From assembly GCA_013239625.1 (NCBI GenBank), contig MU053156.1, forward strand, positions 374,467 through 438,466: 64,000 nucleotides of DNA, read 5' to 3'. This DNA is from Lama guanicoe (Eukaryota). The position numbers and the translations under genes are program-made. Each line of letters starts with the position of its first letter. The first letter of the stretch is position 1. The notes beneath the pieces were generated by a model. The model was given only the letters and a program-made list of their open reading frames with translations. It was not told the origin of the DNA and searched no databases. Below, one piece after another: positions 1-64,000 of this stretch.

Positions 1-1619
1 AGGAACCTCCATACTGTCGTCCATCGTGGCTGCACCAATCTACACTCCCACCTACAGTGTTGGAGGATTCCCTTTTCTCCACACCCTGTTCAGCATCTGT
101 CACTTGTAGACTTCTCAGTGATGGCCATCCTGGCTGGTGTAAGGCGATATCGCATTGTAGTTTTGATCTGCATTTCTCTGACAATGAGCGATGCTGAGCA
201 TTTTTTTTCATGTGTCCTGCTGGCCATTTGAATGTCTTCTGTGGAGAACTGTTTGTTTAGGTCTTCTGCCCATTTTTGGATTGGGTTGCTTGTTTCTTTG
301 ATATTAAGGTGGATGAGCTGTTTGTATGTTTTGGAAATTAGTCTCCTGTCAGTCACATCATTTGCAAAGATTTTCTCCCATTCCGTAGGTTGTCTTTGCG
401 TTTCGTGAACGGTATCTGTAGTTGTGCAAAAAAGCCTTTGAGTTCAGTTAGATCCCACTTGTTTATTTTTGGTTTTATTTCCAGTAGTCCAGGAGCTGGT
501 TCAAAAATACATTGCATTAATGTTATGTCCGCGAGTGTTGGGCCTGTGTTTTCCCCTAGGAGTTTTACAGTATCTGGTCTTCCATTGAGGTCTTTAATCC
601 ATTTGGGGTTTATTTTTGTACATGGTGTTGGAGAATGTTCTGATTTCAGTCTTTTACAGGTTGCTTCCCAGTTTTCCCAGCACCACTTATTGAAGAGACT
701 GTCTTTCCTCCATTGTGTATTCTTGCCTCCTTTGTCATGGGTTAATTGACTATACGTGCGTGGGTTTATGTCCGGACTTTCTGTCCTGTTCCATTGATCC
801 TGTGTGTCTGTTTCTGTACCAACGCCGTGCTGTTTTGATTGTAGCTCCGTAGTACTGTCTGAAGCCTGGGAGGGTTATTCCTCCAGCTTCGTTCTTTTTC
901 TTCAGGAATGCTTTGGTAATTCCAGGTCTTCTGTGATTCCGTATAAATTTTAGGATGGTTTGTTGTAGTTCGGTGAAAAAATGTCCTGGGTAATGTGATA
1001 GGGGTCGCATTAAATCTGTAGATCACTTTGGGCAGCGTGGGCATTTTGACATTATTAATTCTTGCAATGCAAGAACACGGGATGTCTTTCCATTTCTTTA
1101 AGTTCTCTTTAATTTCCTTAGTCAGGGTTTTGTAAGTCTTCACACAGCAGTCTTTCACTTCCTGGGCCAGATATATTCCTAAGGGTTTTAATTTATGGAT
1201 GCGGTTTTAAAAGGGATTATTACTTTTACTTTCGTGTAAAGAAATACCACAGATTTCTGTCAGTTGATACTGTCTTCTGCTGCCTGGCTGAATTGTTTGA
1301 TTAGCTCTCGTTTTTCTGTGGAGGCTTTAGGATTTCTTACCTGTAGTTTTAGCATGTCATCCGCATATGATGACAGTTTTACCTCTTCTCTTCCAATTTA
1401 GATCCCCTTTATTTCTTTTTGTCGTCTAATTGCTGTGGCTAGGACTTCCACTGCTTACTATGTGGAATTGAAGTGGTGAGAGAGGCCATCCTTGTCTTGT
1501 TCCAGATATTAGCGGAAAGGCTTTCGGCTTTTCACTGAAGAGTATCATGCTGGCTGTAGGTTTGTCATAAATAGCTTTTATTATGTTGAGATATGTTCCG
1601 TCTCTACCCACTTTGGGAA
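1..1619 (-). mobile_element. LINE-1 ORF2 fragment (RT to C-terminal region), frameshifted, runs off the left edge
   Basis: Minus-strand peptides match L1 ORF2p: [78 protein letters not shown]. Ends abruptly at ~1620 against GC-rich repeats. Confidence 0.95.
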
Positions 1620-1639
1620 GACGACGGGCTCAGTGTGGT

Positions 1640-2445
1640 CAGGGGGCTTGGGAGGAAGGTAGCAGAGGTAGCAGTGACGGTGGGGGGGGCTGCCCCTCGG
1701 GAGCCAGTCATTTGCTCCCATCTGCCCCGTGGCCTGACCAGGGGGTGGCCTCTGCCGCTCCAGGTTCACCGCACCCACGTCTTTAGGTCGGTGTGCTCCC
1801 AGGAGGCTGGCATGGTGCGGTCAGGGGGCAGGGGCAGCGGTGGCGGGAGTGGGGCTGCCCTGTGCAAGCCCTTGCGTGTACTCCCATTTCCCCAGGGCCT
1901 GGCTTGGGGGCGGCCTCTGCCGCCCCAGGTTTGCAGGGCTGACACGTGTAGGTCAGCCTCCTCCCTGGAAGCCTGCGTGGTTCGGTCAGGGAGCGGGGAA
2001 GACTGCTGAGGCGGCGGGAGAAGGGGGCTGCCCTGTGCCAGCCTGTGGGTTTGCTCCCGTCTCCCCCGCGGCCTGGCCCGGGGGCGGCCTCTGCTGCCCC
2101 AGGTTCGCTGGAGGCTTGTCCTCAGTCAGCCTGCTCCTGAGAGGCGGGCAGCGGCGCAGTGAGTGTGCTGGATAGAGGCAGCGACAACGGGAAATGGGAG
2201 GAAATCCCTGCTCTAGCAGGGGCAGCCCCAGGCCTGCCCACTCGCCACCGCAGCCGTGGCCCGGCCCGCGGATCGCACCCCGTCGATTGCACCCCGCCTG
2301 CCTGTCAGGAGCAGACTGACAGGGAGAAGCGCTTTCCAGGAAGCCGGGGCAGCAAGGCTGCCCCCAGGCCAGGCCATAGGATAGATGGGAGCAAGGCTCT
2401 CCCAGGGCAGCCCCCCTCCCCCACGGCCTCTGTGGCTGCCTGCTG
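1640..2445. repeat. GC-rich ~170-bp diverged repeat: three direct units followed by about 1.5 inverted units
   Basis: Core ggggctgccc...ctccc...ggcctg...ggggcggcctctg..gccccagg recurs at ~1686, ~1851 and ~2024. 2344-2415 is its reverse complement. Confidence 0.75.
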
Positions 2446-2699
2446 TCCATCCCGGGGCTCGGCTGCACCCTCCCCTCTGGCAGCGCCATCGACCATCCAA
2501 GGCCCACTGGCTGGCGAGTGAGCGAGCAGTGTGCAGCCTGGGACCACCCTGACCCGTCGCCTCAGACGGAGGCCCTGGGCACAGCGGGGCAGGGCACCCA
2601 GGCGGGAAGTGGAACTGCCTCCAGCCCTGCCCGCCTGCACTCTGTCCGGGATCCCTGTCTGGTGGCTGTCACCACGGTGATGGGAGTGTGGAGCGCCCC

Positions 2700-2940
2700 A
2701 TCCCCGCGGGGTGAGGGGTGAGGGGTGAGGGGTGAGGGAGGGTTCAGCTGAGGTAGCCAGTGCACTCTGGGTATGGGGGGTTCGCACAGTGAAGGGGGAC
2801 AGGCTGAGGGGTGAGGGGGCCAGCCTTGGTGAGGGCCCCTTGGAGTTGAAGTACCAGGTGAGGGGTGGGGGGTAATCCCGGGATGAGGGGGGAGGGGTCT
2901 ATCTCTGGATGGTGGGGGAACGTGGGGTGAGGCATGAGGG
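2700..2940. repeat. G-rich low-complexity tract with (GGGGTGA)n heptamers
   Basis: ggggtgaggggtgaggggtgaggggtgaggg at ~2708-2738, with scattered copies downstream. Confidence 0.6.
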
Positions 2941-3373
2941 GTCAGCTTGGTTTTGTGGGGGCTGTAGCTTAGGACCTAGTGGGGCCTGGGGACAGGTACT
3001 TAAATGTGAGGAGAAGGAGCCTTGTCTTGGGGGTCAGGTAGGGGACCGGGCATGGCCTGGCGGGAAGGTTAGTGTGGGGGGTGGGAGGGAGAGGAGGCAG
3101 TGACTGGGCGGCGGGCGGCGAGCAGGGGGAGTGGGGCTGGGGTGTGTGGCCTGCACCTGGTCGGTGGCGGGGTGGGGACCCGGCCGGCCCAAGCCTTGGG
3201 GACGTTAAGCCCCTGTGCGCACTCAGCCCTCCTGACTGGAAAGGGTACCTCTTTGCAGCTGGGTGAGGTTGGAAGTCTGGGCTCCTCTGTTTAACCTGGC
3301 TTGACAGGGGTGTGTGAACATGAGACACCGTTTTTTGTTTTCAGTTTGGTTTTCTCTATTGTTTGGTTGGGGA

Positions 3374-3554
3374 GTGCAAAAGTGCTAACATCCTTAAAGG
3401 TCAGAGCCTTGGGAATAGGCTCTCCTGTGTATTTCAGGTTAAAGGCAACACTGTTTTACAAAAGGTGCAGAGCTGGCAAGAAAGCAGGGCACCAGGGGTT
3501 TAGGGTCAGAGGAACAGGTCTAATCTGGAGTTAGATTTTTTCTTTTCTATTACA
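3374..3554 (-). mobile_element. Truncated ERV LTR, same family as the solo LTR at 49641-50159
   Basis: Reverse complement starts TGTAATAGAAAAGAA and aligns with the first ~190 bp of the 49641 LTR (ctctgcaccttttgtaaa..gttgccttta.cctgaaata, ggctctgacctttaagg). Confidence 0.85.
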
Positions 3555-4882
3555 ATCACATGTGCCCTTGAAGGTATGATGGTGATGCGGTCCTCAGTCC
3601 GTGAAGAGGTATAAGGTATTTGATGTGTTGATTCTCAGCTGATCTGTGGGGGATTTAACAGTGTACTTAAGATGAGTGACAGTGTGCGAAGACCTGCTGG
3701 GGTTTACGGGTGGATGATGTCGTAAGGGTTCAGAGGAGTTGTGGCCCCTGCCGTCACGGTGACCGTGAACTCTTCCTCACCTGCATCACTGTCCTCGTCA
3801 CTGCTGTCAGCATTTATTACTTAGATGACTCTTTGTCAGGCACTGGACCAGATCCTTTGCACGCCTGGCCACAATTCATCCACTCAAAAATCCTATGAGA
3901 TAGTTATTAGCATCTCCTTGTTTTTTATCAGTTAGAAAAATTAAGACTTAGAGAAGTTAGTTTATTTCAGGTCACACAGCCAATAAATGATAAAGCTGAA
4001 ACCCAGGCTTTCTCCCCGTGAGTCATGTGTAACTGTCACAGCGACTGTCTCCTGTGGAAGAGACACGGCTTCAGTCTGGCTTGGGAGGAAGGTCAGGTCT
4101 TAATATGCAAAGTCTGTCCAACGTGGTGGTCATCATTAACTTCAGAAATAGCTTCCCGAATGCCAGCGTGGGATGGATTTTTCCACATCATTCAATAAAT
4201 AGAATATATGAAAGGCAAGTACCTTTATGGGGAAATTTGCCTTAGTGCAGAATCAGGTTAAGGATTATTGCAAGAGCCTAAATTTTCAGAATGTCTTACG
4301 CTGACTGTTATTTCTGGGGGAGTTTGGTGATGAGGTTGAGGTAGCAAAGAACAAGAGAACATTGCAGGACTTTTCTATTTTTTGGACCAAAGAGAGATTG
4401 GGGGATTTCGTGTGTGATTTGTTGAGACATTTTTCTTTCCTTTTTTTTTTTTTTTTTTTGATTACTGATTACACTTGCCGAATTCTTCCATAAAGGAAGA
4501 ACAACCAGAGGTCTTCTCTTGTGTCTTAAGGCAGTGTGTCGGTTTTGTTTAAAATTTGGGAGTTGAGCAGATTTCCCCTGTGGTCAAAAACTGATGAGTC
4601 AGCTAGCATCTCCATACCGATATTTCCCTCTTCAACCTCCCCCAAAATCCCAGACAGGAAACTTGGCCCAAGCCACTGGTGTGCGTGCCCATTCCCAGTG
4701 CTCCCAGACCTCTCTCAGTTAGAACCTGCTGCTGCCACACAGGTCCACAGATGTTTGAAGCCCTGCCCTCACTGTTCCGGGCTCCTGCCTGCCTCCCTGA
4801 TAAGGTAAATGGAAGTTGCATGCATGGGGGAGGGGCGCTGGCTGCTTTCCTTGAGCTGAGACACTGGTGTCCTGAGTCTTCT

Positions 4883-6047
4883 CTTTTTTTTTTTGATTGA
4901 GTTATAGTCAGTTTACAATGTTGGGTCAATTTGCAGTGCAGAGCACAATTTTCAGTCATACATGAACATACATGTGTTCATTGTCACATACTTTTTCACT
5001 GTGAGCTACCCCAAGGTCTTGTGTATATTTCCCTGTGCTATACAGTATAATCTTGTTTATCTATTCTACATATGCCTGCCAGTGTCTACAAATTTCAAAC
5101 TCCCAGTCTGTCCCTTCCCACCCACCTGCCCCCGGCAACCACAAGTTTGTATTCTATGTCTGTGAGTCTGTTTCTGTTTTGTAATGTATTTATGTCCTTT
5201 TTTTTTTTTTAAGATTCCACATATGAGTGATCTCACATGGCATTTTTTTTCTCTTTCTGGTTTACTTCACTTAGAATGACGTTCTCCAGAAACATTCATG
5301 TTGCTGCAAATGGCGTTACGTTGTTGGTTTTTATGGCTGACTAGTATTCCATTGTATAAATATACCACTTCTTCTTTATCCAGTCATCTGTTGATGGACA
5401 TTTAGGCTGTTTCCATGCTTGGCTACTGTAAATAGTGCTGCTGTGAACATTGGGGTGCAGGTGTCTTGTTTGAAGTAGGGTTCCTTCTGGATATATGCCC
5501 AGGAGCGGGATTCCTGGGTCATACTGTAAGTCTATTCCTCGTCTTTTGAGGAATCTCCATACTGTTTTCCACAGTGGCTGCACCAGACTGCATTCCCACC
5601 AGCAGTGTAGGAGGGTTCCCTTTTCTCCACAGCCTCTCCAGCATTTGTCATTTGTGGACTTTTGAATGATGGCCATTCTGACTGGTGTGAGGTGATACTT
5701 CACTGTAGTTTTGATTTGCATTTCTCTGACAATTAGTGATATTGAGCATTTTTTCATGTGCCTATTGATCATTCGTATGTCTTCATCGGATAATTGCTTG
5801 TTTAGGTCTTCTGCCCATTTTTGGATTGGGTTGTTTGTTTTTTTCTTACTAAGTCGTATGAGCTGCTTATATATTCTGGAGATCAAGCCTTTGTCAATTT
5901 CATCTTTGGCAAAAATTTTCTCCCATTCCGTAGGTGGTGAATTTGTTTTGCTAATGGTGTCCTTTCCTGTGCAAAAGCATGTAAGTTTAATTAGGTCCCA
6001 TTTGCTTATTCTTGCTTTTCTTTCTATTGCTTGGGTAGACTGTCCTA
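4883..6047 (-). mobile_element. 5'-truncated LINE-1 (ORF2 C-terminus, 3' UTR, polyA) with 17-bp TSD
   Basis: ORF 5341-5886 is the ORF2p C-terminus ([30 protein letters not shown]). T-tract at ~4884-4893. TSD ggtgtcctgagt(c/a)ttct at 4866-4882 and 6048-6064. Confidence 0.95.
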
Positions 6048-7002
6048 GGTGTCCTGAGTATTCTGATGGAAACTCCCCAGGTAGGGCTATTCAAGGAGGA
6101 AGGACAAGCCTGGGCAGCCGAGAACCTGAAATTGGAGAGACTGAGCCATATTAACACTAGGGGAAGGGTGCCTGTTTTTCCCATGGATTGCCAGTAATCA
6201 CAAAAATGCTTGATTCCTCCTAGATTGCATTCAGTTGTGCTGCATTTAAGCATCATACGTTTATCCTTTTCCTTGACGTTCGGAGGGTATGGTTAGTATG
6301 GTGATAGAGCACAGTGGTGAGTGCTGAGGCAGCCTGCCAGGTGTGTGGGATTTGAAATAAATCCTAAAGCTGAAGATGTGGGATTTCTTTTTCCTGCTCT
6401 ACTTTCAAAGCCATAGGAATTCAAATAGTTTAATAAGATTATAAGTTACTCCTGTGAACTTAGTACATCACTTGGCAAGAGGTCTTTGCCAGAGTGGGCT
6501 GAGTCTTAGCCAACAGATAAGTGAAAATCCAGAATGTTGGCACATAAAGGTAAGGCTCCTTTGCAGCGTGGACAGACCCACGCAAGGTGTGAAGACGAGG
6601 ACAGCTTGCTCCAGGAGAAGCCCAGCCTCGGGCCGAAGTGCACTCCTGAGGGAGGCTGCTGCATGGGCTCTTCTTACTTTGTTCTGGGACTAGTGCCGGG
6701 CTGAGTTCTGATGGGGCGCATGCCGTGGGCTTGCCCCAGGGGATCGAAGCCCAGCCCAGCCCCTGTGCCGTCCTGGAAATGGGGGGGGGGCACAAAGCAG
6801 CATGTGAGCATCACACAGAGCAGGTTAGAAGAGACTCTGAAGGAACGAGCAGGGGAATCTCTGGGCGGTGAGATGGCTGGCCGCTTTTGTTTCTTCTGTG
6901 ATTTTCTGTGTTTGCCCAATATTTCTATAATAGACATGACCTGAATTTATAACTATATTTTCAAAATATTCAAAAAGAGATCCATTCGAAGAAAACGAGA
7001 TG

Positions 7003-7230
7003 AGGGGAGGGATAAATTAAGAGTCTGAGAGTAACAGATACACACTATATATATAAAATAGGTAAACAATGAGGTCCTGCTGTAGAGCACAGGGAACTAT
7101 GTTCAGTACTTGCAGTGGCCTATAGTGGAAAAGAATCTGAAAAAGTCTAGACATGTATGTACGGCTGAATCACCCCGCTGCACACCTGAAACAGCATTGT
7201 AAATCAACTAGGCTTCAATTTAAAAAAAAA
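7003..7230 (+). mobile_element. LINE-1 3' UTR fragment with polyA
   Basis: gggagggataaatt...agcacagggaactat...tgcacacctgaaac...ttgtaaatcaacta..caatttaaaaaaaaa, typical of a cetartiodactyl L1 3' end. Confidence 0.8.
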
Positions 7231-7529
7231 GAAAATGAGGTAAACTTGTGTAAAATGAACCTAAAACAGGGAAGGAAAAGAGGGAGGGAGAAAGAAAAAG
7301 AACTCTTGTAGAAGTATTTGGGATGCTGAATCACCGTCCTGGTTTCTCATCTTGTTTTCTCATTCTGAAAACCACACATTTGTTTATTATCCAGTGCTAA
7401 AAAGAAGGGAGAAGAAAACATTTATGAGGCGTTGACTTAACTGAAAATAAGTAAAGACTGAAAATAAGGCCTCCTTTCTGCACTCAGGGTGGCTTAGCGA
7501 GGGAGTGCGACACACATACGCATGTGTGT

Positions 7530-8600
7530 GGTCATTAAGCGTCAAACTTTTATGTTTGTCCATGTGCCAGGCACTGTGCTCGGTTCTGTGATTCACAGAG
7601 AAGTACATAGAGGTTGTTGCCCTGAAAGGGCTGACCATGCAGTAGAAAGAAAAAAAAGTTAAACTGGTGATTACAGTATAGTCAGCAAGTGTCACAGTAA
7701 GGGCAGGACCAGGGCGGCCTGGCAGCACAGAGCAGCACTGAGCCCTGACCTGGGAGGAGTAGGGGTGGTTCATAGGAAGAAGTGATGCCCAAGCTGCATT
7801 TTGAAGGATAAGGAACATCTAGCCCGGGCGAGGGGGTGGCGGGGAGCAGTAGCATGTCAGGCTCCAAGGATATACAAAGGAAGGAGGCAGGAGAGTGCTG
7901 TGGCTTATGGGAACTGCAAGTCACCCCGTATGGCACAGCCATATCTGGGATGGGCAGCCCAGAGTGATGAGTTAGAGCGGCCAGGTCGTGAGGGGTCACG
8001 TGCTGTGCTAAAGCCTTTGAGTTCCACCCCAAGTAATAGGAGGACTTTAAAGAAGGAGCATGGCATAGACAGATGAGCATTACAGAAAGATTCTTTTAGC
8101 AATATTGTGCCCCAGTGAGGCAGACTAATTAGGAGAGGAGACTAAGGCAGTAATCTGTGCAAGAAATGAAGTCTCGAATAAGATAGTAACAGGGGAAATG
8201 ACGAGAATCAAAGAATACTAAGGATATTGATTCAAAAGAATTTGATTGATGGGCTGTGGGACGGGGGTTAAGGGGAGTTGAGACGGCCCCTCGATTTCTG
8301 GCTTGGACAGCTAGATGAATGATGGTAGTATTCTCTGAGGGGGGAGGAATGTGGAGATACTAGTCGGAGCATGTAGAGTTTATCATGCCCATTGGACACT
8401 ATATAAAAAACCTGAAAGCAAACTCTAGACTTGGAGCTCAAGAAAGAGATGTAGGCTCAAGAGTTATTTGGGGCCCATCACAAGCAGGTTGCAGCTGAAC
8501 TTTTTGGCAATGAGATTACGCAGAGGGAGCGAGAAGAAAAGAATGCAGAAGACCATGAGGAACGTGAATTTTAAGAGGCAGCCGAAGTAGAGGGAGCCCG
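7530..8600. mobile_element. Old LINE-2-like remnants
   Basis: atgtgccaggcactgtgct followed by purine-rich degenerate L2-like sequence. Boundaries approximate. Confidence 0.5.
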
Positions 8601-9639
8601 CCAAAGAGCACAAGCTGGGTTCGGGGCGCTGGGGCAAAGCCAGGTGTATATGGGATCTCGGGTAAGGCTCACTGTCCAGTCAGCCATCCATGGAAGAAAG
8701 GGCAAAGAGCTCATGATGAGTGGCAGAAGTGCCCACGCCAGCTGAGTTTGCCTCTAAGTAAAATCTCCCTGGGCATATGTCTGCTGACACTTCATTTCCA
8801 GAACGTCTGGGAATACAAGTTGCTTTCTGTTTGTTTAACTGGACATATTGCCTCCTCAAACAAAATCAGGGTTCTGTTGGTAAAGACCATGAGGAAAGCG
8901 ATTTGGGGAAGGCAGAGGACATTGTTGGCCGTGCAGGGGGAGCCAAGGGAAGCAGGACTCCCTGTGGAGGAGGACTGGTCACTCACCAGTTCAACAAAGA
9001 TTTCAGAGCCCTCTGTGTGTAGGCTACTCCCAGGCTGATGCTTCAAAGAAGTCCAGAAAGGCAGTGAATGACACTGTGTAGGTAAAGCAACCAGGGGTCC
9101 ACTTGTGAACTTGGGGTGCTTGTAGGAGAGGCTGATTGCTGTGCATCCAGAAGTGAAGGGGGGAGGACGTGAAGGCAGGGAGTGTACACTAGTCTGGAGG
9201 ATTTGAATTTGAGTGTAAAGGGAGTGAGACAAGGTTGCAGCCAGAGGAGAGCAGCCAGGATGAAGTGGTGTCAGAAGGAAGGGTGTCAGGAAAGAAACGA
9301 ACATGCTCATGTTCCCAAGGTAGAGTCAGATGAAAGAGTCTGATGATCCAGGTCAAGCGATAACCAATGGAGAGAGGACTCCAGGCGGGTGTGTGTTGGA
9401 GAAACACAGCATAGTTTAGCTGTGCATTAGAGAGGAGGAGAGACCCCCAGACCAGAGAGAAGGGTGGGAATCAGTACTCAGTTCACAGTGGGAAAGGCAG
9501 CAAATGAAGGGCCTGTCCATCCCTCCGGGAAGCAGGAGGCAAGATGCAGAGATTGTCAGGTAGGAGACTTGAGGAGATAAGTGAAATCTTAAAACAGGCA
9601 GTGTCTGGAGAGTAGTCAGGAGCCCTTCTTTGGAACTGG

Positions 9640-9830
9640 GCAGCCTTATGCTCACATCCTGGTCCTGCCCCTTAACTGACCATCTGAACTTGGACGAGTT
9701 ATTTAACCTCTCTGTGTCTCATCTGTGAAATGAGGGTAATAACAGAAGCCTGTTACTTGGAGTTGTTGGGAAAACTAAATGAGTTGGTTAATGTAGTACT
9801 TACTACTGTGCCTGGCACAACAAAAATGCT
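9640..9830 (+). mobile_element. MIR SINE remnant
   Basis: agttatttaacctctctgtgtctc-atctgtgaaatgagggtaataa ... gtgcctggcaca core. Confidence 0.7.
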
Positions 9831-10334
9831 CTATGTGTATTAATACAATAATTTTATTGGCAGGACTAAGAGCAAATGCAGTCTGGGGTCATGTAAACTC
9901 CAAGATGTAAGTGGTTGATGGAGAGTCTGAGCTTGGCCAAGGAAGCACTGTGTTCTCTAGGACAGAAGGAATCAAGGAAATCCTCAGAGAGGAGAGACAC
10001 GTGGTTGATACATGGGGTCATGGAGAGTCCATCTCAGGTAGAACAAACACTGGGCAGAGGCAAGAGGCTGTGGAAGAGCGCGCTCTCTGTAGACCTGAGA
10101 GGGAGCCGGTGAGGCTCTGGGAGCGGTGTGTGTGTGGGAAGGCTCCTCCCGCCTCCAGTGAGGGAGGAATGAGCAGGCGGTGCAGGGCGGTGAGCCCTAG
10201 ACTTTGCAGGGCCTTGAGTGCTGAAATTCTGCACTGTGGCCGCAAGAAGTTTGGAAGCAGAGCTGTGACAGGCTCGGCTCTGCCTTTTGTGCTCCTGCTG
10301 GTGAGAGTAGCTGATGAGGATAATGGTAGTAATA

Positions 10335-10560
10335 AGAACAATGGTAATGATGCTACATTTATGGAGTGTGTGCTACGTGCCCAGCTCCCTGCAAGGTGCT
10401 ACGTTTTGGTCACTGCTCACAACTGCCCTGTGAGAGAGGTCCTGTCACTTCCCCATTTCTCAGATGAGGAGGCCGAGGCACACAGAGCGAGTCAGTGGAG
10501 GACACACAGCTGGTGAAGCTGGGCAGTCTGACTCCATCCCCTGCTCCCGTGACCACCACG
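10335..10560 (-). mobile_element. MIR SINE remnant
   Basis: ccccattttctcagatgaggaggccgaggcacacagag (reverse MIR core). Confidence 0.7.
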
Positions 10561-12769
10561 TTGTCACCACCTCTCCCGTGAGGGTGTGGCTCAGAGGAGA
10601 GGACGACAGGTGGAGGAGGGGGTGATGACCTCAGCTAGAGCCCGGGCAGCTTATTGACAGTAGCTCTTCTTAGTCAAGGAGAGCGTGGCTCCCCTGCAAG
10701 GGGCTCAGGGGAATGGGGGATGTGTTATGGAGACGCCCGGCTCTCCCAGAGCCCAGCTGATAGCGGGGCCTGTGGCTGGATTCACGGGGCTGCGTGCTGC
10801 CAGGCAGTTGTGCTGTTTCTGTCTGGGAACACAGGGCTTTGCCTGTATGTCATCCCCCAATCTGACTAAATGGCCAGGCTCTTAGTTTCACTCCCCTGTG
10901 ACTTTGGCTGGTCCTGGCTCTACCTGGCTGAGAAGTCTGAGGCCCACCCCACTTGACCATTCAGTCCCTGGGTTGTAGGAACGTTCTCAATGTGGATGAT
11001 CCAGGGGTTCAGCCCAGCCCGGGTGGGCCACTCAGTTCACTCTGAGGCTGGGATGGAGGTGGGGAGGGGTACCACAGGCAGGGAGGCAGCTGCTCTCAGA
11101 GCTCCTGTGATCTTCAGTCAGTGGAGCTGGTCACCCTCCTGCAGGCCCTGCCAGCGCCCGGGTTCTGACTGTGTTTTCGTTGTCAGCATCGTGTGGGCTC
11201 CATCCTCTCAGTCTCCAGCTCTACCCTGGCCTTCAAGGTTCCCATCACCATGACCATTGCAGCAGCTGCTGCATTCACTCTATATCTGGTCTTCCCTTCC
11301 CATTTCATCTTGTCTCCTCTTAAGTCTTACTCTTTTTAAAAAAAACTTACTGGCTTCCTACTGCCAAGCCTTCAACAGGTGTTCTCTAATTCGTCTTACT
11401 GCGGTCGGCTCACAAGGCCATCCAGCCTGGGACTGATCACTGCCTCGATTCCCCACCATCAGGCCAGGGTAACCCTCCTCTGTCACCACCTTCCAGGATG
11501 CACGCAGTGCAGGCACTTCCGTCTACGCTTCTGCTCCTTCCCCCACACCTGGCGGCTCGCCTGGCCCTGAGGACGGCTGACTCCAGACCCTGTCGGCCCC
11601 TCTCCTCCAGACAACTCCGTTAGTCTTGGTTCTCCAGTTAGACTGTTGGACTGTTGGAAGCACCCCTCTGTCAGGATGTCTCCAACCTGTATGCAACCAA
11701 ACACATAACACAATTTGGGAAATTTAATATTCAGTGATTAATGGCTGATTTATGATCCTTTGGCTTTGGATTTTTTTTTTCTTTCAAACTTTTAATTGCA
11801 CTTTTTAAAGAACATTCCATAGAAGCCCTCGGACTGTGATGTTTGAATATGTGTTAGAGGCAAAGCCAAGTGAGAGGTTTCAGTCCTGATCCCGTTAAAG
11901 ACGTACCCATTCTCTCTCTGCTTTTGTTTTGGCCTCTTTTTTAAGCACCATCTTACTTCCTGTTGTTTCCCCCCGAAGTACCTTCCATGGAGAAGTGCTG
12001 GAGTCAGTGATGGGGTAAATCACCCTTCTGGGTGAGGAGTGTGTCACAAGTGGTCATCTCACTCCTGTTTGCCCTCTAGCTACACGTTTATATTGGTGCC
12101 TATTTTGAAGTGACTTTTATTACTTGCTGACGATTAAGGTTATTAGCCTAGAGCCCTAGAAAATCTTTGGTTGGACAAAAATGTTTTTCCTGCTCAGTTT
12201 CTTTCTACTCTTCCAAGTGTTTGCCACCCCCTCCAGCGGTGTGTTTCTTTCAGGGTCCTGCCTACCCACCTGTCCGTTCTTTCAGACTTCCCTGCAGACA
12301 CAGCGCCCCCAAACACAGCGAAGAGGAAGGCCTTTGGGTGAACTAGCAGCTGTCCCTTGTTTTCGGGGCGTATAGGAGATCTGTGTTGCTTTGGTTTTCT
12401 CCAAAGAAGTTGAAATAGACCCAGAAAAGCTTTGCCAACTGCTGTAGGAGCAAAACCAAATCAACTTTGGTTTTTCCTTCTCAGTACAAATATTTTTCTA
12501 CCAGTCGTGACTGGCTTTCATTCATAGACAGTTTACACAATTATTATTGTAATAATTCAGTAATTCCTCAGACAGGTACTCTTGGGGGAAAAAGAGGAAA
12601 ACTGCTTAGAAATAAGATGTGGTAGAAGACATAATGTGGTACATAAAAATGAGAAATTTTACCATGCACAGCTCTGTGCCCCCCACAGTAGACCAAAGGG
12701 AAATGGCTGGATGGTGGGATGGCATCATTTTGTTTCTTTAATGGAAGTATATGGACTCAGTGTTTTAGA

Positions 12770-13800
12770 AATGGAAAGATAATTATCAGGGAAACATATG
12801 TGGGATAACAACTTAATTATTAGAAAAAATAGAATTTTAAACTTTATCAATCCAGCAAAGAAGAAATGAATAAAAATAAATGCAGTGACAATTAGTGTAA
12901 TTAAGAGAAAACAGATATGATGAAAGTAAACCAAATATAGTCTGATCACAACAGAAGTGAATTTATTGAGATCACTTTTCAAATGACAGACTTAGATTGG
13001 TTAAAAACCAAAAATCCAATTTTAAGTTATTTGTTGGGAACACAGCTAAAACCAAATGAAAACAACTAAAAACATTGAAGGTGAAGAAATGGACAAGGAC
13101 ATGCCAAGCATGAGCAAATAAAAGGAAAGCAGAAGTGGGGATATTAACATTAGCTTAAATGGAACCCGAGACCAAAATTATTAAATAAGAAAAAAGATAC
13201 AAGAGTACAATTCACAAGGACACTATTACACACATATCCTTTGTACACTGGCCACCATAGCTATGGAAATTTTAAGGCAAAAAATAAAAAGAACTACAGG
13301 AAAATATGATTAATCTATAACCATATTAGGGGATTTTTTTCATAATTTGACAAAGTAAACAATGATATACGGTGGTAATAATATAATGCTTTTCTACTCT
13401 GTAAACAGAAAATGCACATTTTCCCTTGTGTCTACAGAACGTTTATTAAAAAGTTATTTCTGTAGCCATAGGCAAAAACTTGATACATTTGGGAGTGGAG
13501 GAAAGATATTTTACTCATCCCATATTTTGATCCTAGTGTGATAAAGTAAGAATGTGCAATGAATAAAACATTAATAATTAAAATATAAATACTTAAACTT
13601 AAGAAACCCTCTTTTAGATGATTCCTGGGTCAAATTGAAAATCAAATCCAAAATGACATTATTTGGAAATTAACAATACTTACATCTAAATTTATGGGGA
13701 AATAATATATTCAGAAATACTTTATAGCCTGTTACTTCAATACTATATTTTAAAATAATGAAAATAAACTAAGTATTGCATCTAAGAAAAAATAAAATTT
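12770..13800 (+). mobile_element. Ancient L1M-type ORF2 5' (endonuclease) remnant
   Basis: Very A-rich with degenerate L1 motifs (gacagacttagattggttaaaa, aatggacaaggacatgccaagca, aatctataaccatattaggggatttt). No ORF left. Confidence 0.6.
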
Positions 13801-13809
13801 CTATCAGCA

Positions 13810-14103
13810 GGCATTAAGGAGATCAACACACAACTGCATGTCTTGTCTTCTATATTCTAATCTTACGGTTACCAGGGAAAGGAGGTGGGAAGGGATAAAT
13901 TTGGGATTTGCAAATATTAACCATTATGTGTAAAAAGATTGAAAAAATTTCATATGTATAGCACAGGCAACTACGTTCAATCTTCCAATAACCTTTAATG
14001 AAAATGAATACAAAAATGCATATATGTATGTATAAGTATGACTAGGACATTGTGCTGTACACCAGAAGTTGACACGTTGTAACTGACTACTTCCATAAAA
14101 AAA
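13810..14103 (+). mobile_element. LINE-1 3' UTR fragment
   Basis: ggttaccagggaaaggaggtgggaagggataaatttggga...tgtgctgtacaccagaagttgacac.ttgtaactgactacttccataaaaaaa. Confidence 0.85.
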
Positions 14104-14329
14104 GTCTGAGAATAGCTTCTTTAAAACACTGCATCTCAGAAATAATTTGTTCGAATAGTTTTAAATACAAAAAGACAAGCATCTTTATGTAATCATACTG
14201 TCAAATTGTCACTTTTTTCTTATTTACAGAAAAAATAAACACGTGGCAGCAAGTGTGTTAGGTCAACTGGCTGACTGTCTTTATGTGTAAAACCAAACCA
14301 AACAAAAAACCCAACCGTCTGCATCTACC

Positions 14330-15430
14330 GGAGGTGAGTGGAAACCTAACGGGCTCTGGTTCCCGCTGCAGGAGCAGCGGGGAGAGCGGACTAACCCAGG
14401 CGGGCGCTGGCTGTGCTGTGATGAGGTCCCAGGCGCGTCTGCGGCTGCTCCGGGCTCCTGCTGAGAAGGGAACGACGGCAGCCTTGAGACCGCCGAGCAC
14501 ACCCCCAGCTGCTTGCCACACCGCCCGCCCTCCCTTTCCAGCTGCGGGTGCGGGGCGGCCCCGAGCGGAGCCCCGCGCTCCAGCCTCGCTCCGCCGCAGC
14601 CCTCGGGGGCCCACAGAGCCCCGCGCCCGCCCTTCCTCTCGCCTCTGCGTCCGCCGGTCGGAGCGGCGTCGGTCCGGGAGGTCTCTGGGCGGCGGCGGCG
14701 GCCGCTCGTCCGGCTCCACCGTGTCCGCGGGCGGAGGCTCCGGGGCTCCGCGGAGGACGTCCGAGCTGGAGCTCTTGGGGGAGCAGAGCGGTGAGTGCGG
14801 CGCCCCTCTCCTGGCCCCCGGCCGCGGCCGCCCGGCTGCGCCGCGCGTGCGGCCCCGCCGTCCGCGGAGCCTCCCTGCCGGCCTCGCGCCCGTGCTCCGC
14901 CCCACCCCCGGTCCTTGCCCGTGCTCGCCGCCCCGTCTCAGCCCCCGGGTCCTCCGGGCGCCCCCGGTGCGTCGGGCTGCTGTGACCCTTCCGTCCCCGA
15001 CGCCGCCCGCTCCCGTGGACCTGCCCTCCAGGTCCTCACCCCGCCCGGCCCAGCCTCCCGTCCATCCCTTTCCTCCCCGTCTCCGGCGTCTCCCGACCCC
15101 CGCGCCCTTCTTGGAGCCGCACCCTTGTTCCCGCTCCGCTTCCGGTGCGTCAGCTCTGCGGCGAGGCCACCGGGAAGCCCCACTCGGGGACCGGCCCCCT
15201 TTCGCCTGGCGCGGGGAGGGTGGGATCCAGGCGTCGCTTTCCCCTGAGGCTGGGCCCGGACAAGTGCGGGCCTTACGGAAGGCGGAAAGTGGGGTCCTGG
15301 GACATTGTCGGATGGTTTTCCCCTGGGTAGGGGCTTGCTCTGGGTTCCAGGGGATATATTTTCGGAGGTGACTGGAGGACGGAGCGGTCGGGGAGTGAGG
15401 GAGTGGCGGCGGCAGTGGCGATTTGTGGCC
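14330..15430 (+). promoter_or_regulatory. CpG island promoter of a duplicated RAB6A-type 5' end
   Basis: About 1.1 kb of very high GC and dense CpG with GC boxes (ggggcgg, ccgccc), between AT-rich flanks. Contains the RAB6-like exon 1 and its donor. Confidence 0.9.
14721..14790 (+). pseudogene. RAB6A: Degenerate RAB6A exon 1 coding part (unprocessed partial duplicate; start ATG->GTG)
   Basis: ccacc-GTG reads VSAGGGSGAPRRTSELELLGEQS, against remembered RAB6A MS(T/A)[20 protein letters not shown]. It is 70 nt long and ends in a phase-1 donor G|GTGAGT. The upstream UTR gggaggtctctgggc resembles RAB6A. I found no RAB6 exon 2 (VGKTSLITRFMYD) in the window. Confidence 0.85.
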
Positions 15431-17664
15431 CTTGGGTTAGGCTGTGGCTTGTTGGAAAACCTGGTTTTTTGTCTTGACTTTCATCCCCGGCAGTTCGTTT
15501 GGCAGTGTTGAAGGTTTTCCAGTCTCTGCCAGATGCTGTATCGTGATGCTTTGACTTGGAATTTTTCACGTCACCTCATTTTTCTCTTTACAACATGAAG
15601 CTGTGTCTGATTATCCTCGCGGTGCAGACGGCAGGGATTACTGGGGAAATGAGATTTACTCCGTTTCTTGACTGTTTTCCAGTGATATAGTTAGGATTCC
15701 TGAGAGAAAAGGCAGAACGAACATCTTTGTTTTGTAGGATTTCCTTTGGAATTAGGGAGTATTAGAGGGGGAATTGATTTATCATTTATTTATCTAAATT
15801 AGATTTAAATGTTATGCCATTTTGGCTAAATGATTCTTTTTGGTTAACATTTCATAGTATCTGGTGAGTGAAGTTTTTAATGCCATTTACCTCTCAGGCT
15901 TCTGTCGCTGTATTCTATATGAGGTATAACATTCTAATTTCGTGATGGCTGTCTCTAAATATTTCTTGTGATAGTTGTGCTTTTATGCTGTATTAAGCAA
16001 ACTTGACACTGTATAATTTAGAGATGATCATCCTCCGTTGTTTTTCTCACACTTCTGACTGTCTTTAAAGTTGAGACATTGAGGTATTAGTTCTTCCAGA
16101 GTCATCAGACATTGAGTTGCCTGCTAGGTTAAAGTTTTAGGTTAGGTTATAAGACATTTCTTTCTTTTAACTGGAAAGAAGGTAGCTGATAGAAATCCAG
16201 AGCTTTTATTACCACCTTGAACTAATTTATATGGCTTTAAAAGTAGGTTAATAGTAGTTGCAAAATTGTTTCCAGTTAGACCTGAGAAATCATTTTTCTC
16301 CATTCATACATAATTTTTCCTCCCTGCCTTTTAACCAAGTCTCCTCTTTGCCTATTTTTCCAGAAGTAAATATGAACTTGTTTTTTCAGTAACTTAGTAA
16401 GACTTATAAAGTGGATCCTTGTTCAGATATTTTATGACAACTTCAAGACATTGCCATACATAAGATACAGCCTTTTGGTCATTATTGTTAAGTATGGTTT
16501 GAAGTGCTTGTTGTGTCGTCTAGGGATGTTACTGCCTGCCTTATGTTGTGATGCAGAGCTGTTTAGTGTGCATGAAAAATCCATTAATCTCTGTCCTAGG
16601 AAGATTTTAGTATGAATACACGATTACTTAAGTATTTGCATGTTTCCTTTGAATGTCTTCAGTATTTATGTTCTAATTCACATTGCAGAGTTTTATGGCT
16701 TTTCATTTCTTTAAGTCTTTACTAACTTCCCCCGCTTCCACTGTAATTCCTGAAACCATCTTAGTGGTTTTTTTTTTTTTAATATTTGATTTTTTTCAGA
16801 ACGGCCTGAGATTTACAGAAAAATTAAGATCATGCAGAGGGTTCCCATGTATCTTCACCGTGTTCCTTTGTTATTACCATCTTACATTAGTATGGTACTT
16901 TGATTATAGTTAATAAACTGATATTGATACATTACTAACTATAATTAATATGGCCTATAGTTTATTCAGATTTCTTTAGTTTTTATCTTTTCTTATTTCA
17001 CCATTCAGTTAGGTATACCACATTACATTTAGTTGTTGTATCTACTTAGATGCCTCTTAGATTTTTTTTTGGTAATTCATTTACATGCTTTTGAACTCTG
17101 GAGCTGTGAGATTAATTATCTTTTGAGGCCATTGTATTGATAAGTGATGCCATCCAGTAGCTTTAACAATGAAAGATCGATCTGTTTTCACAATGTCTGT
17201 AGCTTTCTTGTGCACTTCAAACCATACTTAACAATAATGACCAAAAGGCTGTATCTTATGTATGGCAATGTCTTGTAGGATCCATGTCATCTTGATGTAA
17301 CTCTTCGTGAATTTTTTTACTTTTAGGTTTTAGAATCTCATAATTTAACTTTCAGAGACTAACCTGTGGCAGAGCCTTTCTGTCTCCTTCATAGCATTTA
17401 CCACATTTATATCTTTTTTTGTGTGTGTATTTTGTCTGTTTCCCATTGCAGAGTGCAAGTCCCTGGAATATTAAAAACTACTATTTATTTGTTCATTGTA
17501 TCCCCAGTGCCTAGAATAGTGCCAGTCTTTTAGTAGCTTAGCTACCCAGGAAAGTTGGTAAATGAATGATGGTTGAATCTAATAGTAACCAAAGCTAGTA
17601 GTCCTCTTGGTTATGATGAAGTCAACATTTTTCCTTATGTAATTAATTGTTTAACAATAATATT

Positions 17665-17780
17665 TAGAGGGAGGATCTAACTAAGTTCGTTTGTTTTTTA
17701 ACAGAGGTACTGGGGATTGGACTCAAGACCTCGTGCATGCTAGGCGGGTGCTTGCTCTACCCCTGAGCTATATCCTCCCC
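17665..17780 (-). mobile_element. tRNA-derived SINE (camelid type)
   Basis: Reverse complement ggggaggatatagctcaggggtagagc...gcatgcacgaggtcttgagtccaatccccagtacctc with A/B boxes. Flanking aacaataa(t/c)a repeats. Confidence 0.85.
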
Positions 17781-18239
17781 CAACAATAACACTTTGTATT
17801 ACTTGATTGTAGCAGGGATACTCCAGATGCTCAGAGGACAGGGAATCCAATAATTTTTTACCCCGTCAAAAAAATAGAATACAACTGACCAGAATCTTAC
17901 ACTTTTTTTTGAGTTGAACAAAATTAGTTTTGTTTTGTTAAAGCTATTGTTAAATTATTTGCCTTTAGCATAGCACCTAAAGTATGTCAAATGATTGTTG
18001 AAGTTGTGTTCATGGGACAGATTTAAAGTTATATAGACCATTATATTTCAGTGATACACATGGCTTAATAGAGGAATGTTGAAATTCCAAAAGAAAATCA
18101 ATCAGTCAGTCAACCCTTGGGGAACTGAATTCTATCCAAGGCAAAGTATGCTATTAGAGTCATTCAGTAATCACTAGTAAAAATTGCAGATTTCAAAATA
18201 TTGAATCTGATCATTTTATTATTTTTCTGTTATTTCTGA

Positions 18240-19125
18240 CTTTTCAAAATTGAAGTATAGCAGTTACAATGTGTCAGTTCCTGGTGTACAGCACAATGTT
18301 TTAGTTACGCATATACATACATATATTTGTTTTCATATTCTTCTTTGTTAAATGTTATTACAAGGTATTGAATATAGTTCCCTGTGCTATACAGAATTTT
18401 TTACATCTATTTTTATATATAGTGGCTAACATTTGCAAATCTCAAAACTCCCAAATATATCCCTTCCCACCCCTTTTCCCCCAGTAACCATAGGTCTTTT
18501 TTTTACTCTCTTTCTGTTTTGTAGATGAGTTCATTAGTGTACTCTTTTTTTTCATTTTATAGATTCCACATATGAGTGATATTCATAAGGCATTTTTCTT
18601 TCTCTTTGTGGGTTACTTTAATAGTCTCCAGGTACATCCATGTTGCAACAAATGGCATTTTATTTTTATGGCTGAGTAGTATTCCATTGTAAAAATGTAC
18701 CACAATTTCTTCATCTAGTCATCTGTCGATGGATTATTAGGTTGTTTCTGTGTCTTGGCTATTGTAAATAGTGCTGCTGTGAACATTGGAGTGCATGTAT
18801 ATTTTTGACTTAGAGTTCTCTCTGGATATATGTCTAGGAGCGGGATTGCTGGAGCATATGCTAAGTCTATTTTTAGTTTTTTGAGGACTCTCCATACTGT
18901 TTTCCATAATGGCTGCATCAAAATACATTCCCACCAGCAGCATAGCACGGTTCCCTTTTCTCCTCTCTAGGATTTGTTGCTCATGGACTTTTTGATGATG
19001 GCCATCCTGACTGGTGTGAGGTATAGTTTTGATTTGCATTTCTCCGACAATTAGTGATACTGAGCATTTTTTCATGTGCCTGTTGGCCAGTTACATGTCT
19101 TCAGTGGAGAATTGTCTGTTTAGGT
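18240..19125 (-). mobile_element. 5'-truncated LINE-1 3' end
   Basis: ORF2p C-terminal peptides [33 protein letters not shown], plus 3' UTR. Confidence 0.92.
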
Positions 19126-22104
19126 TTTGGCACCAGGGCTGGATTTTGAAATGCCTGTTAGTGTTCTGTCACTGCTCAGGCTTTTAGTAAGGGTGAATGC
19201 CGTCTGATGCCCAATCACAAAAATATTCACAAGTGCATCCATGTTTACAGCAAATGGTAGAAGTTAGATTGTAAAAGCTGTATTTAATGCTGTTTTCAGC
19301 TATTTGTACGTATTTAATTATGCACATTTACCCTTAAAAAAAAACCCTGAGCTTGCTTTGAGGTCTGGTTTGCTTTAAAATGCCCCCAGAAGATGACTAC
19401 AGAAACGCTGTACCTTTTTTTTTTCTGGCCTAATCATGAAAGCTTTCCTAAATTCCTAAAATCTAAGCAATGGGGTCATTCTGTACCCTCATGACTATGA
19501 GCGCTTTTTCCATCGACTACACTAGTTGGAGATTTCCTTGGATGTAAACAAGAAACTGATGGTTTTCATTGGTCCGGCCTACGGCCAGAAGCACGAGAGT
19601 GCAGCCAAGTAAGTGAGGTCCCATCGTCAGCCTTCAAACAATGGAAGGTGGCTCTTCTCTCAGGATACCTCAGAACAGTATTTATTTATTAGTGCATGAC
19701 CATCTGACACCCAGACCAGATGAAGGCACTAGTCAACTTTTATATTTTTAGGTTGGAAATATACTAGAAGTTGTGTTTTCTTCCCAGATCCTAGTGGGTT
19801 ATCTTGTTTAAGTGCTCAGATGCACACACCCCACTGTGGAAGCCATTGTTTTAGTTTGCCATCTGGGCATTCAACTCTAGTCCTCAGATTTTTATTAGTC
19901 TTTGTAAGAGGACATTTCACTATTGTTTTAAAACCAGAGATGCACTGGCTTATTTTATTTTATTTTATTTGGCATCTGTTGAGCTAGATCAAGGAAGACT
20001 TCCAAATTTATTCACCATTTCAGAGGAAGGACTGGCATTTATAATACAGTTTTAACATGTATTTAAACCTAGTATAATATTTAAATAACTTTCAATAAAA
20101 TTAGAAAATGATTGTAATAAATCAAAGATTGTTAGTGAAAAAAGATTTTTTTGTACAAAATATGCTAGGAAAAATTATTTTATTCTCTTTGTGAAGAAAT
20201 CAACTTAAAATGAGGGAATGGTTTTTAAAATCAGAATGCTTTTAAAGTTTAAATTTAATTACCAATATATATTTAAATAGAAACTGCCATCTTAAATTTC
20301 TCAATTTTATTTTGAAAGTTATTTAAAATCTCCATTACTTTTGATAACTGGTGTTACTAATGAAGTAAAGTTGGAGAAATATTATTTTATTGCCTCAGTT
20401 TCCTTAAGACAGTTGGCCTTTCAGAGAAGGGGAAATGGTTTTAAATGGCCCAGATTAGGATAAGGAATCCATTTATTGTCCCTCAAGACACTTTTTGATA
20501 ATGCTTCCCTCATGTACTCTGGGTGGAGAACTGTCATCTACTCCAAGAGACACAAAATAGACTTAGCATAACTAAGAATCAACCATGCTCAACTCAGGAG
20601 ATACCTTGTTGATCAAAGCTCTTGGTACTGTGCACCCCTAGACTCTTGTCCTGCTGCCAGACAGTGTCTGCAGAAGCTACATCCTTCCCCAGCTCTGTGG
20701 CCTTGGTAATTGTGGCCCCAAGGAGGCAGAAGGCAATTGACCAGCAGAGATCAGGAGCTTTTATTATCTTCTGGGGTCCTCTGCACTGTGGGACACAGGT
20801 TACAACCCATCCAGGTCTGGCACAGAGAGAATCTTTCAGAAGGATTGCTTAACATCCACAGTATTTTCTGCAGTCTCTTTCTCCTTATGTCCCTCTACTG
20901 TTGACAATGGAGGGCCAAGATCTGTACTGACACCCAGGGTCCATGATGACGCCCCTAACTGTACAGTTGTGCCCCATGGTTCACAGGGACACCCTAGGTC
21001 TACTGCTGTGCCCAGTCCATATTGTCATCTCTGACTTTCCACCTCTAGGATTAGCACTGAGGCTTTGAGGATCCCAAATCACCTGAATTTTACATGTGGG
21101 GAGGTAGGATTTCTAATGGGAGGGTCGAAAAAGAGAATTAGGGTAACTGAAAGGAGAAGAAAGATAGTACCATCTCTCCTGTGTCAACTTCTTAAGGAGG
21201 ATGGAGTCGGGGACAAAGTGAAATGTTTTGGACACCTTTGTGTTAATTCTGATTCTCTTAACTCTTTGGCCGCCTCGTGGTTCATAGACCTCTTTAGTTT
21301 CAGGCCTCTGTGTTGTTAGTTTGACATATCTTCTATCTACTATCTGTTCTGGGACCTCTGTGGCACTAAAAATCATCAAATTATATACAAATCATAGACA
21401 TTCCTTCAAATATATTTTTTAAGCATGAACTATTTATCAGATCTGTTCCATATGTAAGCTTAAGGTATGCTGGTCCCTGGCATATGTATTTTTCTACTTA
21501 CAGTATTCAGGAATCTGTTTAAAGCAATCTGAGGACTGAAGCATCATTTGAGGGAATAGAATATAAGAATGCAAGTTCCAGGCCAGTTTCTCATCCCTCT
21601 AGGGCACACATCTTGGTTCATGTTGAATCCCAAGTGCCTAGAACAGCCTGGAGCCAGAAGGTGCTAAAACCAGTACCAGAGGTCATTTGAAGCTGATGTC
21701 ACTGGTGGTTTCACCCCAAATTTTATTATGAAAATTCCCAATATCCAAAAAAATGTGAAAGGGTTTCATACTGAGCACTCCTACAGCACATGCTTAGAAT
21801 TTGACCATACCTGCTCCGTCTCACGCCTGTCCATCTACTCATCTCTTTGTCCATTAATTCATCTTATGTTTAAAATGCATTTCCAAATGAACTGCAGACA
21901 TCAGTACTTTCTCCTTGTTTCCTGCTGACCATTTTACGGTTATGTTTCCTTCATTTCCTTTTCCATATTGCTGTCCTTTTGGTGGCTACTATTGCTGGAA
22001 AATCTCCTCGGAGCTCTCTGTGGTCAAATACTGTTTGCAAAAAGGAGGCAGAATGTAGTTTCAGAATCTCAGATTTATGAATATGAAAATGAACTAAAAG
22101 TCAG

Positions 22105-22480
22105 GTGTACTAGTTATCTCTTGTTGTGTAACCTGTTATCCCCAAACTCTGGTGTGAACCAACCATAAGCTTGTTTTACTTCTCACAGGTGCTGTAGGTT
22201 GGGAATTGGGGAGCCACGTGGTTGGGTGGTTCTGCTTTGAGGTCTCATGAGGCTGTACTCATGGTGTCAGAGCCACAGTCATGTGAAGGCTCCCCCATGT
22301 GGGCCCTGCCCAGGCTTCATGAGTGTCCCCATCATGTGGTGGCTGACTTCCCCCAGAGCCAGGAATCCAAGGAAGAGAGAACCAGGGAGAAGCTGTCCTT
22401 TTAATGACAGAGCGTCATTCTGCTCTTGAGAAGCAAGTCCATAGGGCATTAGGCACTACCTTTTCAAGGGAGGAGGGTCA
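22105..22480. mobile_element. MaLR (MLT1-like) LTR remnant
   Basis: tgtactagttatctcttgttgtgtaac...ccccaaactct...tctcacag...gtggctgacttcccccagagc pattern. Confidence 0.55.
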
Positions 22481-24641
22481 GAGAGGCTTTGGACGTACTC
22501 GAGAACCACCATGTGAAGGCTCTTTAGAGTAGTGTAGCTCATCCTGGATGTGACTCCACCTGTGACCCGGAGCACCTTCCTTTACCTTTCCAAGCCCCAG
22601 TCTCCCGGTGCATAAACTGATGTGTGTTAGAGCTCCTACCTGAAGGACTGCTGTGAGGTGAGATGACACTGTGTGAGCTGCTGAGTCTGGCTTCTGGTCT
22701 GTTGATGTTAATGTTAGGAAGTGGCATTTCCATTAAGGATAGAGACAGCAAAAACCGTGGCGCCAGCATCCTTACCCAGACTCTGACATGATGCTCAAGA
22801 TACAGGAAGAGACTGCATTGTAGAACAGGTAGGAGATGCTGGAAGAGGTACGGCAAGAAAACAAATCATGTGCAGCTGTCCTTTCACCCATGGGCTGCCT
22901 CAGGCAGGGCGAGGCGTGGAATAGAGCGCTGAGGGTTGTTAGGTACTCTGACCCACAAGGGCGTCAGTGAGGAAGAGTGTGCTTGGTGTAGGAAATGACA
23001 GGGTGACTGCTGGAGAGCCGTGGGACGTGCCTCCCGCAGGCCCGGAGCCCTGTGCTTTAACTTGAGAGCTGACTCCAGGTTGCTGAAAGAAGAAAACAAA
23101 TTGTTTTACTTTGGCGCCTAGGAGGGACATGTTTTTCAACATTGCAATTACTTTTGATAATAGTATGTATTTAAAATTTCAATCCTAACTTAAAATTAAC
23201 TTCCAGTTTTTGAGATAAAGTAAGGAGACCTTGATACATCTGACCCCCTTTATCCCCCACAGCTATCTCTGAGCAGTGCCAATGAGATTTATGAGCCTCG
23301 ATGTGCCCAGGGTGAGATTTTATTCTCAAATAGTACATGCTTACCACTTGAAACCATGGGAATGACTGTCTTCATTCAGACAAGCCCCTGTATAAGCCAA
23401 AGCAAGAAGTGAAATTTCGGATTGTTGCACTCTTCTCAGAGTTTAAGCCTTACAGAATGTCTTTAAATATTCTAGTAAGATAAGTACCAGACAGAAAGGA
23501 AGTAAGGAGTTGAAGCTGCCTTCCTGAAACTGTCTTGTAAGTTCTGCTCACGTTACTGGTACTGGGATGTCTTAGAATTCATATGGCTGAGCTTCCCTCC
23601 CAACATGGGGGTGTCTCTCCAGGAAGGTGAATGGTAGGGCACTGGGTTGGGAGCTCAGGATCTGGGTTCCAGTCCTGGCTTCATCATTGATTAATTCATT
23701 TGTGAAACATTTATTAAACTAATGTGTCTTAGGTCCAGAAGGGGCAGGGCAGTCAACAGAACACATTAAGTCTCTGCTCACATCGAGCTGTTTATTCCAG
23801 TGGGTAGAGACGATAAAGTTACATATATATACACAAAGGAATAGGTATGTACATGTGTGTGTTTGTGTGTGTGTGAGACAGAATGTGTGTGTTTACTGTT
23901 TTCTGTAGGGTTGTTAGAGAAGCTGTATTTGAACAGAGACCTCAAGGAACTAAAAGAATGAGCCTACACAAACAGGGAATAGCATGTGCAAAGGCCCTGA
24001 GGTGGGAGCTTGTTAGGTGCATTGGGGGAACCAGCTGGCAGTACACTGGAGCCCAGGAGGTGAGGGGACAGATATTAGGAGATAAGATCAGATAACGGGT
24101 AGGTTGGTTGGAGGAGCGGTTATACAAGATCTTCTTGTATATGTCCATGATATGGACTTTGGACTTTACTTTGAGTGAAATGAGAATTCACTGGAGAGTT
24201 CTGAGGAGAGAGGCATAAAGTGATTTGACTTAACATCTTAAAAGGATCACTGCTCTAAGAATGGATTGAGGCTCTGGAATCTGGAGAAGATTCTCTTGAA
24301 GCCTCAGTTTCATTTTTTGTAAAATGTATTATAGTAATAATGAAAATGCCTCCCAAAGGTTTTTGTGGGGTTTATGTGAGATGACTTATGTAAAGCATAT
24401 CGAACGGTGCCTGGCACATAGTACGTGCTCACTGAACACAAGCTGTGGTTAGAATAGGAACCCCCTCTGGCAGGGAGTCACTGGCCTCTGCTGCTTGAAC
24501 ACTCTGAGCTCTGGAGGCAGCATGGTTAGCAGACTGAGTTTTCCTGTGAGAACCAAGCTGAAGACAGCTGAGATCTGGCTGGATCTGGTTTTCTGTGCTT
24601 AATCCGAGGAGAATACTAGACATTTGATGATTACATGGGAA

Positions 24642-24724
24642 TGGAGTGACCGGTGCATCCCAGTTTGCTGAGACTCTCTGAGAACTGAAGTGTACCCCTC
24701 AGTCTGACACATTGGTTACCCTAA
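24642..24724. mobile_element. Short hAT (MER81-like) DNA transposon remnant
   Basis: Degenerate inverted termini gagtgacc...ggttacccta with internal cccagtttgc and cccctcagtc. Confidence 0.45.
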
Positions 24725-26800
24725 ATGTTCTGATGAATAACACAGAATGGAAAGTAAAGTCAGGCTTTTCAGTTCAGTGTATTCTCTTTCTTAGTTTCCT
24801 TGTTGTTAGAAGCTAAACAAACAAAAATCTGGCAAAAAACATGTATATGTATAACTTCAAGCCAAGATGTCTGTAGCAGAGAAGGCATTGGTTGGCATGC
24901 TCAGTGCGTATTTCTTGAATGGAACTGATGTTACTTCAGAGTTTGCAGCTTTGTGAATTTCTGCCCGTACTCCACTCTCTGCTGCTGTGTTGGAATGAAG
25001 TGGGTTGACACAGTGAGTAGTATTTCTCAATTCATGTAACTCTCAGAGCAGCATTTAGAGGTACCTTCATCCCATCCTCCATCATTTATCCACAAATACC
25101 GAGAACTGAGTCTATGCCAGAAATTTTATGTAAAATGCAGGATTTAGAATTAAATGTCTGCCTGTGTCTGGCTGTTTTCCTATTCAATCTGCCTCTTTCT
25201 GTCTTAGGTAAATAAAAGTCAGCACTGGATAAACTGCCTATTCTAGGCATTAACCTGAAACCCCTGCTGATTCTGGACAGCTGGTCTGTGCATTTTTATA
25301 ATTTTTCCTCCTTCTGCTCTAGCATCTGCCTTTGAAACTTTGGATTTGTAGATTCCTTGGGCTTCTCTCTCTGATTTTGCACGTAGCCTGTCACATTCGG
25401 CTTTCCTAGAGGTGCTCAGAGAGACCTTCTTTTTGCTGTTTTTGGTCCTGGGATCCTGCTGGCCTGGCCGACGTGTGGCTTGCTTGGACAGGGAAGGCAG
25501 TTTAGACTGAAATTGCAGCTGGAACGCAGTGTTTGGGACCAGTGAATGAGCATGCGTGTGGGTGCCTGAACGCCGCTCTCTGTATCTGGGTGGTGAGGCG
25601 GAGATGTGAACTCAGGTCCAGCCGACTCCTTGCTTGTAATTTGCAGGGGCCAGGTCAGACCACTGATGTGAATGCCTGTACACTGTGTCTGCACTCCTCC
25701 ACCTGAAAACAGTCTTTCGGGCCAGGGTTCGCCAGACTGTGATGTTTTCTACATTTTTCAGTGTGGGATAGCTGGTTTCTTGGAAAAACTTCCCAGAGAA
25801 AAGTGAGCCTTTAGTGTAATGAAAGCTCCTGACTTGGACAGTTACACTTGCCAGCACAATACCACCTGCAGGCTAGTGTGAAGTGCATCTTAGAACTACG
25901 GGAGACCAAATTTGGGGGACCCATGTTGCCCAGCCAAGAATGACTGGAGGATGTAGGTAAAATATTCACCATCAAAGCATATTCAGGCATGTTCAGTGTT
26001 TTATTGAAGGATCATTGGATATTATTCATTTCGCATGCCCTGATAACTGACCTCGGGAAGCAAAGGATCTTCAGAGGCCTTTCTATGGTGGAGTAAACCT
26101 CTGCCCTAGTTCTGGCTTCCTCTGGCCTGTCTATCCTTACACTGTGTAAACAAGTGCCTTCAACACCGTGATGGCACTTGGCATGCTGGCTTCTACCCTC
26201 ACCTCCCTTCCCGAAGAAGGTTATTGCTGTTGGTACAGGTGAATGACCTTGTGGGAGCTGGTGCTATTGGCTTGAGGTCTGCCCTGTGACTGTGCTCTGA
26301 CCCTTTGGCCTGGAGCAGTGGTGGCAAACCCAGAACCTCATCCCTGGCCAGGTGAGAGGCCTCCTGTTAAAGTGATTTGATGTCTCTAATTTTAGGGGCT
26401 AGACACACACCTGTGCATCATCCAGGACTCCCGGCAGTGGCAGAAATACTTACGCCCTCCAGCCAGGGATTTCATTGCTTGAGACATTTGGCACAGGCAG
26501 CGGGCGCTGTGCTGTGCAGAAGGGATTGATGGAGAGCCACAGCCATCCAGATATGACTCAGAGAGCATAGGAGACCACTCTTCCAGTGTCTCCAGCCACA
26601 TGGCTATTCCAGCTGTGATGGGCATGTTTCACATCGTACTTGGCTGTCCTGTGTGCATCCCAGCAGGGGGTGGCCACACGCAGTTGCAGGGCTCTGCTGT
26701 GATGCCACCGTGCGTTGCATGTTCAAATCCCGATGTGCTCTAAAGACATTCTCTGTGTGCTCCTTGTTGGTGATGTGCCCAGGTCCAGGACAGGCTTGGG

Positions 26801-27489
26801 ACATAAGACGGATCGTCTCATTCACTCCCAGCCCTCCAGATCCTCCAGGCCATCACACTTTGGTTCCAATTTCCTTTGCTTGTGGGACTGTGGGAGAAAT
26901 GTGCACCTTCTCGAAAATAATACATCCGTGAACTAGGAACGTTGCTTTCCCTATATTTTAAACAATACTGGGAATTAATATTTTTATTTTTGTCAGTGTG
27001 ACATGAGAAAAACGGGCTTCATTGTTTTATTTGCATTCCCTTAAGTATTAGCGTGTATTTATTAGCTCTTTGTCTTCATCTGCGTTTGATCCTTTGACTC
27101 CGTTAACCCTCCCACGCATCACGCCGTGGCAGGCACAAGAGAGCACATAAGACGGATCGTCTCATTCACTCCCAGCCCTCCAGATCCTCCAGGCCATCAC
27201 ACTTTTGGTTCCAATTTCCTTTGCTTGTGGGACTGTGGGAGAAATGTGCACCTTCTCGAAAATAATACATCCGTGAACTAGGAACGTTGCTTTCCCTATA
27301 TTTTAAACAATACTGGGAATTAATATTTTTATTTTTGTCAGTGTGACATGAGAAAAACGGGCTTCATTGTTTTATTTGCATTCCCTTAAGTATTAGCGTG
27401 TATTTATTAGCTCTTTGTCTTCATCTGCGTTTGATCCTTTGACTCCGTTAACCCTCCCACGCATCACGCCGTGGCAGGCACAAGAGAGC
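26801..27489. repeat. Head-to-tail tandem duplication, 344/345-bp unit
   Basis: 26801-27144 repeated at 27145-27489. The only difference I saw is one extra T in a T-run. Confidence 0.95.
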
Positions 27490-29120
27490 CAGGCCTGGTG
27501 ACAGTGCTTGCCTGCCCCCGGGCTTGGCGAGGACAGTGACCTGCTTACTCCTGACCTGTTTGTGGTCCTTGGTTTTAACAATTTGTTCCTGGCTCCCTGG
27601 ACCACTTCCTGCTCAGTTCTCAGCATTGTACTTAACGCTGATTCACATTCTCCCTCGCTCGGGGAGAGAGGTTTCTTATGGCTTCTAATAACCAGGCCAA
27701 CCTACTACCTCTAGTCAGAGGGGAAGAACAAGGGAAAATATTTGATCCCGGCTGCCAGTTCATAGTCTAGGGAACAAAGAAACACCAAAAGCAAAAAAAT
27801 AACAATGACATAAACACCAAAAAAACCCCCCCAAAAAAACAAAAAACAAAAAAGGAACCCAGAAAACAAGTGCCTTAAACAATAATAGATGTCAAGAGTG
27901 GTAAACTCTAGGTGAACTGGGGCTCTCCTGCCCGGTGCAGGCATGTCCAGAAGGCAAGAAGCTGGACAAGGATGAGCTGGCCTTCCATGCAGCAGTTGCC
28001 AAGGCCAAGAGGGCCCTGGGGGCAAATTGCAAACAAATCTATGTTTGGGGGAATATGTGCCTAAAAATGTAGGTGGGGTCAGCTTCCTAAGCCTTTTAAG
28101 CTACGCCGAGAAGTGTGGATCTCATCCTGTAGACAAAAGTCACCGTTACCTGCTGGTCTAATATAATGATCGTAGCTAGTGTTCCCTCACTGCTTGTTAC
28201 ATACCAGGAACTGTGCCAAGCATTTCAGTCACTTAGCCTCAGTCTCAGGTCGGTGTTTCGGATAGATGACACAGTCAGGAGAATATGGATTAAGGGGCAA
28301 AACTGGAGGAAGGAGAGTAGTTGCAATAGTTAGAACAGAGGGTATGGTGGCTGATTGTGAGGGTGGAAAGAAAGAGACAGACTTGAGAGAAATTAAAGAG
28401 GCAGAGTTGACAGGGTCTGGGATGACTACCAGACTGGCTTGGATGAATATTGCATGAAGCTTTCGTGGTCTGGGAGAGCATAAGAAGACTGAAGTGTTTC
28501 GCATGCACCCACTTGATTAAACACCCCTGTGGCACACTTTTGTTGAGTGAAAAGACATGTGGGTATGAATCCTGTATTCCACCATTTACTGGAGCTGTGG
28601 TATTGGACCATGGCTATCATTTACAGCTGAGGGCTTACGTAACCTTTCTAGGCATCAGTTTTCTCAACCACAACGTGAGGATAATCGTAGCCCAAGGGAG
28701 GATCGGAATGACTGAATGACGTGTGAGTGGTAATGATGAGGCAGAGTGCTGGACACATCGTGGGCCTTTACCGCACAGGGCCTGTTATCCCCACAGTGGA
28801 ATTTTCTCTCAACACCACCACCACCACCAACAACACGTCTGGTGATGTACATGCTGTAGTGTTTCATGTAGAAGGAAATAATGTTGCCAAGAATTAAAAA
28901 GTAGAGCCGAGTAAAGGTGTTCCCGGGAAACTCTGAGAAAAGAAGAAATTTTGATTTGTTGTCTTTAGTCATGTGGAGCTGACATTTTCCAAAATCACCT
29001 GTGTCCCACATTTTGGATGTGCCTTGCCTGGGCTTACTGCACAGCCTCATGCATAACCACTTAGGATCCACATGTATGCGGGCCAGCTTTATCTAGTTAA
29101 ACGTGTGGTTTTCATTGTAG

Positions 29121-29240
29121 GACCCTGAGTCAAATTTGATCCAACAGTCAGAACAAAGTGATCTTGGAATCATTTCCAAAACTTTCCAGTTATCTTCCCA
29201 TCCAATACTTGGTGACTGGTCCATTCAAGCTCAAGTAAAT
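29121..29240 (+). pseudogene. CD109: Isolated CD109 exon copy (alpha-2-macroglobulin family, N-terminal MG region)
   Basis: ttcattgtag|...|gtgagt encloses 120 nt reading DPESNLIQQSEQSDLGIISKTFQLSSHPILGDWSIQAQVN, against remembered human CD109 DPKSNLIQQWLSQQSDLGVISKTFQLSSHPILGDWSIQVQVN. Two codons are missing in frame. No other CD109 exon seen. Confidence 0.88.
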
Positions 29241-29776
29241 GTGAGTATAAATATATTTTCTGGGGGGAATGTTAATATGATTTAAATAGGTCGGGTGGGG
29301 GAAATATCTCCAAAGTCGTTTATTCAGTGAACAGAAAGACATTAATCTGAGCATCTAGACAATTCAAGTGGTTTATTTTTAATTTACTATTGCTATCAAT
29401 GGGTTAGCCTTTATTATAACATATGTGAGGTTTAATAGTCTTTTTATGTAATATAACATTTGAAGATTAAAACACTTCGCATTTTAGTATGAAACTGATT
29501 AAATGATGTTTATGGTACTTATTGCATACATTGAGTATTTTAAAACAGTAATAAATACGTAGCTATTATATGGCAAATTTTATGTCCCAGAATGATGATT
29601 TTTGATGAACAGTTGGGCTAACCTACTTTATCTTTACTTTAAAAACTCCAGTGACCTTAAACGGCCACATCAATCTCTGTTCCCTAGTCTTTCCTTCTCA
29701 GCTCCTTCACCATTTCCTTTGTTTGCTGCCAACTCCCCTAGCTCTGAGATCTAGCAAGGCAGGGGCACAAAAACGC

Positions 29777-30007
29777 CCCATCCATCCATCCACCCATTCA
29801 TTCACCCATTCACCCATCTATCTATCCATCCACCCACGCACCCATCCATCCACCCACCCATCCATCCAACCCACTCATTCACCCATCCATCCATCCACCT
29901 ACCCACCCATCCACCCAACCCACTCATTCATTCACCCATCTATCCACCCACTCACCCATCCATCATCCATCCATTCACCCACCCATCCATCCACCCTCCA
30001 TCCATCA
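29777..30007. repeat. (CCAT/CCAC)n compound microsatellite
   Basis: About 230 bp of ccatccatccacccattca-type repeats. Confidence 0.95.
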
Positions 30008-33000
30008 AGTATGTGTTGAGGACTTACAGTGCCATGACAGATACAAGGAGGCTAAACATGTGATCTCTGTCTTCAGAGATGTGGGAAGATGACTAATGTG
30101 ACAAAGATTAAGTTAAGCAAGGGTAACAGAAAAACATGAGGTTGTGCAATAGCAGAGGAATTGTGAGGTGCTGAATCCGTGAGGCTCATGAGGTTCCTCC
30201 AAGACTCAGGCCAGCTCGGGATAAAGAGGATGTGCTGTAAGCATGAGGGCCTGTGCTTTGGGGGCCAGAGGCTGTCCTTGTGGCCAGCTCCATTCCCCTA
30301 TCTCTTGTCCAACCTCTAAGGTGTTCTCTAGTCGCAGTCTAGACTGAGCACATTGGTTCAGCTGAATAACCTCCATCCTCAGAGTGCTGCAAGGAGCTCT
30401 GCACGGGTGTCTGGCCCCCCATGGATGGGTCACTGGGTCAGGTGTCCATGGTTGGTCCATTCAGAGTCCACCTCAGCTCCATGACCAGGCAGGACAGTCT
30501 CTCAGGCCCTGAGGGTGGCAGCCTTAGAGGGATTAATTTGTTCAGTGAGTGATACACAGACTATGTACCAGAGGAGAGAGGACAATAGTGGGGAAAGGCT
30601 GGAAGATGTGAGATTGTAGGTTGAAAGATTTATAGGATTTCTCATGTAGTAAGTTTTGGATTTGACCCATCATATTGCTTTAGTAGGAAAAAAGGAAGAT
30701 AAATGCTCTTAATGAAATTTGGGTGCTTGCAAAATTAAAAATCATTCACAAAAGCTGGTCCTTGCTCACCTCCTTGGTCTTGTTAAATGCCGCCCTTACC
30801 CTCGACCTCTGTGCTTTAGGCACAAATTATTCCGTTAGTTTCTTTTTTTTTTTTCCACTAGTTTTTTAAACCCACTCATCTGTCTGATCCCAGAGCCTTC
30901 CCCCGTGCTGTTCCCTCTGCCTGGAATGTTGTTTGTCTGCTTGCTGTCCTCCTTCAGGCGTTGTCCGAGGTGGCCCAGCCCCACAGGCATCTCCCCCGCC
31001 TTCTGTGCTTCTCTTGGTCCGTGCCTGTCACTGTTAGTTGACAGGGCCTGATAGTCTGTGTGAGGCCTGTTCTCCCTGTGTCTTTGGGACCTAGTAGCCC
31101 AGGACTCTGCACACATGTACACGTCAGTATGTAGTAAATGAGTGTATGAAAGCTATATAATCGTCACTTGTCTTGAACTAAACATGATGTCCCCTTTTCC
31201 ACATTCTGTAAATGTCTTTATCCTTTGTGAAGACAGGCACATCGGTCAGGAACTTACTAGTGGTGATGTCATGTTTTTTCCTTCTAGCTTTACTGAGATA
31301 TAATTGACAAAATTGTACGACATTTAAAGTGTGCAATGTGATGATTTAATACACATGTGCATTGTGAAAGGGTTTCTTCCAGGGGATATAATGTTAAGGC
31401 ACACAACGAAGGGAAAATAAGCTTCTTTGTTTAAAAAAAAAAAAAAGGAGTCCTTCAGTGGCCATCAGGGGTCAGTATAGTCCAAGAAATGAGGGGCCTG
31501 GACCCAGCCCTGAGCTCTGGTTTTTTCGTCTTTCCTTGATTCCTGCACAGCATTCAAGAATGATACACACACACACACACACAAATAAATAATATATGTG
31601 TATGTATGTATATATATAAAATTACACTTCTCTTTTAGCAACTAATAATGACTATGGAGGAAGTATATTAATTATTTAAGTAGTCACCATTATAGCCCAT
31701 ATTTTAATTTCCCCAAGGCAGTGACAGTATAAATCTTAGGAAGGGGAAATATTTATTTTCAGGAGAGTGTTTTGAAATCCCAGTTTGTCTCTAGAAAAAA
31801 TATGGAATGATCCTAGTATTACTACTGAAGGACAATGTATTAAAAAAAAAATACAGAACATACCAGAGCTTTGTTTTGTGGTTACAGTGCAGATAATCAG
31901 ACTGGCATTTTTTCATTCCCCATCCACTAGATCGGGAGAAGACTCCTTTAGGTAAAACACACTTGATTGTCCCCTTGGTATTTCTGTAACTGTAACTGTT
32001 TATAGAATAAGAGCAAATGAAATCTTTTAATATACTGTTAACCTTTCTGGGTTACTTACATTGCTTTTGAATTTCAAGTATTGTTTTTCACCTTTAGGCT
32101 TTTTAATGACAAGTAATTATTTTGATTGAGTACGATTTCTAGGTTTTTATTTTTCTTTTAATCCCCTCTATTTTGCAGTGTATGATGGTGGAGCAGATAA
32201 GACCTGCCCTAAGGGATGCAAGACACAGAACCTCCTAGCCCAGGGCAAGCCCCACCGCCAGCTGGGAGTCCTGCTACTGGACCCACTACAGCCACCCATC
32301 CCCTGGGGTAAGTCACCAGGCTGAAGGGGGGAAGGCAGGAGGCCCTTCAGAGAGTCCACCCAAGGTGGGAGGCCTCAGCAATAGAAGAAGGCAGGGAAGC
32401 AAGCCACACACAACCTGGCCTCATCCCCAAGTCCTGAAGGAGCATCCTCTGGAGATGCTGCTGGCCCCTGCCAGCCTGGACCAGTATGTTCTGCTCTGGG
32501 AAAGGTAGGGGGAGGCAACCATGATCTGCCAATACGGAGTGTCCTCCGGGAGGTCAGAGGCTGTGATTATTTGGTGGGCTCCCAACACCCCCAGGAGGCC
32601 GTCACTGCCTCTGAGTCAGTGAGGAGGTGTAAGCTCCCTCTTACTGCACATGGTACCCAATTCCCACTACACTTAGCACTTCAGGTAGACCTGGGCCCCA
32701 CCCCATGTCCCCAAGGCCTCTTGCATATAACCACAGCTTTTCCCCCAGGAGCATGATGTAGTTTTAAAAAAAAGCACTAGACCAGAAATTTGGGGACCTG
32801 AATTATTTTCCTATGCAGTAACAACCTCTGTGACTCTGAGTGGGCCACTTACCTCCACTTCCTCATCTATCATGATATCTGTGGTTGTGAATATCAAACA
32901 AGAAATGAAAGCAACCCCCAAACTAGGCAGCATTCCAGAAAGGTCTGAGACGGTTAAGGATACCATCAGTAGCCACTTTAAATCGTAGGAGATCAGGGGC

Positions 33001-34013
33001 AATGGACAGAGCACCCCAAACCTGAGAAAACCTAAGCCACTGCTATGAAACAGGTTACACAGGAAGGACCTGCTGGGGACAGAGGAAAACCTCAGCCTGG
33101 GCAGAAACCACGTCCAGGTTTTCAAACTTCCTGTCTGGAGTTTCTGTTTATGAGGCAGGCTGCTGTCGGCACCCGGGCAAGCCAGCTTGTGTGTTCCATG
33201 TTAGGTGTCACCGCCAGAGCACAGCAACAGGGCGGTTCCACGCAGGTCAGAGGTCTCTACTGCCCATGAAGTGATGACGCCTTTGGCAGAGATTGGCCAC
33301 ATGCCTCTCCTCCTGGTTTCATCTCCAAGTATGTTTTTACTTGGAGGGGAGGGAGCTTCTGGATGGTAGATTGATATATTTAAGTGACAGCCATTGTGCA
33401 GAATTTTTAGAAATCACGCATGTGGCCATTTTATCCACCTAAACTCGGCCTCAGAATATTCCTGCGAGAAGCAGAAGGGAAGAGAGGTGTTGGGTGGAAA
33501 GAGCTTTATGGCCCAGCAGGAACACAGGGTACCTGGAAGCAGAGGGCACCTGGCTGAAGACTGAAGGATCTCTGATGATCAGTCACAGTGGAGCTGAGAG
33601 CTGAGCTCACAGTCAGGAAGCCCCAGCTGGGCTGTACCCCCAGGCCAGCAGGGCACCCTCATCTTTCTAGGAGAAAGAAAGGAGAGGGTGAGAGGGTGAA
33701 GAAGAGGCCTGGTTTTTCCCAGTGTTAGGATCTCCATCCTGAATCCCAGAAAAGGAATCATGAAGGTGTTTTAAGAGCATTCTCCCCGCAGCCCAGAGAA
33801 GCCCCATGTCCTGCTCACTTCCTCTTCGCCCAGAGGCCCATCCTGCAAGGTCGGGTGAGAACACACTCTTACCAGCTCCTGCAGTGGTAGGAACCAACTG
33901 TATACAGAGCAAGACCTCATTTCTGCCAGGGACACGGGAAGAAAACTGGGCTGACTCAGTGCATCAGAATGTAAGTGGGTGGGAGGAGGGGGCTGGATGA
34001 ATACAGCTTCTGA

Positions 34014-34229
<216 letters not shown>

Positions 34230-34838
34230 TAATAGCTCCACTAGCTTTATTTACAAAATAATTTGGAATACAGGGTCTTTTTTAGCTACAGGTGTTAACA
34301 TTTATAGTATGTATACTGAATACAATCTCAGGCCCTGTTACCGTGGAAACAACTCCAAAGCCAAGGCTGGGGCTAGTGAAAGGTGGTGCCCACAGAAAGG
34401 GCACTCTGTCTCCCAGCCCCTCCTCTACCCTGGAAGGAACACCGCCCCATTAGGAAGTGCCTGGGAGTGGGTGGTAGACACCCTCATCTTTCTAGGAGAA
34501 AGAAAGGAGAGGGTGAGAGGGTGAAGAAGAGGCCTGGTTTTTCCCAGTGTTAGGATCTCCATCCTGAATCCCAGAAAAGGAATCATGAAGGTGTTTTAAG
34601 AGCATTCTCCCCGCAGCCCAGAGAAGCCCCATGTCCTGCTCACTTCCTCTTCGCCCAGAGGCCCATCCTGCAAGGTCGGGTGAGAACACACTCTTACCAG
34701 CTCCTGCAGTGGTAGGAACCAACTGTATACAGAGCAAGACCTCATTTCTGCCAGGGACACGGGAAGAAAACTGGGCTGACTCAGTGCATCAGAATGTAAG
34801 TGGGTGGGAGGAGGGGGCTGGATGAATACAGCTTCTGA

Positions 34839-35054
<216 letters not shown>

Positions 35055-35120
35055 TAATAGCTCCACTAGCTTTATTTACAAAATAATTTGGAATACAGGG
35101 TCTTTTTTAGCTACAGGTGT

Positions 35121-36477
35121 TAACATTTATAGTATGTATACTGAATACAATCTCAGGCCCTGTTACCATGGAAACAACTCCAAAGCCAAGGCCGGGGCTA
35201 GTGAAAGGTGGTGCCCACAGAAAGGGCACTCTGTCTCCCAGCCCCTCCTCTACCCTGGAAGGAACACCGCCCCATTAGGAAGTGCCTGGGAGTGGGTGGT
35301 AGGCTCAGAGCCCACGGAAGATGAAAGCCTGGGGCGAGTGAAGTGATGGTGGGGGCTGACTGCCTGCGGAGGCAGAGGTGCTACTGGGATGGGTGGAAGG
35401 AGGAAGGAGACCCAGTACCCAGCAGGGGAGCTGGGTGAGTGCACCTGGGCAGGGGAGGCAGTAGGCCACAGGCCCTGAGCACCCCAGAACCTCCAGTTCT
35501 ACGATCAGGGCAAATGAGGTCAGGTCTTGTTTGACAGCCAGCAAGGGTGTTCACTGGTGCTGGTGGCCACATGGCCTGCTATGTACACGTTGGGGTCTTC
35601 CACACTCAGCCTGGTGCAGCTTCTCAGTGGGGCTGTGGCTACATATGGGGAGCAGGTGATGGCGAAGCTGGTCCTTCTGCTTTTCCTCCGGGACATCCGT
35701 TGCCTCCCGCTGCTGCAGCCCTGCCAGGGATGCCCTCCGCTGACATTGTAGGTGCAGTTTTACATATTGGAGGTTCAGGCACTCCCTGTGTGAAAATATA
35801 ACATTTATAGTATGTATACTGAATACAATCTCAGGCCCTGTTACCATGGAAACAACTCCAAAGCCAAGGCCGGGGCTAGTGAAAGGTGGTGCCCACAGAA
35901 AGGGCACTCTGTCTCCCAGCCCCTCCTCTACCCTGGAAGGAACACCGCCCCATTAGGAAGTGCCTGGGAGTGGGTGGTAGGCTCAGAGCCCACGGAAGAT
36001 GAAAGCCTGGGGGGAGTGAAGTGATGGTGGGGGCTGACTGCCTGCGGAGGCAGAGGTGCTACTGGGATGGGTGGAAGGAGGAAGGAGACCCAGTACCCAG
36101 CAGGGGAGCTGGGTGAGTGCACCTGGGCAGGGGAGGCAGTAGGCCACAGGCCCTGAGCACCCCAGAACCTCCAGTTCTACGATCAGGGCAAATGAGGTCA
36201 GGTCTTGTTTGACAGCCAGCAAGGGTGTTCACTGGTGCTGGTGGCCACATGGCCTGCTATGTACACGTTGGGGTCTTCCACACTCAGCCTGGTGCAGCTT
36301 CTCAGTGGGGCTGTGGCTACATATGGGGAGCAGGTGATGGCGAAGCTGGTCCTTCTGCTTTTCCTCCGGGACATCCGTTGCCTCCCGCTGCTGCAGCCCT
36401 GCCAGGGATGCCCTCCGCTGACATTGTAGGTGCAGTTTTACATATTGGAGGTTCAGGCACTCCCTGTGTGAAAATAT
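35121..36477. repeat. Tandem duplication, 678-bp period, overlapping the 825-bp duplication
   Basis: 35121-35798 repeated from 35799. ORFs repeat with a 678 offset. One substitution seen. Confidence 0.95.
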
Positions 36478-38039
36478 TTGGAAAAAACTTAATTGTCTGA
36501 GATTTCACTTTAAATGAGATTGCCATCAAAGCATTAAAAGGTACAGCTTTCTTTTATTTATTTATGGCAGCTATTTATGAAAACATTGCTTTTGTTGCAA
36601 ACAAAAAATTTTTTCAAGTATTTTTCCCTACTCGAATTTCTTTCTGATTAGCATAAAAATAGAAGAAAGCAAAACTTGCCTTGGAAATAGACTTTGTCTT
36701 AATACTCAGACAAAAACATCTGACAATATAATCAAAATCTTGCTGCTGTGGATAAGTTCCTGTTTTATTTAAAAAATGATTTATATAAAAGTGATTTCTC
36801 TGTCATTGCCCAAGGCTTAAGAGGGAAAAAAGAAACAGACTGGAGAAAGCGGTTGAAATATGCGGGCCAGTTTGGAAATTGGATAATTGGAAATTACCAA
36901 GAGGAGGTTTCTGTTTTTGTTTTCCTTCTCCTTCTGTTTATGTAGGTGGGCAAGCTACTCTTCAGTTGTCAGGGATAATCATTCTCATTTTGGGAAAGAG
37001 GGAGTGAATTGTAAACTTGGGAGAGATCAGTTTTATGAGGACTCTGAGGGAATCACACTGGTGGTGAACAGGTGATGATTAAGTGGGAAGTAGGAGAGAA
37101 GAACAGATAATTAACTGGCCCAGTGTCCTATTCTGGCAGAAACAGCCACTGAGATAAGAGTCTAGACTTGGCTTTCAAATCTAGGATGTCTTGATGGGAA
37201 GTAAGGAATGCATAGATAATAAAATCAAGTTGCTTCTGAATTGACTAGCCCCTGTTCTACCGCTGTTTACCCAGGACAATGAAATGCAGTTTTGTTAAGT
37301 AACTTTTCTCTCTCACACTTTTCTTTCTTTGTGCAAATCCTCAAATGAGAAAAGGAACTGGCCATGTGGGTAAGAAATGAAACTGCAGTGGTCGGTTGTC
37401 TCCTGCATGAGTTCTCAGCTAGAATTGTGCTGGTGAACCACAATCACCTGGGAGAATTTACAAAAAATTTACAAGCCTAGGCTCTACCCTCAAGATTGTG
37501 ATTGAATAAATCTGGTAAGGCCTGGACCACGGATATTTAGAAATAGTTCCTTGAGATTCTGATACAACCCTTGGTTAAGAACTATTGAATAGATAGGTGT
37601 AATACCTGTAAATTCACAGATCTCATAAAAAGCCCTCTCTTTAGAAGAGTGGGAGTTTGACAGATGCTATTTCCTTCAGTGCTCTCCTTTCCAGCCACAT
37701 AAGCCTGACTTTAATCCGTCTCTACTTCTGTGCTTGACAAGTTAAAAGAAATATTATTGGCAGTATCTGTGGGCTTGAAGAATAACTCCTTTTTCCTAGC
37801 AACCACTGATCATTCGGTGACACTCAGTCTTAGAAATTTGCTTATGGTGAACGATTTAATACGTAGAGCCCTTTAAGGATTTTACACCTTTTGTTACCAT
37901 CCAAGTCACTAGGCCAACAGGGTTTTCCTGACTGTGATCATAGTAAATCATGACCTTTCTTTTGGTTAAAGCTATGTGGCAGACTCTTGGAATATATCTG
38001 TTAGATTCACTGAGTGCTGGCATAATCAAAATGCAGTTT

Positions 38040-38555
38040 TATTATTTTTATTGCAGTATAGTTGATTTAGTGTTGTGTTTATTTCTGGGGTACAGCAAAG
38101 TGGTTCAGTTTTATATATGTATATATATATACACACACACACACGCACGCATAAACACATACTTTTTCATAATCTTTTCCATTTTGGTTTATTACAGGAT
38201 ATTGAGTATATTTCCCTATACTACACAGTAGGACTTTGTTCTTTATCTATTTTATATATAGTAGTTGGTATCTGCGAATCCCAAAGTGGTCATTTTTCCC
38301 CCCACCACCCCCTTTCCCCTTTGGTAACCATCAGTTGGTTTTCAATGTCTATGAGTCTGCTTCTGTTTTGTAAATAAGTTAATTTGTATCATATTTTAGA
38401 GTCCATATATTAAGTGGTATCACATGGGATTTATCTTTCTCTTTCTGATTTACCTCATTCAGTGTGATCATCTCTAGGTCCATTCATGTTGCTGCAGATG
38501 GCATTATTTCATTCTTTTTTAATGACTGAATAGTATTCTATTATATATAAGTATA
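38040..38555 (-). mobile_element. LINE-1 3' end fragment
   Basis: cccctttggtaaccatcagttgg...tctctaggtccattcatgttgctgcagatggcattatttcattctttt. Confidence 0.85.
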
Positions 38556-39810
38556 CCGTGCAAGATGGCAGTTTCAGACATCCAAACCCATGAAGTTAGT
38601 AACAGATGAGAATTGTTTTAATAATTTAGTTTCAGCCATCTTACGAACTAATTGTCCATTTGATTAAAAATAAGAGAAATTGTGATACAGACAGATTGTA
38701 GTTTTAGTAGGCGTTGGAAATCCAATTCTTGAAGTGGGTATTATGGGTCTTAATAGCAACTTTTATGACATGTTGGGGCCCAGTTTATTTTCTGTAAAAA
38801 CGTATGATACTAAAGAAAGGAAAGGTTTTACGTCCAAATATTTGCTTTATACCCAACTGTTTGGAAACACAGCAAACAGAAAAATACAGGTGGGCTGTAG
38901 ACTAAACGTGGTCCCTGCATATGTTCAGTTTGCCTCCACATATTGAATCAACATTGAAAATTTAGGAGACTCGTGCAGAAATGTGCATTTCAGACTTCTC
39001 CTAAAGAAACAAATCTGGTCCCCTTTGAGCCCAGGCTGCTGTGAGGTCTGCTGTGCAGAGGCGGCCCCTTCTCAGTGGGGCGTGTGTTCTCCGGTTTGCT
39101 GTCCTCACCTGGGACCTTCAGTTACACGGGTCACCTACTTTGCCTCTGTAAGCATTTGACTTTACAATTCCTGTTATATAGTATATTTTGATAATTATTT
39201 TCAAGATTTGAAAGACAGTTGATATTAATTTATGATCTATTTCATATTTTATAATAATCTCTTAAGAATGGGACTGAATTTTTCAAATTAGAATTTATAA
39301 GTTGCTTTTTAAAAAAAACTTTTTCTTTACATGTACATGCAAATAATCATACTCCCATTGGAATGTCTGTAAACCTGATGAGGTTGGTCATGGTTGTAGT
39401 TGGATAGGTTATGCATATTGCAGACAGTGTATCATTCCCCTAAGTCTGGTTCCTTAAAAATGCAGTTGACTTAGTAGCTAAATGGTTCTCTGTGGAGCTG
39501 TGTTGAGAGTTTTGAGAGTAATAGTAGAGCAAAAAGGTAAGTACAGGAATGCCTGGTAGACACTGATAGAAGGGAAGCTTCTTGGAGCCAGTAAACGTTT
39601 GAAGTGAGTTTTAGAGAATGACTTCACAGTGAATCTTTTGAAGAGGTCAAGGAGGAACGTTAAAGAGTAGGAGCCCAGAGGGGTGAGGGTGAGAGGCCAC
39701 TCTTTATTTACTGCATATGATATGCGTAAGTTCAGAGACTGTTACAAGTATTACACTCAGTTTTGAAATATGTAGTTTTGTACATTATAAGCTGTTTTTG
39801 CTGTTTACAG

Positions 39811-39917
39811 GATGACCTTACACCACTGTTACTTGCTGTAAGTGAAAACAAAGAGCAAATGGCAGAATTTCTAGTAAAGAAAGAGGCAAATATACATGCA
39901 GTTGATAAGTGGAAAAG
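39811..39917 (+). pseudogene. ANKRD26 exon-4-like ankyrin exon (107 nt, open)
   Basis: tttacag|DDLTPLLLAVSENKEQMAEFLVKKEANIHAVDKWK-ag|gtcagt. Confidence 0.92.
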
Positions 39918-40114
39918 GTCAGTAGTATGTTCTTTTTTTTTTAACCTTAGTGTTGTTTTAGAGTAGTAACAGCCACAATGGAGGAAGTATGAAAAAGGAA
40001 CAGCTGTCAGGTTGGGGGCCAGTAATATCTGCTGCAGGGATTCACTGGAGAATTCTGAGCAGACGAGAAGGAGGATTAGATTTGAGTAGTAGGGCTCTCT
40101 GGTTATGACATAAA

Positions 40115-40320
40115 GCAGGGATCTACAAGCTTTTCCTGTGGAGGGTCAGAGAGCCCATATTTGAGGTCATGTGGTGTCTGTCCTGTCACCTCAGCTGTGC
40201 CATTGCAGCGTGAAAGCAGCTGTAGATAGCAACCGGACAACTGTGCTCTGGTAACACTACATCTACAGAACCAGATGGCAGGGTGGGTCTGTCCTGTGGG
40301 CTGTAGTTTGCCAACCCCTC
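40115..40320. mobile_element. MER58A-like hAT-Charlie MITE
   Basis: cagggatctacaagcttttcctgtggagggtcaga...gccattgcagcgtgaaagcagc...tgggctgtagtttgccaacccct. Confidence 0.7.
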
Positions 40321-41110
40321 ATATAAAGGATGGCAGGCCAGAAATACCGTGCTATTTAAGCGTGACAGTGTCAGTTTATGGTACTGATTCTACTGATGAT
40401 GTCATTTGTTTTTCTCAGGCTCATAGAGTTTGGTTAGGACTGTGGTCCTTGTAAATAGCCATTCACTTGGAGGAATCAAATTTTGAAACATAGCATTCAT
40501 TTTTTTCACGTTTGTTAAATACAAAGGAGGGGAAATGGTTCTTACGCATTAATTGCCTACCGGTAGTATACTCAGTATTCACTCTAGGGTAGTCGCCAGG
40601 TGTGTTCCCAAAGGAATGCTTTTGAAAAAAGCATCAGTCTTATACTTTTAGTATTCTCTATTTTTCTATTGCTGATTTAAAATTTTTTTTTCTTTCAGAG
40701 TGAATAGGAGTTCTGAAAGATGATGCTTTAAGCAGGTAGGATTTTATGCATTTTAAAAAATTATATGTTGACTAAGGGAAAACAGAGAAAAGAAACTTAA
40801 CATTTGTTGACTGTTCTGCTCTGGGTTAGACACTGTGTTACGTGCTTCACATCCGTTACTTCACACAGTCATCACAACAGCTGTGCAAAGCAGCTGTGCT
40901 GTTACAGCTGACTTTTCATTCATTAGGCAACTCTGGTTCAGGGGGGTTGAGTGACTGACCCGTGGTTCCATAGGTCACAGGTAGCTGACCTGTGACTTGA
41001 CCATCAGACAGCCTGGCTCCCAAAACTGCTTTCTTGTCCCTCAGCAGAGATTTTTTGTTTGTTTAAAGAAATGAAATGACTCTTTTTTTGTTGTGTATTT
41101 TTGTTCTAAG

Positions 41111-41181
41111 GGCTTCCCAGCAAACCTGATCTTGATGACTCGTGGCCTTCATCAGATGAAGACTCAGATTTTGAGTCCAAG
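41111..41181 (+). pseudogene. ANKRD26-like exon
   Basis: LPSKPDLDDSWPSSDEDSDFESK|gtaaag, against remembered LSGKPGVDDSWPTSDDEDLNFDTK. Confidence 0.85.
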
Positions 41182-42939
41182 GTAAAGTGTTCTCGTGAAA
41201 TTAATTCTGCTCTGAATTTAGTTTTGTGTAGTATTTACTCTTAAAATTGAGCAGTGGTCTACCTATCACTGTTCTATGTTTGTGTTGGAAGTTTGGTCAG
41301 AGTGAACTGTTTTATAAAAACAAGACTAACTGAATTTTCTTTTTACTTTGCTAAATACTGAAGACAGGGTCTGAGGACAAAGTGGAGTAGAAAACATACA
41401 GTGACAGGAAAATTGTATTGGGAAAAGTTGTCCCACGATGGAGGAAGCATGAAATGTTGCCAAGGAGACAGATTCTTACTCTGCCTTTTAAACCATCCTG
41501 GCGTGACTTTTGTAACACTCCTGCCTAAATGAAATCTTCAGTAGATACAGTTACTTACTGGAATAATCATGGAGTCTTCCTGGGGCTTTTCAGTTCCAAA
41601 ACTATATTCCATGTGTTGTCTAATTTTTTTTCTTGGACACTTTTTTTTTTGGTACCATAGAGTTGTTAGGAGAGAGGTTTTTTTCCCCTCTGTATCTGTC
41701 TTTGATTCTGCATGAAGACTAAAATAATAGCTGGAATTGTAGAAATTTAGAAATTAAAGTTATTTATCCAAATCCATATTATAAAGGGATTCCTCTGTGT
41801 TTTCAAAATCATTCCATTAAGAGTATATTCAAAACCCTTGCATCTAATTGGATAATACATGTTTCCTCTAAAATGATAACCAGTTCTCAAAGAAGACTCT
41901 TAAGAACCATGTGATAAAACCTACAACTTTAGAATTTTTTTGTACTATAGTTTAAAAAAATATGTCCTCAGAGTCCTTATGTCACATCTAGAATTTCACA
42001 TTTCAGACATTTTGTAGTATAGTTACTTAAAAATTCATTTTGTAGGCCCTGCATCAGTATAAACTGCTGGAGATTAGGAAACATAATTGTGCATTTCCTG
42101 GAGCACCTAGGATAAGGCCTTAAATGTACAAAACATTTTAGTATTTTTTGAATGTGAATACATGAGCAGACAAATGGAATTCTGTATCGTGTTACAGGTA
42201 ATATAATATGCACACTCTATCATAATGAAATCTATTTGAATTCTAAAAATACGACTTAAGTTTCTATTCCCTTTGTTTAGGATGTGTAAGTTCAGTTGCT
42301 GTGATGAGGAAGTACATCATAAGTAGCAAGGAAATAAATAAGTATGTGGTAAGTAGGAAAGAGGTTGCAGTATATCCACTAAGTGTGAGCTTAAAATTTT
42401 AGATTAAAATTGTCGAACCTTCTCCTTAGCCCCATTTCATGTTCCGTTAAATGTGTCTTTTCAAGCCATATATTCTTCTTAGAATTCTCATTACCAGTTC
42501 TTCAGGTGGAAAGTTGGTGTGTTAGGTAGGAACTTTTTAAAAATCTATTTCTCTCTCTCTCGTAGTAATTTATAGCATTCAGGTAGTGATAGATGACCAT
42601 GTTCGGTTGAATGACTTACAGTGACAAAATGAAACTCTTTATTATAGTAGTATTTATAAACAAATAGCTGTAGAGTAATACAAATCAGTATCAATAGGGA
42701 TATATACTAGGAACAAAAGCCTCTGTTTTTTACATATATATGTCATATTTTGGTATTTTTGTAAAATTTGCTGAAGAACAATACATATACTTATCTATAT
42801 AATTTGTATATATCTTAATATAGAATAAAAACATAAAACAGGCTTTCGTTCATAGTATATCCCTAACAATGCTGATGTATCACATCTATTATGTATGTGT
42901 GAAATATATGTATTTCTCCACATACCTTACTACTCTTAT

Positions 42940-43165
42940 TTTTTAAATTTTATTTTATTGAGTTATAGTCAGTTTACAATGTTGTGTCAAATTCCAGTGT
43001 AGAGCACAATTTTTCAGTTATACATGAACATACACATGTTCATTGTCACATTTTCTTTTTCTCTGTGAGCCTACCACAAGATCTTGTATATATCTCCCTG
43101 TGCTATACAGTATAATCTTGTTTATCTATTCAGCATATGCCTGTCAATACCTACAAATTTTAAAC
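42940..43165 (-). mobile_element. LINE-1 extreme 3' end
   Basis: ttattgagttatagtcagtttacaatg... same family as 4883-6047. Confidence 0.85.
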
Positions 43166-43948
43166 TCAATTTTTTTTTAATTGAGGTATATTCTTATATT
43201 TTCTTTTTTTTTTCATGCCTTAAGTTTGTACTGGACTAGTCATGTCTCATTTTTTTTCTTTTCTTCCTCTTCCTGCCCCACTTATTTTACTTTATTTTTT
43301 AATGATTTACTCCTAAGCTAATTTTTTCTGTTTAGTATGTGTGTGGCTTTCATTCATGAGTCGTTGCCCCTCAGATTTTCTCTTGTTTTTATTCCTCTTC
43401 CTTTGAAGGAGCTGAATTTAAACAATTATTTGTCTTTAGGTTTTTGACCCCTGGAATAGAAGTAGCTTACACTGTTTGCTGTTCTAACCCATCCAAATAA
43501 GATCCTGCTAAAAACTATAAGCTCTCATATTCCCCCCGTGAAAGATAATTCATGCATATGTAAATCATGCAAACACATTTCAAAATACAACAATCAATTT
43601 AAATTTCTTAATGTTAGTTTTTCAATGGTATTCTTAGCTTCCAAGGGTAAGTTTTTGTTCTAGATCATTTTGCTCTAGAAAGTCATCTAATGGCTACCAC
43701 AGTATTTGTGTAATAAGCAATGAGGGGTAAGGAAAGTAACACCTGGGAGCTCCTGATGTCACTCCTCATAATCCTCACCCCAGGAGAAGATGCAGGTCGA
43801 CAAAGGTCAGAACCGGGATTGGAGCCCACGTCTGAATGACTCCGAAGCCTGTGCTCTTTGTGTTCAATCATATAGTAATGGGGAATGTTCGAATTATTTT
43901 ATTTAGTTTCGTACTTGTTATTCTTAAAGCTGTAATTTTCTTCTCTAG

Positions 43949-44243
43949 AATGTCCTGAAACCAAGCTTCACAAAGCTAAGTTATGGCTCTCAGCAGCCCA
44001 GGGAAAACTAAGTTGTTTGAAGTTGTTCTTGTGCTGTTCCCTGATTTGAAATTACAGATATTTTCACCTACCCTATCTTGTTCTCACAATAGTAGAAGGA
44101 AAACACGACATTATGAGGCCAGGAATTAGAACCTTTCTTGAGGACAGTTCTGATGGTGAAAATGAAGATGTGGTTGGAACCTTTCCCAAACTGTCCCATC
44201 AAAGTCCCAGGCTTTTCTTACCCTGCCTGCCCATCACTGGAGC
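43949..44243 (+). pseudogene. Two adjacent ANKRD26-like exons; the second is frameshifted and cut by a SINE
   Basis: NVLKPSFTKLSYGSQQPREN from 43949. EGKHDIMRPGIRTFLEDSSDGENEDVVGTFPKLS/IKVPGFSYPACPS from 44096. Confidence 0.75.
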
Positions 44244-44329
44244 GTAGAGCTTAGTATGTGGCAGAGCATATGCTTAACATGCAGGAGTTCCTGGGTTGAA
44301 TCCCCAGTACCTCCATTAAAAAAAAAAAA
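44239..44329 (+). mobile_element. tRNA-derived SINE
   Basis: gcagagcatatgcttaacatgcaggagttcctgggttgaatccccagtacctccattaaaaaaaaaaaa. Confidence 0.8.
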
Positions 44330-44397
44330 GCCAATATAAAAAATCTGAAGTGTGTAGATCCAAATATGATGTCCATTGTTTAAGTATTTTTCTTTTT

Positions 44398-44593
44398 TAA
44401 ACTTTTTTTATAGTCATTTTACAATGTTGTGTTAAATTCCATTGTAGAGCACAATTTTTCAGTTATACATGAACATATATATATTCATTGTCACATTTTT
44501 TCTCTGTGAGCTACCTTGAGATCTTGTGTCTATTTCCCTGTGCTATACAGTATAATCTTGTTTATTTATTCTACCATTTTGAAATCCCAGTCT
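44398..44593 (-). mobile_element. Short LINE-1 3' end with TSD
   Basis: Same L1 3' UTR family, flanked by aagtattttt(t)ctttt at ~44382 and ~44594. Confidence 0.8.
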
Positions 44594-44798
44594 AAGTATT
44601 TTTCTTTTGCCACCTTTCTTCATAAGTATCCCAACCACGACCAAGCTTTTCTTCCAGAGCATGCTTCAACCCTCTGAAATTCTTTTGTGCCACTTTATTT
44701 TTTTTGAAATATTCAGGAATGGAGATAGGCTTATATGTGTGTTTAAAATTTACAGTGGTAAATGTTCTCATTAATGAATCTGTGGCTACGTTTTATAG

Positions 44799-44859
44799 GT
44801 ATGATGTCAGCATTGAAATTAGGAAAAAAGAAGATACAGAATCTCCTTGGGATTCTGAG
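44799..44859 (+). pseudogene. ANKRD26-like exon with frameshift
   Basis: MMSALKLG/EDTESPWDSE|gtactg, against remembered VMSALGLGQEEDIESPWDSE. Confidence 0.85.
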
Positions 44860-44871
44860 GTACTGTCTAGT

Positions 44872-44903
<32 letters not shown>
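44872..44903. repeat. (ATC)n microsatellite
   Basis: About ten ATC units. Confidence 0.95.
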
Positions 44904-47383
44904 TCTAAAATGTAAGCATTGAGTGATGTTCAAACAAATGGAGGGATGCTTTGACTTTACTGCCTCACCTTTGCATTTGCCCATCAGTTTTCTTCTTATA
45001 TTTTTAATCTACAGTTAATAAAATCATTCTGCGCTAAATGTCATAGTACTGCATAGTGCACTTCTGTTAATTCTCCAGGCTCACCTAATAAAACCGGTGT
45101 ATATAACGCAAAACACCAAGACTTAGAAGTCCCAGCAGATTGGTTTGGGCTCTGAAGTTAAGTTTTTTAAAAACTAAAGAATTACTCTTGGTCAGCCTGT
45201 GACCAAACATGTGTTTCTTTGGTATAAATGGATGTGTAAAACTCCTAGTGAGATTCAGAGAGAAACAGGTTGAATTAAAAAAAAAAAAGTTCTTTAGCTT
45301 TGGTTTGGTTTGGTTTGGGTTTTTTTTTTTATACCACTTTGACCTTGAAAAGACTGCCTGCAACTTGAAGGTATTTGGATTGTCAAGTAGATGTGCAGAA
45401 GACATTTTAGGGGAAGCAAAAGTGTGTTTGAGAGTAATAAATATGTGGGGTTTTAATACCAACAATTTGGCTTAGTGATGTTTTAATGAGAACTCATTTT
45501 GGATAGTTCAAATAATGTGCATTGAGTACCTTTACGGTGGCCGTGCTCGAAGTGATGTAGGTACAGAGCAGTGATGACCTGTTCTCAGGTGACGGCTGTG
45601 GAAAGAGGCTAGAAGAGCCTGAGCTCTGGAATCCAGGTAGCTGCTACCTAGTGGCACAGCACTGTATTTGAAGTCAACAGATGTGGCGTCATCCTGGTTC
45701 TGTGATGTGCTGTGGGGTCTTGGAAAAACTTGTTTGACCTGTTTGATTGTCAGTGACCTCATTGGTAAAAATGGTACTGACACCTACCTCTCAGGTATGT
45801 GTAGTGAACAGATGTAACAAATGTGAAAACATTGTTGTCTGTAAATGGTGCTATAAAATCTAAGACAGGATGATCACTGTGGCAATGAGTGTTGAGGACA
45901 AAGTGTTGAGGACACTTTTAATACCTGAAGGACAATAAAATGGCAGAGTTAAGCAAGGGAAAGTCAGAGCAGGCATGTGGGTTTCTCATTTGGGGTGTGT
46001 TACGTTTCAGGAGACTATTATTGGAGATCTCTGATAGGTATAGAGTGCTTTGGTACTTGAGTTCGTGTTGAGATTTGACATGTTTTGACCTTAAAGAAAT
46101 TCTTGTTCCCGAACACCAGCTGTGTGCCAGGCAGTTAGACACTGAGTGTACCAGTTGAGGGGTTAGGCTGTAGCAGTAGGAGCAGAAGAACAAGGGAACA
46201 GGAATCCTCTCTCAATCACAGTAAGTCCTTCACATAATGAACATGGAGAACGTTAGGTTGGACCACAGTGGGGGACTTTGTAGTTAGGATGGGGTGGAGT
46301 GAGTGCAGAATTTACGTAGTCAGCACAGCTGTGAGTGTGACCAAATCTGCCAAGTGAAGGAAGGGAAGGAGCCCGTCATGTCATGTAAAGGCCCAGGGGA
46401 GCGACGTTCTGGACAGAGAGCACAGAGGGTCCCACCTGCTCATTCCTGTTCCCCAGCACCTTACAGTGGCCAGGAAGCAGCAAGTGGGTAACCGTCCTTA
46501 TGACCATTTTTACTATTGTGTGTGTAGGAAAAAAATGTGCATCATTAAGGGTGTGGCACATGCACATGGTTAAGAAATAAATTTTCTTACTCTTCCCTTA
46601 AGTTAAAGCTTCCTGTACTTTTTCAGAGAGTTGCATAACTATATTTAAAGTTTTTTGCTGTTATTAAAATACCTGTTTTTCTTATTAGTTTGCTAATTTA
46701 TTCAAGTATTTTTCCTACCAATAAATGTTTTATCAAATAATAGATTGTGCTAAGCCCTTGTTAACTGAAATGAAGCAGCTTCTACAATGTTCTGTTAATA
46801 CTAAGTGTGACAGACTCCAAGGTTGCTTTTCATGCCAAATATGTTATTTTAATACTAAAACCACATCTGTCCTTAGAAATATTTTTAATTTGTAGCAAGT
46901 ATACTTACTAAAGAATTTGTTTTAAAAAATATTTATTTAATCTTTTTATTGAAGTGTAGTCGATTTATAATGTTAGTTTCAGGTGTACAGCAAAGCATTC
47001 CAGTTATGCATAGAAAACTATTTTTTAAAATGCTTTCCATTGTGGGGTAATGCAAAATGGAGTTAGGCATTTTGAAGTTAATTCTCTGTTGAAATATGAA
47101 TATAAGTCAATATTTTGTCTCTGAAAATATTTACCTTGGCTTTCCATGTTCCATTTACTGAGTGAAAAGACAGGTGAAGCTAAAAGATAGACTTGATCTA
47201 GAGAATGTATGTGAAGTTTTCTATTTAAATGTTTGGGTTTCCAAGATACGCTTCTCTTATTTTTAAAGTCTAATTGCTTTTAAAGGAGGAAACAAAGAAA
47301 AATTAGGTAAGAAATGCAGGTATTTTCTTAGAAAGGGGTTAGGAAATCTTTATGCAACTCATTATTAATATTGATTTTAACAG

Positions 47384-47477
47384 AGTATCTCTGAGAGTCT
47401 ACCACAGAAGTATGTTGATCATTTTTCTGGGGCTGCAGATCAAACAGGAAAAAATATATTAAATGGACAAACAGAAG
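47384..47477 (+). pseudogene. ANKRD26-like exon (94 nt, open)
   Basis: ttaacag|SISESLPQKYVDHFSGAADQTGKNILNGQTE-g|gtaaga. Confidence 0.85.
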
Positions 47478-48755
47478 GTAAGAATTGGATTTTATTAAAA
47501 AGTTATTTGACAGACTGTTGATTTAACACATGAATTCTGATGTATTCTAAAAACCAAAGAAAGTCACCTGTTGTATAGTGAGGGAAAAGAGGAGAAAAGG
47601 AGGTAAATTGTGTATCTTATCAGATGTCAGCAGCAGATGAAATGGAGAGTGCCGTTTGAGGAGCTAAATTGTTAGCTTCATTTCAGGATGCTCTGTGACC
47701 TAGGGACAGTCAGGAAATGAGGGAAAGAGGGGATGAAGAAGTAGAGAGGCAGAGAGGACAGGCAGTGAAGGAGGGAGAAGGAGGGAAGGCCTGTGGGAGA
47801 GTGTGTAGGGGGAATGGAGCCACTCAGGCTCTCTGGCCGGACCGCCGGTGCCCAGTGACTCAGCTGTTACCCGCACGCGCAGTACCCATGTTGTGTTACA
47901 TAGGCATGATTCGCACCACGCAAGCACACTGGTTGCTCCTAGGGGATTGTTGGCTAGATACTGGCTTTATTTGCTTTGATATGTAAGGCGGACGGGATTT
48001 TTCGCTGCCGCCATCGAAGCCCGTGCACTCCTCTGCCGTAAAGGCATGTCAGAGATGCGTACGGCTCCCAGAGTATACTTCGACCTGCCCAAATACCCCG
48101 TGCACCTGCCAGGCCTTGAGTGCTTGCTGAGTCTCCCAGACACCAGTGGCAGCTGTGGTGCCCATTTCTGCATCTGTAGTGTGCGGAGCTCCATCAGAAG
48201 GGGAACCGGGGTGGGGCTGTGTGTTACCACTCGTACTGATGATACCCCCAAATCTCAGTAGCGTGAAGCAGTAGAAGTCTGATGCTTGCTCACACTCACG
48301 TGAAGCCCTGCAGGTTTTCCTCCACGTGGTTTCAGTGATGCAGGCTCTTCCCATCTGGTGGTTCTGCCTGTCTTAACCACTTGGCATCAAGCTGGTGGAA
48401 AAGGAAAGGAAAAGTATCATCAGATGGTATGCACTGGAGATGTTTGTGGGCCCAACTTGGGAGTGGCTCACACTACTTCCACTCATCCATCCCTGGCTAG
48501 TGTCAGGTGACACAGGATGGCAAAGCATTGGAACCTGTAGTCTTGCTGCTTACCCAGGAAGACAAGGAAATCGCTTTAGTGGCCGGCTACAGTGTCTGTC
48601 ACAGATGACAGTGGGCTCTTAAGTATCTGCCTGTTGGTACAAATTGTTTGCAGGTGAGTAAATTGTTAAGTGAAAAAACCCCACCTGATTGCAATTCAGG
48701 ATAAGTAAGTTAAGCTGAATGAATACCAGAGAAATCCACACTAAGTGGCTTGGAG

Positions 48756-48860
48756 TGGGAGGTATAGCTCAGTGGTAGCGCATGAGCTTGCTGTGCTCAG
48801 AGTCCTGGGTTCAATACCTAGTGCCTCCCTTAAGGAAAAAAGAAGAAGAAGAAAAAGATA
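48756..48860 (+). mobile_element. tRNA-derived SINE
   Basis: gggaggtatagctcagtggtagcgcatgagcttgctgtgctcagagtcctgggttcaatacctagtgcctcc plus A-rich tail. Confidence 0.8.
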
Positions 48861-49640
48861 CTGGCCTGAGTTCTTTGGGGATAAACCTTGACACATAGGT
48901 TAGTTTTCCATTTCTGGCAGAAACAAAGGAGATAAAACAGATCAGTACTAACCAGTGTTCCAGGCAGATTCAGACACAGAGATACTGATCCTTTAAAGTT
49001 CTTCCATCGAGTGTTGAAAACAGACTTAATAAAAATAAACTGCTACTTTTAATTTGCTGGTGCTGTCTGAAAACACACAGCCACCTTTCATGTTCTTTTC
49101 TTTCTTGGATTTATTTAACACACTGACTCAAGGTCTTCATATTCAGGTCACACCCCGAGCTGTGGTTGATCAGGACAAGTTAGCTACCTCCTAACCTTCT
49201 CTGACTACTCTTGTAAAAAGGTCCTAGAAAGAGCATGGACTTTGGCGTTTAATCACTGAACAAGTCAGATGTCTTCTCAGCCTCTGCTGTGTTCCAGGTG
49301 TTAGAGATAAAAAGATCCCGAAGACAGAGGATGGCCCTGCAAGAAGCTCACAGTCTACTGATGGAGACAAGAATGTAAGTAAGTGAAGCTGCACAGTGGG
49401 GTCAGGGCAGCACTGGCAACATGCTCTAGGGGTTGGAGGAGGGCTCTGCAGAGTAAGAAGTGCTCAGCGTTGAGGGGAGGGGGAAGGGAGGAGTGGGTGA
49501 GGAACAGAACAGAGATAAGGGGTAGGCAGGAGCCAGAACACAAAGGATCTTGTGAGTCATGTTATCCTGTAGGTGACTAGGAGCCAATTTTCACTTTGGA
49601 GCACAGGGCCAGTGATCAGAGAAACGTTGTCTATTGATGC

Positions 49641-50159
49641 TGTAATAGAAAAGAACAAATCTGACTCCTGTCAGGTCTGCTCCTTTGGCTCTAACCCTGT
49701 TCCCTGTTTACTAGGCTCAGTCTTGCCAGCTCTGCACCTTTTGTAAACAACGTTGCCTTTAGCCTGAAATAGAAGGAGAGCCTGTTCTCAAGGCTCTGAC
49801 CTTTAAGGGTATTAACACCTTTGCACTTACATAAAGATAGCAAGTTGCAGAATGGAAAATAGCATTTTGTGGGAGGTTTTACAAACACACTGTGACCTGA
49901 CCCAGGTGGACCACTGCAAGAACAAAGAATTCCTACACCAAGAAGTTTGCAGCAACCAACCATACTCCCTCCCCTTTTTAGTAGAAAAGGAGCCTGAATT
50001 CTGACTTGGAGAAAGAAGATGGTTCTCCAGGACATTAGCCTGCCATCTTCTCAGTCAGCTGGCTTTCCGAATAAAGTCGCTATTCCTTGCCACAGCTCAT
50101 CGTCTCCCAGTTTATTGGCCTGTCTTGCAACGAGCAGATTGAGTTTGGACTCGGTAACA
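49641..50159 (+). mobile_element. Solo ERV LTR (ERV1-like), 519 bp
   Basis: TG...CA ends (tgtaatagaa...cggtaaca), 4-bp TSD ATGC at 49637-49640 and 50160-50163, AATAAA at ~50070. Confidence 0.92.
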
Positions 50160-52753
50160 ATGCAAGAATCATGCCAATTTATTTGTAAAAATGGCTTCCC
50201 AAAACATCTTTGTGTGGTCTTACTCTATAAAATTATGCTAGCATGATGTGTGTGTGTCTCCTAGAGATTACATTTTTCAGGTTACTGGCATGGAAGATCT
50301 CTATGTCACAGGCAGTGAGAGTCCTTGTGTTCCCTGGGCTTGGGCTTGTAAGATGATTTTCTTTTCTCTCTAGAAGAAAGTTGCTCAAAACCAACTCCAA
50401 ATATAATCTAAATGCATTCCACTTGAGGCTGGGGGAGCATTTCATGTTGCATGGATTTATATACTGGTTTAGCAGCAAGTAACTAATTTTAACAGTCACC
50501 TTGCTTATTCCAAAAGAGCAGGGAATGGGGTCGTAGAGGGAAGGAAAATAACTCCGAGATAGTCTAGGACATCGCAGTTACCCAGCGAACACAGGATCAC
50601 TGGGAGTGTTCATCACTTCGGGAAGCAATAGAGCGAGTCTAACTCTGGACTTCTCCTTAGAACCACGTGGAGAGCTTTAAAACATTCTGATACTCAGTCA
50701 CATCCCAGATAAGTTAAATCAAACTCAGGAATTGGGACCCATGCAGCAACATTTTTGAAAATGTCCTCTTACTAAAACATGAGGCTGAATTCACCCTTTT
50801 TCTTTTTTTCAATTTTTTTGCCTTTAGTTTTTTTTTTTTAATTTTTAATTTTTCTTAAAAAATGCATTAGTTTCCCAAGTGATTTCAATTCACAGCCCAG
50901 TTTGAGAAACACTGATCTATTAGATAGGATTACCTGTTAGATGGAAACTGCAAGTTCCAGTTGATCAATTCAGTTCATTTCAGTCATGTGCCAGACTTGG
51001 TCCTGGGGGCTGGGACACAGGCCCTGCCTTCAAGTGTGTCGCAGTGTAGGAGGAACCTGGGGATGGCAAAGAGCCACAGACTGGGTGTGGAACGCCAGTA
51101 CAAATGTGCACCAGTGAAAGGAAGCGGGTGGGGGGGAGCATCCTGGTAAATATTTGGTAACTGTCTTGTTCTGTAGCTGGAGAAACTGGAACATAAATCT
51201 AGAAGGACTTGCTAGAGGAAACATTGTATCTTGGATGAGGATTAGAAGCCAGGAAATTGGCTTCACCCTTGTGGGTGGTACACTGTTAATTTCTGCCCAT
51301 CAACTCCAGCCTCCACTAAGGATTTTAAAGCAAAACAAATCAAGAAGGCTTTTTAAAAAATTGCCTAAAAACAGCAATGTATTTCTAGATAAAATTTGCA
51401 TGCAACACTAACTTGAAAAAAGTGTTTTTCTCTTAAATGTTTAGAGCTTGAAGGGCTCTGCCATGCAGCAGGACAAGATTTTATCTTATTAGCCAAAGGC
51501 AGCGTTCTCATAGGGCTGTAATTTGTAATATTACAAAGATATTGAGACATTTTTTACCAAAATCTGATAAATGACTCATGAACCACAGTGATTCTTGTTT
51601 CTTTATTTTGCTTTCTTTTTCACGGGGGGCCCACTCTGGGCTTTTTCCCAGAGTAGTATCTGCACTTGCTCTTTCTTTTTCACTTTTTTAGATGAGTGTC
51701 ATGAAGGGTAGGAGTGTTGAGTCCCAGTTCTACTCAGGACTCTGGGACTACGTCTCCTTGTCTGTAAAATGATGACAGTACACATGGGGCTGAAAAGCTA
51801 GAGTATTAGCTTTAACAAATGGGAAAGAACTGTGTGTGGGTTTTTACACTTACAAAAGCTGGTAGCGATGAATAGTGGGGACAGGTGTGACCCTTGAACT
51901 TCTAAAGTCTGTTTAGAACATCCGCTTGATATTATCACGTTTCCCTAATTAGCTGTGCTCCGGCACCTTTCTACTATTTGGAGGAAGCCACGCAGTGTCC
52001 AGTAACACTGAATTGACAGATTCATACAAAGTCCCTGCATTGTCGATTGGGGTAGGGGGAGAAACTTCTAGGTATTAGTGAACTAAAGCTAAATAAGAAA
52101 AGAATGTAAGAGTAGTTTAGCAAAAATTTTACATGTCCCACAGCAATTTAAAGCATAAGGTAATTTATATTACCGCTTACAACGGGCTTCTCAGATATTG
52201 TCACAACAAGCACAAAATCAAAAGTTCATTTTCATGATCCAGGGTTCACTAAGAAAGGCCCCTTGTCTTGATATGTATAGAGTAGTGAGTTAGCATTTTA
52301 GAAGGCAGGCATTTCTAGGTTCCAGGCAGAAGAGGTGAGCGTACTTTGTGTAAGAATTCTGTGGCTTGACTCAGATAATAACAGACCTTTCGCTTTTCCA
52401 TCAGGACTTGGGAGTTGCCCCGCGGCTGTAGGAGCAGTGACTCGCTGTAATGGAGCTGTTATGTAGAGATGCTAAGATGCAGAGGAAAGTTCTAGAGCAT
52501 ATGGGAGAATGTTTGCTGGAAAATTACTTGGTTAGAACCTGACAGTCTTACCAGCGTCCTGGGGTTGGTGGATACCAGTGAGGCTGTGGATGTCACCGCT
52601 GAGCAACTTCGTTTTAAGGTAAGTGAGGGGTCGCTGTCTGTCTACTGAAAAAGGCCAGTTTGCTGTGATGTTCCCAAGGTATAAACATTTCTGACCAGTG
52701 CCAGGAGATTTTCTTGTCTGTTGTATGAAAAACTGATCAGGAAAAAAAATCTT

Positions 52754-55700
52754 CATTTTTTAAGGGAAAAAAAACACGTTTCAACTTGATGCTGGTGTTT
52801 TAAATTAAAGCATCAAGTCAGTTTAGACACCTGGCCTTACTTGGTGGTTTTCTAACTTGCCAGTGTTGTATTTTTTCCCCAACCATGAGGGAATCCTTTA
52901 ACAGAGACAGGCAGACAGGGGACACAACTAGGCTCTGCACTGATGGGAGCAGCAGCTCCTCCTCCCCAACCTGGTGTGACCCCAGGGTGGACATGGGAGA
53001 TGGTTTTAAAACAATTCTTCACTTTCACAGAAAAGGGGAACTGGAGGGAGCAGCCTAGCCTGCTGGAGAGTCTGTACATGGAACAGAGTCTGAGCCCCAC
53101 CCTCAGCAGGCAGTAACTTGCTTCCCTCACTGACACCCCCTCCTGTCTGCACTCCTGTGCATACAGGAGGCCCAGCCCACAGAGACCCTGGCTGCGCAGA
53201 GGGACCAGCCACTCTGTATCTGTTGGTGTTTCTGTACTATGTACAGTGTTGTGTGTTAGAGCCCCCATCTCCAGCTTCAGCCTGAAGCCTCAGGTGGGCA
53301 GATGGACCCCACCCCTCACTGCACACTGTGGGCTGGGTGAGATTAGGACCCAGGAGAGAGTAGCCCTGCTCCTCGCCAGCCAGGACCAAGGGGCCATTGA
53401 AATAGAAAGGTCAATGCTGGACAAGATGCAGGCCAGTGGGAGCAGGCAGGGGTGGGGGGACCTGGGGCAACGCTGAGAGGTCAGGGGTGGCAGGTATGTC
53501 ATGGACCAGGTGGGGCTGGACAGGCATGGGCTGAGTGTGGATGGGGGCAGGGTCAGGCAACTCAGCACAAACAGTTCTGCTGGCTAACTGGGCCAGTGGC
53601 TGCCACTGCCTGGGGTCCTCTCCCACCCCGTGCAGGGCTGCCTCCAGCCTCAGGAGGGCCAGGCATCCGGGGCCCAGGCTCCAGGTGTGCGCGTGGGGAG
53701 GGGCGCTTGTGTCAGGTGGGCTGGGCTGGGGGGCAGGTATACAACATCTGTGGGCGCATCCCCTCAGGTGGAGGTCAGTGGGATCAGTTCTTGGAGAGTT
53801 GGCAGGTCATCGTTGCTGTTTGTGGGGAGGTTGGGTGGGCCCAGGTAGGACAGCCACTCATTGGGGTTGGTCAGTTCTGGGAGCAGATCCAGGGCTGGCT
53901 CTGGGGCCTCCCCTGTCCCAAATGGGGGGTGCCCATCATGCCTGTGGTAGCACTGAAGGTCAGCTCGCCAATGAGACCCCAGTTCATGGCCCAGGGGCTG
54001 CCGGGACCCAGGGGGAGGGTTTGGATGGTGCAGCTGGGGCCCTGGTGGGCCTCCAAGGTTGGGAGTGTGCAGCCCTGGTGGCCCAGGGTTATGGTTCGGG
54101 GTCCAGGTGACCTGCTGGTGCCATCCGACCAGGGAGGGAGGCTGCAGACTTCTCTGGTGTTGGGGCTGCTGGGAATGTCGGATTGATAGGGGATGGGAGG
54201 TGGCCCTGGGTGAACTCAGTAAGGGTCGAGGTGCTGGGCATGGTGGGCAGGAAGGAGTCCAGAAAGGTCCCTGGTCCCAGGAAGCTGGAACCCTCGCTAG
54301 GGTAATCGCCGGGGGCGGGGGCTGGGGGCTGCAAGGTGATGAAGGGAGTGGCACCAGGCCAGGGCGTCGATCATCTCCATCATGCTGGGCATGAGCACAG
54401 GGCAGGGTTCACGGTGTGGCAGCACTGGCCCATCCTGGCTCCTCCTTGACGTGCACATCAGGCTTCACAGGTACTGGCTTCCCTTCCTGCTGCACGTGGG
54501 GCCGTTGGGAATCTCATAGTTGAGTTCAGAATGTAAATGAGGATGCCCAGCGTGTACTGGTCCACCTCCAGGCCCTCAGCAATGCTATCTTACTGCACAC
54601 AGGGCACCTTTTGGTCTCTCGCTCACAGTTGAGCTGTAGATAAGAGTCTAGCTTGAACCACTGTGTGGTGACAGTCGTGACCTTGGACAGGAAGCTGGAT
54701 TCTGCTGAAAGTGATGTGACACTTGAGTGACACCTTGGTGACTGTCTGTGCCACCGTGTCCTCTGTTGGGTCCAGGGGTGCTGGGGATGGTGCAGCTGCT
54801 GAAGTTCCGCTTTATCTCAGTGATGCAGTGCTCAGCGGGCAGGAGGAGACCCTGCAGCACGGAGTGGACGGAAGGCCCGTGCACCAGCTGCGGCATGAAG
54901 AGGTGGGAGCTGCGGCAGGTCGTGACAGTGATCTGGATGGTGTTGCGGCCCGGCTGGCACACGTGTTTCAGGTATAAAGGCTTGTGGGAGGTCTTGTCAC
55001 CACGCTCAATGGTGGGTAGGGTGGCGTTGACGCTGACCCGGACCAAGGCCGGCCAGTTGGTGTTCATCTGCTGCTCCTCTTGGTGGTAGCATTTGAACTG
55101 CAGCTCCAGGTCAGGCCTCAGCATCAGGGTCTGGACAGAGTCTCGGAGCTGGAAGGCGTGGTTGCTCACAGCCAGGATGTGCTACAGGTGAAAGGGCTCG
55201 AGAACCATGTTGTCCCGCTCATGGAAGGTCAGCCGCAGCTGGTCACAGGCTGCTGCCAGGGGGTGACAAGTTGCTCACGTTGGGCTTAAGGTCAGGCAGG
55301 AAGGGAGATTTGATCTCCTGGCTGGTGGACATGTAGGGGGCGCTGCTGCCGGAGGTCTTGGGCGGCGTGGGGCTCCCTGGCAGTGAGGAGCTGGGGTAGC
55401 TGGGGACGAAATGGCTCGTAGTGCAGCCCTGCAGGGCCAGAGGTAGTCAGGGACTGGCTTCCGCCCTCCTGCAGGGATAGCCTGTGCCCAGGGTAGGAGG
55501 AGGAGACAGGAGGCTGGCCAGGGCCAGGTGCATACTGGGTGGCGCTGGGCCCATGCTGGCCTCCCTGCAGGTATTGCTGCCTGGGCTACACCTCACTGGA
55601 GTAGGCTCTCTTGACGCCCTGTTGGGGTCGTGTCTGGTCCTGGGGAGGCTCAGGGTGCCCATGCTGGGGCAGGCACTGCCCTGTGTTCAGGAGCACCATG

Positions 55701-56580
55701 CCCACTGCCCAGGTGTGGGGCTCATGCCCGAGGGGCCCATCAGCCCTCCCACGCTGGTAGAGTTCCTGCTGCTGGGGACGCTGGGCCCCGAGGGACCTCT
55801 GTGCTGCAAGAACTGGCAGTTAAAAAGCTGCCCAGCCCTGATTCTTCTGTATTGGCTCAGCTCCTGGCTCTGTCTCTCCTGGAGGGCGACCCCAGTGGCT
55901 GTGACCTTGGCTGTGGCAGCAGCCTGGGCAGCCACCACCGCTGCTTGGGTGAAGTTGGTGGAGGGCCTTGTGACATGTGAGGGGAGGCATAGGCCTGCTG
56001 GACCCCCCACCGGGCCACCTGCATACCCGATGGTGAAGCCTGAGCCTCCAGGGTAGCCCCCGCGGCCATACACCCATTGCTGCACATAGCCCTTGTTGGT
56101 GCCACCCTCACCAAACACCTGCTGCCCCAGGCACTGCAGGGAGTTCAGGGCAGAGCTGCCTCCTGCCACGCTGGGCATCATGGAGATGAGGGGTTCCCCA
56201 AAACCTGGTTCTGCGCTCCACTGCAACTCCCCACATGGTTGTGACCACAGACAGCGATCCTACTGGCTGAGTAGCACTTTGTAGCCAAGGCACTGCCTCA
56301 TAAGCAAAGGGACCATCCCCATCACCACGTGGCATGTGGGGCAGGACAGGTTTCGTGGGGTTCAAGGGACTCATTGGCTTGGGAGCAGCCTAAAGGCCAG
56401 GTCTGTGGGCAGAAGGAAGCAGCCCTCACCAGTGTTTATGCAGGACTCAGTTTCTCTGGCTGTGCAAGGCCCGGCCTGGCCCCTCACCTCAGTGGTCCGG
56501 GATCATCGTTGCTCCACGCACTCAGCCCGCTCTCACTGCTGCCCCACCAGCCGGCTCCCAGGGCACAGTCGCCAATGTTG
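52754..56580 (-). pseudogene. ZMIZ2: Processed (intronless) ZMIZ2 pseudogene with 5' UTR, disrupted CDS (~56374 to ~53784) and ~1 kb 3' UTR
   Basis: Peptides [142 protein letters not shown] match ZMIZ2. No introns, many frameshifts. Candidate TSD aatctt at 52748-52753 and 56581-56586. Confidence 0.95.
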
Positions 56581-57917
56581 AATCTTAAATGTACTTATAT
56601 TAATCATAGTTTAGAATAGCCACATCATTAAATAATAATTTTTTGAAAACATATGTTCTTGGAAATACACCCACTTCAAGTTTTGTTGTTAGATCTGGGG
56701 CTGAGGAGGGGCTGGGGAGGGAAAGGGTGCCAAACATGTGTTCGGGCCCCTGGCAAACTCCCAGAGATGTTTCCTATGTCTTCACTCCACTGCCAAAGGG
56801 AAGATGGGGACACCAGTGCCCACACCACTGTCCACACCGTGGTCCTCTCCTGCCAGCTGCAGTCCGCGTGGCAGTTCCTGTGACGTCCGTCTCCACAGGT
56901 CAGGTTTCTGCTAGGGAAGACTTTAACAGTCTCCTACTCTGCTCTCAACCAGCAACAATTAGTATTAGCAGATGGTTCGTGCCACTGCTGGGGATTACAT
57001 ACAATTTCTATTAAAAAAACACACACACACACACACTTTTTACTCAAATCCTTAAGTCAGATCCACATGCTGAACACTTGAGCTCTCCTCTTAGATATAA
57101 TGAAGTCAAGATAGTCTCTCTCATTTAAATTAAAGAAAAAATGACTCTCACATTTGAAATCAAGTGGGCTGTCTTCCCTCGCTGGGTTAGCCATCTGGTA
57201 AGGGGGACTTTCGGAGGACTTATATTCAGGCCAGGAATTTAGGGGAGAAAAAAATCATTATCCTTTTGTCCTTTTGTGCCTCACTGTTTTAATGTGGTCC
57301 TTTTTTTTTTTTTAACGTTTTCACAGGAGGTTTTTTTCTCCCCATATCTTTCAGATAACACATGGCAAATAAGTTGATTTCTTAATACATTTTACAGTCA
57401 AAATTTGCATTTTTAGAGTTGTGGATCAGAAAAGCACATACCTGATTGAGATCACTTCAGCTCACTGTAAAACAGATTCGACGGGTTCACTCGCTCGATC
57501 TACTACATACTTGTGGTCCTTTCAATTACTGTGCCCTTTATCAGGGTAAGGTCAGGTCAGTTTCCTTTCCACATGTTTCAAAAGCTTGTGACTGCCCCCA
57601 AAGAGAGGGACTATAACTTTTGCATGTCCTTGGATTTTACTGTTCTATTCAGTTACGTTTTTCAAAAAACAGGTCTCAAAGGCTACTATTGATCTAGTCA
57701 CTTTCTGGCTGTTTTCTTCATGGGTGGAGGCTGATTAGATCAAGCAGGTAAGATACCTGTTCGGAACAGCTACTTCATAGTAACAATTCTTTTCATCACA
57801 TACCCTTCAACTTCAGAAAACCGTAAATAATTCAAAGTTATAACTTACCTGGAATTGAAGGTAGCTCGGGTCATTCTTGTTCTGCAGAGGAGGCGGTTAA
57901 ATTTCAGAGAAAAAGAT

Positions 57918-58608
57918 TTTTTTAACTTTTTTATTGAGTTATAGTCATTTTGCAATGTGTCAAATTCCAGTGTAGAGCACAATTTTTCAGTTATACATGA
58001 ACATGCATATATTCATTGTCACTTTTTTTTCACTGTGAACTACCACAAGATTTTGTATACATTTCCCTGTGCTATACCATATAATCTTGTTCATCTATTC
58101 TCCATTTTGAAATCCCAGTCTGTCCCTTACCACACCCCGCCCCCTTGGCAACCACAAGTCTGTATTCTATATCTGTGAGTCTGTTTCTGTTTTGTATTTT
58201 TTTTTTAAGATTCCACATATGAGTGATCTCATATGGTATTTGTCTTTCTCTTTCTGGCTTACTTCACTTAGAATGACATTCTCCAGGAGCATCCGTGTTG
58301 CTGCAAATGGTGTTATGTTGTTGGTTTTTATGGCTGAGTAGTACTCCATTGTATAAATACACCACATCTTCTTTATCCAGTCACCTGTTGATGGACATTT
58401 AGGCTGTTTCCATGTCTTGGCCATTGTAAATAGTGCTGCTGTGAACATTGGGGTGCAGGTGTCTTTTTGAAGTACAGTTCCTTCTGAATATATGCCCAGG
58501 AGCAGGATGACTGGGTCATACGGTCTTATTTCTAGTCTTTTGAGGAATCTCCATGCTTTGTTCTACAGTGGCTGCACCAACCTGCATTCCCACCAGCAGT
58601 GTAGGAGG
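57918..58608 (-). mobile_element. 5'-truncated LINE-1 3' end
   Basis: [41 protein letters not shown] plus 3' UTR. Confidence 0.93.
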
Positions 58609-58966
58609 GAGGGTGCTTTATTTTAATAAGCCTGCCCAGCTCAAACACAATGGAGATGGAGCTAGAACCTGAATATTCTTTCTGCCTTTTGTAACTTTAT
58701 TCATTTTCCCATGTTCTATACATTGCATCTTTGAATAAATTTTTTAATATTCGTGACAATTTTCAGGAAACCATTTGTAAAATACTCATTTTGAAACAGC
58801 CTAGATCTCAGTTAGGAACCTGTTGTTAGTTTATGCAAAGCTTGCCTTTTGTTAAGCCATTAAATAAGTAAATTTGTATGTAAAACATATGATAGATAGT
58901 ATGAACGCATAGTCGTCTAGGCTCATGGGGAGTAGTTTTCTTTTTCTATTTCTAAATAAAACACCC

Positions 58967-59080
58967 AGGGGGAGGGTAGAACTCAGTGGTAGCACCCATA
59001 ATTAGCACTCACAGGTCCTGGGTTCAATTCCCAGTGCCTCCATTTTTAAAAAAAAGTTATAAATGAATGAATAAGTAAGC
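58967..59080 (+). mobile_element. tRNA-derived SINE with TSD
   Basis: ggggagggtagaactcagtggtagc...ggtcctgggttcaattcccagtgcctcc. aaataaaacacc on both sides (~58953, ~59081). Confidence 0.85.
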
Positions 59081-59219
59081 AAATAAAACACCTTGCATGC
59101 ATTTAAAGATTTTAAGAAAAATTTCAAAATCAGTCAGTGTAAGATTAATTTTCTCAAAGGGAAGGAAGGAAGGAAAATCAAGAGAGGTCGATGGCATGAG
59201 AAACCTGTGAAATGGCTTT

Positions 59220-59660
59220 GTGATGTGTCGTTTTGGCTAGGTTGAACTAAATTTCCCAGAATCCCGTTTCTAATGATGTGGGCGATAGGGGAGAGTCTTG
59301 GGTGATTTGGAAGCAAAGGACCGGAGCAGCGATTTTGTAGTGTGTACACGCGCGCACACACACACTCACACACAGACACACACACACAGGACTGCTGATC
59401 TACTGACGACTCCTGACATGAAGCAGCAGCTTGAGCCGCAGCTGCCTTCCTGCCCCCTGGGTCTTCCCTAGTTTCTCTGACTCTTGGGCCTGGGGTGTCT
59501 GTTTAGGTTTGTGACCAAGGCCCTGGTTTCTGCAAGTGTTAGTGTTCTATTGTTGCTGGAACAAATTACCTCAAACACAGTAGCTTGGAACAGTTTCTTC
59601 TCTTCCAGTTCTGTAAGTTAGTCATCTGACTTGCATCTCACGGGAATAAAATCAAGGTCT
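59220..59660. mobile_element. ERVL/MaLR-type LTR remnants (MLT2-like then MLT1-like)
   Basis: ttggctaggttgaactaaatttcccagaatccc, and tgttagtgttctattgttgctggaacaaattacc. Confidence 0.45.
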
Positions 59661-61026
59661 TTTGTTCAACCCATGCTTGTTTTGATGGTGAAAAAGAACT
59701 TTATACTAGTGAATCCTGTGACAGCAGCATTATTTCTGTCATAAGGAGAAAAATGTAAATGGCGGGGAAATTTTTATTGTAAACACTTTTTCATGATTTT
59801 CTTTAAAATCCAGGCATCAATATGAGAAGTATGAGAAAACTATCCCTTAAACACTTTGAATATAGAAGTATTTATATTAGACAGGGGCAAATCATGTATC
59901 CCCTTAAGTAATAAGTAAATATATAACCATGGGAAATGAGTTTAAACAGCTTGGTCTGGGTGCATTCACCAACCTTTTTTTTTTTTAAGCAATGAAATTC
60001 TTCATGAAATAGGTGAGATTTGAGGTTCTTTTTCAATGAATTCAGAAAAAAATTGGTTTTGGCAGGAGGGTCTTTGCTAATGTATTACAAATCCACTTAG
60101 AGGCATCTACATTGATTCCTGTCCCAACTTTCCATCCTCCCATCTGAATCTAAATGGAATGTAGTTAGAGTGCAATCAAATCATGCAAGTGCAATCAAAT
60201 CATGCAAGCCCCCCTGCTAATATAGATGTGTAGGTCTTATCACAGAATCCCAACTATTGCCGATACAGACAGGTCTTCCTCGTGTGACTCTCTCAGGGAA
60301 ACATTGATCATTACACAGAATTGCCTGGAAATTTGACAGTCTGGAAGAATTTTGAAATTTGGTAATGCCCACCCTTTACACACTGGAGAAAGCACATCCA
60401 CTGTATCTGCTTGTCTCCATTCATTCAGACGTTCTGCATTTGTTGCTCAGCAGCGTGCTGATGCGGTTCCTGGAAGAACACTGTTCCCTCCAAGAGGGAG
60501 CAGTTTCACCACCAGCATCCTGGCGGGTGGCCCTGGGCACACTGGCTCCTCTTTGTGAATCAGTAGTAGAGTGTAAATTCGGTCTGCTGCACACGCAGTG
60601 GCACATTCTTGGGGAGTGGCTTTCTAGACCATTTCTTCACACAGTGGCTCACGGATCTTTTTATGGAGTCGTTACTGGAATGCTGGATTTTCGGGTAGTG
60701 GCTTCTTCAAGAGATTCCTTGCCCAGTTTCCGACAGTGGCCTTTTAAGTGGCCTTCTCCCACAGGTTAGTGTGGTTGTTAATTGCCTAGCCACGTGGGCT
60801 GTAAAGTGAGTTTTCTGGCAGCTGAAGCCTTTGACCTCTTACCTGTTCTCTCTCTAAAAATGAAGAGGTTTTAGTCTCTCGTCCTTGCTTCAGGGTGTGG
60901 GTGGTGGGTTAGTGTTCTGGACTGGGACAAAAGTGTTTTGGGGAAAAGTAGAGAATTCAAAACAAGTCCGAGGCACGTAGATACTCCAGCTAGTGTCTGC
61001 GAGTTTTGAACTAGTGTGAGGAAGTC

Positions 61027-64000
61027 CAAGTTATGCTTCTGAATTTCTGAACCTGTGTCCACAGTTCCATACTTATTAGCCACGTAGATTCATTTCCATG
61101 TGCTTTATTTTCCTATCTCAAAAAAAAAAAGTAACCAGTCAGGAACAGTAGCAAAATGTATGTTAAGAATAAGGATAGAACAGATCTAAGCAGGAGAAAA
61201 TACACTATGCACATGCTAAATTCTGTGTAAGTTGTAAGATAATACATATTTCTTGGAGCTATAGATTGTAGCTTACTTATGTTTAGTTCAGGAAAGCCTA
61301 CTTTCCCCTGGTATTATTTTAAAAAGTCATTCTGCATTTCCTCTTACTGCTTTTACGATTCTGTTTGTTTTGATTGTCAGCCCAGCTGTAACATACTCTG
61401 GCGCATGTTTTAAGACAGGGATTGTGTCTGATGGTGTCAGCATCAGTCACTGAATCCTCTTCCAGTTACTTTAAAAGATAGTTATATCAAATTCTGAACT
61501 CCCCTGAACACCTGGGTATGTTTCTGGTACATGGACTTTGCAGGTACCAAAATGTTTTAGTTACTGTAGCTTTCTATTATTTTCTGATACTTGGTATATT
61601 AAATAAAAAATCTCTTGCCTATTTTAGAGAATTTAGAGTCAACATGTCATAATCATTAAAGAATTTCATTTAGGTTCTGGTTAAGAATATGTTGAATCTA
61701 TAGGTGTATCTGGGACAGTTGGCAGTTTCATACTTTAAAAAAATTTTTTTTCTTTAATCAAAGCTATTTAGCTTTGTCTTTTATTTTTGAAACAGAAAAG
61801 GCCTTAATAAAGACAAAACTCAACAAAAAAAGGAACAGGTATATATCACAAAATTAGAATTCTCCTTTTTTAAATCAAATTTGTTAAATTTCTAAACACA
61901 AATCCACACGCATTCAAAATACATTTCTGGTAATAATTCACGGTATTTTACATTTTCTTCTATGTTAAATGCAGTTTATAATTTTTGCATTCTTTTGCCC
62001 AAAATGACGTTTGTTCACCATCAAAAATGAACAAGAGTAAACTCCAGTAAAGAGAAAAATCAATGAATTTAAAAGGGTGCAGAATCTGAAAACAAACTAG
62101 CTGCAATGTACGTTTAATTGCTCTTAATTGTAAACTACTTAAATCGCCCTTCTCAGGGTTTAATAATTTAGAATCATTAGTTCCCTTCAAAACATAATAA
62201 AATATTTACAGTTAGTAAAATATTAACCGACTAACAGCGTGGCTGTGTTGTTTATAAGAGTGTAACTGAAGTCCCGTAATCATGCTGTTGACATAAGCCT
62301 GTGAGGTTAGCGAAGTCATCCTTCGCAAAAATGTAAATGAAGATCTTCAGACCATGGTGTTTATAAAATAGCTCATTAATGACCTAAGATTGAATCTCTC
62401 CAACTATTTGCATCATCAGATACAGTAACAGTGATGAATCGGACCGGAAAAATCCTGGCTAAAACCATTTGCATTTTTTTCCAGAAATACCGAAGTCCTA
62501 ATATCACCAATTCTAAGTTCCTGGACACTGATCTGGAGGAGGATTCTGCAGTTCAACACCAAGGTAAGGAAAGAAACAGCATTATTATCGTTAAGATATT
62601 AGTAAAAAATGCGCCTCTCCCCATTTTGAAACGGTTTCAAACGTGGGCAGTGTTAGTAGTTGGTTTTTGCAACACCTCCTCATTCTGACTTGATATTACA
62701 GATTAAAAAAAGGTTGTTGATGGAACTTGGTTTGTTTCTTTGCAGCTCCCAGCCTTTTAGCTCTCACCTTGAGTTGTGTTACTTGTGTCACTTTGTTCTC
62801 ATAGACTTGTGTTTTGCTTTTTCTCTAACTCCTTCATTTGGGGAGGTGGGAGAGGATGGGGTTTGGCAGGGGGTGGGAACCAGGGGGAAGGAAATGCAAG
62901 TTATGCTTCTGAATTTCTGAACCTGTGTCCACAGTTCCATACTTATTAGCCACGTAGATTCATTTCCATGTGCTTTATTTTCCTATCTCAAAAAAAAAAA
63001 GGTAACCAGTCAGTAACAGTAGCAAAATGTATGTTAAGAATAAGGATAGAACAGATCTAAGCAGGAGAAAATACACTATGCACATGCTAAATTCTGTGTA
63101 AGTTGTAAGATAATACATATTTCTTGGAGCTATAGATTGTAGCTTATTTATGTTTAGTTCAGGAAAGCCTACTTTCCCCTGGTATTATTTTAAAAAGTCA
63201 CTCTGCATTTCCTCTTACTGCTTTTACGATTCTGTTTGTTTTGATTGTCAGCCCAGCTGTAACATACTCTGGCGCATGTTTTAAGACAGGGATTGTGTCT
63301 GATGGTGTCAGCATCAGTCACTGAATCCTCTTCCAATTACTTTAAAAGATAGTTATATCAAATTCTGAACTCCCCTGAACACCTGGGTATGTTTCTGGTA
63401 CATGGACTTTGCAGGTACCAAAATGTTTTAGTTACTGTAGCTTTCTATTATTTTCTGATACTTGGTATATTAAATAAAAAATCTCTTGCCTATTTTAGAG
63501 AATTTAGAGTCAACATGTCATAATCATTAAAGAATTTCATTTAGGTTCTGGTTAAGAATATGTTGAATCTATAGGTGTATCTGGGACAGTTGGCAGTTTC
63601 ATACTTTAAAAAAATTTTTTTTCTTTAATCAAAGCTATTTAGCTTTGTCTTTTATTTTTGAAACAGAAAAGGCCTTAATAAAGACAAAACTCAACAAAAA
63701 AAGGAACAGGTATATATCACAAAATTAGAATTCTCCTTTTTTAAATCAAATTTGTTAAATTTCTAAACACAAATCCACACGCATTCAAAATACATTTCTG
63801 GTAATAATTCACGGTATTTTACATTTTCTTCTATGTTAAATGCAGTTTATAATTTTTGCATTCTTTTGCCCAAAATGACGTTTGTTCACCATCAAAAATG
63901 AACAAGAGTAAACTCCAGTAAAGAGAAAAATCAATGAATTTAAAAGGGTGCAGAATCTGAAAACAAACTAGCTGCAATGTACGTTTAATTGCTCTTAATT
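61027..64000. repeat. Tandem duplication, ~1870-bp unit; second copy runs off the window
   Basis: Sequence from 61027 (caagttatgcttctgaatttctg) restarts at 62897 and matches to 64000 (= 62129). About five differences in 1.1 kb. Confidence 0.95.

What the first reader, a model, noticed from the sequence alone, without database searches (positions are those of the whole stretch)
29060..29750. Orphan CD109 exon with intact splice sites inside the mosaic
A single symmetrical (phase 0-0) 120-nt exon of CD109 is still open, with AG/GT sites and AT-rich intron-like flank. No neighbouring CD109 exons are visible, which points to a small DNA-level duplication from an unrelated locus. It is co-oriented with the RAB6 and ANKRD26 pieces, so it could act as a cassette exon. 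It would be out of frame directly after the phase-1 RAB6 exon but in frame with phase-0 ankyrin exon 39811.
Basis: partly seen in the sequence, partly recalled or inferred. Interest (0 to 1): 0.7.

Follow-up and report, generated by a model that had tools for sequence, protein, structure and literature searches.

The report
Decayed CD109 duplicate in camelid mosaic
The exon is a real but damaged copy of part of the CD109 gene, one of two such exons in an old, decaying patchwork of duplicated gene pieces in a camel-family genome, and it is most likely an ordinary pseudogene leftover rather than a working building block.

Summary
The 120-nt exon (29121-29240) is real: AG/GT sites, open frame, best match CD109. 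It is not an orphan. The preceding CD109 exon lies 5.6 kb upstream (23263-23479), frameshifted and with its donor changed to AT, so at least 6 kb of the gene was copied. The exon itself has lost 6 nt, including a tryptophan present in 119 of 119 homologues. A Camelus ferus gene model (EPY75175.1) strings together pieces collinear with this window plus a further CD109 exon, so the mosaic is shared with camels and old. The copy lacks 5 of 7 camelid-specific CD109 changes. Frame: the exon fits ankyrin exon 39811, but 0 of 128 paths from the upstream CpG-island exon read through it, and it has no ATG. Staying open by chance has probability about 0.13-0.19. Splicing in RNA stays untested. Verdict: an unprocessed pseudogene fragment in an ANKRD26-like duplication mosaic; coding cassette use is unlikely.

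The parts
14380..15400 (+). CpG island (75% GC, CpG o/e 0.86) holding the likely promoter and first exon of the mosaic
   Evidence: pieces 14313-14423 and 15054-15145 match the Camelus ferus model EPY75175.1
14721..14790 (+).
   Evidence: for structure; no match
23263..23479 (+). Decayed CD109 exon encoding residues 93-169 (exon 4 by recalled human numbering): acceptor intact, 14 nt lost (9 + 4 + 1), frameshifted, donor GT changed to AT; possible cryptic donor at 23475
23480..29120 (+). 5641-nt intron between the two CD109 exons (5296 nt without one copy of the 345-nt tandem duplication); CD109 origin inferred from order, strand and phase
   Evidence: parental DNA not available
29121..29240 (+). 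The finding: CD109 exon for residues 170-211 (exon 5 by recalled numbering), second half of the MG2 domain; 120 nt, phase 0-0, AG/GT intact, W179-L180 deleted, K172E, V188I, V189I, V208A
29241..29640 (+). AT-rich 3' intronic flank, probably the start of the next CD109 intron; right breakpoint not located
   Evidence: GC 26-30%; origin inferred
34072..34226 (+). ANKRD26-like ankyrin exon with a phase-1 start; in frame with the CpG-island exon when the CD109 exons are skipped; near-identical second copy at 34897-35051
39811..39917 (+). ANKRD26-like ankyrin exon, phase 0 to 2, in frame after the CD109 exon
40699..44233 (+). Further ANKRD26-like exon remnants (40699/40701-40735, 41111-41181, 43949-44012, about 44110-44233) with frame breaks, a stop or a lost donor; one expected exon not found
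44799..47477 (+). Two ANKRD26-like exons (44799-44859, 47384-47477) still open with AG/GT

Best explanation
The exon is a passenger in an old DNA-level duplication. A block from the 5' half of CD109 (at least the exons for residues 26-82, 93-169 and 170-211, with introns) was copied, before the camel and llama lineages split, next to a copied CpG-island promoter and a copied ANKRD26-like gene. Since then it has decayed without selection on protein: the upstream exon is frameshifted and lost its donor, the earlier exon is missing from this window, and this exon lost an invariant tryptophan. It still has AG/GT and an open frame by chance. It yields no protein. If the CpG island still drives RNA through the region, the exon may be spliced in at some level, but only as untranslated or stop-carrying sequence. 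Shown: identity, second exon, lesions, frames, shared mosaic in a wild-camel model. Inferred: one continuous duplicated block, its age, neutral decay, lack of protein.
For: Two CD109 exons in gene order and no others in 64 kb (next best tblastn E 0.015). Lesions in both. Amino-acid changes in the copy 19 of 111 codons against 5 of 119 in the working alpaca gene from the same outgroup consensus, Fisher p 0.002; tree branch 0.19 against 0.028 for the camelid stem. W179 kept in 119 of 119 aligned homologues. The exon covers only positions 43-80 of the 96-position MG2 profile. 0 of 128 exon paths from the CpG-island exon read through it; no ATG inside. Chance survival 0.13-0.19. No protein among 127 hits (120 listed) carries this exon in another context. 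Camelus ferus model with collinear pieces and a further CD109 exon. ANKRD26 copies are reported at breakpoint mosaics in mammals (PMC4141111, passages).
Against: This exon is less changed than its neighbour (4 of 40 against 15 of 71 codons), its only indel keeps the frame, and both splice sites survive; at the neighbour's rate, 4 or fewer changes has probability 0.06-0.10 (Fisher p 0.19). Taken alone its 4 of 40 does not differ from the working gene's 1 of 42 (p 0.20). Two of the four changes are V to I, seen in other mammals (28 and 8 of 119 rows). Open downstream paths exist (8 of 64, longest 127 codons). RNA use and synonymous rates could not be measured. The protein search was word-limited and is weak evidence of absence.
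Confidence: 0.8

Rival explanations
1. Non-coding or poison cassette. The CpG-island promoter drives a transcript whose open route skips CD109 (first exon to 34072 to 39811 to 44799 to 47384, 162 codons from GTG, or from ATG 34083). Including the CD109 exon breaks the GTG frame at 29126 and could tune the amount of RNA by decay, under selection.
For: Intact CpG island; intact AG and GTGAGT; skip route open (12 of 256 paths open, longest 162 codons); stop at 29126 on inclusion.
Against: No transcript evidence; the first exon has no ATG; no protein model holds its frame (0 of 2648 candidates scored E up to 10); several ANKRD26-like exons are broken. Inclusion alone would not show function.
Confidence: 0.1
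2. Coding cassette in a chimeric protein. Translation starts at ATG 23457 near the end of the broken upstream exon, uses a cryptic donor at 23475 and runs through this exon into ankyrin exon 39811 and on (133 codons open).
For: The path is open; the exon's indel keeps the frame and it is less changed than its neighbour; POTE-actin shows that ANKRD26 copies can form in-frame chimeras (PMC7073761, passages).
Against: Needs a cryptic donor, six upstream ATGs passed over, skipping of both 34 kb ankyrin exons and three more; gives half an MG2 sandwich without its invariant W plus one ankyrin repeat; no such protein among the hits.
Confidence: 0.04
3. The CD109 pieces are an assembly error or the true CD109 gene mis-joined to other loci.
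For: The window has four local duplications of 99.4-99.9% identity, which can be assembly artefacts.
Confidence: 0.03
4. The copy is older than camelids (for example shared with other hoofed mammals) and camelids merely kept it.
For: The tree places the copy with camelid CD109 at only 76/75 support; 5 of 7 camelid-specific states are missing.
Against: It shares S96 with camelids (N in 85 of 93 other rows) and the variable I150; the only chimeric model found is from a camel. This rival changes the date, not the pseudogene reading.
Confidence: 0.15

Closest known systems
CD109 (thioester-containing protein family; human 8s3o/9fx2, Vicugna XP_072822377.1, dromedary XP_064343013.1)
   Same: Source of both exons; 81-86% identity over the 42-residue exon, 73% and 52-57% over the two frames of the upstream exon; MG2 domain halves.
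   Different: Only 2 exons present, no signal peptide, thioester or anchor part; frameshift, dead donor and loss of W179-L180.
Camelus ferus hypothetical protein CB1_001774004 (EPY75175.1)
   Same: Gene model built from pieces collinear with window 14313-35742, 84-92% identical in the three best pieces, with a CD109 exon between the CpG island and the ankyrin exon.
   Different: Holds the CD109 exon for residues 26-82, absent here, and neither of the two exons found here; parts translate intronic DNA, so it looks like an unsupported prediction. Orthologue or paralogue is not known.
ANKRD26 copies at mammalian breakpoint and pericentromeric mosaics (PMC4141111); pseudogene-rich blocks in alpaca (PMC13751797)
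   Same: Fragments of unrelated genes side by side with an ANKRD26-like copy; decay after duplication.
   Different: The passages read do not name CD109 or RAB6; the alpaca blocks are described as absent or reduced in camel assemblies, whereas this mosaic has a camel counterpart.
POTE-actin chimeric genes of primates (PMC7073761)
   Same: ANKRD26-derived duplicate next to a piece of an unrelated gene.
   Different: POTE-actin is an expressed in-frame fusion made by retroposition; here the piece is intron-containing DNA, lies upstream, is damaged and has no in-frame entry.

Membership tests
Working CD109 gene | Full exon set (signal peptide, MG domains, thioester region, anchor) in order | tested here: not met
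   Full-length tblastn and exon profiles hit only 23263-23479 and 29121-29240; the two short exons (10 and 13 codons) are hard to exclude, best scores 26 of 50 and 27 of 70
Working CD109 gene | Invariant MG2 tryptophan 179 | tested here: not met
   Deleted in the window; W in 119 of 119 rows
Unprocessed (duplicated) pseudogene fragment | Parent's exon-intron structure kept | tested here: met
   Two consecutive exons, correct order and phase, 5.6 kb apart, with splice-site remnants
Unprocessed (duplicated) pseudogene fragment | Disabling lesions and relaxed constraint | tested here: met
   Frameshift, dead donor, 19 of 111 against 5 of 119 changes; the second exon alone is inconclusive
Unprocessed (duplicated) pseudogene fragment | Intact parent elsewhere in the genome | tested here: inconclusive
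   Intact CD109 in Vicugna pacos and three Camelus species; the window's own genome is not held
Segmental duplication in the strict sense (1 kb or more, 90% or more identity to parent; definition recalled) | DNA identity to the parental locus | not testable with these tools
   No parental DNA; protein changes imply about 9-11% divergence on the copy's branch alone, so probably under 90%
Cassette exon | Splice signals and length divisible by three | tested here: met
   site strength not scored
Cassette exon | In frame with an upstream coding exon | tested here: not met
   0 of 128 paths from the CpG-island exon; one contrived internal start
Cassette exon | Inclusion and skipping junctions in RNA | tested here: inconclusive
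POTE-type chimeric ANKRD26 gene | Expressed in-frame fusion protein | tested here: inconclusive
   No matching protein apart from one camel prediction; expression untested
RAB6A-derived first exon | Sequence match to RAB6A | tested here: inconclusive
   23- and 40-residue queries gave no hit; paper search empty; resemblance is recalled

The most novel reading that the evidence does not exclude
An old, camelid-wide chimeric gene built from three parents: a borrowed CpG-island promoter drives an ANKRD26-like transcript, and the CD109 exon has been kept on purpose as an alternative exon, either breaking the 162-codon skip route as a regulatory poison exon or joining half an MG2 domain to an ankyrin repeat in a 133-codon protein. 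Its lower change rate, frame-keeping deletion and intact splice sites would then be signs of selection over tens of millions of years.
Probability: 0.08. Interest if true: 0.6.

Novelty: new member of a known kind. Interest (0 to 1): 0.18.

Why it matters
As read here it is ordinary: one more decayed gene piece in an ANKRD26-type duplication mosaic. Its modest value is as a dated marker. The mosaic appears to predate the camel-llama split and differs between lineages in which CD109 exons remain, and the copy could catch mis-mapped CD109 reads or primers. It would matter more if RNA and cross-species conservation showed the exon kept under selection, since that would be a camelid parallel to POTE-type gene birth.

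Tried and rejected
Own genome: not held, so parent locus, breakpoints and copy number were not found. RNA runs (18 sampled words): 18 of 24 rows hold part of 29061-29300; three RNA runs of one study hold 0.28-0.33 and eleven further RNA or RNA-guess rows 0.17-0.22; none was laid, and the working CD109 gene of any mammal could give such shares, so they count neither for nor against expression. Other CD109 exons: profiles for residues 3-25, 26-82, 83-92, 212-224 and 225-253 gave no score above 0 bits in six frames (one search failed midway). RAB6 label: no support from PDB, protein database or papers. Tree had a mis-cut peccary row and was rebuilt without peccary, warthog and muntjac; neither tree fixes the copy's position. 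Earlier scan notes: nothing near, by words or among relatives; eight CD109 notes shown were other genomes and unrelated. PMC6598621 and PMC12874980 (passages) added nothing. Rejected: retroposed origin (intron and splice sites kept); single-exon duplication (second exon found); exon as the true gene (lesions, 81-83% identity to camelid CD109).

Full report
Observation. The window shows AG at 29119-29120, 120 nt of exon and GTGAGT from 29241. Frame 0 is open; the other frames hold 2 and 3 stops. The 40 residues match human CD109 in solved structures at E 7e-16, and the 120 listed of 127 database hits are CD109 proteins or unnamed proteins of the same domain make-up. The match is to residues 170-211 of the alpaca protein, with two residues missing. 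It covers positions 43-80 of the 96-position MG2 profile, below Pfam's cut-off. GC falls to 26-30% for about 300 nt after the exon but is 39-49% before it. Exon numbers 4 and 5 used below are recalled from the human gene.

It is not an orphan. tblastn with four CD109 proteins finds a second piece at 23263-23479, residues 93-169, split over two frames (E 4e-13 and 1e-9 for alpaca), confirmed against PDB and by a profile. It has a good acceptor, has lost 14 nt as 9 + 4 + 1, and its donor reads AT. It lies on the same strand, directly before the finding in protein order, 5641 nt away. Nothing else of CD109 was found: the next tblastn hit has E 0.015 and five other exon profiles score at most 0 bits, though two of those exons are too short to exclude firmly. 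The simplest reading is one copied block of at least 6 kb. The intron's origin and the breakpoints are inferred, because no genome was held.

The surroundings. Upstream is a CpG island (75% GC, o/e 0.86) with a 70-nt phase-1 exon end at 14721-14790 that begins GTG. It resembles RAB6A exon 1 by recall only; could not confirm this. Downstream are ankyrin exons at 34072-34226 (again at 34897-35051) and 39811-39917 (Pfam), 72% and about 51% identical to an Oryx ANKRD26-like protein, followed by further ANKRD26-like remnants to 47477, several with frame breaks, a stop or a lost donor.

The mosaic is old and shared with camels. The closest named hit of the first ankyrin exon is Camelus ferus EPY75175.1, 91% identical. 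That model matches the window in order at 14313-14423, 15054-15145, 32428-32505, 34086-34226 and 35536-35742. Between the CpG-island pieces and 32428 it carries a copy of the CD109 exon for residues 26-82, which this window lacks. So the copied block was once longer. The window is therefore from a camelid; the species was not determined, and 12% amino-acid difference from the camel model (17 of 142 positions in the three best pieces; the four weaker pieces were left out) suggests a South American species or a paralogue. At 7 sites where alpaca and dromedary CD109 share a residue unlike most other mammals, the copy has the non-camelid state at 5 (44 and 54 in the camel model; 117, 155, 176 here) and the camelid state at 2 (96, and the variable 150). 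A tree of 18 rows joins alpaca and dromedary without the copy (97/90) and groups the copy with them at only 76/75. The copy's own branch is about 9-11% at DNA level against about 3% per lineage since the camel model and this window parted, roughly three times the age of that split if the two are orthologues. The split is given as 11-25 million years (PMC13751797, passage). An early camelid-stem origin is the best guess; an older one is not excluded.

Decay. Against a consensus of 17 outgroup proteins the upstream exon has 15 changes of its own in 71 codons (17 listed, less one shared with camelids at 96 and one at 150; the last listed change is an alignment effect at the 1-nt gap but marks a real difference) and this exon 4 in 40, while the working alpaca gene has 5 in 119 (pooled Fisher p 0.002). 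The deleted W179 is present in 119 of 119 aligned homologues. Results against this reading: the exon is less changed than its neighbour (p 0.19; 4 or fewer changes has probability 0.06-0.10 at the neighbour's rate), does not differ on its own from the working gene (p 0.20), and its one indel keeps the frame. A simulation at the pooled rate gives 0.56 for no stop, 0.70 for four intact splice bases and 0.34-0.49 for no frameshift, together 0.13-0.19 (crude, with the present exon as template and indel rates from four events). With about a dozen copied exons in the window, several surviving by chance is expected, and three ANKRD26-like exons also do (39811, 44799, 47384). Synonymous rates could not be measured.

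Could it be a cassette? I tested all ordered subsets of nine candidate exons. From the CpG-island exon, 12 of 256 paths are open, none with the CD109 exon; 0 of 128 paths that include it read through it, stopping at 29126 or in the upstream remnant. The longest open path skips CD109 altogether (162 codons). Starting at the exon itself, 8 of 64 paths are open, the longest 127 codons, but the exon has no ATG. The only entry is ATG 23457 with a cryptic donor at 23475, behind six other ATGs, giving 133 codons. The product would be half a beta-sandwich without its invariant tryptophan plus one ankyrin repeat (inference). No protein with this exon in a foreign context appeared, a word-limited search.

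How it most likely works. It does not make protein. It is an unprocessed pseudogene fragment whose splice sites may still be recognised if the borrowed promoter is active, giving untranslated or decay-prone RNA. I put this at 0.80, a selected non-coding or poison role at 0.10, a coding chimera at 0.04 and an assembly error at 0.03.

Comparison with what is known. ANKRD26 copies are reported to gather at rearrangement breakpoints and centromeres, with expansion in primates and artiodactyls (PMC4141111, passages). POTE-actin is the known case where such a copy became an in-frame chimera (PMC7073761, passages). Pseudogene-rich blocks are described in alpaca, without mention of CD109, RAB6, ZMIZ1 or ankyrin in the main text (PMC13751797, passages). 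I found no paper on this mosaic: searches returned 0 papers; one search listed 6, one search listed 17 of 18 and one search listed 20 of 1,261, none on it by title, term counts and abstract start. Supplements were not read; the gene tables of PMC4141111 could list such copies. The library lacks most subscription papers.

Verdict. Observation partly confirmed, interpretation partly supported. New member of a known kind, interest 0.18. The most novel reading not excluded, an exon kept by selection in an old three-parent camelid gene, has probability about 0.08.

Noticed in passing
window 14721-14790 with 34072-34226, 39811-39917, 44799-44859, 47384-47477: The route that skips both CD109 exons is open for 162 codons from GTG (ATG at 34083); the 34072 exon starts at an acceptor inside the usual ankyrin exon, in the phase that fits the CpG-island exon. 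A better candidate for a chimeric gene than the CD109 exon.
   Followed up: partly
window 26801-27489, 33654-35303, 35121-36476, 61019-62000 against 62889-63871: Four local duplications of 345, 825, 678 and at least 980 nt at 99.3-99.9% identity; very recent events or assembly artefacts. One doubles the ankyrin exon.
   Followed up: partly
window about 53600-56500, minus strand: Intronless, broken ZMIZ1/ZMIZ2-type retrocopy (PF25527, E 3e-43).
   Followed up: partly
window 62230-62562, plus strand: Exon-like stretch ending in a GTAAGG donor, 60 open codons; no Pfam or PDB match; parent unknown.
   Followed up: partly
Camelus ferus EPY75175.1 (P0138), residues 149-205: Copy of the CD109 exon for residues 26-82 with non-camelid states at 44 and 54; absent from this window, so lineages or paralogues kept different CD109 exons.
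   Followed up: yes
P0187 and P0188 (XP_031311809.1, XP_031311807.1): Short dromedary 'CD109 antigen-like' models covering a later part of CD109; may be a split gene model or another partial copy.
   Followed up: no
window 16441-16507 and 17212-17278: 67-nt inverted repeat, 99% complementary, 704 nt apart.
   Followed up: no
window 29777-30006: Imperfect (CCAT)n array, 57 copies, 540 nt after the exon; may lie near the right end of the CD109 block.
   Followed up: no
window 1-1620, 4890-6050, 18240-19150, 38040-38500, 57920-58610: Related interspersed repeat copies, LINE-1-like 3' ends by recall, 65-90% alike.
   Followed up: no
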